From the NCBI GenBank assembly GCA_031972135.1, contig DALYFH010000004.1:228-36427 (forward strand): a DNA stretch of 36,200 nucleotides, read 5' to 3'. Within the stretch, counting starts at the first letter, position 1, and every line of letters begins with the position of its first letter. Shown here piece after piece: positions 1-36,200 of this stretch. Both the position numbers and the translations under genes were made by a program. Below the pieces are notes generated by a model that did not search any database, was not told the origin of the DNA, and saw only the letters and a list, made by a program, of their open reading frames with translations. The DNA comes from Candidatus Woesebacteria bacterium (GTDB lineage: Bacteria; Patescibacteriota; Microgenomatia; UBA1400; UBA12108).

Positions 1-2
1 TC

Positions 3-1256
3 ATGAAACGCTCACTACCTACTCCGAAGGGACTGGGGTCGACCGCCGCCTTATCTTGGCTCCAAAAAACTAAGCGAGTCGCGCTCTTTCTCATCCTTTT
101 TCTCAGTCCTACCCAGCTAGGATTACATTTCTGGCCGGACTCAGCGCTGATTTATGGCGTCCGCGTCGACTACCTCTCCCCCACTCTATATTTTCTCGAT
201 ATATTAATAATCTTGTATTTATTGCTAAATAGAATTACGAGTCAGCAACCGCGGGGAGTTATAAAGATTCACGGAATATGGTACTTAGCCATGATTCTCC
301 TAGTTAACCTGGTTTTTAGCGTTAACCCAGTCTCCACTCTCTCCTGGTCTCTACACCTCTTACTCTACATTTCATTTTTATCTTCATTCTCACTAGTTAT
401 TAACCATAAGCTATTATCCATTGGTTTGACACTAGCCTCCCTTTTCCAGCTCGTACTTTCAATCGCTCAAGTATGGCTCGGCCACAGTATCCAGGGTCCT
501 CTCTACTACCTAGGCGAGCGAATGGTGTCTGTGGGTCAGCCAGGAGTCGCTCTAGCTACGTTTATGAACGAAGTAGTACTCAGAGCCTATGGTACATTTG
601 GTCACCCCAACGTCCTAGCTGGGTGGCTAGTGATCACGAGTCTTATCACACTCAAGCTTTCCAAAAACACATTACTAAAAAATGGATTGCTCATAATCAC
701 TATTTTTGGCGTCATGCTGACCCAGAGTCGATCTGCTCTACTCGCTCTCTTTGGGATAATTATTCCGTTTTATGTGATTACTAAGCTGCGGCAGAGGCTA
801 ATCTATTTTGTCGCTATTTTAGCGACACTTTGTGGGATGCTGTTTACAAACTCCTCTACTCTCTCCCGCTCGCTCGACCTCTCATATTCTGAACGGCTCT
901 CACTCCAATTTATTTCAATCAAAACAATCGTTAATTATCCCGTTTTTGGGACAGGTGCACAGGCCAGCATCACCGCACAATCCAACCAAGAAGAATCTAG
1001 ATTGTTGCGTCATGCCGCTCTCCAGCCAGACCATAATAGCGCCACTCTATTTCTCTCCTGGTTTGGCATAATCGGGACTACTGTGATTATTGTTGCGCTT
1101 TATAAACTTTATAACTTTAAACTTTTAACTTTTGTTCCGCTTCTCCCTCTCCTTCTCCTAGACCACTATCTCTTCACGTCTCCTCAAGGCTTACTCATCC
1201 TGCTTGTATATTTAAAAGTTGTAAACTACTCTCATGCTCAAAAGTATCGCGAGTAA
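3..1256 (+). CDS. O-antigen ligase / Wzy_C-family polytopic membrane protein
   Basis: 417-aa ORF with many hydrophobic helices. Family-typical strings GTFGHPNVLAGWL and QPDHNSATLFLSWFGIIG (HN..L...G loop motif of O-antigen ligases/polymerases). A flippase gene follows. The start at nt 3 is at the window edge, so the true start is uncertain. Confidence 0.65.
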   Translation: MKRSLPTPKGLGSTAALSWLQKTKRVALFLILFLSPTQLGLHFWPDSALIYGVRVDYLSPTLYFLDILIILYLLLNRITSQQPRGVIKIHGIWYLAMILLVNLVFSVNPVSTLSWSLHLLLYISFLSSFSLVINHKLLSIGLTLASLFQLVLSIAQVWLGHSIQGPLYYLGERMVSVGQPGVALATFMNEVVLRAYGTFGHPNVLAGWLVITSLITLKLSKNTLLKNGLLIITIFGVMLTQSRSALLALFGIIIPFYVITKLRQRLIYFVAILATLCGMLFTNSSTLSRSLDLSYSERLSLQFISIKTIVNYPVFGTGAQASITAQSNQEESRLLRHAALQPDHNSATLFLSWFGIIGTTVIIVALYKLYNFKLLTFVPLLPLLLLDHYLFTSPQGLLILLVYLKVVNYSHAQKYRE

Positions 1257-2448
1257 CACCCTAGCCCAGCTAACCGCCAAATTTTTTGGTGCAGGGTTGA
1301 CTTTACTTACCACTTTTTTCACTATCCGACTCGCCGGTCTCGATTTATACGGTGACCTCAGCAAAATCCTGGTCCTAGTCGCTCTTGGTTTTACCGGAAT
1401 TGATTTTGGGTTAAACGCAGACTCTGTACGCAGGGCTACCACTCCTGCCTCTATGTTGCAGTTAACTAGACGGGTAATGATAGCGCGGCTAGCGCTCGCT
1501 CTACTTGCCATCATCTTGCTTAACACTCTGGTACTTCTCCTCCCTGGAGGTTATAGTCAGGAGATCAAGTCTCTCTTTTGGGTTGCGAGCTTAGGCATAA
1601 TATTTCAGAGTATCTATGCCTCAGGAAACGCCTATTTTCAACACAGTCTTAGTTATTGGCGCTCCACCCTCTCTGTTATTCTAGGAACTACAACATCCAC
1701 CATTTTAACTTTATATTATCTCTGGTTCTCCCCCACTCTCTTTAATTTAATAATTGCGACAACTCTCGGATACCTAGTCATGGCAGTAACGACCCTGCTT
1801 CTACTCCCAAAAAGCTTATTAACAGAACAGGAACCCCATGAATTTAAAGAAATAGTCCCCACTATCTTGCGTTCCTCTACTCTCGGCGCCATCCTAATCT
1901 TTAGTATCTTAAGCAGCAAAATCGACACAGTTCTCTTAGGGGTCTTCCGCACAAGCAGTGAGGTTGGGCAGTACTCTTTTGCCTATCGGATCTTTGATGT
2001 AATCCTAGTTTTGCCTGTGTTTGTTATGAATTCGCTCTATCCACTCATGCTCAAAAACAAAAAGAATCTTCTCACTCCTACTCTCCAGGCACTCGGGGTA
2101 CTCGGAATTTTAGCAGCCGTAGCCACTTATCTCCTCGCGCCCGCAATTATCTTGATCAAGGGCGAATTGGGACTCTCAATCACCACTCTCCGCATTCTCG
2201 CTCTCTCACTCCCTCTCTTCTACCTCACCGCGCCCCTTATGTGGGATCTCGTAGCTAGAGCTAGAGACGGCTTAGTCCTAAAAATATATATCCTAGCCGC
2301 ACTACTCAACTTATCTTGTAACCTCTGGGCTATCCCCCGTTATGGCGCAGTCTCCGCTGCCATTATTACAGGCATAACCGAGCTTCTCATTTTTCTCTCT
2401 CTCCTGTATTATTCACTCAGTTTAAAAAGAGATTCAAAAACAGATTAA
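1234..2448 (+). CDS. Polysaccharide/oligosaccharide flippase (MOP/Wzx-like)
   Basis: 404-aa polytopic ORF. The N-terminus MLKSIASNTLAQLTAKFFGAGLTLLTTFFTIRLAG is typical of Wzx/polysaccharide biosynthesis protein families. It overlaps the ligase gene by 23 nt. TAAACT at 1222-1227 lies 6 nt upstream of the ATG. Confidence 0.65.
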   Translation: MLKSIASNTLAQLTAKFFGAGLTLLTTFFTIRLAGLDLYGDLSKILVLVALGFTGIDFGLNADSVRRATTPASMLQLTRRVMIARLALALLAIILLNTLVLLLPGGYSQEIKSLFWVASLGIIFQSIYASGNAYFQHSLSYWRSTLSVILGTTTSTILTLYYLWFSPTLFNLIIATTLGYLVMAVTTLLLLPKSLLTEQEPHEFKEIVPTILRSSTLGAILIFSILSSKIDTVLLGVFRTSSEVGQYSFAYRIFDVILVLPVFVMNSLYPLMLKNKKNLLTPTLQALGVLGILAAVATYLLAPAIILIKGELGLSITTLRILALSLPLFYLTAPLMWDLVARARDGLVLKIYILAALLNLSCNLWAIPRYGAVSAAIITGITELLIFLSLLYYSLSLKRDSKTD

Positions 2449-2458
2449 TTGGTACTTT

Positions 2459-2911
2459 ATGACTAAACTCCTCCTCCAATGTGACGGTGGTTCCAGGGGT
2501 AATCCTGGCCCTGCCGCGTATGGCTACGTGGTCTACGACGTTAGTGAGGACCTGTCCACCAAAGCCGAGGCAAAGGTGGATGCGGCAATCATACTGGAAA
2601 AACGCGGTAATTATCTCGGGATTACGACCAATAATCAGGCAGAATATCAAGGACTAATTGCAGGCTTAACCTGGATAGCTAACAATCACCCAACGGCCGA
2701 GGTAACAATCAAAATGGACTCGCTCCTTATAGTTAACCAGGTCAAAGGACTCTACAAAGTCAAAAGTCCCGACTTAATCCCCAGATTTCAAGAGGTGAGG
2801 GGACTACTAAATAAGTTTGCCTCCTGGAGTATCGCTCACACCTATCGCGAGGGGAATACTCTCTCCGACGCTCTAGTAAACGAAGCATTAGACGCACATC
2901 AAACGCTTTAA
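2459..2911 (+). CDS. rnhA: Ribonuclease H (type 1, RNase HI-like)
   Basis: 150 aa with the RNase H catalytic-core pattern: CDGGSRGNPGPAAYG (Asp), NNQAEYQGLIAGL (Glu), MDSLLIVNQV (Asp), REGNTLSDALVNEAL (C-terminal Asp). Confidence 0.8.
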   Translation: MTKLLLQCDGGSRGNPGPAAYGYVVYDVSEDLSTKAEAKVDAAIILEKRGNYLGITTNNQAEYQGLIAGLTWIANNHPTAEVTIKMDSLLIVNQVKGLYKVKSPDLIPRFQEVRGLLNKFASWSIAHTYREGNTLSDALVNEALDAHQTL

Positions 2912-3216
2912 CTCCTCTCTAAGTTAGCCTTTTTACTCTCTAACCTGCATTTCCTGTGCCCATAAACTAAACAGCTATAGGTTAATAAAAACTCAAAGTA
3001 CCTGTAAGTAGGCAAAGAATAAATGCAGGCCTAACAGAACGTGCAAAAAACGTAAGTACAAAAAGATAATATAGCTAGCCAAGACAGGATACCAAACCAA
3101 TGGAACAAAAAAAAGTGATAACAAAAGATAGTAATTAACGAGGATGTAATATAGGGCAAAAATAGTTAATAAAAGCGCTAATTGCTGATTTGGTGAAATG
3201 CCGATAAACTGAACGT

Positions 3217-5982
3217 ATGCCTGCTGTAAGATACGCGGTCGAAGCCGTGCGTGGTAATGTTGCGATTCTCTCGAACGCTCGCGATGTCTCAAGAGTAATT
3301 GGCGAGTATGCCGAGCGCGGAAACCTCGAAACTCACCTCTATTCCCTAGAGCAAATACTTGGTTTCACAGATCAAAATTTTCCGCTTCATGATGCTTGGC
3401 TAATATTTTTAAGTCCCGAGCTAGCCACGTTTTTTGTCGGCGAGGGGAGGGGAGTCTGGAGCAAGCTAACCACCTATCCACACCCACACCTCTATCTAGT
3501 CGAGCGAGCCTGGCAAAAAATCCCACTAGATGTCTCTAGTCGCGCCACCAGACTAGTAATAGGGGAGTATCTGGGACTAGATTCAGAGGGGTCAGACACA
3601 CTCAAAAAACTAGCAAATGAGATTAGTAATAATAAAAAAGTCAGCCTAGGGGAGGGTGGTTTGTCGTCCCTCCATTTGATGAGCGAAGAATATCTCCTAA
3701 ACGCACTCTCTCTGGTCCTCACTAGCCAAACCGAAGCTCCTCAGATAAACATTGGTAATTCGACTGGGGTTTCCCTGACTACTCTTTTACAGTTGTTCGG
3801 CGAGTCTAGTGGAACATCTATCCAGGTCGACTACTCAGATGCAGGGATAGTCTCCCCAGTCTCACCTAGCTTTTATCGCTCTACTCATCAGCTTCTAAGC
3901 GATCTACCCAAAGAGAGTACTCTTGACCTGGCGCTTGATTATTTAAAGGAACACAAACCCAAGAACGATCCAACTCCAAAAACTGAGCTTGTTCCAGCGC
4001 CAGTGCCAGAACCAGAGTTAGAGTTAGTAAAAGAGCCTTTGGTCACGATCCCAAAAACTCGCCTACCCAAATTGGTTCGGGCAACTGAGCCGGAGCCAGA
4101 CAAGCCAAAGTCATACAACCTAACAGGTCTTGAGTTTGTTCCCAAAACAAAGCCTCGAGCTAGAAAAAAATTAACAATGCCCGCTTTCCTTAAAAAGCGA
4201 GGGCTCAGGGTGGTCGGAAAAGGTCTACTATTTGGATTAATATTTTATCTTGGCTCTCTTGCCTTAGCTCTTGGGATCACTTGGGTCACGATCTCTAATT
4301 ATAAAAACCAATTTTACGCTGGGTCGCTAGATAATCTCAAACCCAATCCAGTAGCCAAGGCTTCGGCCAAGTATCTCTACACCAACACCGTGGCATTTGG
4401 GATGAGTGACGCCTCTCTCCTCTTGGATGCCTATCAGCAAGCGCTAAAGCTAGGGGAGACTACCGCCAACCTCTCGCTCGGCGCTCGCGATATTTCGAGC
4501 TACATTTTGACCGACACAGATCTCAATCTAGCTAGCACACTAACCAACGCGAGATTAGACATCGAGACTCTCTATCAGGAACTCTCTCTGCTTGATGGTA
4601 CGCTCCCGCCAAAAACTCCAGGTTTAATCTCTAATATGGATAACGACTATCAGAGTCTAAAAACCATGTTGCCGAGTCTCAAAAAAAACACGCTCTTAAG
4701 CAAGGGAGTAGTCAGCATCCTGCCAGACCTAATAAGTCTCAGTGATCGAACCAAATACCTAGTGTTATTTCAAAATAATATGGAGCTGCGAGGGACCGGT
4801 GGTTTTATCGGCAGCTATGGCATCATTTCTTTTGAAAAAGGTAAGCTCTACGATTTTCAGGTTTATGACGTCTATACCGCCGATGGAGCACTCAAGGGGC
4901 ACGTCGAACCCCCAGCTCCTATCAAAAATATTCTCGGCGAAGCCAAGTGGTACTTAAGAGACAGTAACTTTGACCCCGACTTCCCAACTAGCGCGCGCCG
5001 TGCCGAATGGTTCCTCAAAAAATCGATGAATCAAGATGTCTCAGGCACAATCGCAGTTAATTTAGAAACCTTAAAACTCCTCTTATCCGCACTCGGCCCA
5101 CTAGAGCTACCCGACTATAATGAGACCATAAATGCCGGCAACCTCGCCGAGCGAGCCCAGTACCACGCCGAAGTCAATTTTTTCCCGGGAAGCACTGCCA
5201 AAAAAGAATTTTTGAGCAGTGTGGCCGATGCCCTGTTTGAGAAACTAAAAACGGCGGACGCCAAATCACTCTTGAGTGTCAGCGCCGCTCTCATGAGCTC
5301 ACTCGAGAGTAGTGATACCCAGGTGAGCGTCATCAGTCCCAACTCGGAGCGGATCCTCCAGACGCTCGGGTGGAACGGTGGTATCGAGAATAAGCCCTGT
5401 CCCACGAGCCCATGCTACGACGACTATCTCTACAGTGTCGATAGCAATTTTGGTGTCAACAAAGCCAATTTTTACATCACCAAAGATATGAATTTGGATA
5501 TTAACGTCAGCAAAGATGGCGAGCCCACCCATACTCTAAACACTACCTGGAAAAATGCCGCAACTAGTAACGCCTGGCCAGCCGGCTCCTACAAAAACTA
5601 TGCGAGACTATACCTCCCGCCATCCTCAAGCCTAGTCGAGATCAAAATTGGCGAAAACACACTCCCTTCTTCTGACTACACCGTTTCCGAGGAGCACGGT
5701 CGACTAGTCGTTTCTTATCTCGTGACAGTGCCAATCAATAGTCTAACCACTAGTAAGGTCGTCTACACTAATGAGACCAAATTAAAATCTGGTTCCTTCT
5801 ATAGTCTCTATTTCCAGAGGCAATCAGGCACTAGGTCTCAGGATAAAATCACAGTTAACTACAACTTGCCACTCTATCTCAAGCCCTCCAAACTCTCACC
5901 CGAGCCCAAAGTGCTAGATTCACAAAAACTAAGTTTTGATTTCCTCAATGACACAGATCACCGCCTCTCGATTCAATTTTAG
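3217..5982 (+). CDS. DUF4012-domain envelope protein with N-terminal cytoplasmic domain, Pro-rich linker and single TM anchor
   Basis: 921 aa. TM helix GLLFGLIFYLGSLALALGITWVTI at about residue 340. The downstream LVLFQNNMELRGTGGFIGSYGIISF is the hallmark DUF4012 motif. PAPVPEPELELV forms a linker. TAAACT at 3205-3210 lies 6 nt upstream of ATG 3217. Confidence 0.75.
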   Translation: MPAVRYAVEAVRGNVAILSNARDVSRVIGEYAERGNLETHLYSLEQILGFTDQNFPLHDAWLIFLSPELATFFVGEGRGVWSKLTTYPHPHLYLVERAWQKIPLDVSSRATRLVIGEYLGLDSEGSDTLKKLANEISNNKKVSLGEGGLSSLHLMSEEYLLNALSLVLTSQTEAPQINIGNSTGVSLTTLLQLFGESSGTSIQVDYSDAGIVSPVSPSFYRSTHQLLSDLPKESTLDLALDYLKEHKPKNDPTPKTELVPAPVPEPELELVKEPLVTIPKTRLPKLVRATEPEPDKPKSYNLTGLEFVPKTKPRARKKLTMPAFLKKRGLRVVGKGLLFGLIFYLGSLALALGITWVTISNYKNQFYAGSLDNLKPNPVAKASAKYLYTNTVAFGMSDASLLLDAYQQALKLGETTANLSLGARDISSYILTDTDLNLASTLTNARLDIETLYQELSLLDGTLPPKTPGLISNMDNDYQSLKTMLPSLKKNTLLSKGVVSILPDLISLSDRTKYLVLFQNNMELRGTGGFIGSYGIISFEKGKLYDFQVYDVYTADGALKGHVEPPAPIKNILGEAKWYLRDSNFDPDFPTSARRAEWFLKKSMNQDVSGTIAVNLETLKLLLSALGPLELPDYNETINAGNLAERAQYHAEVNFFPGSTAKKEFLSSVADALFEKLKTADAKSLLSVSAALMSSLESSDTQVSVISPNSERILQTLGWNGGIENKPCPTSPCYDDYLYSVDSNFGVNKANFYITKDMNLDINVSKDGEPTHTLNTTWKNAATSNAWPAGSYKNYARLYLPPSSSLVEIKIGENTLPSSDYTVSEEHGRLVVSYLVTVPINSLTTSKVVYTNETKLKSGSFYSLYFQRQSGTRSQDKITVNYNLPLYLKPSKLSPEPKVLDSQKLSFDFLNDTDHRLSIQF

Positions 5983-5990
5983 TCCTAATC

Positions 5991-5999
5991 TGCTATAAT
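5991..5999 (+). promoter_or_regulatory. Extended -10 promoter element (TGcTATAAT) upstream of rplY
   Basis: TG at 5991-5992 and a perfect TATAAT at 5994-5999, about 45 nt upstream of ATG 6045. That ATG has an AAGGA Shine-Dalgarno at 6035-6039. Confidence 0.45.
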
Positions 6000-6044
6000 C
6001 TGCACATACATAATTACTGATAACTCATTACTAAAAGGAACACT

Positions 6045-6698
6045 ATGTCCAACTTTACAGTCAAAGCAACTACTCGCACTGCCTTGGGACGCAAAGTCCG
6101 CGCCCTACGAAAGACTGGTGTTGTTCCAGCCAACATCTTTGGCAAAAAGATGAAATCCCACTCGATCCAGATCGAAATCAAGGCTCTTAAAGATATTCTC
6201 AAAAAAGCCGGCGAAACTAGTCTCATTGACCTTGTTGTCGACTCAGGCAAAGCCCACCCAGTACTAGTTGCTGGCTACGCCCAAGATCCAGTTAGTAGCG
6301 AGCTCCTCCACGTTGACTTTCACGAAGTAGATCTAAACGTGAAAACCACTGCAATGGTCCCTCTCAAACCTATTGGTGAGTCAGAGGCAGTCAAAGCAGG
6401 AAACGTCTTAGCACTCCAAAGAAACGAAATCGAAGTCGAAGCTCTCCCAGCCGATCTCCCAAGCGAAATCGAGGTCGACATCACTGTCTTAACCGAGGTA
6501 GGTGCTACCATTCACGCCAAAGATCTCAAGCTCGATCGCTCCAAAGTAACCTTGATGGTCGAAGATGAAGAGGTAATCGCAACCGTCCAAGAGCCAGCCA
6601 AAGAAGAAGAGGTAGTAGCTGCAGCTCCAGTCGAAGGTGAGGCTCCAGCCGAAGCCAAGACTGAGGGTGAAGCAAAGCCCGAAGATAAAAAAGAATAA
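6045..6698 (+). CDS. rplY: 50S ribosomal protein L25 / general stress protein Ctc form
   Basis: 217 aa. The N-terminal RTALGRKVRALRKTGVVPANIFGK is the L25 signature region. Two-domain Ctc length with an acidic Glu/Ala/Lys-rich C-terminal tail. Shine-Dalgarno present. Confidence 0.9.
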   Translation: MSNFTVKATTRTALGRKVRALRKTGVVPANIFGKKMKSHSIQIEIKALKDILKKAGETSLIDLVVDSGKAHPVLVAGYAQDPVSSELLHVDFHEVDLNVKTTAMVPLKPIGESEAVKAGNVLALQRNEIEVEALPADLPSEIEVDITVLTEVGATIHAKDLKLDRSKVTLMVEDEEVIATVQEPAKEEEVVAAAPVEGEAPAEAKTEGEAKPEDKKE

Positions 6699-6699
6699 C

Positions 6700-7155
6700 T
6701 TACTGTCCAAAATAGGCGTTGTTGGGATCTAGTTCTCTTACCATCTCTAGGTAGGATTGAGCCTGCTCACTCTCACCAATTTGGCTGTATAGCTGTGAAA
6801 GTACTAGGTATATATCGCGATGGCCAGGGTATTTTGCAAGTAACTCTTGATATTTAGTAATCTCTCGCTCTACCACTCGCTCAGGATAGATCATATCTTC
6901 GGCCAGGCGCTCTTCAGGTATTTGTTTCTCCCACAAACTTTGTGCCACATCATAATCACCCACGCTCGCAGCTACAACAGCAGCCTCTACACGCCCTTCA
7001 GCTCCCGCTAGACTGCGCTTAGATGTGATTAGTGATGTACTAATCACCAAGAACACTAACCCGACCCAGAGCCACGGGAGAGTGGGGGAGGATCTCACTA
7101 TTACTTTCCAAGTGTAATTCTCTAAACTAATCCAAAAACCGACCGCTCGTTTCAT
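6700..7155 (-). CDS. Membrane-anchored TPR-repeat protein
   Basis: 151 aa. N-terminal TM (LPWLWVGLVFLVISTSLI). The C-terminal LAKYPGHRDIYLVLSQLYSQIGESEQAQSYLEMVRELDPNN is a TPR-like helix pair. TGaTATACT lies 6 nt upstream of the ATG on the minus strand. Confidence 0.55.
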   Translation of the reverse strand: MKRAVGFWISLENYTWKVIVRSSPTLPWLWVGLVFLVISTSLITSKRSLAGAEGRVEAAVVAASVGDYDVAQSLWEKQIPEERLAEDMIYPERVVEREITKYQELLAKYPGHRDIYLVLSQLYSQIGESEQAQSYLEMVRELDPNNAYFGQ

Positions 7156-7161
7156 TAATCG

Positions 7162-7180
7162 AGTATATCAGGGATATAAT
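7162..7180. promoter_or_regulatory. Back-to-back -10 boxes in a 31-bp divergent intergenic region
   Basis: Minus strand: TATACT (7162-7167), preceded by TGa, 6 nt from ATG 7155. Plus strand: TATAAT (7175-7180), 6 nt from ATG 7187. There is no room for a 5' UTR or Shine-Dalgarno on either side. Confidence 0.4.
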
Positions 7181-7186
7181 CAACTA

Positions 7187-8371
7187 ATGTTTAACAAACT
7201 CTTCCCTAGTTTTGGTGTCAAAAATGTTCAACTATATTACCTCTTGGGAATCTTTCTAAACGGGTGGTTCATTTTACCCAACTGGGTCTTCTACTTTCGC
7301 CAACACATTACGACAACTCAAATCGGTCTAGTAGAAGGCGTAGCGGTCTTGGTTGGAATCCTTGTGGAGGTTCCAACAGGAGTCATTGCGGACACGTTAG
7401 GTAAAAAACGCTCTCTGATTGTGGGTAGTTTATTTCAAATCTTGTCTTGTCTTGTTCTGATAAACTCAACAACATTTCTACACTTTTTGATCGGCAATAT
7501 CTTGATGTTTATTGGATTTTCCTTCCATTCTGGTGCCTCCGAAGCCTTCGGCTACGATTCTCTTAAAGAGAAGGGGAGGGAGGCTCACTATGATCACGTA
7601 GTCGGGCGCTATAATTCGCTCTCTATTGCTGCAACTCTAATCTCGACTTTTATTGGCGGCTTTCTTTTTAGTCTCAATCCAACCTTTCCCTTTTATGCCT
7701 GGGTAATTTTCCTGTCTATGTCGCTTGTTGTACTCTCAAAAACTACCGAGCCCAAATTTGATAGTAAAAAGTTTGTTATCAAAGAATACTTAATACATTT
7801 AAAAGAGGGTGTTCTGACTCTCTTCGGTAGCCAATTACACAACTATATAATCCCCCTACTGTCTCTCCCAATAATTATTAAACTTTATCAGGGGTTAGTA
7901 CGCCAATCTATGGCTGGGTATTTTGGTTTTAGTGGTGAGACTTTTGGTTATCTTTTTGCTCTCGTATCTGTTCCAGCGATTCTCTTTTCATTTCGTTATG
8001 ACCAAATCCGCAAATATCTAGGTAATAAACATTTTCTCATCCTAGTGCTTGCAGGTTATAGTTTTATTTTTGGCATTGCCAAGACCGGATCTGGACTACT
8101 AGTTGGAGGCACAATATATTTATTCATAAATATTTTCGAAAACTTATCTCGTCCACTAGTTTCATCGATTATCAACGAGCGAATAGATTCTAAGCACCGA
8201 GCCACTACACTCTCAACCCTTGCCTTAATAACTCAAATTCCATACATATTTCTTGTAGTCTTCTTTGCTAATTTGACTGAGGAAAAGAATATTACAATTC
8301 TTTTCTCGATTTATTCGATAATAATGTTCGCTACTCTAATATATAGTTATCTATTCATAAAAAAAGAGTGA
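7187..8371 (+). CDS. MFS transporter
   Basis: 394 aa, about 12 TM. MFS motif A-like loop GVIADTLGKKRSL after TM2. Paralogous to ORF 16951-18141. Confidence 0.7.
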   Translation: MFNKLFPSFGVKNVQLYYLLGIFLNGWFILPNWVFYFRQHITTTQIGLVEGVAVLVGILVEVPTGVIADTLGKKRSLIVGSLFQILSCLVLINSTTFLHFLIGNILMFIGFSFHSGASEAFGYDSLKEKGREAHYDHVVGRYNSLSIAATLISTFIGGFLFSLNPTFPFYAWVIFLSMSLVVLSKTTEPKFDSKKFVIKEYLIHLKEGVLTLFGSQLHNYIIPLLSLPIIIKLYQGLVRQSMAGYFGFSGETFGYLFALVSVPAILFSFRYDQIRKYLGNKHFLILVLAGYSFIFGIAKTGSGLLVGGTIYLFINIFENLSRPLVSSIINERIDSKHRATTLSTLALITQIPYIFLVVFFANLTEEKNITILFSIYSIIMFATLIYSYLFIKKE

Positions 8372-8383
8372 TAATATAACCAC

Positions 8384-9259
8384 ATGGGAAAAATGTATTC
8401 AGGCTTAGCATCACTCTTGCTCGCTGGACTTCTTTTCGGATCTTTTGGTGTTTGGGTAAGACTGCTTTCCACAGACCTAAGTTCTTATCAGCAAATTGCT
8501 TTTCGCAATATTGTAGCTTTGGTGGTAGCCCTATCGATAGTCTTTTTCAAAAAAATCAAGCTATCATTCTCTGGAGTTCCCAAACAACATTTATTCCTTT
8601 TTGGACTTTCGTTTCCAACTGCAGTTGTTTTCTTTACGACTTCTGTCTTAAAAACATCAATAATGCTTAGTATTTTTTCCTTCTACTTTGGGTCTATTCT
8701 TGTCTCACTAATCTTAGGAATCTTGATATTTAAAGAAAAAATTACCACAATCAAACTACTGAGTCTTCTTACTGTTTTGTTTGGTTTTTATCTCCTCCTC
8801 CAACCAGAAGGAATAGTAAAGATAGATCAGGGCATGTTGTATGGCGTGCTCGCTGGCACCTTTGACACAATTTCCAATGTCTTTCGCAAACACTTAAGCG
8901 GCAAACTAGATAGGGTAGTATTGACCCTAGTTCCTCAGGTGGGCGGCCTTCTTGTTGCCACAGCTCTCATGGCATATTCGGGTAGTCTTGAAATGCCAGA
9001 GATCAGCTCGCTCAACTGGGTAGTTGGATTGGTCTTTGGGTCAATGATTTTTGCAATCAATTATTTAACTCTATATGGGTTTCAACACTTTGATCTGAAC
9101 CTAGGGACAATTGCGATTTCATCCGAAGTGGTTTTTGCTTCATTGTTTGGCTACCTAATTTTTGCCGAGACTCCAAGAATCTACGATGTCTATGGTGCTG
9201 CATTTATTGTATTGGCTATCGTCATTGGTAACTGGCCAGCTAGTGGGGCGCGCAAATAA
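8384..9259 (+). CDS. EamA/DMT-family transporter
   Basis: 291 aa, about 10 TM with a two-halves architecture typical of drug/metabolite transporters. TGaTAATAT lies 6 nt upstream of the ATG. Confidence 0.6.
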   Translation: MGKMYSGLASLLLAGLLFGSFGVWVRLLSTDLSSYQQIAFRNIVALVVALSIVFFKKIKLSFSGVPKQHLFLFGLSFPTAVVFFTTSVLKTSIMLSIFSFYFGSILVSLILGILIFKEKITTIKLLSLLTVLFGFYLLLQPEGIVKIDQGMLYGVLAGTFDTISNVFRKHLSGKLDRVVLTLVPQVGGLLVATALMAYSGSLEMPEISSLNWVVGLVFGSMIFAINYLTLYGFQHFDLNLGTIAISSEVVFASLFGYLIFAETPRIYDVYGAAFIVLAIVIGNWPASGARK

Positions 9260-9434
9260 TGTCCTGGATAACTCTAGCCTTGCTAGGTGCGATCTTACTG
9301 ATTTAGTTCCTGCCATTCTCCATAATATCGTAAAAATCTCTTACTCGCCCCCAGAGATATTATTGTCTGTATCAGGCTGCGCACACCTATTAGCCTGTAG
9401 GACCAGAAGATAGGTATCGTGCTAAGCTAAATCT

Positions 9435-10130
9435 ATGTCTACCTCTTTGTCGGTTAACCAGTTGCGTGCCTTTGTCGACTCAACTTCAAATCATGGCAAC
9501 CCCACGGGCATTATTCTCGATTTAGAGCAAAACTTTTCCCCCTCGCAGCGACAAACTATCGCGACCAAGCTTCACTTTACTGATACCGTCTTTGTGAACA
9601 GACTCGACTCCTTTATTGTTAGTTTCTTTAACCCTCAACAAGAAACAAAATTCGCCGGCGACGCCTTGATTAGCACTGCCTATTTTTCTAAACATGTATT
9701 AAAGCGAGATCTCTCGCTTGTCTCATGTAGGGGTGGGAATATTTCTACCTGGACAGACGACTCTGATCTAACCTGGATTGAAGCTAGTCTCAGGGGTACT
9801 CCAGGATGGCAGCATCTTGAGCTTCCAGACCCACGCGCGGTCAGGTCTATCACTCCGTCAGAAGCAGCGACCTATAAACATACCATGGTCTGGGCATGGG
9901 AAGACAAAAATCGGGGTACTATCGTCTCTCGCACCTTTCTCCTCGATTGGGGGACCCTCGAAGATCACGGTAATGGTTCTGGCTCGATGCAGCTAGCAGC
10001 CTCACTCGGCCGTCAGATTATGATTAAACAAGCTCAGGGTTCAGTGATATATGCTGCTCCCTCAGAAAATTGCAAGGCTAGGGTGGGCGGTCGAGTGGCA
10101 ATCGACCAAATAGTGACAATTACCGTTTAG
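9435..10130 (+). CDS. PhzF-family isomerase-like protein (compact)
   Basis: 231 aa. N-terminal AFVDSTSNHGNPTGIILD matches the PhzF F..F....GNP..V motif. The segment LHFTDTVFV sits where PhzF has L.SETAF, so Asp replaces the catalytic Glu by eye. The C-terminal GGRV strand is present. Confidence 0.5.
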   Translation: MSTSLSVNQLRAFVDSTSNHGNPTGIILDLEQNFSPSQRQTIATKLHFTDTVFVNRLDSFIVSFFNPQQETKFAGDALISTAYFSKHVLKRDLSLVSCRGGNISTWTDDSDLTWIEASLRGTPGWQHLELPDPRAVRSITPSEAATYKHTMVWAWEDKNRGTIVSRTFLLDWGTLEDHGNGSGSMQLAASLGRQIMIKQAQGSVIYAAPSENCKARVGGRVAIDQIVTITV

Positions 10131-10911
10131 TAGTTCCTTCTGCCATTCCCCACAACACCTCAAAAACTTGTCTTAGCATCTGTGCATATTCTGGGCTCAC
10201 GATTTCGATTCCGACCAGGTCATTTTTGTTATACCCAGAAAACTGCACGACATCGTCAACAATATGAATGTCCTGTGTGATATTAACCAAAGACTTAGAT
10301 ATTTCACGATGCTTATAGTGGTTTTTTAAGTATTTCAAGTTATCTGTCCACAAGCTGTCAGTGCTCGTGGTGTTAGAAAGCTCTCGCACTTGTAAATTTT
10401 TCTTCACTATTCTATGTCGTACATCTTCCGCAAATTCTCTCGAAAGAGACTTGTCCCACTGGTTTGAGTCAAATATAAGAATTTCACCAGATTTAGCCTG
10501 AGTAGTTTTTAGTTCTAAATGTTGTAATCCACGTATGCCTCGATAGAACTTAGTGCTTACTTCTAACGGTTTGGCTAGGTTAATAATCTCGAAATGCTCT
10601 TTCAGATTCGGAAGCATATTTCGCATCTCACTCGCTTGTCGCTCTTTCTCCAAGGCTAGATTTTCAAAATGATCGACCGATGAGGCAGAGTAATACGTAG
10701 TTTTGTCATCCAACTTCTGTTCCACCAATCCCTTCGCCAACAAGCTCTCAAGAATTCTGTACAGTGTGGTCCTTTTTATTGGACATTTCCTAGAAATCTG
10801 CAAAGCTGTCAACCAACCAAAGTTGATCAGTATTAAATATACCCCTACTTCTTTCTCACTCAGGCCAAAAGTAATTAAGATTTTATTTATTTCAGTATTG
10901 TCCACCATCAT
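10120..10911 (-). CDS. TrmB-family transcriptional regulator (paralog 1)
   Basis: N-terminal winged HTH FGLSEKEVGVYLILINFGWLTALQISRKCPIKRTTLYRILESLLAKGLV, a coiled linker, and a C-terminal domain shared with the 3 paralogs (FYRGIRGL ... VFEVLWGMAE). The ORF track starts at a TTG (10920). I prefer ATG 10911, which has TAAAAT 8 nt upstream. Confidence 0.7.
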   Translation of the reverse strand: MMVDNTEINKILITFGLSEKEVGVYLILINFGWLTALQISRKCPIKRTTLYRILESLLAKGLVEQKLDDKTTYYSASSVDHFENLALEKERQASEMRNMLPNLKEHFEIINLAKPLEVSTKFYRGIRGLQHLELKTTQAKSGEILIFDSNQWDKSLSREFAEDVRHRIVKKNLQVRELSNTTSTDSLWTDNLKYLKNHYKHREISKSLVNITQDIHIVDDVVQFSGYNKNDLVGIEIVSPEYAQMLRQVFEVLWGMAEGTTKR

Positions 10912-10917
10912 GGACAA
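10898..10917. promoter_or_regulatory. Candidate operator: inverted repeat TTGTCCA-N6-TGGACAA over the start codon of TrmB paralog 1
   Basis: Perfect 7-bp arms (10898-10904 and 10911-10917). The repeat spans the ATG ATG of the minus-strand regulator gene, inside a 48-bp divergent region. Confidence 0.3.
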
Positions 10918-10959
10918 CAATTTTACAACAGTTATTTGGTGTCGTAAAGTCTGCTCACT

Positions 10960-11904
10960 ATGAAAATAGTTATATTAACACCACGTGACGAGTACACAAA
11001 AACTCAGCAAGAAACACTCTCTACAATGGGGGAGGTTGTCTATACAGACAGTCGACGCGCATATTCGTTACAAGAACTATTAGATCTTACTAGGAATACA
11101 GATCTATTCGCTATAGACCCCGACAATCTTGGTGGATTTGAGCATTCTCCAGAAATAATCATTAAAATCCTCGCGCAAAACACCTCTATCAAGCATTTGG
11201 CTTTGAGCACCACCTCCTACGGCTACGTGAGTAAACAGTACTGTCAAAGTAGAGGAATTCAAGTGACAAACATCCCTCACTACTCCACTCAGTCGGTTGC
11301 AGAGTTGGCAATTTCTATGTTGCTAGGGTGCTCCAAACACATATTTTTAACAGATCGTGAGACTCAAAAAAACAATTATCAGCTCCACATGGGTCAGGAA
11401 GTTGGAGGTAAAACAATAGGAATAATCGGATTAGGTAGTATTGGCCAATGTACGGCTAAGCTGGCCCAGGGTTTGGGAATGAAAGTGATCGGCTGGAATA
11501 GGACGCAAAGAAGAGTAAGCGGAGTAAAAAACGTACCCCTCGACACATTGCTAAAACAATCAGATTTTATCTCGCTCCATCTCTCTGATGCTCCAGAAAC
11601 CGTCAACTTTATCAGTAAAACTCAGTTGTCTCAGTGTAAAAAAGGGGCAATCTTTACCAACGTATCAAGTAGAGATCTAGTTGATGAGGCTGAAATGGCT
11701 AAGGCTCTCAAATCAGGTCAAATAGCTAGCTATATATTCGAAGCCGAAGACTTTACCAATTCACCATTATTAGGTCTCACAAACGCCTTAATGTTTAAGG
11801 GTTTTGGTTGGTATACCAAAGAAGCTCTCGATCGCAACAAGAAGATCTGGGTGAAAAATATCATTTCATTAGTAAAAGGAAATCCGATAAACCAAGTCTA
11901 TTAA
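10960..11904 (+). CDS. D-isomer-specific 2-hydroxyacid dehydrogenase-family protein (catalytic His apparently missing)
   Basis: 314 aa. NAD-binding GKTIGIIGLGSIGQCTAKLAQGLGMKVIGWNR. The Arg/Glu region NVSSRDLVDEAEMAKAL is present. The usual N.(I/L)(L/I)TPH(I/L) segment reads NALMFKGFGWYTKEA. Confidence 0.75.
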   Translation: MKIVILTPRDEYTKTQQETLSTMGEVVYTDSRRAYSLQELLDLTRNTDLFAIDPDNLGGFEHSPEIIIKILAQNTSIKHLALSTTSYGYVSKQYCQSRGIQVTNIPHYSTQSVAELAISMLLGCSKHIFLTDRETQKNNYQLHMGQEVGGKTIGIIGLGSIGQCTAKLAQGLGMKVIGWNRTQRRVSGVKNVPLDTLLKQSDFISLHLSDAPETVNFISKTQLSQCKKGAIFTNVSSRDLVDEAEMAKALKSGQIASYIFEAEDFTNSPLLGLTNALMFKGFGWYTKEALDRNKKIWVKNIISLVKGNPINQVY

Positions 11905-11985
11905 TTTAAGTTACCCCGCTCTTGTGGGCCTCTTGCTTGTGCTTCCCTCAGCAATCTATCTCTCCAATCAAATCAAGTCAGAAGC

Positions 11986-12792
11986 CTAAGTCTTTCTCTC
12001 AAACCCCCTATATTTCTCCGGCAATTTAGAATTCTCCGCCAGGTTCCATAGTGTATTCCAGATACTCCGCTGTGTCTCTGCCATTTTCTCATTCTCTATC
12101 TCCACTCCAAACACATCGTTGTTCTCCCAGTAATAAATGGCGACCACATTGTTATAAATATCCAGGTTGTGCGAAAGCTTCATGACCGAGTCGGGTAGAT
12201 ATCTCCAGCCACTTTTGTTTATATGGATACGCTCAAATCCAGGCGCGTCCATACTCTTCAGAAACTCGTCACTACGCAAGTCCTTGGTGACTATCCCATT
12301 CTTTTCTATCTGAGTAACCCATTGTTTAAAGAACGCGACCCCCGCGACCTCTTCCATATTCCGGTAGGTATATCCTAGGATCTCTCCCTTCGCTTTTGTC
12401 TCATTCCACATGATCTGCTTGATCCCTGCAATTCCTCGGTAGTATCTGACCTGTGTCGACTTGATCTCTGGCAGTTGCGAGATCTCTTTCTCAAACTCGG
12501 GAAAATTTTCTTCAAGCTCTTTTACTCTGCGCTTTTCTTGCTCGACCATCAGCTTTACTTGCTCTGGCTCTGCGGCCCGTATCCGCCTAGATTTATGCTC
12601 TAGAACCTCTTCAATTAATCCTCGCTCTGCGAGTGTCTCTATTTGCCTATAAAGTGCCGTCCGCTCTATTCCCGTGGCTCTACTGGCCTCTAGGATAGTC
12701 AGAGGACCTTTTGCCACGAGCACCCCAAACAGTCGCACTGCCTCTTCATCAAACCCCAATTTACTCAAATAATCCTCAATAGTTTTACTCAT
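11986..12792 (-). CDS. TrmB-family transcriptional regulator (paralog 2)
   Basis: wHTH LGFDEEAVRLFGVLVAKGPLTILEASRATGIERTALYRQIETLAERGLI. Shared C-terminal motifs YYRGIAGI and IWNTLWNLAE. TATAAT (12801-12806, minus strand) lies 8 nt upstream of the ATG. Confidence 0.75.
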   Translation of the reverse strand: MSKTIEDYLSKLGFDEEAVRLFGVLVAKGPLTILEASRATGIERTALYRQIETLAERGLIEEVLEHKSRRIRAAEPEQVKLMVEQEKRRVKELEENFPEFEKEISQLPEIKSTQVRYYRGIAGIKQIMWNETKAKGEILGYTYRNMEEVAGVAFFKQWVTQIEKNGIVTKDLRSDEFLKSMDAPGFERIHINKSGWRYLPDSVMKLSHNLDIYNNVVAIYYWENNDVFGVEIENEKMAETQRSIWNTLWNLAENSKLPEKYRGFERKT

Positions 12793-12853
12793 CTGTGCAC
12801 ATTATACACAACAAGTATCCAACATTTCCTGAGTAGATATATAATCTGTGCAT

Positions 12854-13702
12854 ATGACTTGGTTAATTCTTGCCCTAATGGCTCTCGTTACATTCGTAAT
12901 ATATGACGTTCTTGGTCGTTACATTGCCACAAGATCAGAAAATCCTCAAGTATTTGCCACTATCTACAACGCGAGCGTCGCCATCATCGCCCCCATACTC
13001 TTTGTATTTGATAACACCACTCCCTCTAATCTCGCACCCCAAGTAATCGGCCTTACTGTGGTTGGACTTATTTTGTGGGGATTACACGGTAGGTATGAGT
13101 ATTTCGCCAAAAAGCACACTGAGGCATCGGTTTTTACCATTACCATGAAAATCGCTCCAGTGATAAATTTTTTCTTATCCTTATACTTTCTCAAAGAAGC
13201 AGCCACTATTACTAAGTTTATTGGAATTACTCTCATAATCGTTGCAAATTTATTGCTTTATCTCGGGAACAAGGGCAGGATTATTAGCAAGCAGGGGCTT
13301 CGATATACTCTATTTCTCGCCATTAACATTTCCTTTGCCTGGTTATTCGATACCATCAATATCAAATATTGGGGAGTTGCCACATTTAGCATTATTTCAT
13401 TCGCCTTCGGAGCGCTTATTAGTGGGACATTCCCTCTGGTAAAGATATCCGACATTCGCCGTGAAATAGTCCTCACTCCTCTTTGGCAGTTCTTTCTCTT
13501 GGGGAGCTTCAATCTGATAGGCTATGCTTTCATGCTTAAGGCACTTTCACTCGGCCCAGCTAGCAATGTGATGCCAATTGTTACCTCGACCACTCCATTT
13601 GTGGTTTTGGCTGGCATTATTTTCCTAGGCGAAAGAGACTATCTCTGGAGAAAGCTTTTTGCCGCGATTCTTACCGCCATCGCAGTCTACCTCATGCGCT
13701 AA
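12854..13702 (+). CDS. EamA/DMT-family transporter
   Basis: About 282 aa, about 10 TM. The ORF track starts at GTG 12848. ATG 12854 lies 8 nt downstream of TATAAT (12840-12845). Confidence 0.6.
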   Translation: MTWLILALMALVTFVIYDVLGRYIATRSENPQVFATIYNASVAIIAPILFVFDNTTPSNLAPQVIGLTVVGLILWGLHGRYEYFAKKHTEASVFTITMKIAPVINFFLSLYFLKEAATITKFIGITLIIVANLLLYLGNKGRIISKQGLRYTLFLAINISFAWLFDTINIKYWGVATFSIISFAFGALISGTFPLVKISDIRREIVLTPLWQFFLLGSFNLIGYAFMLKALSLGPASNVMPIVTSTTPFVVLAGIIFLGERDYLWRKLFAAILTAIAVYLMR

Positions 13703-13722
13703 TTTCGTTTATAATATCCTCA

Positions 13723-14457
13723 ATGCAAGATTCCTATCCGAAAATATTCGAAGATAAGTCAAACATTATGTTTGTCTTTGCCCACCCCGATGACGCCGAG
13801 ATCTACTGTGGCGGATTGATTACACGCCTCGTACAAGATGGCAAAAAAGTCAAACTAGTCAAAATGACGACAGGCAACAAAGGTTCTCGCGCTCAACAAA
13901 TAACAGAGGAAGAGCTAGCCAAAACTCGCGAATCCGAAGATCAAGAAGCCCTCAAAACTCTCGGCCTAACGTTAAACGATAGCGTTAATCTGAATCTCGG
14001 CGATGGAGAGATAGAGAATAATCTAAGGACTATTGGCCTACTGGTCAAAGAAATCCGCACTTTTAAGCCTGACTTAATAGTCACCCACAACCCCGAAAAA
14101 ACTCTAATCCGTGATCTAGACGGGGGATACTACGTCAACCACCGCGACCACAGACACACAGCCGAAGTGGCTGTCGATGCCGCCTATCCCTACAGTCGAG
14201 ATCTTCTTTTCTACCCCGAACACATAAAAGAAGGGCTCTCGGGTCACTCCTGTTCAGAGTTTCTTTTTGTCGACTCGTGGGGACACGAAGATACGATTTA
14301 TATTGATATTACCGATCAAGAGAAGATCCGGACCCAGGCGATCGCGTGCCACAAATCTCAATATTCTCAAGAGAATGCTCAAGGCTCCACTGACTTTTTT
14401 GCCCCAGATAAAGATGGGAAGCGCTATGAACAATTTCGCTATGTCGTCGCCGACTGA
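13723..14457 (+). CDS. PIG-L/LmbE-family N-acetylglucosaminyl deacetylase
   Basis: 244 aa. Zinc-site motifs VFAHPDDAEIYCGG and VNHRDHRHT (H.DH). Confidence 0.85.
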   Translation: MQDSYPKIFEDKSNIMFVFAHPDDAEIYCGGLITRLVQDGKKVKLVKMTTGNKGSRAQQITEEELAKTRESEDQEALKTLGLTLNDSVNLNLGDGEIENNLRTIGLLVKEIRTFKPDLIVTHNPEKTLIRDLDGGYYVNHRDHRHTAEVAVDAAYPYSRDLLFYPEHIKEGLSGHSCSEFLFVDSWGHEDTIYIDITDQEKIRTQAIACHKSQYSQENAQGSTDFFAPDKDGKRYEQFRYVVAD

Positions 14458-14594
14458 TCATTCGTCGCTGGATCAATACCTTCCCAGACTATAACCAAAT
14501 CGCCTGATCAATAACATTCCCATACATATAATATAAACGAGTCTCCACGCTTTCTTTACAATACATTAATAATCTCTTGGTTTATAATTACCTG

Positions 14595-15074
14595 ATGGAC
14601 AGTCAGTACAAATACTCAACCATTAAGAAATATCAACTAAAAGAGCTAGGTTCCGTGTATGCCGAGTGCTTCAATCTAGCAGACATCGGAGAGCACTGGA
14701 GTGATAAAGCTGCAACTGATTTTTTGACCTATTTATGGAAAATACAACCAGACATGTTTTACATTGCATCTTCTGAAGGAAAGATTATTGCTGGAATAGC
14801 TGGAATAATTAAACCCTGGTGCGATGGCAATCACATACATGAGATTGAACTATTTGTTCATCCAGAACACCAAAAAAGAGGAGTGGCCTCCGAACTTACA
14901 AAATTATTAGTTCAAAAAGCCCTAACCACACACTCTATAGTTGAATTTGAGGGCATAGCCGACGGCAAGCTCCATAGCTTCCCCCTCAGTTGGTATAAAC
15001 GTCTCGGCATCAACCCTACTGGCCTAATCCACATATCTGGAAAACCAAATGAAATGTTAAAGAAATTATCTTAG
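14595..15074 (+). CDS. GNAT-family N-acetyltransferase
   Basis: About 159 aa. Acetyl-CoA-binding motif A VHPEHQKRGVASELTKLLV (Q/R..G.A). The track start is TTG 14577. ATG 14595 lies 6 nt downstream of TATAAT (14583-14588). Confidence 0.7.
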   Translation: MDSQYKYSTIKKYQLKELGSVYAECFNLADIGEHWSDKAATDFLTYLWKIQPDMFYIASSEGKIIAGIAGIIKPWCDGNHIHEIELFVHPEHQKRGVASELTKLLVQKALTTHSIVEFEGIADGKLHSFPLSWYKRLGINPTGLIHISGKPNEMLKKLS

Positions 15075-15103
15075 AAATTCCATTGAATCGATAAACCAAA
15101 ACA

Positions 15104-15682
15104 CTACCACGCAAGACGTCTTTTTCTCCCCAAGATCATCACGACGCTCACTATATTTATTATAAAAATGTATATCGGAAAGACTAGATTACTAAGAGAA
15201 AATACTCCAATCGACAAAATACTAAAGAAACTTGCCACGACATCTGACATATAAAATTTCCACTCTTCTGTGTCTGGATACTTCCACATCTTAATCAAGG
15301 TTGGTACAAAGCCAATAAAATCCGTCACAATCGACATAATCAAGCCTAATAGAGGATTATTGGTCGTTTGCCATACGATCAAAGACACTATCGCCATCGC
15401 AAAAACAATCCAATCTAGCCGATTGTTTCCACCCATTCCTCGCTTGAGAGATAGATAAAAAAGAACAGCACTCCCCAGGAGTTGTGCGCTCGCCATATAA
15501 ATAGAATTTCGGTCGCCTTGAGCATACAGGGTTCCAACAAATAAGAGAGATACCAGGAAAATAAGGAATCTAGTCATTCTCTGGGGTCGGAAACTCCCCT
15601 TAATCACACTAGTCACGCCGATAATTGGCGACACAAATCCTACAACTATTGAGAATATTAAAAATAAATTAGTGGTAATCAT
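15104..15682 (-). CDS. 7-TM membrane protein with 3+1+3 internal-repeat topology (SWEET/PQ-loop-like?)
   Basis: 192 aa with seven hydrophobic segments. The loops after TM1 (SVIKGSFRPQRMTRF) and TM5 (TLIKMWKYPDTEEWKF) resemble each other, which suggests an internal duplication. Gene call is fair; family assignment is weak. Confidence 0.55.
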   Translation of the reverse strand: MITTNLFLIFSIVVGFVSPIIGVTSVIKGSFRPQRMTRFLIFLVSLLFVGTLYAQGDRNSIYMASAQLLGSAVLFYLSLKRGMGGNNRLDWIVFAMAIVSLIVWQTTNNPLLGLIMSIVTDFIGFVPTLIKMWKYPDTEEWKFYMSDVVASFFSILSIGVFSLSNLVFPIYIFIINIVSVVMILGRKRRLAW

Positions 15683-15691
15683 AAACAGTTA

Positions 15692-16042
15692 TTAAGCTCG
15701 ATTTTGTAGACGAACAATTTCAGCTCTCCCAAGCATACAGTAATCTTGAGCTCGTTTTAAGAGAAATCCCCCATGATTCATCCAGGTCTCAGAAGATATT
15801 CCCAATTGTGCAGATTGTATATCAACACTCTCAACTAACTTAGCTAAAATACTCACCAACTCTAATATCGAGTAATATCTCATAGCACCATGTGCTTCTA
15901 GATCAGGCTCTAGCTTTTTGCGTGACTCAAAATCAATTCGTTTTATTGCCATGCCACCAACAAGCATTAAATCCTGTACATCATTTAATAATCCTTCTTG
16001 CCCAGGTATCAGATTCAATAATGGTTTATCTAATTCAGTCAT
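15692..16042 (-). CDS. Hypothetical protein (116 aa), no recognisable family
   Basis: I moved the start to ATG 16042 (MTELDK...) because AGGAGG lies 4 nt upstream on the minus strand. The gene is 9 nt upstream of the 7-TM gene and probably cotranscribed with it. Confidence 0.55.
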   Translation of the reverse strand: MTELDKPLLNLIPGQEGLLNDVQDLMLVGGMAIKRIDFESRKKLEPDLEAHGAMRYYSILELVSILAKLVESVDIQSAQLGISSETWMNHGGFLLKRAQDYCMLGRAEIVRLQNRA

Positions 16043-16093
16043 AACTCCTCCTTTTTCTTGCATTCTGTCACAAACCTGCTAATATTCAATCTG

Positions 16094-16903
16094 ATGTCCG
16101 AAAAAACAGACACTATCATTTCTCTCCTCACCCAGTTTGGAGTGAGTGAGGTAGAAGCCAAAATATACCTGGAGATTTTATCGGGAAAGGCAGATACCGC
16201 TCTCTCGATTTCTCGCAATATTAAACTAGCAAGAACAAAGGTGTATAGATTATTAGACAATTTGCTAGTTAAAAAATTAATCGTGACCATGGTAGGGGAG
16301 CGGGGAATGCGCTTTGTCGCCTCGCCTCCCGACCAGCTCGACTTCCTCCTTTTAGATTGTGAGCACGAACTAGAGAAGCTCCGCCACACTCTCCCTACGC
16401 TCCAATCCGAATTATCGGGCTTAAGTGGAGTATCTCCCAAGTCACAAGTTCTCTACTATCATGGTGAGGATGGTCTCAAACAAGTCACGTACAACTCTTT
16501 AAAAGCAAAAGGAGAACTCCTTACCTACGAACTCTCAACTATGAATGCTTTTATGGATCAGGTAGAAGCCGAGAAACTAAGACAGCGATTTGTTAACAAC
16601 AAAATCAAGATCCGCACTCTTACCAATGCTAATAAAGTAGAGCCATATACCAATGTCACCGATCTTGTAGAAAAATATTGGGACATCCGGCACCTCAATC
16701 CCAAGGACAAACCCTTCCAGTTTGAGATCCTCATCTACAACGACGTTTATTGTATGTATAAATACTCGGGGAATGACATTTTTTGTGTCGAGATACACTC
16801 ACAAGAACTCGCCGATATGCAGCGCCAGCTTTTTGAATATCTATGGTCTGGAGCCAAAAAATTCAAAATCCTAGACTCTCAAGGAACTGCTGAGCTAGGA
16901 TGA
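16094..16903 (+). CDS. TrmB-family transcriptional regulator (paralog 3)
   Basis: wHTH FGVSEVEAKIYLEILSGKADTALSISRNIKLARTKVYRLLDNLLVKKLI. Shared motifs YYHGEDGL and LFEYLWSGAK. I moved the start to ATG 16094, which has TGcTAATAT 8 nt upstream and avoids overlapping the divergent gene. Confidence 0.7.
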   Translation: MSEKTDTIISLLTQFGVSEVEAKIYLEILSGKADTALSISRNIKLARTKVYRLLDNLLVKKLIVTMVGERGMRFVASPPDQLDFLLLDCEHELEKLRHTLPTLQSELSGLSGVSPKSQVLYYHGEDGLKQVTYNSLKAKGELLTYELSTMNAFMDQVEAEKLRQRFVNNKIKIRTLTNANKVEPYTNVTDLVEKYWDIRHLNPKDKPFQFEILIYNDVYCMYKYSGNDIFCVEIHSQELADMQRQLFEYLWSGAKKFKILDSQGTAELG

Positions 16904-16950
16904 TGTAAAAGCGCAACACAACAATTCGAGTATTAAGTTTTCAGCTGACG

Positions 16951-18141
16951 TTAGTTAGTAGTTTTGACATGCAATAATCGATATCCCAGATACGGCACCA
17001 TCATAATACTGAGTAAACCAAGTAGGCTATATATTAGCCTCGTGTCCCCGTACTTGCCCATGACCAGTCCAGCCAAGACTACCCCCAAGATATAGATAAC
17101 ACTAATTGCCATAGATAAGGCAGAGATCGCAGTTGCCCGATATTTAGAAGAAAAAACCGCATTCGTATATTTACCAAGTAGTATCCACCGAGCTGTCGAG
17201 GCCATCATCGCCATCCCCACAAACGGGACTCCCCAGTATCCCTGTAGCCACCACCCAGGTAGGAGTGCCATAGACATAATGATCGGAAAGAATATTATTG
17301 TCCGGCGAAAATCAAATAACTTTTCTTGTGTCAAAAGCTTAGCTATCACAACCACATTGACCAGTCTAAGTGCTGCCGCAATCATCCCACGCTCTTCTCC
17401 GCCAAAACCGAGGGTAATCAGCATCGAATCATTAAAATAGGTGGCACATAGCCAGGTAATCGACCCAACCGCTATGTAGTACAGCGACATGTCACGGTGC
17501 TTTTGGGACTTAAACGCTTCTATCGCTCCCCACTTTATCTGGCGCAGGTAATTACGCAAACCAAACTTCTCACTATCTATTGTTGGCTCAACAAAGCGTG
17601 TGGCGTATATCCCTGCACACAATACCGCAAAAGACGAAGCTAGGTATGGCAGGGCCACCCACCAGCTCGCCATAAACCCACCGAGCAGTGTCCCAGTCAT
17701 TAGTCCTATCTGGAACCACTTTCCCATTTTTGCCATCACTGACTGAAACTCCGACTCTCGTTTTTCTTGTTTGAGCGAGTCATATACCAGTGCCTCGAGC
17801 GACCCAGAGCGCAGAGCCTCAGCAGTCCCAGACAAAACTGAGAGGATAGCAAATTGGGGGAATGTAATCGCAAATGCAAACAACCCATATTGCACAAAGT
17901 CGATGATGTGACCCAAAATAACAGTTTTCCGTCTCCCGATTAGGTCAGCTAGCGCTCCCGTTGGCAACTCTAGGATGAGCTGGGTGGCAAATCCGATTGC
18001 AAGATACATTGAGATCTGCGGGATAGTTATTCTCTCTTGTAGATATGCAATCCAGACGGGGATCGTAAAAACCAAACTCCTAAACCCCTCGGTATAAAAG
18101 AAGGTTTGTATATTCCGGTCTGCTATCTTGGTTATTGCCAT
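16951..18141 (-). CDS. MFS transporter (paralog of 7187-8371)
   Basis: 396 aa, about 12 TM. Motif A-like GALADLIGRRKTV. TACAAT (18149-18154, minus strand) lies 7 nt upstream of the ATG. Confidence 0.75.
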   Translation of the reverse strand: MAITKIADRNIQTFFYTEGFRSLVFTIPVWIAYLQERITIPQISMYLAIGFATQLILELPTGALADLIGRRKTVILGHIIDFVQYGLFAFAITFPQFAILSVLSGTAEALRSGSLEALVYDSLKQEKRESEFQSVMAKMGKWFQIGLMTGTLLGGFMASWWVALPYLASSFAVLCAGIYATRFVEPTIDSEKFGLRNYLRQIKWGAIEAFKSQKHRDMSLYYIAVGSITWLCATYFNDSMLITLGFGGEERGMIAAALRLVNVVVIAKLLTQEKLFDFRRTIIFFPIIMSMALLPGWWLQGYWGVPFVGMAMMASTARWILLGKYTNAVFSSKYRATAISALSMAISVIYILGVVLAGLVMGKYGDTRLIYSLLGLLSIMMVPYLGYRLLHVKTTN

Positions 18142-18156
18142 GAGAGTTATTGTAAC

Positions 18157-18939
18157 TTAACTTACTCGATATGAATCTAGCAAAGACTGATCTACTTCTC
18201 CCCAGTGCAGCGCCTCAGCTTGTCTATATGCTATCCGCTCGACTCTATTAGCATCCCTTATCTCAGGATGATACTGTCCGTTAAATATGGCTGTTAGTCT
18301 ATTGTCGTCATCGAAGAAGACCGTGGATCTACTAGTGTTATCGGGGTAACGCGAAAACACCTCAACCTCAACTTGGCTCAACACTCGACCATAGGTACGT
18401 AAATCAGCATAACTAGGAATACTTAACCCTCCAATTAAAGGATTATTTAACTTGTTCTTGTTGGTTCTGTAAGGATTAATCTCCCAACTACGTGATGCAT
18501 GCATCCACAATCCATCACTATTTGAAGAGTCAATTGGTCCTACCCAGTTTCGTTTTTCCCACGCAGGCAGTGACATTAAGTCCTTGTAGCTTGCTTTTAC
18601 TTCGCGGGTATATGGCAACGATTTATGTTTCATCTCTACCCTTACCCTCCATGGCTTAGAAGAGTCGAATGTACGGTTTCTCCAATATTCACCTGTATTC
18701 TCACCAGATATTGATATGTCTGCAAAATGTTTCTCAAGTGAACTAGCATAGTCTTCTTGTCTCATTGGCCTAACTGAAGTTAATATGGTCGCCAGGTTTA
18801 GTCGATCATGACCCTCAGCCTCCCAAAGGTGATATCTACAATCAGGGTAGGTGAGTATATCCAATATTAAGGGAGCTACTTCATATGAAAAAATAATTGG
18901 AATATCACCCAATGCGTCTGTTTCAGGGGTAGGTCTCAT
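18157..18939 (-). CDS. Hypothetical cytoplasmic protein (260 aa), Trp-rich, no recognisable family
   Basis: Long ORF with AAGGAG 5 nt upstream of the ATG. No signal peptide or TM. It lies 15 nt upstream of the MFS gene. Confidence 0.65.
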   Translation of the reverse strand: MRPTPETDALGDIPIIFSYEVAPLILDILTYPDCRYHLWEAEGHDRLNLATILTSVRPMRQEDYASSLEKHFADISISGENTGEYWRNRTFDSSKPWRVRVEMKHKSLPYTREVKASYKDLMSLPAWEKRNWVGPIDSSNSDGLWMHASRSWEINPYRTNKNKLNNPLIGGLSIPSYADLRTYGRVLSQVEVEVFSRYPDNTSRSTVFFDDDNRLTAIFNGQYHPEIRDANRVERIAYRQAEALHWGEVDQSLLDSYRVS

Positions 18940-19038
18940 TTATTCTCCTTAGTTGCTCGTATCCTACCCCCCTGCTATACTAAGTGTCAAAAGTGACGAT
19001 CACTGTCGTCAGTAAATAACAGTAGGGGAGTGAAGAGT

Positions 19039-19917
19039 ATGGATTATGAGCAAAGAACGATCGATGTCTTAAAAAAATTTGGTTTGTCAGACAATGAAGC
19101 CATTGTTTATCAAAAGGCAATCGAACTCGGCGAAACTTCGCCGTTCAAAATCGCCAAAGCGACCGGGATCGCTCGTACCACAGTCTACGCCGTCTTAACC
19201 GATCTAGCTCTCAAGGGCTTGGTCGAACTAGAGAGTGCAACGGGTCTAATGAAGCAACAAACTAAGGTAATAGCCAAAAACCCCAGTGTCCTTAGAGAGA
19301 TTATTCACGCCAAACAAAAATCACTCAGCGCTCAAGAGGTTGATATTGTCGAGATTCTCCCTTGGCTAAAAAAAGAATATCTCAAAGGCGAGGCAGATTC
19401 TGACTTTCAGTTTTTCCCAGGTATGGAGGGTGCCAACTACGTCATGTTTGACTATGACGGTGTCGGTGAGGACTCCTATGTTTTTGACTACCAAGTCCCG
19501 ATGGATGCGACCGGCGGGAAAGAAATGAACAAAGGGGTTGATCGGGGAATCAGGAAGCGTGTGGGAGGGACGGGGATTGAGTACAATCTGACCCCAATGA
19601 CCGATTGGACCAAACATGTCCTCAGTTACCAGGTCGAGCGCAATCCCCACTACCTAGACCGCGCCCAGTTTCGCTATCTCCCATTTGAGATGCAAAACTT
19701 TAACGTCATGGTCCGACTCAAGGGTGATCGTGTCTGGATAGTCTCAGTTAAAGATAAGGAGGTCTGGGGCATCAAAATCAGAAGCAGCAATCTCGCAAGC
19801 TCTCTGATCTCTCTCCACCAAGCACTCTGGAAGATGGCAAGTCCCGTTACCAAAGACATGATCGAATCCTGGATGCCCAATCCCTATCTCCGAGCAGAAA
19901 AAGCTAAAGATCGCTAA
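19039..19917 (+). CDS. TrmB-family transcriptional regulator (paralog 4, most divergent)
   Basis: wHTH FGLSDNEAIVYQKAIELGETSPFKIAKATGIARTTVYAVLTDLALKGLV. C-terminal LHQALWKMA. The track start is GTG 19030. ATG 19039 is preceded by an AGGGGAG Shine-Dalgarno. Confidence 0.65.
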   Translation: MDYEQRTIDVLKKFGLSDNEAIVYQKAIELGETSPFKIAKATGIARTTVYAVLTDLALKGLVELESATGLMKQQTKVIAKNPSVLREIIHAKQKSLSAQEVDIVEILPWLKKEYLKGEADSDFQFFPGMEGANYVMFDYDGVGEDSYVFDYQVPMDATGGKEMNKGVDRGIRKRVGGTGIEYNLTPMTDWTKHVLSYQVERNPHYLDRAQFRYLPFEMQNFNVMVRLKGDRVWIVSVKDKEVWGIKIRSSNLASSLISLHQALWKMASPVTKDMIESWMPNPYLRAEKAKDR

Positions 19918-19927
19918 AATATAAGAT

Positions 19928-20440
19928 ATGGACGAATTAGTCGACATAATTGATATCTCTAAAGTAGTTGTGGGCACAGTTCCCAAGTCACAAGCTCACA
20001 AAGAAGGGCTGCTTCATAAAACTGTTATTTCTCAGCTCATAAATAGCCGTGGAGAATTTTGTTTTGTCCGCCAGTCTGGGGAGAAACAAGATTCGGGCCA
20101 GTTTGTGAGCCCTGTTGGTGGCCATGTTAGTGCAGGTGAGACTGATGAGGAAGCCTTAATCCGCGAATGTCAGGAGGAGTGTGGCCTCACTCCAATAGAT
20201 TACAAACTGATAGGTACAACTATTTATAATCGCGAAGTGATTGGCCGAAAAGAGAATCACTTCTTCGTTGTCTACGAGATCTATACAGATCAAGATCCCA
20301 TCCTCAACCACGAATCAGTCGAGTTTAAAAAGTTCAGCAAACAAAAGATTAAATCACAAGTCCAATCAAACCCAGCCTACTTTGGTGATGCCTGGCACCA
20401 CGTCTTTAAGACTTTTTACCCGTCAATCTACAATTCCTAG
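19928..20440 (+). CDS. Nudix hydrolase
   Basis: 170 aa with a complete Nudix box GGHVSAGETDEEALIRECQEECGL (G.5E.7REU.EE.GU). Confidence 0.85.
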   Translation: MDELVDIIDISKVVVGTVPKSQAHKEGLLHKTVISQLINSRGEFCFVRQSGEKQDSGQFVSPVGGHVSAGETDEEALIRECQEECGLTPIDYKLIGTTIYNREVIGRKENHFFVVYEIYTDQDPILNHESVEFKKFSKQKIKSQVQSNPAYFGDAWHHVFKTFYPSIYNS

Positions 20441-20444
20441 TTTA

Positions 20445-20464
20445 TTGCGCGATAGTTGCGCGAT
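20445..20464 (+). repeat. Tandem direct repeat TTGCGCGAT x2 (11-bp phase) just upstream of the fic -10 box
   Basis: Copies at 20445-20453 and 20456-20464, GC-rich in an AT-rich spacer. TGtTATAAT follows at 20467-20475. Confidence 0.4.
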
Positions 20465-20481
20465 TATGTTATAATTAACAC

Positions 20482-21510
20482 ATGTTTAATCCAAAATACC
20501 AGATTACCGATCAAATACTAGCCTGGTTATCAGATATTGCCGAAATTCGTGCTAAAATCGCGCATGCCAAACTACTCCCAGTCCGAGAAACTATATTACG
20601 TCGTCGGGCAATTATAAGAATGACGCATAGTAGTACCAGTATCGAAGGCAACACTCTGTCCGAAGAAGAGGTTGAAAAAGTCGCCTCCAAGCAACCAGTA
20701 TTGGTACCAAATCAAGATCGACTAGAAGTCGAAAATTATCTCAAAGCACTCGAAGTAGTTAACCAGCTCGCTACCAAGTCTAGTATTACCTTGCCACACC
20801 TCCTCTCACTCCATCGTCATACAATGCAGGGGCTCTTGCCCTCTGCCAAAACTGGCGTACTTCGAAATGGCCCAGTCTACATAGTCAACACTCGTCTCGG
20901 CAGGCGAGATGAAATAGTATACACCCCTCCCTCTGCAGACCAAGTGCAAGCTCTCATCAAAAATTTGTTTTCTTGGCACAATTCTGCCAGCAATGTTCAT
21001 CCAGTTATCCGTGCTGGTATTTTACACTTCCAGTTTGAGTCTATTCACCCTTTTCCTGACGGCAATGGTCGCGTAGGTCGCCTCCTAACCCTACTATCCC
21101 TTTACCAGTCCGGGTGGGATTTCCGTCGTGGCTTAGTGCTAGAGGAGTATTACAACCTCGATCGCTCCTCTTACTACCAAGCACTAAAAGAAGGTAGAGA
21201 CGACTTGACCTCTTGGCTTACCTATTTTATCCAAGGTTTTTGGGTCGAAGCACTTCAGCTTCAAGAATCAGTTAACTCACTACTAGCCGGTACTGGTTCT
21301 CTCCATGATCGTAAACTAGATACTTCTGATCTCAAAATTATCGATTTTGTTTTAACACTGGGCAAAGTTAGTAGTAATGACGTGAGCGATATTCTCTCTG
21401 TTCCACTTCGCACAGCACAGTCACGGCTCTCACGTCTAGTAAAATACCAAATTTTGCGCCGTCTCGGATCTGGCCGTGCCACTTACTACAAAATACCAAA
21501 GGTGGGGTAA
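20482..21510 (+). CDS. fic: Fic/DOC-family protein (AMPylase-type, intramolecular inhibitory helix, C-terminal wHTH)
   Basis: 342 aa. Canonical Fic motif HPFPDGNGRVGR. N-terminal STSIEGN matches the (S/T)...E(G/N) autoinhibition motif. The C-terminal LRTAQSRLSRLVKYQILRRLGSGRATYY is wHTH-like. Confidence 0.9.
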   Translation: MFNPKYQITDQILAWLSDIAEIRAKIAHAKLLPVRETILRRRAIIRMTHSSTSIEGNTLSEEEVEKVASKQPVLVPNQDRLEVENYLKALEVVNQLATKSSITLPHLLSLHRHTMQGLLPSAKTGVLRNGPVYIVNTRLGRRDEIVYTPPSADQVQALIKNLFSWHNSASNVHPVIRAGILHFQFESIHPFPDGNGRVGRLLTLLSLYQSGWDFRRGLVLEEYYNLDRSSYYQALKEGRDDLTSWLTYFIQGFWVEALQLQESVNSLLAGTGSLHDRKLDTSDLKIIDFVLTLGKVSSNDVSDILSVPLRTAQSRLSRLVKYQILRRLGSGRATYYKIPKVG

Positions 21511-22575
21511 TTACTTTCTAGGACCTGTTCTCATCCATCTATTCTTCTCAATAAACAGGTAGCTGAGGCGAGCTACAGGTACAGTGATAATCACACTTAT
21601 CAAAGTATTTATTAAGAGGGTTATCACTCCGCTGCCGAGTAGCTGTACTAGGAGTGGAGTCACCGAGTACAAGATCAAAAAATGCCACAAATAAAAGCTG
21701 TACGAAATCTTGCCGAGTGAAACTAGATATATATTCTCAAACAAGGAGTACTTGTTGCAGATCACTGACCCGACCAAAATATATGCCCCAACAGCCTCAA
21801 GAATCCAGGTCCACCTCGATAGGATTAGATAGCGGAGGCTCATTACTAACAACGTTACTATAAGTAACCTGTGACCTCTGAGCGCTTCATAGATCCATAT
21901 GAGTTTGGGTGAGTAACTATTTATCATCGTACCCAATATAAATGCCCCAAACAGTAAGTACTCGTCTTTGCCTGTAATCCATGATAGTAGTAATAGGTCG
22001 ACAAATATTAATGCGTATACCGATCCACTCAACCTACCTCTTAGCTTATCGATCAGTGGATAAACTAGTGCCCCAACCACAAACACACTCATTGTCCAGG
22101 TAGCCCCGCCAAGTCCAGGCTTAAGAAATGCTAGGTGCTCAATAAGTTCTCTTAGGCTAATCGGGCCTTGCAGCCACCACCCCCACCATAAACTCGCATC
22201 AGGGATAGTGACAGGAGCTAATCCTGTCACGATAGCTGTATATAGTAATAGAGTTGTAATTACATACACTGGCATCAGTCGGGTCAACCGATGGGTGTAG
22301 TACGAATAGAGTCCTTTGCTCGGTGAGTAGGAAATAGAGCACGCCCATCCCGATATCACCATAAAAACCATCACAAAAAAACTACCATTGCTCAGCCATA
22401 ATAGAATCTGCACAACTAAATTTTCTGCACCTAGCCCTGCATATAAGGGATGCATCCACAGATTACCCACTCCATTAATAGCCAAAACCAATAACCCATG
22501 GTGGGTCGCAACTGCGAGTGCAGCTAGTCCTCTTAGGCCATCTATTGAGTTGTTTCGCTCGCGCGATTGTTTCAT
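21511..22575 (-). CDS. Acyltransferase family 3 (OafA/YrhL-like) membrane protein
   Basis: 354 aa, about 10 TM. N-terminal IDGLRGLAALAVATHH is the family signature. Its stop codon abuts the fic stop codon with no spacer. Confidence 0.8.
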   Translation of the reverse strand: MKQSRERNNSIDGLRGLAALAVATHHGLLVLAINGVGNLWMHPLYAGLGAENLVVQILLWLSNGSFFVMVFMVISGWACSISYSPSKGLYSYYTHRLTRLMPVYVITTLLLYTAIVTGLAPVTIPDASLWWGWWLQGPISLRELIEHLAFLKPGLGGATWTMSVFVVGALVYPLIDKLRGRLSGSVYALIFVDLLLLSWITGKDEYLLFGAFILGTMINSYSPKLIWIYEALRGHRLLIVTLLVMSLRYLILSRWTWILEAVGAYILVGSVICNKYSLFENIYLVSLGKISYSFYLWHFLILYSVTPLLVQLLGSGVITLLINTLISVIITVPVARLSYLFIEKNRWMRTGPRK

Positions 22576-22579
22576 GAAG

Positions 22580-24889
22580 TTATACCACTGGCCACTTGGC
22601 TGTAATCAATTGCTCTTCTGTTCTTTCGGGGAACTCTTTCCAGATTGCCTCTGTCACAAAAGGCATAAACGGATGTAGTAGTTTGAGTCCAGTCAGTAGG
22701 ACGTGTCTAAGCACTGTCAGTGCGACTTCTGAGTCTTTTCGGTCCTTGATCTGTTCAATATATATAGCCGCCACCTCATCCCACATAAAGTGATATATCG
22801 TCTCTGCCGCCTCAGCAAAACGGAACTTCTCTAGTAACTCATCCGTCATTTTAATGGTGTTGTTTAACTTGCTTAGGATCTCTGTATCAGCCTCGGTTAA
22901 TCCCTCCATCCCAGCCTCATACCACTTAATTTCCCGTGCCCCCAGCGAAGTTCCGCTTTCGCGGGACGAAGTGGGGTCTACCATCATGTGATAAAACCTT
23001 GTCATATTCCAGAGTTTATTCGCAAAGTTGCGGTAAGAGATAATTTTATCTTTGGGGAATGCAAAATCTTTGCCATTCGCTGTACCAGATATAAGCCCCA
23101 TTCGGAGGGCGTCTACTCCATACTTCTCCATGTATTCATCAGGGTTTATCACGTTACCTAAACTCTTGCTCATTTTGCGACCGTCCAGCGATCTAACCAG
23201 TCCGTGTAGATACACATACTCAAAAGGAGGTTTGCCCGTTAGATATATCCCAAACATAATCATGCGGGATACCCAGAACCGGATAATCTCCCATCCAGTC
23301 TCGAGTACCGATGTCGGATAGAATTTTTTAAAGTCTTCGCTGTCTGGATATTTCAAAGTTACGAGCGGCCAGTGTCCCGAGGAGAACCATGTGTCAAAGG
23401 TGTCTGTCTCCTGTAGATATCCCTCGCCTGGCGAGTCCACACTCACCACCGACTCGCATCCAGCTGGGGCAATTAATGTTTGTAGTCCATCTCTAATTTC
23501 TTCAAATTTGTATGACTTAAGTAGTTCGCCCACTTGTCCAGAAACTACTTTTTTCTCTTTATTTAAGAAAGTTATCTGGATTTTCTGATTCTCCGAGTGT
23601 TCTGAGTTTTCTGATACTCCGACCCAGTACCAAACCGGTATCCTGATCCCCCAGACTACTTGTCGGCTGATCGGCCAGTCATGCATCTCCTCCATCCACT
23701 TGGTATACGTGACTTCTCGCCACTTAGGATAGATTTTTACTGCTCCTGAGGTAACTGCTTCAAGCGCTGGTTTTTTTAGCGATTCCACTTTTACAAACCA
23801 GTTGGGTAGTATCATGGGTTCTATATCATGCCCACCCTTGTAACAGACCGTCACTGCATGTTCATATTTATCATTAATTTTCTCGATTAGTCCCTTGGCT
23901 TGCAGCTCTTCTACCACTTCTTTTCGTGCTGTAAACACGCTCTTGCCAGCCCATTTGCCTGCGGCTTGAGTCATTTTGCCATCCATCCCAATCCCAATTA
24001 CAACCGGCAATCCGTGCTTGATTGCAGCATCAAAATCATTTTTGTCATGCGCAGGAGTCAGCTTGACAACACCAGTCCCAAACTCAGGGTCAACAAACGT
24101 ATCAGCAATAATACTCATCTCTAAGCCTGTTAATGGATTAGACAATTTGCGACCTACAAGCCAATTATTCTTTTTATCTGTCGGATGCACGGCTAGGTGA
24201 GTGTCGAGCATGATTGGCTCAGGACGGGTAGTTGCTACCACGATAAGTTCTGGCTCGTCTCCCTTTCTTTCGAGTAGTGGGTATCGTACATAATACAGTT
24301 TATCAACTCTGTCTTCATGGAGTATTTCTAGGTCGGCAAAGGTTGTCCCGCACTTTGGACAATAGTTCACCATGTAGTTGTCACGGTACACTAGGCCTTC
24401 TTTGTGCATCTTGGCAAAAGTCTCATAAACCGTCGAGACTACATGGGGATCTAGGGTAAAACTATAGCGACTCCAGTCAACCGAAGCTCCCATTTGTCTA
24501 ATCTGTCCCTCGATTTGTGATTTATTATTCTGTACAAAATCCCAAATATTGCTGTAGAGAGTCTCTCGATCAAACTCAAAGCGAGATTTACCTTGTTTCT
24601 TTAGTTCTCGTTCATAGGTGATCTGTGTTTCAAAGCCTGCATGGTCTGTGCCAGGGATCCAGAGAGTAGGGTCACCTTTCATCCGGTGATAGCGGATCAT
24701 CAAATCTTCGATTGCGATCATGAGTACATTACCCATATGCATTTTGCCAGAAGCATTAGGGGGAGGGAGCACTATTGTAAAAGGTTTTCCTTTTGCGCTC
24801 TCGCTGGGTTTAAAAGCACCACTCTTTTCCCACTCATCATAAATCTGGGATTCTACCAACTTGTGATCAAAGTTCTTTGCCATTGTCAT
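22580..24889 (-). CDS. valS: Valine--tRNA ligase (short, archaeal-like form)
   Basis: 769 aa. PPPNASGKMHMGN (HIGH-region), GTDHAGFETQ, DTWFSSGHWP, KMSKS (GRKMSKSLGNVI). TGgTAAAAT lies 6 nt upstream of the ATG on the minus strand. Confidence 0.95.
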   Translation of the reverse strand: MTMAKNFDHKLVESQIYDEWEKSGAFKPSESAKGKPFTIVLPPPNASGKMHMGNVLMIAIEDLMIRYHRMKGDPTLWIPGTDHAGFETQITYERELKKQGKSRFEFDRETLYSNIWDFVQNNKSQIEGQIRQMGASVDWSRYSFTLDPHVVSTVYETFAKMHKEGLVYRDNYMVNYCPKCGTTFADLEILHEDRVDKLYYVRYPLLERKGDEPELIVVATTRPEPIMLDTHLAVHPTDKKNNWLVGRKLSNPLTGLEMSIIADTFVDPEFGTGVVKLTPAHDKNDFDAAIKHGLPVVIGIGMDGKMTQAAGKWAGKSVFTARKEVVEELQAKGLIEKINDKYEHAVTVCYKGGHDIEPMILPNWFVKVESLKKPALEAVTSGAVKIYPKWREVTYTKWMEEMHDWPISRQVVWGIRIPVWYWVGVSENSEHSENQKIQITFLNKEKKVVSGQVGELLKSYKFEEIRDGLQTLIAPAGCESVVSVDSPGEGYLQETDTFDTWFSSGHWPLVTLKYPDSEDFKKFYPTSVLETGWEIIRFWVSRMIMFGIYLTGKPPFEYVYLHGLVRSLDGRKMSKSLGNVINPDEYMEKYGVDALRMGLISGTANGKDFAFPKDKIISYRNFANKLWNMTRFYHMMVDPTSSRESGTSLGAREIKWYEAGMEGLTEADTEILSKLNNTIKMTDELLEKFRFAEAAETIYHFMWDEVAAIYIEQIKDRKDSEVALTVLRHVLLTGLKLLHPFMPFVTEAIWKEFPERTEEQLITAKWPVV

Positions 24890-24924
24890 GGGGATATTTT
24901 ACCAGAGATCTATTTGAGATTTGC

Positions 24925-26670
24925 TTATTGACCGGTCCCTCTCAAAAACACCGATGCCCACGGGCGGTAGTTGGAACTAAACACTTTATCTTGTAAGATC
25001 TCACCATTCCTCTCTACCTTATACTCAAAACTAGTTTTTGCGCCAGACGCTGCCCAGTCTACTTGTTTCATAGTCCCAGTCGGTAGAGATGGGTCGTCTT
25101 GATAGATGGTCGGTAGTGGTCCACTCATTCCCGATACTTTTGGTTCTGTTATGGTTGCCACTCTCCCATCACTAGTCCCGTAGATCTCAACAACTAGGTG
25201 GAGTTCTTTTGGATCATTTATAGTCTGCACTAGGATATGGCCCGGCGTGTCGTTCTTAAATCTCAGATCCTTGCTGGGGGAGTATACAGTCGCATCAACT
25301 CCTGGCTTACTATTTTGCTCGTAATACCCGACTCGGTATGCATGCGCCCACCTCTCCGTAATCGGCAGTCCTGCACTCATCGCGGCTCTAAACAAAGTAG
25401 TTGATACCTGACACACCCCGCCTCCATCGCCCAGTACCGTCCGCCCACCTGAGATTACATAGGCTGTTCGGTATCCAGTCGCACCCGATATCTCACCCAC
25501 ACTTTTATTAAAACTATACTCTTCTCCTGGTGGTACCAGTACTGAGTTGGTCCGCTCGGCTGCCAGTCCTACATTAAACACACGGTTGGGTATTGAGTGT
25601 GCATAATAAGACTCACCTCGGCCTATCCGCTCTTTTATCCCCAGCTCATTTATTTTGTCGATCGTCACTTTTGGCGATGTTCTCTGTACTACTATTTCTA
25701 TCTTAGTTTCTTTTTCCTCATTCTCAATAAGTGCGGTCATGGTAAGCTCAATGTTTTGTGAGGTCTTTTCTAGGTCGACCTGAATACCATCCCTCCCGGG
25801 CGCAAACTCAGTTACCCGACCGTCCTCGTACTTAAACTTGGCATCAACTGCCTCTCTATTCAAACTCTCCTCGAGACCTTTTACATACTCTACAACCGTA
25901 TTAGCGTCGACTAATTTATTCTGGCCTGGCTCGCGGCTCAAAAACTGGATAAGCTCAACTCCCAATAGCTTTATACGCTCATCATCTTGTTCAAGAATTA
26001 GCTGCTTAGGCAGTAGGGTGGTAGCTCGCTCTTTTAGTGCTACCTGTTCCTCGTCTCTCAGCTGGGTCAAAATAACTTTGGTGGGGACAGTGATAGGCTC
26101 AGATGATAATAGTGTCGTTCTCTCACCTATGAGATTAGAGAGTTCTTGAGTATCAACAGCTAGTCCATCCTTGCCATTAATCAAGTTGACTGCTCCATTT
26201 TTTACACTCAGTTCCGTCTGTACCGCTGGGATCTCAACGGTCTGCGCAATCTCCTCGACCATTTTTATGTACTCAGGTGTAGTTCCTGTCCCGAGCACTA
26301 GGCCAAACTCTTGCGGCTGCGCCACAAATACGAGCGCGTAGTCACGCAGGTCGAGCCTCCGCCCCACCCGGTAAGCACGGTTTAGACTCTCGTCAATATT
26401 AATGTCTATCGAGCTTGCACCTAGCTCCCAAGCGTACCCATTGTAGTTAAGCGTTATTTTTCTCTCATCGATCGCTTGCTTTAGTGTGGTTGCTGCCTCC
26501 GCCCTAGTCATGCCACCAACCGCTAGGTTAGCTATTGTTACGTTGGGATAAAACTTGCTATGCCAGATTATCCGGGTCATCGCGATCATGCCGAGCAGTC
26601 CCGCCAGGATACCGAGGAGGTAGTAACCACTCATTTTTAAAACACTATTATTTTTCTGCACTTTTTTCAT
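24925..26670 (-). CDS. VanW-family protein, N-terminally membrane-anchored
   Basis: 581 aa. TM YYLLGILAGLLGMIAMT. C-terminal VanW core GGGVCQVSTTLFRAAMSAGLPITERWAHAYRVGYY. Confidence 0.85.
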   Translation of the reverse strand: MKKVQKNNSVLKMSGYYLLGILAGLLGMIAMTRIIWHSKFYPNVTIANLAVGGMTRAEAATTLKQAIDERKITLNYNGYAWELGASSIDINIDESLNRAYRVGRRLDLRDYALVFVAQPQEFGLVLGTGTTPEYIKMVEEIAQTVEIPAVQTELSVKNGAVNLINGKDGLAVDTQELSNLIGERTTLLSSEPITVPTKVILTQLRDEEQVALKERATTLLPKQLILEQDDERIKLLGVELIQFLSREPGQNKLVDANTVVEYVKGLEESLNREAVDAKFKYEDGRVTEFAPGRDGIQVDLEKTSQNIELTMTALIENEEKETKIEIVVQRTSPKVTIDKINELGIKERIGRGESYYAHSIPNRVFNVGLAAERTNSVLVPPGEEYSFNKSVGEISGATGYRTAYVISGGRTVLGDGGGVCQVSTTLFRAAMSAGLPITERWAHAYRVGYYEQNSKPGVDATVYSPSKDLRFKNDTPGHILVQTINDPKELHLVVEIYGTSDGRVATITEPKVSGMSGPLPTIYQDDPSLPTGTMKQVDWAASGAKTSFEYKVERNGEILQDKVFSSNYRPWASVFLRGTGQ

Positions 26671-26733
26671 ATGTCTCTGCTATCATAATACATATATCTA
26701 ATAACTCGGTACTAAGTACTTTATACTAAGTGT

Positions 26734-28203
26734 ATGTCCAAATTTCCTGATCCCACAAAAAACTACGATGCTACTCCGGTAGATCCTAACAAGCCAGTCG
26801 TTAATACGCCCCAGCAAGCCGAAGTGCCGGTTTATCAGGCTCCCGAACCAGCACCCATTAATACCTCCTCTGTCCCTCCAGCGCCCACTCCGACTACTGC
26901 AGATCAATACGTATCCCCATCACCATTTCGCAACATGATCCCAATCCTGATCGGACTAGGAGTTATTATCGTCTTGGTAGTCCTCGCGATGACCATCCTC
27001 CCTCGTCTCGGCAAAAAAGTCGAAAACATTACTCTCACTTACTGGGGACTCTGGGAGCCAAGCTCAGTTATGCAAGCAGTAATAGCTGACTACGAATCCC
27101 AAAATCCAAATGTAAAGATCGAATACTCCATGCAAAGTCCCAAAAACTACCGAAGCAGACTGCAGTCAGCGATAAATGGTGACACCGCCCCTGATATCGC
27201 ACGGATCCACAATACTTGGCTCCCAATGTTCAAAAATTCGCTCACTCCCGCCCCAGAGACTGTAGTCCCGGCAAGCGCTATTGATGCTTATTATCCAGTA
27301 GTCAAAAAGAACGCAACAAGCGCAGGCAAAACCTATGCACTCCCGATCGGTATCGATGGCCTAGCACTACTTTATAACGAGGATATGCTCGCAGAAGTTG
27401 GAGCCACTCCACCCGCAGACTGGAACAGTTTTCGTAAATTAGCCTTTGACCTAACCAAAATTAACCTCGAAACCAAGGTGATCGAGCGCGCAGGTGCTGC
27501 GATGGGAACCACAGGTAACGTCGAGCACTGGTCCGATATTCTTGGACTCTTGATCTTGCAGAACTCTGGCGATCCATCCAAACCAACCAGTAGCGCAGTT
27601 CAAGATGCTATTACTTTTTACACAATCTTTAGCACACAAGACAAATCTTGGGACAGCGCCCAGCCCAACTCCGTCTATGCATTTGCCACTGGTACCGTTG
27701 CCATGATCCTCGCTCCTAGTTGGCAGATCCCTGAGATCAAAGCGATCAATCCCGACCTCAAATTTGGGGTCGCTCCAGCACCGACTCTCCCATCCACCAA
27801 GATCGCTTGGGCGAGTTACTGGATGGAAGCAGTGCCAAAAACTAGCAAGAATTCAGAAGAAGCCTGGAAATTTATCAAATTTATGAGCAGCGAAGAGTCG
27901 CTCCAAAAAATCTACGCTGGCGCTGCCCAGGTTCATACAATCGGCGAGCCATACCCCTTAACTAGCATGGCAACTCTACTTAGTAGTGATCCTCTTGCCG
28001 GCCCCTATGTTGCACAGGCACCCAATTATGTTTCCTGGTATCTGACTAGTCGGACATATGACGAGGGGATCAACGATCAGCTAATCAAATACTACGAAGA
28101 TGGGATCAACACGATCAATAATGGGAGCACCGTCGACTCAATCACCAAGACCCTCGATGCGGGTGTCGCCCAGGTTATGACCAAGTTCCCCGACGCCAAA
28201 TGA
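26734..28203 (+). CDS. Extracellular solute-binding protein (ABC SBP family 1-like) with Pro-rich N-tail and TM anchor
   Basis: 489 aa. A Pro-rich tail of about 65 aa, then TM IPILIGLGVIIVLVVLAMTIL, then an SBP fold start ITLTYWGLWEPSSVMQAVIADYESQNPNVKIEY. No permease or ATPase gene is adjacent. Confidence 0.7.
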   Translation: MSKFPDPTKNYDATPVDPNKPVVNTPQQAEVPVYQAPEPAPINTSSVPPAPTPTTADQYVSPSPFRNMIPILIGLGVIIVLVVLAMTILPRLGKKVENITLTYWGLWEPSSVMQAVIADYESQNPNVKIEYSMQSPKNYRSRLQSAINGDTAPDIARIHNTWLPMFKNSLTPAPETVVPASAIDAYYPVVKKNATSAGKTYALPIGIDGLALLYNEDMLAEVGATPPADWNSFRKLAFDLTKINLETKVIERAGAAMGTTGNVEHWSDILGLLILQNSGDPSKPTSSAVQDAITFYTIFSTQDKSWDSAQPNSVYAFATGTVAMILAPSWQIPEIKAINPDLKFGVAPAPTLPSTKIAWASYWMEAVPKTSKNSEEAWKFIKFMSSEESLQKIYAGAAQVHTIGEPYPLTSMATLLSSDPLAGPYVAQAPNYVSWYLTSRTYDEGINDQLIKYYEDGINTINNGSTVDSITKTLDAGVAQVMTKFPDAK

Positions 28204-29012
28204 CACTCGCCAATGATATCCTCTCAACACTCGCGTACTCTAATCATTTTCACTATCCACTAACGCTAAACGAGCTCAATGCTAGATTGATAGGTCAGCG
28301 CATATCCATCCCCAAACTCATGAGTACGGTAACCACATTAGTAAAGTCAAAAGTAATCGAATCAAAATCTGGATTTTATTTTTTACCAAAGCAAAGCGCC
28401 CTCGTCAAACAGCGATTAATATATACAGAGTTATCTCAACCACTAAAAGCAAAAGCATCAGAGTATGCAAACATCCTAAGGCGCATACCATCAGTTCTGG
28501 CCATTTATTTAACAGGTAGCTTAGCTATGGATAATACAGACGGTCACGACGATATCGATCTGCTCATTGTCACAAAACCAGGCAAACTCTGGATCACGCG
28601 CCTAGTATTAACCCTCTATACCTCACTCCTCGGGCTCCGCCGTACCCCAAAAACCAAAAATATTATGGGCAAACTCTGTCTCAACCTCTATCTAACCCCC
28701 GATTCTTATCTTATTCCCTCTGCTCGCCGCTCGCTATATACGGCGTATGAACTAGTACAGATGACTCCGCTCTATGACCCGACTAATACTCATGCAGGAC
28801 TGCTTACCACCAACTCTTGGATCAAGACATATCTACCCAACTACCCTCTACCTAAATCTAATACTCGTAATGTATCCGATACGCGATATCCGGTATACGA
28901 ACGACTCGCCTACACCCTCCAATACCTCTATATGAAGCCCAGGATCACTCGCGAATATATTACGCGGGACGCTGCCTTTTTTCATCCGCGCAATCCAGCT
29001 CCAGAACTCTGA
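28200..29012 (+). CDS. Nucleotidyltransferase-fold (Pol-beta superfamily) protein with N-terminal wHTH-like domain
   Basis: 270 aa. NTase signature GSLAMDNTDGHDDIDLLIV (GS ... D.D). ATGA start/stop overlap with the SBP gene. Confidence 0.6.
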   Translation: MTLANDILSTLAYSNHFHYPLTLNELNARLIGQRISIPKLMSTVTTLVKSKVIESKSGFYFLPKQSALVKQRLIYTELSQPLKAKASEYANILRRIPSVLAIYLTGSLAMDNTDGHDDIDLLIVTKPGKLWITRLVLTLYTSLLGLRRTPKTKNIMGKLCLNLYLTPDSYLIPSARRSLYTAYELVQMTPLYDPTNTHAGLLTTNSWIKTYLPNYPLPKSNTRNVSDTRYPVYERLAYTLQYLYMKPRITREYITRDAAFFHPRNPAPEL

Positions 29013-29034
29013 ATATTAAGGTTATAATTCAGGC

Positions 29035-29505
29035 ATGCAATACAGTATTAAGTCATTTACACCCAGAGCGTCTCAATTGCGAAGTGGTGGCAATAAGCTG
29101 GTCCTAGCCACTGGTTTTTTTGATCTTTTGCACCAGGAACACATCAATTTTTTAAGAGCTGCCAAATCATCAGGGGACATATTAATAGTTGCTGTAGAGT
29201 CAGACGAGCGCGCGAGAGCTCTAAAGGGGGAGGGTAGACCAATCGAGACTCAGTCCATCCGCCTAGATCACTTAACTCCCTACGCCGACCACTTAATAGC
29301 GCTTGATCAGACTTTTAACAACCCAGCTGCATTTGAGAGTTTGATCGAGGCAGTTCTCCCTAGTGTCTTAGCTGTCAGTAGTCACACCGCCCATCAAGAC
29401 AAAAAAGCAGCACTAGTTAGTAAATATGGTGGCATCCTCAAAGTAGTCCACACTCACAATTCCAGCATCTCAACGTCAAAAATAATAATGAAAAACCAAG
29501 TATAA
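29035..29505 (+). CDS. Cytidylyl/adenylyltransferase-family protein (RfaE-II/TagD-like)
   Basis: 156 aa. ATGFFDLLHQEHINFLRAAK corresponds to the G.FD.(L/F)H.GH nucleotide-binding motif, here HQEH. The motif IVAVESDE is also family-like. Confidence 0.7.
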   Translation: MQYSIKSFTPRASQLRSGGNKLVLATGFFDLLHQEHINFLRAAKSSGDILIVAVESDERARALKGEGRPIETQSIRLDHLTPYADHLIALDQTFNNPAAFESLIEAVLPSVLAVSSHTAHQDKKAALVSKYGGILKVVHTHNSSISTSKIIMKNQV

Positions 29506-29512
29506 TCACATA

Positions 29513-30304
29513 ATGTTCGAAACATACATCTATACCCCATTTTTTAATATCTTAGTCGGGCTATATGCCCTCCTAGGCGCTATCTCACCTGACCTTGCTG
29601 ACATGGGGATTGCAGTCATCATCTTTTCTATCATCGTCCGCATCCTCACATTCCCTCTAACAATCGCAGGGGAGCGGAGTGAAGAAGAAAAGCTAAAAAT
29701 TATTGAGAAAATCGAAGAAGTTAAAAAACTCTACGCCCACGAGCCTATCCGTCAAAAAGAAGCTATTCGAGTAGTAATGCGCAGTAATATCAGAACAGTC
29801 CTCGCAACTACTACCAACATTTTGATCCAGCTCGGTATCATACTTATGCTTTATCGCATTTTTGCTACGGGTCTCGAGGGGAAGGACTTTCATCTCCTTT
29901 ACGACTTTATGCCACACCCTGACTCGATTAATCTACTCTTTTTGGGCAAGTATGATCTCAGTCACACGAACGCTTATCTCAATCTTGTTCAGTCGATCAT
30001 GATCTTTGTGGTCGAGGTCCTTATCGCCATGCGCAACCCTCTACCTGTCTCGCGCAAAGACAAGATCCTACTCCAGGTAGTACTCCCGATCGGTAGCTAC
30101 ATTATCTTTATGTTCCTCCCCTCAGGCAAAAAACTTTTTGTTATTACTTCACTCGCCATTTCTGCTCTCTACAACGCTTTTCGCCTAGCCCAGGACTGGG
30201 GCAACAAGCTTATGACTAGGCTCACGCCTAAACAACCTGAAGAGCAGCTTCCAGCTCCACCCTCTGAACCTACCCCACCAACCGCGCAAACACACACGAC
30301 ATGA
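29513..30304 (+). CDS. yidC: Membrane protein insertase YidC/Oxa1 (short Gram-positive-like form)
   Basis: 263 aa. MGIAVIIFSIIVRILTFPLTI (TM1/amphipathic core), a Lys/Glu-rich coiled loop, further TMs, and a Pro-rich C-tail. Confidence 0.8.
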   Translation: MFETYIYTPFFNILVGLYALLGAISPDLADMGIAVIIFSIIVRILTFPLTIAGERSEEEKLKIIEKIEEVKKLYAHEPIRQKEAIRVVMRSNIRTVLATTTNILIQLGIILMLYRIFATGLEGKDFHLLYDFMPHPDSINLLFLGKYDLSHTNAYLNLVQSIMIFVVEVLIAMRNPLPVSRKDKILLQVVLPIGSYIIFMFLPSGKKLFVITSLAISALYNAFRLAQDWGNKLMTRLTPKQPEEQLPAPPSEPTPPTAQTHTT

Positions 30305-30316
30305 TACAATTTGCTT

Positions 30317-30868
30317 ATGTTTGACAATCTTGTAGTGTCATTTTTGGCTGACGAGGTCGTAGGTGGCTTCTTTATCTCCGTTCCACCAGGTCACGTCGCC
30401 TGTCTCTATGATCGTGGACGTGGTGTACTCAAGCAGGTCTATGGTCCCGGACTTCATATTAAGATCCCTTTTTGGCAGATCGCCAAACTCTTTAATGCGC
30501 AAGTTCTCGAATATACCATCCACAAAGGTTTTGATTTAAGCAACAAAGAAAAGCTAGGAGATGAGCCCATCAAAACTAGCACCAAAGATGGCAAAGAGGT
30601 AATAGTTGAGGGGAGTATTTTATTCCGTATCGACAAGCAAAACGCCCCTGAACTCTGGGAAAATATAGGGGAGAGTTTTGTTAGCAAAGTGATCCGTCCG
30701 TTTAGTCGCAGCAAAATCTCCTCCGTCTTTACAACTGTAGACGCGGTCAACATCAAAACCTCGCGCGCCGACCTAGAGTCACGCCTCAAAACCGAACTCA
30801 ATACAGAGTTCCAAAACCGCGGTCTCATTTGTGAGGGAGTTTTGCTCTCTGAGATGAGCGTAGGGTAA
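30317..30868 (+). CDS. SPFH/Band-7 (prohibitin-like) domain protein, minimal
   Basis: About 183 aa. VPPGHVACLYDRGRGVLKQVYGPGLHIKIPFWQ is the canonical SPFH N-terminal strand pair. It lacks a clear TM and the C-terminal coiled coil. ATG 30317 is preferred (TGaTACAAT 6 nt upstream) over TTG 30311. Confidence 0.65.
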   Translation: MFDNLVVSFLADEVVGGFFISVPPGHVACLYDRGRGVLKQVYGPGLHIKIPFWQIAKLFNAQVLEYTIHKGFDLSNKEKLGDEPIKTSTKDGKEVIVEGSILFRIDKQNAPELWENIGESFVSKVIRPFSRSKISSVFTTVDAVNIKTSRADLESRLKTELNTEFQNRGLICEGVLLSEMSVG

Positions 30869-30879
30869 ACTAATAAGGT

Positions 30880-31998
30880 ATGTCCCGACAAAAAATCTCC
30901 GAATTTGTAGCTAAGACTACTCTCTATCCCATTTTTGATCTCAAATTCCATGGTCTTGCTGCGACAGTTAGCACTACAGCAGCAGAGATAAAAAAACATT
31001 TTGGTGACAGCAATCTAGTACTCAAGGTCGATCAGGGGATCAAAAAAAGAGGCAAGCTAGGCTTAGTAAAAATTAATATCTCACCCTCAGATATTCCTAC
31101 AATAATCACCGAATGGGTCAAACAAGGTTGGACCAATTTTTTAGTCGAGCCAGTTTATGAACACGATAGCTCAGCTGAGAGCTACTTATCACTCTCCCGT
31201 ACGCGCTATGGTTGGGATATTAAATATAGTAAGAGTGGTGGGATCGAAATCGAATCTCACTGGGACAGCATCACAGACAAACTCCCAACTAGACTAGAGG
31301 AGTTTATCCATAATGTGTTAATCCCCAAACTAGATCTTCATCACATCGCCTTTTTAGAGATGAATCCGATAGTGCTTAGAGCGGACAAAATCATTCCACT
31401 CGACATGGCAGTAGAGGTAGACACTAGCGCCTCCTCCCTCCCCACTCTCCCCGACAGAGCACTTTCTGATTCAGAGCGGATAATTTCTGAACTAGATCAC
31501 AGTACTCCGGCTAGTCTTAAGTTTCATCTGATTAATCCTAGTGGCAGTATCTGGATGCTCCTTTCAGGTGGAGGTGCTAGCCTAGTCCTCGCGGATGAGG
31601 TAGCCGATCTAGGTCTAGGGGGTGAGCTCGCCAACTATGGCGAGTACAGTGGGGCACCTACTGACGACGATGTCTATGCCTACACTAAGACTATTCTAGG
31701 AGATCTCTTATTACTCAAAAATAATAATCCAAAAGCAATTATTGTTGCCGGGGGAGTAGCCAACTTTACCGACGTCAAAAAAACCTTTCAGGGTTTAATC
31801 CGAGCACTAGATGAGCAAAGTCTCTCTCTTCAAAAATCTGGTGTCAAAGTCTTTGTTCGTCGGGGAGGCCCCAACGAAGAAGCAGGACTCAAACTCATGC
31901 GTGGTTTTTTGACTAGTAAAAACCTTCTCGGCTGTGTTTATGGACACGACACCCCACTCACTCAGGTGGTATCCGAAGTTAGAAAGTATTTCTTATGA
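30880..31998 (+). CDS. ccsA: ATP-citrate lyase beta / citryl-CoA synthetase large subunit (ATP-grasp + citrate-binding)
   Basis: 372 aa. ACLY/AclB-type strings LVLKVDQGIKKRGKLGLV, FLVEPV, LEMNPIV, ASLKFHLINPSGSIWMLLSGGGASLV, ELANYGEYSGAP, IIVAGGVANFTDV, VFVRRGGPNEEAGL. Confidence 0.9.
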   Translation: MSRQKISEFVAKTTLYPIFDLKFHGLAATVSTTAAEIKKHFGDSNLVLKVDQGIKKRGKLGLVKINISPSDIPTIITEWVKQGWTNFLVEPVYEHDSSAESYLSLSRTRYGWDIKYSKSGGIEIESHWDSITDKLPTRLEEFIHNVLIPKLDLHHIAFLEMNPIVLRADKIIPLDMAVEVDTSASSLPTLPDRALSDSERIISELDHSTPASLKFHLINPSGSIWMLLSGGGASLVLADEVADLGLGGELANYGEYSGAPTDDDVYAYTKTILGDLLLLKNNNPKAIIVAGGVANFTDVKKTFQGLIRALDEQSLSLQKSGVKVFVRRGGPNEEAGLKLMRGFLTSKNLLGCVYGHDTPLTQVVSEVRKYFL

Positions 31999-32990
31999 TA
32001 AATATTCACCAAATTCGTACAGGCGACAACATGATCTTGGTTCTAGGTAATCACGAGGGGATTATCCAGAGCATCCTCGACTTTGACTACTTATCAGGCA
32101 AAAGTGAGGGTAGTATTCTAGGGATAGTCACTGGTCGCCCTGGTTTTGCTAAGTATTTCTGGGGCAGGGCAGAGGTATTGATTCCCACACTTACTTCAAT
32201 TTCTAATTTCGAAATTCGAAATTTGAATTTTAACCTCTGGCTCCTCAACCTCCTCTCTGGTCGCCGCACTCTATCTAATACAGAAGACTTTCTCCGACTT
32301 TTCCCACACGCATCCGGTGCTGCACTATTTGCCGAAAATGTTCCCGAACTCCACGCTCAACAACTAATTAACACTAATCACGGATTCACGGACCTGCCTG
32401 CGCAGGCAGGTTCACGGATTCACGACAATTCTAAGTTAGTCGTCGGCCCCTCTTCCGTTGGCTTGCTTATCCCGGGCATTCTAAAACTTGGACCAATCGG
32501 TGGGGTTACTCCAGATCAAATTAACGAATCAGATTTGACTCATGGTGGGAGTGTTGCCGTCTTGTCTGCTAGCGGCGGCATGACCAATGAGCTAATAAAT
32601 ATTGCAGTCCAAGCAGGCCATAGACTTAGTTTTGCCCTGAGTTTTGGGGGGGATCGCTTCCCTGTTTTATCACCACGTGATGCTTTTATCCTGGCCGAAG
32701 AAGATTCCGAGACCAAAACAGTTCTATATTACGGCGAACTAGGTGGCGATGACGAATACGAACTGGTCAAACTAAAAGAAGAGGGCAAATTTACCAAACA
32801 AGTCATTGCTCATATCGCTGGTACAGTCAGTAGTCTCTTTGCCGAAGCCCCTCAGTTTGGTCACGCCAAAGCCAAGGCGGATAAAGATAGAGTCACAGCC
32901 AAAGCCAAGCGTGAGGCGTTATTAAAAGCAGGATTTAAGGTTAGTAATTCATTCTCCGAGTTCATCAAGCTCGCAACTGAGCTAAAATAG
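31995..32990 (+). CDS. ccsB: Citryl-CoA synthetase small subunit / N-terminal (CoA-binding, phosphohistidine) half of ATP-citrate lyase alpha
   Basis: 331 aa. SILDFDY, VVGPSSVG, VAVLSASGGMTNEL, FGGDRFP, YYGELGG and the phospho-His loop PQFGHAKAKA followed by AKREALLKAGFKV, which parallels ACLY FGHAGACA...KNQALKEAGV. ATGA overlap with ccsA. An alternative start is ATG 32031. Confidence 0.88.
   Translation: MINIHQIRTGDNMILVLGNHEGIIQSILDFDYLSGKSEGSILGIVTGRPGFAKYFWGRAEVLIPTLTSISNFEIRNLNFNLWLLNLLSGRRTLSNTEDFLRLFPHASGAALFAENVPELHAQQLINTNHGFTDLPAQAGSRIHDNSKLVVGPSSVGLLIPGILKLGPIGGVTPDQINESDLTHGGSVAVLSASGGMTNELINIAVQAGHRLSFALSFGGDRFPVLSPRDAFILAEEDSETKTVLYYGELGGDDEYELVKLKEEGKFTKQVIAHIAGTVSSLFAEAPQFGHAKAKADKDRVTAKAKREALLKAGFKVSNSFSEFIKLATELK
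32378..32424 (+). repeat. Perfect 20-bp palindrome ACCTGCCTGCGCAGGCAGGT flanked by 13-bp direct repeats TCACGGATTCACG, in frame inside ccsB
   Basis: Direct repeat copies at 32378-32390 and 32412-32424. Palindrome at 32392-32411. Each direct repeat is itself a near-tandem of TCACGGA. The element encodes HGFTDLPAQAGSRIHD. Confidence 0.9.
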
Positions 32991-32994
32991 ATTT

Positions 32995-33783
32995 ATGGAC
33001 AACTTAAACAACCGCACTCATTCTTTATTTACCACAACCATTAGTGGCGACATGGGTGGCGAGCCCACAATCCTAGGCCAAAATCTAACAGACGTTGCTA
33101 CCTCACATTCTCTATCTTGGATAGTGGGTAGTCTCTGGCTCGGTCGAGAGCTAAAGTCAAAAAAGACTGAAGAAGCGATTGATCTCGCACTTCGATTGTT
33201 GGTAGATCATGGTCCGTATGTTTCAGGTGCGGTCAACACCATGATCACAGCACGCGCAGGACGTGACCTAGTTAGTTCTCTGGTTGCTGGACTCCTGACT
33301 ATTGGCCCTCGTTTTGGTGGTGCTGTAAACGGCGCCGCCAAGGTTTGGTTTGAATCTCAGGGGGTCGACCCACAAATGCTCGTCGAAGATTTTGCTAAGC
33401 GCAAAGAGTATATTCCTGGCATCGGTCATCGCAAATACAGACTCGATGCTCCAGATCCTCGAGTTTCGCTCTTAACAGATCTTATTCAAGATATCCCTCA
33501 TCCTCACTTAGATTTTGCTCGTGCAGTCGAAAAATTAACTACAGCCAAAAAGCCAAATTTAATCTTAAACGTAGATGGCACACTGGCAGCAGTCATGCTT
33601 GATTTACTCAGTCACGAAGAACACTTAACCAAAGAAGAGTTGGCCACACTAATAGATAGTGAATTTTTTAATGCCATCTTTGTTCTCTCCCGCTCAGTCG
33701 GCCTCATTGGCCACTATCTTGACCAAAAACGCTTAGGTGAACCCCTTTTCCGTCTACCCGACAAAGATGTCTTCACTGCTTAA
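32995..33783 (+). CDS. ccl: Citryl-CoA lyase / citrate-synthase-homology C-terminal module of ATP-citrate lyase
   Basis: 262 aa. VDHGPYVSGAVNTMITARAGRDLVSSL, GIGHRKYRLDAPDPRV, KKPNLILNVDG, LSRSVGLIGHYLDQKRL. All closely parallel the ACLY C-terminal domain. Confidence 0.88.
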   Translation: MDNLNNRTHSLFTTTISGDMGGEPTILGQNLTDVATSHSLSWIVGSLWLGRELKSKKTEEAIDLALRLLVDHGPYVSGAVNTMITARAGRDLVSSLVAGLLTIGPRFGGAVNGAAKVWFESQGVDPQMLVEDFAKRKEYIPGIGHRKYRLDAPDPRVSLLTDLIQDIPHPHLDFARAVEKLTTAKKPNLILNVDGTLAAVMLDLLSHEEHLTKEELATLIDSEFFNAIFVLSRSVGLIGHYLDQKRLGEPLFRLPDKDVFTA

Positions 33784-33808
33784 ATTTGTTTTGATACATT
33801 AACAGCAG

Positions 33809-33838
33809 TTGACACTCCCATCTCCCGTTTGCTAACAT
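33809..33838 (+). promoter_or_regulatory. Sigma-70-type promoter of groES-groEL
   Basis: TTGACA (33809-33814), an 18-nt spacer, then TAACAT (33833-33838). GGAGG Shine-Dalgarno at 33889-33893 before ATG 33899. Confidence 0.5.
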
Positions 33839-33863
33839 AGCACTCGCAGTCATACACTGCTAA
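33837..33863 (+). promoter_or_regulatory. Degenerate CIRCE (HrcA operator)-like inverted repeat
   Basis: ATAGCACTC-N9-CACTGCTAA versus the consensus TTAGCACTC-N9-GAGTGCTAA (8/9 and 7/9 matches). It lies just downstream of and overlapping the -10 box, the classic groESL position. Confidence 0.5.
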
Positions 33864-33898
33864 TTACAAGTTTATTAATTAAAAAACTGGAGGAAACT

Positions 33899-34201
33899 AT
33901 GCTGTTAGATCCTAAGAAATTAAACCCAATGCCCGGTTATGTCCTCGTAGAACCAACCGAAAAAACTACTCAGACCGCAGGTGGGATATATCTCCCAGAT
34001 AGTCATGATGAAAAACCTCAGGCTGGCAACGTTATCGCAGTCGGTGACTCTGTTTGGGAGAGTGGTGTAAAAGAAGTTAAGAGTCCAGTCAAAGTCGGAG
34101 ACAGGGTAGTCTATAAAAAATGGGGTGGCAATGATGTCAAGATCAACGATACCGAATACCAATTCTTAAAATTTGAAGATATCTTAGCAACGATTAAATA
34201 A
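33899..34201 (+). CDS. groES: Co-chaperonin GroES
   Basis: 100 aa. GYVLVEP, AGGIYLPDS, mobile-loop region, GDRVVYKKWGG. Confidence 0.95.
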   Translation: MLLDPKKLNPMPGYVLVEPTEKTTQTAGGIYLPDSHDEKPQAGNVIAVGDSVWESGVKEVKSPVKVGDRVVYKKWGGNDVKINDTEYQFLKFEDILATIK

Positions 34202-35857
<1,656 letters not shown>

Positions 35858-35974
35858 AGCTAGCGCTGTATCGTACTCAATCAATAATACTTCGCGCCAC
35901 ACTCCATATAGAATTTAGTTTGATGACAGTGTGGCGTATGGTCTAAGTGCATCCTGTGTCATACTAGACACTGT

Positions 35975-36200
35975 ATGTTACAAGATGTAGGACCTAGTTT
36001 AAATCGCCAATCCTTGGGCAGTATGTCAAGGCAAGCTTTTAGAGATATAGTTCGCGATGTAGGTGGGGTTAGTTTGATAGATAATAGTAGCTCTGCACTA
36101 GGACCACCTAATATTGAGTCTAAAAGATTGGAAAAAGATGGGTCAGCTAAAGATGTAAGTATAAAAATACAACATTTTCGTGCAGCAAATGGTTTAATAA
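35975..36200 (+). CDS. Possible 5' fragment of a CDS running off the window (no family recognised)
   Basis: The frame is open from ATG 35975 to the window end (MLQDVGPSLNRQSLGSMSRQAFRDIVRDVGG...). It is absent from the ORF track, presumably because it has no stop. TGtCATACT lies 9 nt upstream. Weak. Confidence 0.25.
   Translation, partial: MLQDVGPSLNRQSLGSMSRQAFRDIVRDVGGVSLIDNSSSALGPPNIESKRLEKDGSAKDVSIKIQHFRAANGLI

Follow-up and report, generated by a model that had tools for sequence, protein, structure and literature searches.

Four genes for TrmB-family regulators, R1 to R4, are packed into 10 kb of the tiny genome of a Woesebacteria/Microgenomates (CPR) bacterium, and each is transcribed divergently from a small group of transporter or enzyme genes. 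R1 (263 aa, orthogroup OG-R1; 10120..10911) and R2 (268 aa, OG-R2; 11986..12792) are on the minus strand, and R3 (269 aa, OG-R3; 16094..16903) and R4 (292 aa, OG-R4; 19039..19917) on the plus strand. All four ORFs are present at these coordinates, and their ATG starts are backed by N-termini conserved among orthologs. The window, as we call the whole stretch of 36,200 nt that was analysed, has no further family members in its remaining 26 kb.

The array occupies a variable stretch with L25/TPR genes on one side and the R4-Nudix-ValRS block on the other, apparently ∼10–25 kb from dnaA as placed by synteny. Gene content between L25/TPR and R4 varies among close relatives, and parts of the stretch are lower in GC (0.37–0.40, against 0.44–0.50 in the rest of the window). 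No tRNA flanks it, and the proteins scanned included no integrase, transposase or recombinase. Arrays of two to four paralogs recur at the same TPR-L25 variable site, in close relatives only. Three further cargo-like genes assigned by Pfam, without a regulator of their own, lie upstream on the plus strand: MFS (7187–8371), EamA (8384–9259) and PhzF-like (9435–10130). In locus L002 the orthologous EamA and MFS genes are directly downstream of R3 in the reverse order, which indicates that the region has been rearranged.

Architecture and ancestry of the regulators

Each regulator begins with a TrmB-type winged helix-turn-helix (wHTH; PF01978), scoring 37.6–52.8 bits where the Pfam gathering cut-off is 25.6 bits (E = 3.6e-14, 1.2e-9, 2e-9 and 5.5e-12 for R1 to R4). 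The motif R-T-x-x-Y is shared without exception by the four paralogs and 26 relatives; its Tyr (Y51, R1 numbering) is the recognition-helix Tyr, Tyr50 of Pfu TrmB. At the neighbouring Asp51 position R or A is found instead. C-terminal halves alone matched one another among R1, R2 and R3 at blastp E = 6e-14 to 7e-20, and R1 is a full-length homolog of R2 and R3. The C-terminal half of R4 is more distant (E = 2e-3 to R1, 8e-6 to R2, 0.11 to R3); yet R4 aligns from end to end and is recognised by the joint profile. Pairwise identity is 20–29%, and each paralog belongs to a separate orthogroup present in other genomes. This points to an assembly of ancient lineages, not to recent tandem duplication.

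The AF2 model of R3 was confident (pLDDT 89), while that of R4 was poor (pLDDT 43), so the fold of R4 could not be assessed directly. In the R3 model one helix, residues 79–110, makes up the coiled linker and directly follows the wing. The R3 model matched TrmBL2 (5bpd/5bpi) over its full length (Foldseek E = 4e-14, 271–278 columns, TM-score 0.51–0.56); TrmBL2 was also the best PDB sequence match, in a profile alignment covering profile positions 5–196. Weaker fold matches to the wHTH include MepR and MarR structures. A TrmBL2-type architecture is predicted for R3 from its model and for R1 and R2 by homology.

The C-terminal domain, of ∼150 aa, has a PLD fold in the R3 model, with Foldseek matches to the PLD superfamily at E = 4e-7 to 1e-3 and TM-scores of 0.6–0.66 to Nuc and NucT, normalised to target length. 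Enzymes of the PLD/Nuc superfamily (Nuc 1byr, NucT 6ehi, BfiI, SauUSI N-domain) share this fold but carry the motif HxK(x)4D, which a regex search found in none of the four paralogs; nor does alignment A3 of the C-domain have any column of ≥80% His, Lys or Asp. The domain is a catalytically dead phospholipase-D-like domain, not an enzyme of the superfamily. The PF11495 effector domain gave no match at E ≤ 0.1 in R1–R4, and the TrmB/TrmBL1 NCBIfam equivalog models matched only the N-terminal 60–120 residues, with scores far under their cut-offs. Their 263–292 aa, against 338–341 aa, leave no length for a second effector subdomain. The layout predicted for each regulator is a wHTH, a coiled-coil dimerisation helix and one PLD-like domain, without the sugar-binding beta-barrel of TrmB.

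These results bear on what a first-pass annotation of the locus had proposed. Homology outside the HTH was borne out, if more distantly for R4. Its shared motifs stood in part: all four paralogs have L-W-x-x-A, and the C-domain motif reads FYRG, YYRG or YYHG in three of them but FFPG in R4. The choice it left between a TrmB_C, a PLD-like and a novel C-domain falls to the PLD-like fold (R3 model), with no PF11495. Its term “ligand-domain regulators” is unproven for a single TrmBL2-type PLD-like domain lacking the beta-barrel subdomain of the sugar contacts, and its “duplicating” array is at odds with the low identity and separate orthogroups.

The closest known protein is TrmBL2 of the Thermococcales (PF0496/TK0471; PDB 5bpd/5box/5bpi/5bqt). 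It is in the same length class (∼264 aa), shares the domain order of TrmB wHTH, long coiled-coil helix and single alpha/beta PLD-like domain with no beta-barrel, and was the best Foldseek match (∼275 columns), yet is only 15–18% identical to the window regulators. We know of no ligand for it. TrmBL2 is archaeal and an abundant chromatin protein, whereas the window proteins are bacterial (CPR), four diverged paralogs, two of which (R2 and R4) have conserved private palindromes at their own promoters, beside divergent cargo. TrmB and TrmBL1 (Tgr) of Pyrococcus and Thermococcus have PF01978, the recognition-helix Tyr and coiled-coil dimerisation in common with them, are autoregulated and adjoin transporter operons (PMC4158304). 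The second, beta-barrel subdomain of TrmB holds six of its seven sugar contacts (PMC4158304); this EBD subdomain (Asn305–Glu326, with contacts such as Gly320 and Glu326) is missing from the window proteins, as is PF11495. Cargo differs too, sugar ABC transporters in the archaea and DMT/MFS transporters with redox and tailoring enzymes here, as does the transcription machinery, archaeal BRE/TATA against bacterial sigma-70-type.

Divergent modules and their control regions

Across ∼100 related loci, a divergent neighbour faces the family member in 80 of 89 dereplicated clusters (90%), against a background of 31% (p = 4e-31). Spacers in the window measure 48 bp for R1, 55 bp for R2 (61 bp if EamAb starts at the ATG at 12854), 51 bp for R3 and 99 bp for R4. 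Promoters were called here by matching the E. coli-type consensus. Such matches are no commoner across the region as a whole than in shuffled sequence; only conservation across loci lends the calls support. R1–R3 and several of the partner genes seem to be transcribed without a leader, from face-to-face promoters that overlap fully.

Spacer 1 (10912..10959) holds two overlapping face-to-face promoter-like sites found by consensus scan: TTTACG-17-TAAAAT for R1 (minus strand, 10948->10920) and TTTACA-17-TAAAGT for the facing gene (plus strand, 10922–10950). Both -10 boxes end 8–9 nt ahead of ATG. The R1 -10 position and the ATGATGGTG start are kept in loci L016 and L019, and spacer 1 is a putative promoter region. 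The facing gene (10960..11904, plus strand) encodes a 314-aa D-isomer-specific 2-hydroxyacid dehydrogenase-like protein (2HADH; PF02826, E = 1e-39; PF00389). This pairing with OG-R1 was seen in the window only; R1 has orthologs at 53–74% identity, those in L016–L021 standing opposite an MFS gene beside TPR-L25, and in L011 a 2HADH-like gene stands opposite a different paralog. No palindrome common to OG-R1 upstream regions was found (3 unique sequences only).

R2 faces, on the plus strand, genes for an EamA/DMT transporter (EamAb, 12848 or 12854 to 13702; PF00892), a PIG-L-family deacetylase (13723–14457; PF02585) and a GNAT acetyltransferase (14577–15074; PF00583). L002 has the same order opposite its R2 ortholog, GNAT being only a fragment there; partners among the 12 OG-R2 members are Zn-ADH(-EamA) or EamA. 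Cross-locus comparison revealed a candidate R2 operator at 12794..12810, the palindrome TGTGTA-TAATG-TGCACA (minus-strand reading), which overlaps the R2 -10 box TATAAT and ends 1 nt ahead of ATG. TGTG-N9-CACA recurs upstream of OG-R2 genes in 6 of 6 unique sequences, three of which have exact TGTGCA-N5-TGCACA; the consensus, TGTGYA-N5-TGCACA, has the geometry of the TGM operator of TrmB/TrmBL1, TATCAC-N5-GTGATA (PMC4158304). The motif occurs once in the window, where 0.18 occurrences are expected by chance. It forms part of an 18-nt inverted repeat (12789–12806/12840–12857). A TGTGCA half-site stands at the matching position in the EamAb promoter, and the mirror-image TATAAT, 8 nt and ATG suggest that EamAb starts at 12854.

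OG-R3 is the most widespread orthogroup, with at least 120 homologs of R3 at 46–84% identity. EamA is the divergent partner in 34 of the 64 members with enough upstream sequence to judge, and is retained down to ∼40% regulator identity. The window R3 faces, on the minus strand, genes for a 116-aa orphan (15692–16042, with a GGAGG Shine-Dalgarno ahead) and a 192-aa multi-TM membrane protein (15104–15682), neither with a Pfam or NCBIfam family. The length of the orphan is also given as 116/123 aa. The pair is present in L002 too, and the 185–201-aa membrane family is directly opposite OG-R3 in six other loci; there is also a weak, unconfirmed PnuC-like match. Conservation marks the R3 promoter region TCTTGCATTCTGTCACAAACCTGCTAATATTCAATCTG (16053..16093, plus strand), with TTGCAT, ∼16–17 nt and TAATAT; this -10 box ends 8 nt ahead of ATG, suggesting a leaderless transcript. 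The region is kept in L001, L002, L006 and L011 whatever the divergent gene, and its geometry recurs in almost all of 69 unique OG-R3 upstream regions. No exact palindrome common to OG-R3 was found, and the conserved upstream blocks of R1 and R3 may be promoters only.

R4 is a fixed syntenic anchor beside Nudix and ValRS; its orthologs (60–98% identity) in 15 reference genomes are always near ValRS. The Nudix hydrolase gene (19928..20440, plus strand; PF00293, E = 3e-13) begins 10 nt downstream of R4, is probably co-transcribed with it, and is followed by a terminator-like hairpin (20444–20464). Of the 15 reference-genome loci, 6 have Nudix directly after R4 and three more have it within ∼2 kb downstream; L104 also has it directly after R4. 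On the minus strand R4 faces genes for a 260-aa orphan of no family (18157–18939) and an MFS transporter (16951–18141; MFS_1, E = 5e-20). An MFS gene is near R4 in most loci, and at least five unrelated occupants were found in the divergent slot. The orphan has only five homologs in a 5.8-billion-protein database and holds the same position in L104; we rejected its identity with the usual slot occupant, a C45 hydrolase, as the two are unrelated.

The R4 control region (18953..19011), delimited by cross-locus conservation, keeps 80–97% DNA identity in 15 of 15 R4 loci, though the R4 protein drops to 60%. It comprises a consensus match to an R4 promoter, TTGCTC-17-TATACT (18953–18981, plus strand), and, on the minus strand, a divergent promoter that is the best consensus match of the region (TTGACA, 18990->18985; 18 nt; TAGGAT, ->18961). 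The invariant block TGTCAAAAGTGACGATCACTGTCGTCA (18985–19011) contains a candidate R4 operator just after the R4 -10 box, the palindrome TGACGA-N6-TCGTCA (18994–19011), present in 15–17 of 19 unique sequences and once in the window. The control region had no Rfam match, and the fold of the R4 leader RNA was not significant (z = -1.4).

Usual partners across relatives are MFS for R1, (ADH)-EamA for R2, EamA for R3 and C45 hydrolase plus MFS for R4; family-wide they include EamA, MFS, C45 hydrolase, Zn-ADH, 2HADH, SDR and NNMT-type methyltransferase. In the window, the first divergent gene of R1, R3 and R4 differs from the usual one, R4 keeping MFS just beyond. The link between regulator and cargo is thus real but loose, and their coupling may be weak or recently rewired.

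Much of the first-pass picture of the modules survives. Clustering of the regulators, divergent orientation across spacers put at 48–100 bp, and a non-random regulator–cargo layout all agree with the data above, and such arrays recur at one variable site in relatives. Pfam returned the cargo identities named there (2-Hacid_dh; EamA, PIG-L and GNAT; MFS; NUDIX), and transporters (DMT/MFS) and small-molecule enzymes do dominate. The idea of pairs moving strictly as units fails on the atypical first genes of R1, R3 and R4 and the swapped R4 slot. Paralogy of the upstream cargo genes holds for MFSa and MFSb (25.5% identity, E = 2e-34) but not for the two EamA proteins, which share only a Pfam family and have no mutual BLAST match. 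Symmetric motifs, claimed for the spacers, are conserved inverted repeats in spacers 2 and 4; in spacers 1 and 3 nothing beyond AATATT forms an exact inverted repeat of ≥6 nt, and the apparent symmetry of spacer 1 is due to its two overlapping face-to-face promoters. Diverged specificities accord with the distinct conserved palindromic candidate operators of at least two paralogs, R2 and R4.

Divergent regulator–transporter pairs with a short control region, overlapping promoters and a palindromic operator are likewise found in TetR-tetA and MepR-mepA (MarR-type). Those regulators belong to other protein families with other sensor domains; here, by contrast, a single chromosomal site carries a stack of several modules from one family.

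A model of local control and its alternatives

We consider it likely that the array comprises four anciently diverged one-component TrmB-family local regulators, each sharing a control region with its divergent cassette. The reading builds on homology, fold, synteny, orientation bias and the conserved promoter and palindrome elements. From these we infer that each regulator, as a dimer or higher oligomer, would bind DNA at the candidate sites, a private ∼17–18 bp palindrome in the shared bidirectional control region, and repress or activate a cassette of transporter or small-molecule-enzyme genes, possibly in response to a ligand. Overlapping face-to-face promoters could be occupied by RNA polymerase in only one orientation at once, and both genes would come under a single bound regulator. 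The R2 palindrome spans the -10 box and start site of R2, with a half-site at the same place in the mirror EamA promoter, so that R2 would shut off both. In the TrmB family, a site at or after the start site gives repression and an upstream site activation (PMC4158304). The R4 palindrome falls at ∼+10 to +27 of the R4 transcript, a position from which autorepression of R4–Nudix is predicted; it is also upstream of, and abuts, the divergent -35 box, where it could repress or activate the operon of slot gene and MFS. That a small molecule at the PLD-like domain triggers release is the least supported step; the analogy to TrmB and TrmBL1 and to the transporter and enzyme cargo makes it plausible.

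The regulators might instead be sequence-specific and autoregulated without acting on their divergent neighbours, the layout resulting from packing in a plastic region and the regulons lying elsewhere. The R4 and R3 control regions do stay conserved across different divergent genes, the regulator side of the spacer holds most of the conservation, and our operator motif scans covered this 36-kb window. We nevertheless regard this as unlikely: spacers of 36–61 bp in which the promoters overlap fully are too tight for independent control, OG-R3 retains its EamA partner over long divergence, and the EamAb promoter has its own TGTGCA half-site. It is a little harder still to see the proteins as nucleoid-associated or global repressors, like TrmBL2, which binds coding and intergenic DNA non-specifically (PMC4158304). 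Such proteins would coat DNA with little sequence preference and no ligand, making adjacency to transporters uninformative about targets. The best structural match is indeed TrmBL2, of equal length and domain order, the sugar-binding subdomain is missing, and partner genes are often swapped. Against such a role, however, speak the private palindromes of TrmB-operator geometry kept at the R2 and R4 promoters, together with the extreme bias to a divergent neighbour, the low identity to TrmBL2, and four highly diverged paralogs, unexpected for a generic chromatin protein.

Genomic islands are reportedly common in Patescibacteria (PMC12455944), and the variable gene content between L25/TPR and R4 and the somewhat lower GC in parts would suit a mobile island that brought in regulators and cargo together by horizontal transfer. 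That origin is very improbable, given the lack of a flanking tRNA and of mobility genes among the proteins scanned, the orthologs of each regulator at the same chromosomal site in several relatives, and the fixed position of R4.

For these four putative local regulators, a role in handling host-derived small molecules is speculation. We regard the array as a genuine and tidy case of local gene switches within a variable genome region, built from a kind of protein that was already known.

Homology and fold of the four regulators

All four regulators proposed in the first-pass annotation were present in the six-frame ORF list: R1 (10120–10911, minus strand), R2 (11986–12792, minus), R3 (16094–16903, plus) and R4 (19039–19917, plus). 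In every case the first ∼80 residues passed the curated Pfam cut-off for a TrmB DNA-binding domain, whereas the remaining ∼180 residues had no Pfam match in any. Homology does extend beyond the HTH, as claimed: the C-terminal halves of R1, R2 and R3 matched each other at BLASTP E = 6e-14 to 7e-20. R4 was more remote, with C-terminal-half E values of 2e-3 (R1), 8e-6 (R2) and 0.11 (R3). Of the two motifs proposed as common to the four, L-W-x-x-A was invariant near the C-terminus in the four-way alignment, but the YYRG/YYHG strand was looser, reading F/Y-Y/F-x-G. Also invariant were R-T-x-x-Y in the recognition helix and G-x-x-G after the looser strand. The family profile found no further member among the other ORFs of the 36.2-kb window; the four copies are thus confined to 9.8 kb. 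NCBI names for relatives already include “TrmB family transcriptional regulator”. A search with the C-domain only gave 2,273 clusters (50% identity) in 1.84 billion representatives, 533 of them at E ≤ 1e-10; nearly all matches share the length and layout of the regulators.

Against the PDB, the four-copy profile matched archaeal TrmBL2 (5bpd/5box) over profile positions 5–196, well past the wHTH. For R3, the structure predicted by AF2 from 26 relatives was confident (pLDDT 89, pTM 0.70) and contained a wHTH, one long helix (residues 79–110) and an alpha/beta domain. Foldseek matched this model to TrmBL2 over its full length (E = 4e-14, ∼275 columns). Whether the C-terminal domain was PLD-like had been posed as a check; the R3 C-domain alone did match the phospholipase-D fold (Nuc, NucT, SauUSI, BfiI, PLD). 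The fold is shown for R3; the R4 model, from a shallow 16-sequence alignment, reached pLDDT 43 and was discarded. Neither an HKD motif nor a conserved His/Lys/Asp column was found in the C-domain of the paralogs, and it is therefore not catalytic. Among the conserved residues of this PLD-like domain are E141, E160, R163, T186, E233 and Q245 (R3 numbering). In TrmB, six of the seven sugar contacts are in a second beta-barrel subdomain that is absent from TrmBL2 (PMC4158304). The four proteins are too short to hold this subdomain and have no match to PF11495; together with the TrmBL2 match, this makes them TrmB-family members with TrmBL2-type architecture. TrmBL2 is known as an archaeal chromatin protein, whereas here the same architecture is bacterial and in a setting typical of local regulators.

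Orthogroups, divergent partners and synteny

A metagenome scan added 80 loci to the comparison. Single-linkage clustering at ≥38% identity placed R1, R2, R3 and R4 in separate orthogroups of 7, 12, 83 and 21 members (OG-R1 to OG-R4); a fifth orthogroup is missing from the window. The array had been described as duplicating. Instead, with its copies in four orthogroups and only 20–29% identical overall in pairwise BLASTP, it is an assembly of ancient lineages rather than the product of recent duplication.

Among the 119 family members whose upstream sequence was long enough to judge, 107 had a divergent upstream neighbour. Dereplicated at 90% identity, the count was 80 of 89 clusters, compared to 31% (214/691) of the remaining genes in these loci (binomial p = 4e-31), bearing out the proposed linkage of regulator and divergent gene. 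OG-R3 members faced EamA in 34 of the 64 cases with enough upstream sequence, down to regulator identities of ∼40%. For OG-R4 the partner was, in 12 loci, a 257-aa C45/AAT Ntn hydrolase with MFS behind it; for OG-R2, Zn-ADH(-EamA) or EamA; for OG-R1, MFS. Other partners were SDR, an NNMT-type methyltransferase, a 185–201-aa membrane family and several orphans.

The cargo identities first assigned within the window were confirmed: a 2-hydroxyacid dehydrogenase (2HADH) opposite R1, EamA, PIG-L and GNAT opposite R2, and MFS on the R4 side, across spacers measured at 48, 55–61, 51 and 99 bp (R1 to R4). Nudix and Fic genes are found downstream of R4, and MFS, EamA and PhzF-like genes upstream of R1. 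No family could be assigned to the 116/123-aa, 192-aa membrane and 260-aa proteins. The window's first divergent gene is atypical of its orthogroup for R1 (2HADH), R3 (orphan and 7TM) and R4 (260-aa orphan), the last keeping the MFS gene just beyond the orphan. The idea that regulator–cargo pairs move as units therefore stands only in part: each orthogroup has a characteristic partner, but the linkage is statistical and modular, not rigid.

Several genes of the window deserve separate mention. The 192-aa multi-TM protein (15104–15682) is one of a small family whose members lie opposite OG-R3 regulators in six other loci; its match to the PnuC/NMN-transporter model PF04973 spans most of its length but is weak (E = 0.39), and only two of six family members gave such a match. 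The PhzF-like ORF (9435–10130, 231 aa), whose 3′ end overlaps that of R1 by 11 bp, covers only positions 3–99 of the 281-position Pfam model, and may be truncated or highly diverged. The Fic/DOC-family gene (20482–21510), between Nudix and an acyltransferase, is shared by some close relatives but lacking in four of the compared loci (L001, L004, L005 and L013); L006 and L009 each have a second Fic-like gene (∼30% identity) upstream of R4. In other loci, 136–139-aa proteins are divergent from some full-length family members (L019 3790–4206, L006 5351–5770, L049 1655–2065); they have a weak TrmB-family profile score or form their own small family, and may be stand-alone wHTH partners.

R4-type genes occurred in 15 reference MAGs, whose labels are Woesebacteria, Microgenomates, unclassified “bacterium” and, in some cases, “Pseudomonadales”. 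The label “uncultured Pseudomonadales bacterium” is carried by L001, L004, L005, L010–L012 and L015 despite a clearly CPR-type locus, and appears to be a taxonomic labelling error. R4 serves as a fixed anchor of synteny: upstream it usually has one or two MFS genes besides its divergent gene, and downstream come Nudix (sometimes with Fic and acyltransferase) and then ValRS. The stretch between the left-flanking L25/TPR genes and R4 is variable: L003 has none of R1–R3, other subsets are found in L006, L009 and L011, and L002 has the order R2-EamA-PIG-L-(GNAT remnant), then 7TM-orphan, then R3-EamA-MFS. In more distant genomes (L016–L021) the same position next to TPR-L25-DUF4012 is occupied by three or four family members, and yidC and dnaA come ∼9 kb further on; this synteny with the window's left flank suggests that its array is probably origin-proximal. 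Plus-strand GC skew is negative over nearly all of the window, irrespective of which way the genes point, becoming positive only after ∼34 kb, a pattern we have not reconciled with a dnaA-proximal position.

Multi-copy arrays were confined to a close clade, loci with R3 identity of at least 62% mostly having two or three members and those at 54% or below mostly having one family copy in 20 kb. One locus (L103, 2–2328) has three members back to back in 2.3 kb. Another (L020, 3–10285) has a four-member array in ∼10.3 kb beside TPR-L25, made up of members of OG-R1, OG-R2 and the fifth orthogroup plus an R4-type gene truncated at the locus boundary; four-copy arrays thus recur with different membership.

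Control regions and the R4 slot

The spacers had been said to carry different symmetric motifs. This applies to R2 and R4, which have conserved palindromes, each occurring once in the window; an exact-palindrome search found none common to the upstream regions of OG-R1 or OG-R3. The candidate R2 operator, TGTGYA-N5-TGCACA (12794–12810), overlaps the −10 box right before the ATG, and was found in all six unique orthologous sequences. An 18-nt inverted repeat mirrors TATAAT, 8 nt (including TGTGCA) and ATG onto the EamA side of the R2 spacer. R1 and R3 have a conserved sigma-70-like promoter whose −10 box ends 7–8 nt before the ATG, and the same geometry was seen in nearly all of the 69 unique OG-R3 upstream sequences (L022–L103 included). 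Distances from −10-like hexamer to ATG in the window are 7–8 nt for R1, R2 and R3, 9 nt for 2HADH, and 8 nt for the EamA gene opposite R2 if it starts at the ATG at 12854. No Shine-Dalgarno sequence was found for these genes (spacers 10912–10959, 12793–12853 and 16043–16093) or for OG-R3 genes. The short −10-to-ATG distance, with no Shine-Dalgarno, suggests leaderless mRNAs, which would arise from fully overlapping, face-to-face divergent promoters in spacers of 36–61 bp. Transcription is accordingly predicted to start 0–2 nt from the ATG of R1, R2, R3, 2HADH and the EamA gene opposite R2, and ∼7 nt after TATACT in the case of R4. In spacer 1 (10912–10959) the R1 and 2HADH promoters overlap face to face, and its imperfect symmetry is attributed to this overlap rather than to an operator.

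The ∼100 bp upstream of R4 are 80–97% identical in 15 of 15 loci, though the protein falls to 60% identity. In order, this region has TTGCTC-17-TATACT, then the invariant TGTCAAAAGTGACGATCACTGTCGTCA; the opposite strand has TTGACA-18-TAGGAT (TATAGT in relatives), the region's best promoter match. From their positions, the two promoters overlap. The palindrome TGACGA-N6-TCGTCA (18994–19011), present in 15–17 of 19 unique sequences, falls downstream of the predicted R4 start site and, reading in the divergent direction, immediately precedes the −35 box. A riboswitch or attenuator as explanation for the conserved block was rejected, since Rfam found no RNA family over the window and the fold of the R4 leader RNA was not significant. 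In one relative (L007, 2239–2508), a tandem duplicate of the R4 promoter/operator, together with a 5′ fragment encoding 63 aa of R4, lies just upstream of the R4 coding sequence; there the R4 match spans 1,078 bp, compared to ∼880 bp elsewhere, with a main ORF of 236 aa, and the coding sequence itself may be disrupted.

The gene divergent from R4 varies. The C45 hydrolase takes this place in the 12 loci and a 177–199-aa family in four; the window and L104 have the 260-aa orphan there, L008 has a 220-aa orphan, and in L005 R4 faces the MFS gene directly. This slot thus has at least five unrelated occupants (compared at L001, L003, L005, L008, L011, L013 and L104), and promoter, operator and Shine-Dalgarno region are conserved whatever the occupant. 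Such variety behind a constant control region points to gene replacement at a fixed site, the most unusual aspect of the locus. The 260-aa orphan (18157–18939) belongs to a real but tiny family, with five homologs (67–86% identity) in 5.8 billion proteins; hhalign rejected it as a diverged C45 hydrolase (probability 0.6%).

Proposed local regulation, alternatives and significance

The best-supported reading is that these are local, autoregulated regulators with private predicted operators in shared bidirectional promoter regions: each, through its own operator, would control the shared region and its own gene. Known TrmB-family operators fit, being palindromes of 6-N5-6 geometry through which transcription is repressed if the site lies on or past the start and activated if it lies upstream (PMC4158304). 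The transporter and enzyme cargo makes a small-molecule signal plausible by analogy, but it is unproven, because the proteins have no counterpart of the TrmB sugar-binding subdomain. Three other readings are less well supported. The regulators could be chromatin proteins like TrmBL2, whose architecture they share, or they could be purely autoregulatory with unrelated neighbours. Alternatively, the stretch could be a mobile island; however, we found no tRNA, nor any integrase, transposase or recombinase among the proteins scanned, and we down-weight this reading accordingly. A paper on horizontal transfer in Patescibacteria says nothing specific about the TrmB-like family.

Going beyond local autoregulation, we consider it an unlikely scenario that in this Woesebacteria lineage the apparently origin-proximal stretch from L25/TPR to ValRS is a dedicated plasticity zone, in which the fixed bidirectional, largely leaderless promoter–operator units of TrmBL2-type regulators would serve as docking points, with cargo swapped exactly at the start codon. 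If so, the zone would be a cassette-swapping sense-and-transport platform using a ligand-responsive role of the PLD-like domain, and the TrmBL2-type family could be a dominant sensor of small molecules in a CPR genome otherwise poor in regulators.

The protein family and its architecture are already known. In the literature searched we found no paper pairing TrmB with Patescibacteria, nor any description of the CPR setting, of arrays stacked at a recurring variable site, of operators predicted to the base pair or of leaderless overlapping promoters. To our knowledge, almost nothing is known of gene regulation in CPR/Patescibacteria, uncultivated bacteria whose genomes are very small. The locus marks a recurrent variable region with turnover of transporter and tailoring-enzyme genes. 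It also offers testable regulatory units, with two predicted base-pair-exact operators, divergent promoters predicted to be leaderless and fully overlapping, and four paralogs whose specificities can be compared directly. Current knowledge is not overturned; the locus is of value because it opens a way into gene regulation in CPR bacteria and into what the PLD-like domain does.

Follow-up and report, generated by a model that had tools for sequence, protein, structure and literature searches.

A probable ACLY-like ATP-citrate lyase encoded by three genes, with an apparently split aclA, in a Woesebacteria-type CPR bacterium

Three tandem genes very likely encode a complete ACLY-like ATP-citrate lyase (ACL) in a Woesebacteria-type CPR bacterium, in which aclA has been secondarily split at its linker. 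The genes lie within the window, the whole stretch of 36,200 nucleotides analysed here, and the positions of their ORFs were taken from the window ORF listing; the encoded proteins are referred to as P1, P2 and P3. A fission inside AclA is a variant of a known enzyme, ATP-citrate lyase, and the literature searched contains no report of aclA being split in CPR.

Positions of the three ACL genes, the junction and the flanking features in the window
Feature	Position	Strand	Remarks
AclB-type subunit (P1), 372 aa	30880..31998	+	ATP-grasp and ACL-specific citrate-binding domain
AclA N-terminal half as its own gene (P2), 331 aa	31995..32990	+	CoA-binding and phosphohistidine module, Pfam Ligase_CoA
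Putative fission junction, 4-nt spacer	32991..32994	+	P2 TAG stop to P3 ATG
AclA C-terminal half as its own gene (P3), 262 aa	32995..33783	+	citrate-synthase-homology (CSH), citryl-CoA-lyase-like module
Upstream context: cytidylyltransferase-like protein, YidC, SPFH/Band7 genes	29035..30868	+	gaps of 7, 6 and 11 nt; outside the enzyme
Promoter-like site	33809-33838	+	downstream context, outside the enzyme
groES	33899-34201	+	conserved downstream neighbour of the ACL genes
groEL	34214-35857	+	conserved downstream neighbour of the ACL genes

Domain content and family of the three proteins

An earlier, sequence-only reading of this DNA had described three co-directional, tightly packed genes, and the DNA letters, read directly, bear this out: an ATGA stop/start overlap joins the P1 and P2 genes at 31995-31998, and the spacer between the P2 and P3 genes reads TAG-ATTT-ATG. 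All of the peptide strings quoted in that reading were found in the translations, including VDQGIKKRGKLGLV at 50-63, ASLKFHLINPSGSIWMLLSGGGASLV at 211-236, ELANYGEYSGAP at 249-260 and VFVRRGGPNEEAGL at 324-337 of P1, and VDHGPYVSGA at 70-79, GIGHRKYR at 142-149, KKPNLILNVDG at 185-195 and GHYLDQKRL at 239-247 of P3. FGHAKAKA is likewise present in P2; however, it occupies residues 288-295 of 331, near the C-terminus, and does not end the protein as had been stated. Pfam domain matches covered every module of ACL, again as proposed (E-values: Citrate_bind, 1.4e-57; ATP-citrate synthase ATP-grasp, 4.5e-27; Ligase_CoA, 2e-10; Citrate_synt C-terminal domain, 8.8e-22), and this domain content is far above chance expectation. 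The order in P1 is ATP-grasp followed by citrate-binding (PF24948, 95 bits against a cut-off of 83; PF16114, 195 bits against a cut-off of 26.8). Scans of the window for tRNAs and Rfam families gave no matches.

Searches of solved structures gave the same ranking for P1, P2 and P3: human and Methanothrix ACL came first and Chlorobium ACL second, with Hydrogenobacter citryl-CoA synthetase (CCS) and citryl-CoA lyase (CCL), succinyl-CoA synthetase and citrate synthase far lower. P1 matched Methanothrix ACL (6hxi_A) at 197 bits and human ACLY at 192 bits, compared to 41 bits for the CCS large subunit (6hxq_B); P2 aligned over residues 15-324 with human ACLY 500-794 at 143 bits and matched Methanothrix AclA 16-311 at 140 bits, compared to 60 bits for the CCS small subunit (6hxq_A); and P3 matched the CSH module of human ACLY (6hxk_A) at 205 bits and Methanothrix AclA 352-606 at 199 bits, compared to 67 bits for CCL (6hxp_A). 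The scores to ACL are 2-5 times those to CCS/CCL. On this ranking, all three proteins fall in the AclB/AclA-ACLY lineage, and none of them is a CCS, CCL, succinyl-CoA synthetase or citrate synthase. The close tracking of fused ACL/ACLY motifs, previously noted by eye, is thus reflected in the scores, whereas the citryl-CoA synthetase/lyase label is unsupported as a family name: among the NCBIfam citryl-CoA lyase models the top score was 76 bits, well short of the cut-off of 212, and the proteins, although three separate polypeptides as in Hydrogenobacter, are not affiliated in sequence with CcsA, CcsB and Ccl. Nor did they turn out to be ordinary succinyl-CoA synthetase and citrate synthase, an outcome that the sequence-only reading had allowed for. 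The SucC and SucD models scored 43 and 84 bits against cut-offs of 375 and 336, all NCBIfam citrate synthase models scored <60 bits against cut-offs of 330-590, and the 262 aa of P3 match only positions 148-353 of the 357-position citrate synthase Pfam model, a full-length citrate synthase having about 370-430 aa.

At the residue level, the ATP/Mg ligand equivalents of P1 (K49, R57, E160, N162 and D175) are invariant in 119/119 family members, and K49, R57, N162 and D175 correspond to ACLY K58, R66, N203 and D216. The citrate-site equivalents G258, N295, F296, T297 and R328 (ACLY G309, N346, F347, T348 and R379) are also present in 119/119; the ACLY numbers were derived from the solved-structure search alignments. 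P1 is short, at 372 aa versus roughly 400-425 aa, and the missing residues are those of a variable helical insert ahead of the FLEMNP strand. The AlphaFold model of P1 has a pLDDT of 88.6 and a TM-score of up to 0.84 to ACLY. A defective ATP-grasp domain was considered for the short P1 and rejected, as the loss lies in the variable insert and the predicted fold appears confident and ACLY-like. In P2, the CoA-binding module carries Glu114 (codon 32334-32336), the equivalent of ACLY E599, and the predicted catalytic His290 (codon 32862-32864), the equivalent of ACLY H760; both are kept in the window and in 5/5 relatives examined (L001, L002, L003, L006 and L008). His290 sits in a variant phosphohistidine loop, GHAKA, which is found across the whole CPR clade including its fused members, the near-universal form being GHAGA. 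L001-L008 keep the N-terminus of P2 as well as its FGHAKAK and FAE(N/G)VPE motifs. P3 residues H72, H145, R146, D194 and R233 are equivalent to ACLY H900, H975, R976, D1026 and R1065, the relevance of which is described in PMC10115795; among 119 family members, H975, D1026 and R1065 are conserved in 119/119 and H900 in 117/119, and R976 is Arg or Lys. The best 120 clusters of P3 homologues are all 262-277 aa long and 73-100% identical, and stand-alone CSH proteins of the P3 type share 50-60% identity with their fused CPR counterparts. Furthermore, dN/dS was 0.06-0.12 for each of the three genes versus its closest relative, and all three are under strong purifying selection.

Position and direction of the aclA split

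Two ORFs, in the window and likewise in L001-L008, L010, L019 and L020, take the place of the single AclA polypeptide of about 600 aa. P3 is encoded in a different reading frame from P2, their starts being 1000 nt apart. At the position of the junction, fused CPR AclA has a linker of roughly 15-20 aa, and the start Met of P3 aligned to an internal Met of the fused relative L011; as judged from these alignments, the break appears to fall exactly within the inter-module linker and to have removed the linker alone. The split three-gene layout was found in twelve related loci (L001-L010, L019 and L020), and the order P1-P2-P3 is kept in every complete one. In relatives, the P2 and P3 genes overlap by 8 nt at one extreme and lie about 1 kb apart, around an inserted ORF, at the other, with gaps of 4 to 90 nt in between; the ORF inserted between them in L005 had no Pfam match. 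A fused aclA of 595-621 aa accompanies aclB in L011-L015, and the carriers of the fused form are Levyibacteriota (L011/L012), Saccharibacteria (L015), Patescibacteria (L013/L014) and Dojkabacteria (P0253). Enrichment of aclAB in Saccharimonadia MAGs has been described (PMC12577380). The 267-aa protein P0256 was considered as a second, independent stand-alone CSH and rejected as a fragment of a fused gene; at its locus (L017) the frame is open to the contig end, and C-terminal sequence of AclA-N lies upstream.

Trees were built by neighbour-joining only. The CPR ACL clade was recovered in 200/200 bootstraps, and the split clade was nested inside the fused CPR members in the concatenated AclA, CSH-only and AclB trees, with fused CPR AclA itself nested in fused AclA/ACLY. 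Monophyly of the split clade was recovered in 133/200 bootstraps with concatenated AclA, 111/200 with CSH alone and 48/200 with AclB; these moderate values are mostly due to the unstable L010, and they leave the number of fission events uncertain. Taken together, the nesting and the break in the linker point to a derived state rather than a pre-fusion relic, and the split of aclA is very probably a secondary, post-fusion fission between the CoA/phosphohistidine part and the CSH part. The sequence-only reading had offered a state just before the fusion or just after a fission; the nested position of the split clade decides for the latter.

Two other origins of the split were weighed. Three polypeptides partitioned like Hydrogenobacter CcsA/CcsB/Ccl could be the ancestral arrangement of CCS (large), CCS (small) and CCL, predating the AclA fusion, and a preprint groups CPR sequences with CCS/CCL, listing them among the homologues; however, the bit scores of all three proteins, the position of the split clade within fused-aclA CPR lineages, and a break that takes out the linker only, with the start of P3 aligned to a Met inside fused L011, make such a relic very improbable. 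That the split is an artefact, namely a frameshift introduced in sequencing or assembly, a pseudogene, or programmed frameshifting that yields one AclA, is scarcely credible. The P2 and P3 genes are adjacent and in different frames, and the exact P2 sequence was absent from the protein collection, which might mean that the source annotation called the gene differently or marked it as a pseudogene; but at least 12 independent assemblies other than the window show the split, the junctions differ among relatives, the 120 clusters of P3 homologues have the size of a stand-alone CSH protein, and dN/dS is about 0.1 in all three genes. There is no conserved slippery site, because the junction sequences vary among relatives. 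Sequencing error and programmed frameshifting were both rejected on the basis of the recurrent split, the variable junctions and the purifying selection.

Host, predicted function and meaning

Assemblies of Woesebacteria (Microgenomates, CPR) share synteny with the window; one of them is a contig of 964,590 bp, on which the shared synteny excludes mis-binning. The reduced, CPR-like genome proposed earlier is therefore corroborated by synteny with Woesebacteria MAGs and by the CPR-like gene content of the window, and the host is a Woesebacteria-type CPR bacterium instead of a known rTCA autotroph, which had been raised as the opposing outcome. The ACL neighbours in Woesebacteria-type loci are housekeeping genes; the upstream cytidylyltransferase-like, YidC and SPFH genes are syntenic with the ACL genes across these assemblies and probably form one transcription unit with them. 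Neighbours at fused-type loci are heterogeneous (MurB, PGM/PMM-family mutase, NAD-epimerase, metallo-beta-lactamase-fold protein, EF-G and SIMPL). The window holds no other TCA-cycle gene, as had been noted. No conserved metabolic partner was found beside the ACL genes in the window or the flanks of its relatives, and a citrate transporter, malate dehydrogenase, PEP carboxykinase and pyruvate:ferredoxin oxidoreductase were not seen there, nor was a citrate source or downstream enzyme for ACL; the direction and role of the enzyme are thus conjecture.

The three proteins most likely form a non-covalent three-subunit ACL that would convert citrate to acetyl-CoA and oxaloacetate. P1, P2 and P3 would reassemble non-covalently, a CSH tetramer core bearing the AclB and AclA-N modules; ATP in the ATP-grasp domain would phosphorylate His290 of P2, the phosphoryl group would pass to citrate bound on the AclB subunit, and attack by CoA would yield citryl-CoA, which the CSH subunit would help to cleave into acetyl-CoA and oxaloacetate. 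For a genome of roughly 1 Mb that lacks a TCA cycle, the most plausible role would be to convert external or host-supplied citrate into acetyl-CoA and oxaloacetate.

A functional reversion to two steps, with P1 and P2 working as a free citryl-CoA synthetase, P3 as an independent lyase, and diffusible citryl-CoA in place of a stable complex, was judged quite unlikely. The CSH module is a separate gene, which in some relatives starts between 90 nt and about 1 kb after the P2 gene (one of them has an ORF inserted there), and Hydrogenobacter (PDB 6hxq and 6hxp) is an example of such a system at work; however, the CoA of ACLY is described as lying at the ASH-CSH interface (PMC10115795), and the residues given in that paper as CoA contacts at the CSH site (H900, R976 and R1065 included) are kept. 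The strict gene order, the tight packing in most loci and the very high conservation of P3, at 73-97% identity, also fit an obligate partner, but are not decisive. The ACL reaction is reversible, and Desulfobacter postgatei is said to use its ACL in the ATP-yielding citrate-synthase direction. The same reverse run here, from acetyl-CoA, oxaloacetate, ADP and Pi to citrate, CoA and ATP, is an unlikely reading, and it is similarly doubtful that it would add substrate-level phosphorylation for a fermentative CPR cell; no oxaloacetate source or citrate sink was seen in the window or its relatives' flanks, and the remainder of the TCA cycle is generally missing from CPR genomes (PMC7143001).

Returning to the three-subunit ACL, it can be suggested only tentatively that Woesebacteria-type CPR possess a natural form with a dissociable CSH protein, perhaps the chief or sole route to acetyl-CoA and oxaloacetate in roughly 1-Mb episymbionts fed by host citrate. 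An ACL kept under strong purifying selection in a housekeeping block (yidC ... groESL), in genomes of that size without a TCA cycle, points to an unrecognised central role of citrate, acetyl-CoA or oxaloacetate in the physiology and host dependence of CPR. A three-gene citrate-cleavage cluster is usually taken as the ancestral CCS/CCL state; the present case suggests that the AclA fusion is reversible, so that gene architecture alone is unfit to call CCS/CCL, to polarise rTCA evolution or to annotate metagenomes. ACLY is a drug target, and a free-standing CSH subunit of its lineage would be a natural handle on the role of CSH in ACLY. Should the subunits mix and match in vitro, they would provide a natural system to decide whether CSH is catalytic or only allosteric in ACL/ACLY, a dispute between two structural models (PMC10115795).

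Comparison with known systems

The domain set and order of the three proteins (ATP-grasp, citrate-binding, CoA-binding, phosphohistidine, CSH) are those of AclB/AclA from Methanothrix (Methanosaeta) concilii (PDB 6hxi and 6znw) and of eukaryotic ACLY, which also give the top sequence scores and the best structural match, and whose catalytic and ligand residues are all kept. Dissimilar from these enzymes, AclA in the window is two genes cut at the ASH-CSH linker, with the linker lost, the loop is GHAKA and not GHAGA, the ATP-grasp domain has a shorter helical insert, and the host, whose CPR genome is roughly 1 Mb, has no rTCA cycle. The fused aclB and aclA of other CPR share with the window the same clade, the GHAKA loop and the gene order; however, their aclA is one ORF, whereas in the window clade it is interrupted at the linker by a stop codon followed by a new start. 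Fusion and fission of eukaryotic ACLA/ACLB (Gawryluk, Eme and Roger 2015, cited in PMC11976288) show an evolutionarily labile ACL gene architecture. The break in the window differs from these in being inside AclA, between the synthetase-like and lyase-like modules, and in bacteria. The eukaryotic events reportedly lie at the AclB/AclA boundary. Hydrogenobacter thermophilus CcsA/CcsB and Ccl (PDB 6hxq and 6hxp) have the same module partition over three polypeptides, and presumably the same overall reaction, but their sequence relationship to the window proteins is distant; the three-part state in the window would have arisen via fission of a fused ACL, and the likeness in architecture would then be convergent.

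ACL-type proteins encoded by three adjacent genes

The three co-directional ORFs that an earlier sequence-only reading had taken for split citrate-cleavage genes were all found exactly where they had been placed, and every motif string quoted from P1 (an AclB-type subunit), P2 (the N-terminal half of AclA, CoA-binding and phosphohistidine) and P3 (the C-terminal half, the citrate-synthase-homology or CSH module) was present. An ATGA overlap joining the P1 and P2 genes and a gap of 4 nt between the P2 and P3 genes, whose reading frames differ, were both read directly in the sequence. FGHAKAKA occurs in P2 as reported, but it does not form the end of the protein; it occupies residues 288-295 of 331, near the C-terminus. 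The exact P2 sequence is missing from a collection of 15 billion proteins that holds both P1 and P3, and the source annotation may have used another start codon for P2 or flagged it as a pseudogene or aclA fragment. The tabulated P2 start is supported, because the N-terminus MI.I..IR is conserved in relatives.

Features of the window (P1-P3 from its ORF list) and insertions at two related loci
Feature	Position	Strand	Length
O-antigen ligase-like and polysaccharide flippase-like genes	3-2448		
Small RNase H/RVT_3-like protein	2459-2911	+	
DUF4012 protein	3217-5982	+	921 aa
TrmB-family regulator	10120-10920	-	
D-2-hydroxyacid dehydrogenase	10960-11904		
TrmB-family regulator	11986-12792	-	
TrmB-family regulator	16058-16903	+	
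TrmB-family regulator	19030-19917	+	
Six-gene run	29035-33783		
P1	30880-31998	+	372 aa
P2	31995-32990	+	331 aa
P2 phosphohistidine loop (residues 289-295)	32859-32879		
P3	32995-33783	+	262 aa
Inserted ORF, locus L005	L005:4997-5926		309 aa
Insertion, locus L019	L019:10825-11456		

Pfam assigned the ATP-grasp and citrate-binding domains of ATP-citrate lyase (ACL) to P1, a CoA-ligase domain to P2, and a C-terminal citrate synthase domain to P3. Membership in the succinyl-CoA synthetase or citrate synthase families was not borne out by profile searches, since matches to NCBIfam models of succinyl-CoA synthetase (43 bits versus a cut-off of 375; 84 versus 336) and citrate synthase fell far under the curated cut-offs; the citryl-CoA lyase model gave 76 bits versus 212. 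In a search against all solved structures, P1, P2 and P3 scored highest against human ACLY (the single-chain eukaryotic form) or Methanothrix concilii ACL (197, 143 and 205 bits, respectively), in agreement with the closeness to fused ACL/ACLY that had been judged by eye, and they scored 139, 81 and 144 bits against Chlorobium ACL. The label citryl-CoA synthetase (CCS) plus citryl-CoA lyase (CCL) in the title of the earlier reading was, however, incorrect, as Hydrogenobacter CCS large subunit, CCS small subunit and CCL gave 41, 60 and 67 bits. Furthermore, the AlphaFold model of P1 (pLDDT 88.6) reached a TM-score of up to 0.84 on ACLY, versus 0.71 on CCS and ~0.7 on succinyl-CoA synthetase beta. 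Taken together, the scores and the superposition of the P1 model on ACLY indicate that P1, P2 and P3 are ACL-type proteins.

Equivalents of the ACLY ATP/Mg-ligand and citrate-site residues are invariant in 119/119 P1 homologues. In P3, the equivalents of H975, D1026 and R1065 are invariant, that of H900 is kept in 117/119, and that of R976 is Arg or Lys; P2 keeps both the phosphohistidine, His290, and Glu114, the equivalent of E599 (roles of H900, R976, D1026, R1065, E599, H760 and F347 from PMC10115795). The dN/dS values against the closest relative were 0.10, 0.12 and 0.06 for P1, P2 and P3. The P2 loop reads GHAKA(K/M/L)A, as at related loci L001-L015, versus the near-universal GHAGA, with Lys for Gly two residues past the catalytic His. 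This loop is common to nearly all ACLs of the candidate phyla radiation (CPR) clade, the homologue P0258 being an exception, and it is therefore not tied to fission, because fused members share it. P1 is short because the variable helical insert of its ATP-grasp domain is reduced.

Host genome and gene neighbourhood

The remaining window genes are typical of CPR (DUF4012, TrmB regulators, MFS and EamA transporters, LeuRS, VanW, YidC, Band7 and GroES/EL), and no TCA-cycle gene was found among them, as had been noted before. When a single genome for each species was scanned, 16 loci were recovered, the closest in a Candidatus Woesebacteria MAG (GroEL 97%, YidC 96% and P3 90% identity). The block cytidylyltransferase-YidC-Band7-P1-P2-P3-GroES-GroEL is syntenic across L001-L008 and is also present on the 964,590-bp JGI contig Ga0376277_0000019, which excludes both mis-binning and an assembly chimera and confirms the proposed reduced, CPR-like genome. 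The six-gene run ending with P3 has gaps of no more than 11 nt, and a promoter-like site lies immediately upstream of groES. Insertions are tolerated by the block: L005 carries an ORF without Pfam match between the CoA/His subunit and CSH genes, and L019, on the 0.96-Mb JGI contig, carries a 79-aa protein and a PIN-domain toxin pair between the CSH gene and groES.

Elsewhere in the window, the four TrmB genes lie within 10 kb, interspersed with EamA and MFS transporter genes and the dehydrogenase gene. The DUF4012 protein is of a type common in CPR cell-envelope loci; the RNase H-like gene adjoins it, with the ligase- and flippase-like genes upstream of both. GC skew is negative over nearly all of the window (1-33000), though genes are mostly on the + strand, and is positive only across groES/groEL (33000-36200), with a cumulative minimum at ~33-34 kb; the title of PMC7143001 notes unusual strand composition for a Microgenomates genome.

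Polarity of the split

The three-gene layout was observed in L001-L008 and L010 by ORF analysis and in L019 and L020 from called genes, while aclB plus a single fused aclA (595-621 aa) was present in L011-L015, from Levyibacteriota, Saccharibacteria and other Patescibacteria. Stand-alone CSH proteins form a large family, the best 120 clusters all being 262-277 aa with 73-100% identity to P3. Among 1.84 billion representatives, searched exhaustively, full-length relatives outside the split clade are AclA-like (~600 aa) or single-chain (~1000-1160 aa). P0256, a candidate second stand-alone CSH, was rejected because it proved to be part of a fused gene cut off at a contig end. P0250 (1003 aa) contains two AclA-like units in tandem, and the CSH part of the first has lost some conserved residues (e.g., GIGCP for GIGHR). 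The AclA homologues P0266, P0271, P0288 and P0301 have Trp at conserved Gly positions (e.g., WIGHK, AEWIPE), which suggests that they come from UGA-as-Gly organisms (code 25, Gracilibacteria/Absconditabacteria) and that an incorrect code table was used to translate them; ACL would then be present in these CPR lineages too.

Neighbour-joining trees were built from CSH alone, AclB, and concatenated AclA (584 columns). In the CSH-alone and AclA trees, the split sequences fall with fused CPR forms inside a CPR ACL clade, and this clade is embedded in turn in a set of fused AclA and single-chain ACLY sequences. Bootstraps for the CPR clade were 200/200 (AclA), 199/200 (AclB) and 171/200 (CSH alone); monophyly of the split group was only moderate (133/200, 48/200 and 111/200), mainly because L010 is unstable. 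Fused CPR proteins carry a linker of ~15-20 residues between '...EFV.LI' and 'MD.L.NR.H.LFT'; in the split clade it is gone, a stop and restart stand at its place, and in the alignment an internal Met of the fused L011 protein falls opposite the start Met of P3. The nesting and the junction at the linker argue that the three-gene state is most probably derived by fission of a fused aclA, with at least one and possibly two such events. The sequence-only reading had allowed for a state just before the AclA fusion or after its fission; the latter stands, and a pre-fusion relic is rejected on this same evidence. The P2-P3 spacer is not constant: relatives range from an 8-nt overlap to ~1 kb holding an inserted ORF, which rules out both a sequencing error and a programmed frameshift that is conserved.

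Predicted reaction and relation to known systems

P1, P2 and P3 would reassemble into an ACL-like complex performing the ordinary ACL reaction, in which phospho-His290 would lead to citryl phosphate and then citryl-CoA. It is quite unlikely that P1 and P2 instead release citryl-CoA to P3 as an independent lyase, which would mean convergence back onto the scheme used by Hydrogenobacter. The most economical reading is that a cell with a ~1-Mb genome and no TCA cycle would convert imported citrate to acetyl-CoA and oxaloacetate; running the enzyme backwards to gain ATP is less likely. Neither a citrate carrier nor a partner enzyme was seen in the window or in the flanks of relatives.

The split ACL corrects an easily made evolutionary inference, flags an annotation trap, and provides a naturally divided enzyme with which to address the CSH module, whose role is disputed. 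Earlier mentions of CPR ACL genes are incidental: aclAB is reported to be enriched in Saccharimonadia MAGs (PMC12577380), and a preprint placed CPR sequences together with CCS/CCL. No description of a break within aclA was found in the literature searched; in eukaryotes, ACLA/ACLB fusion and fission are on record (Gawryluk et al. 2015, as cited in PMC11976288). The split ACL is a variant form of a known enzyme, and it differs from Hydrogenobacter CCS/CCL, which P1, P2 and P3 match with far lower bit scores than they do ACL.
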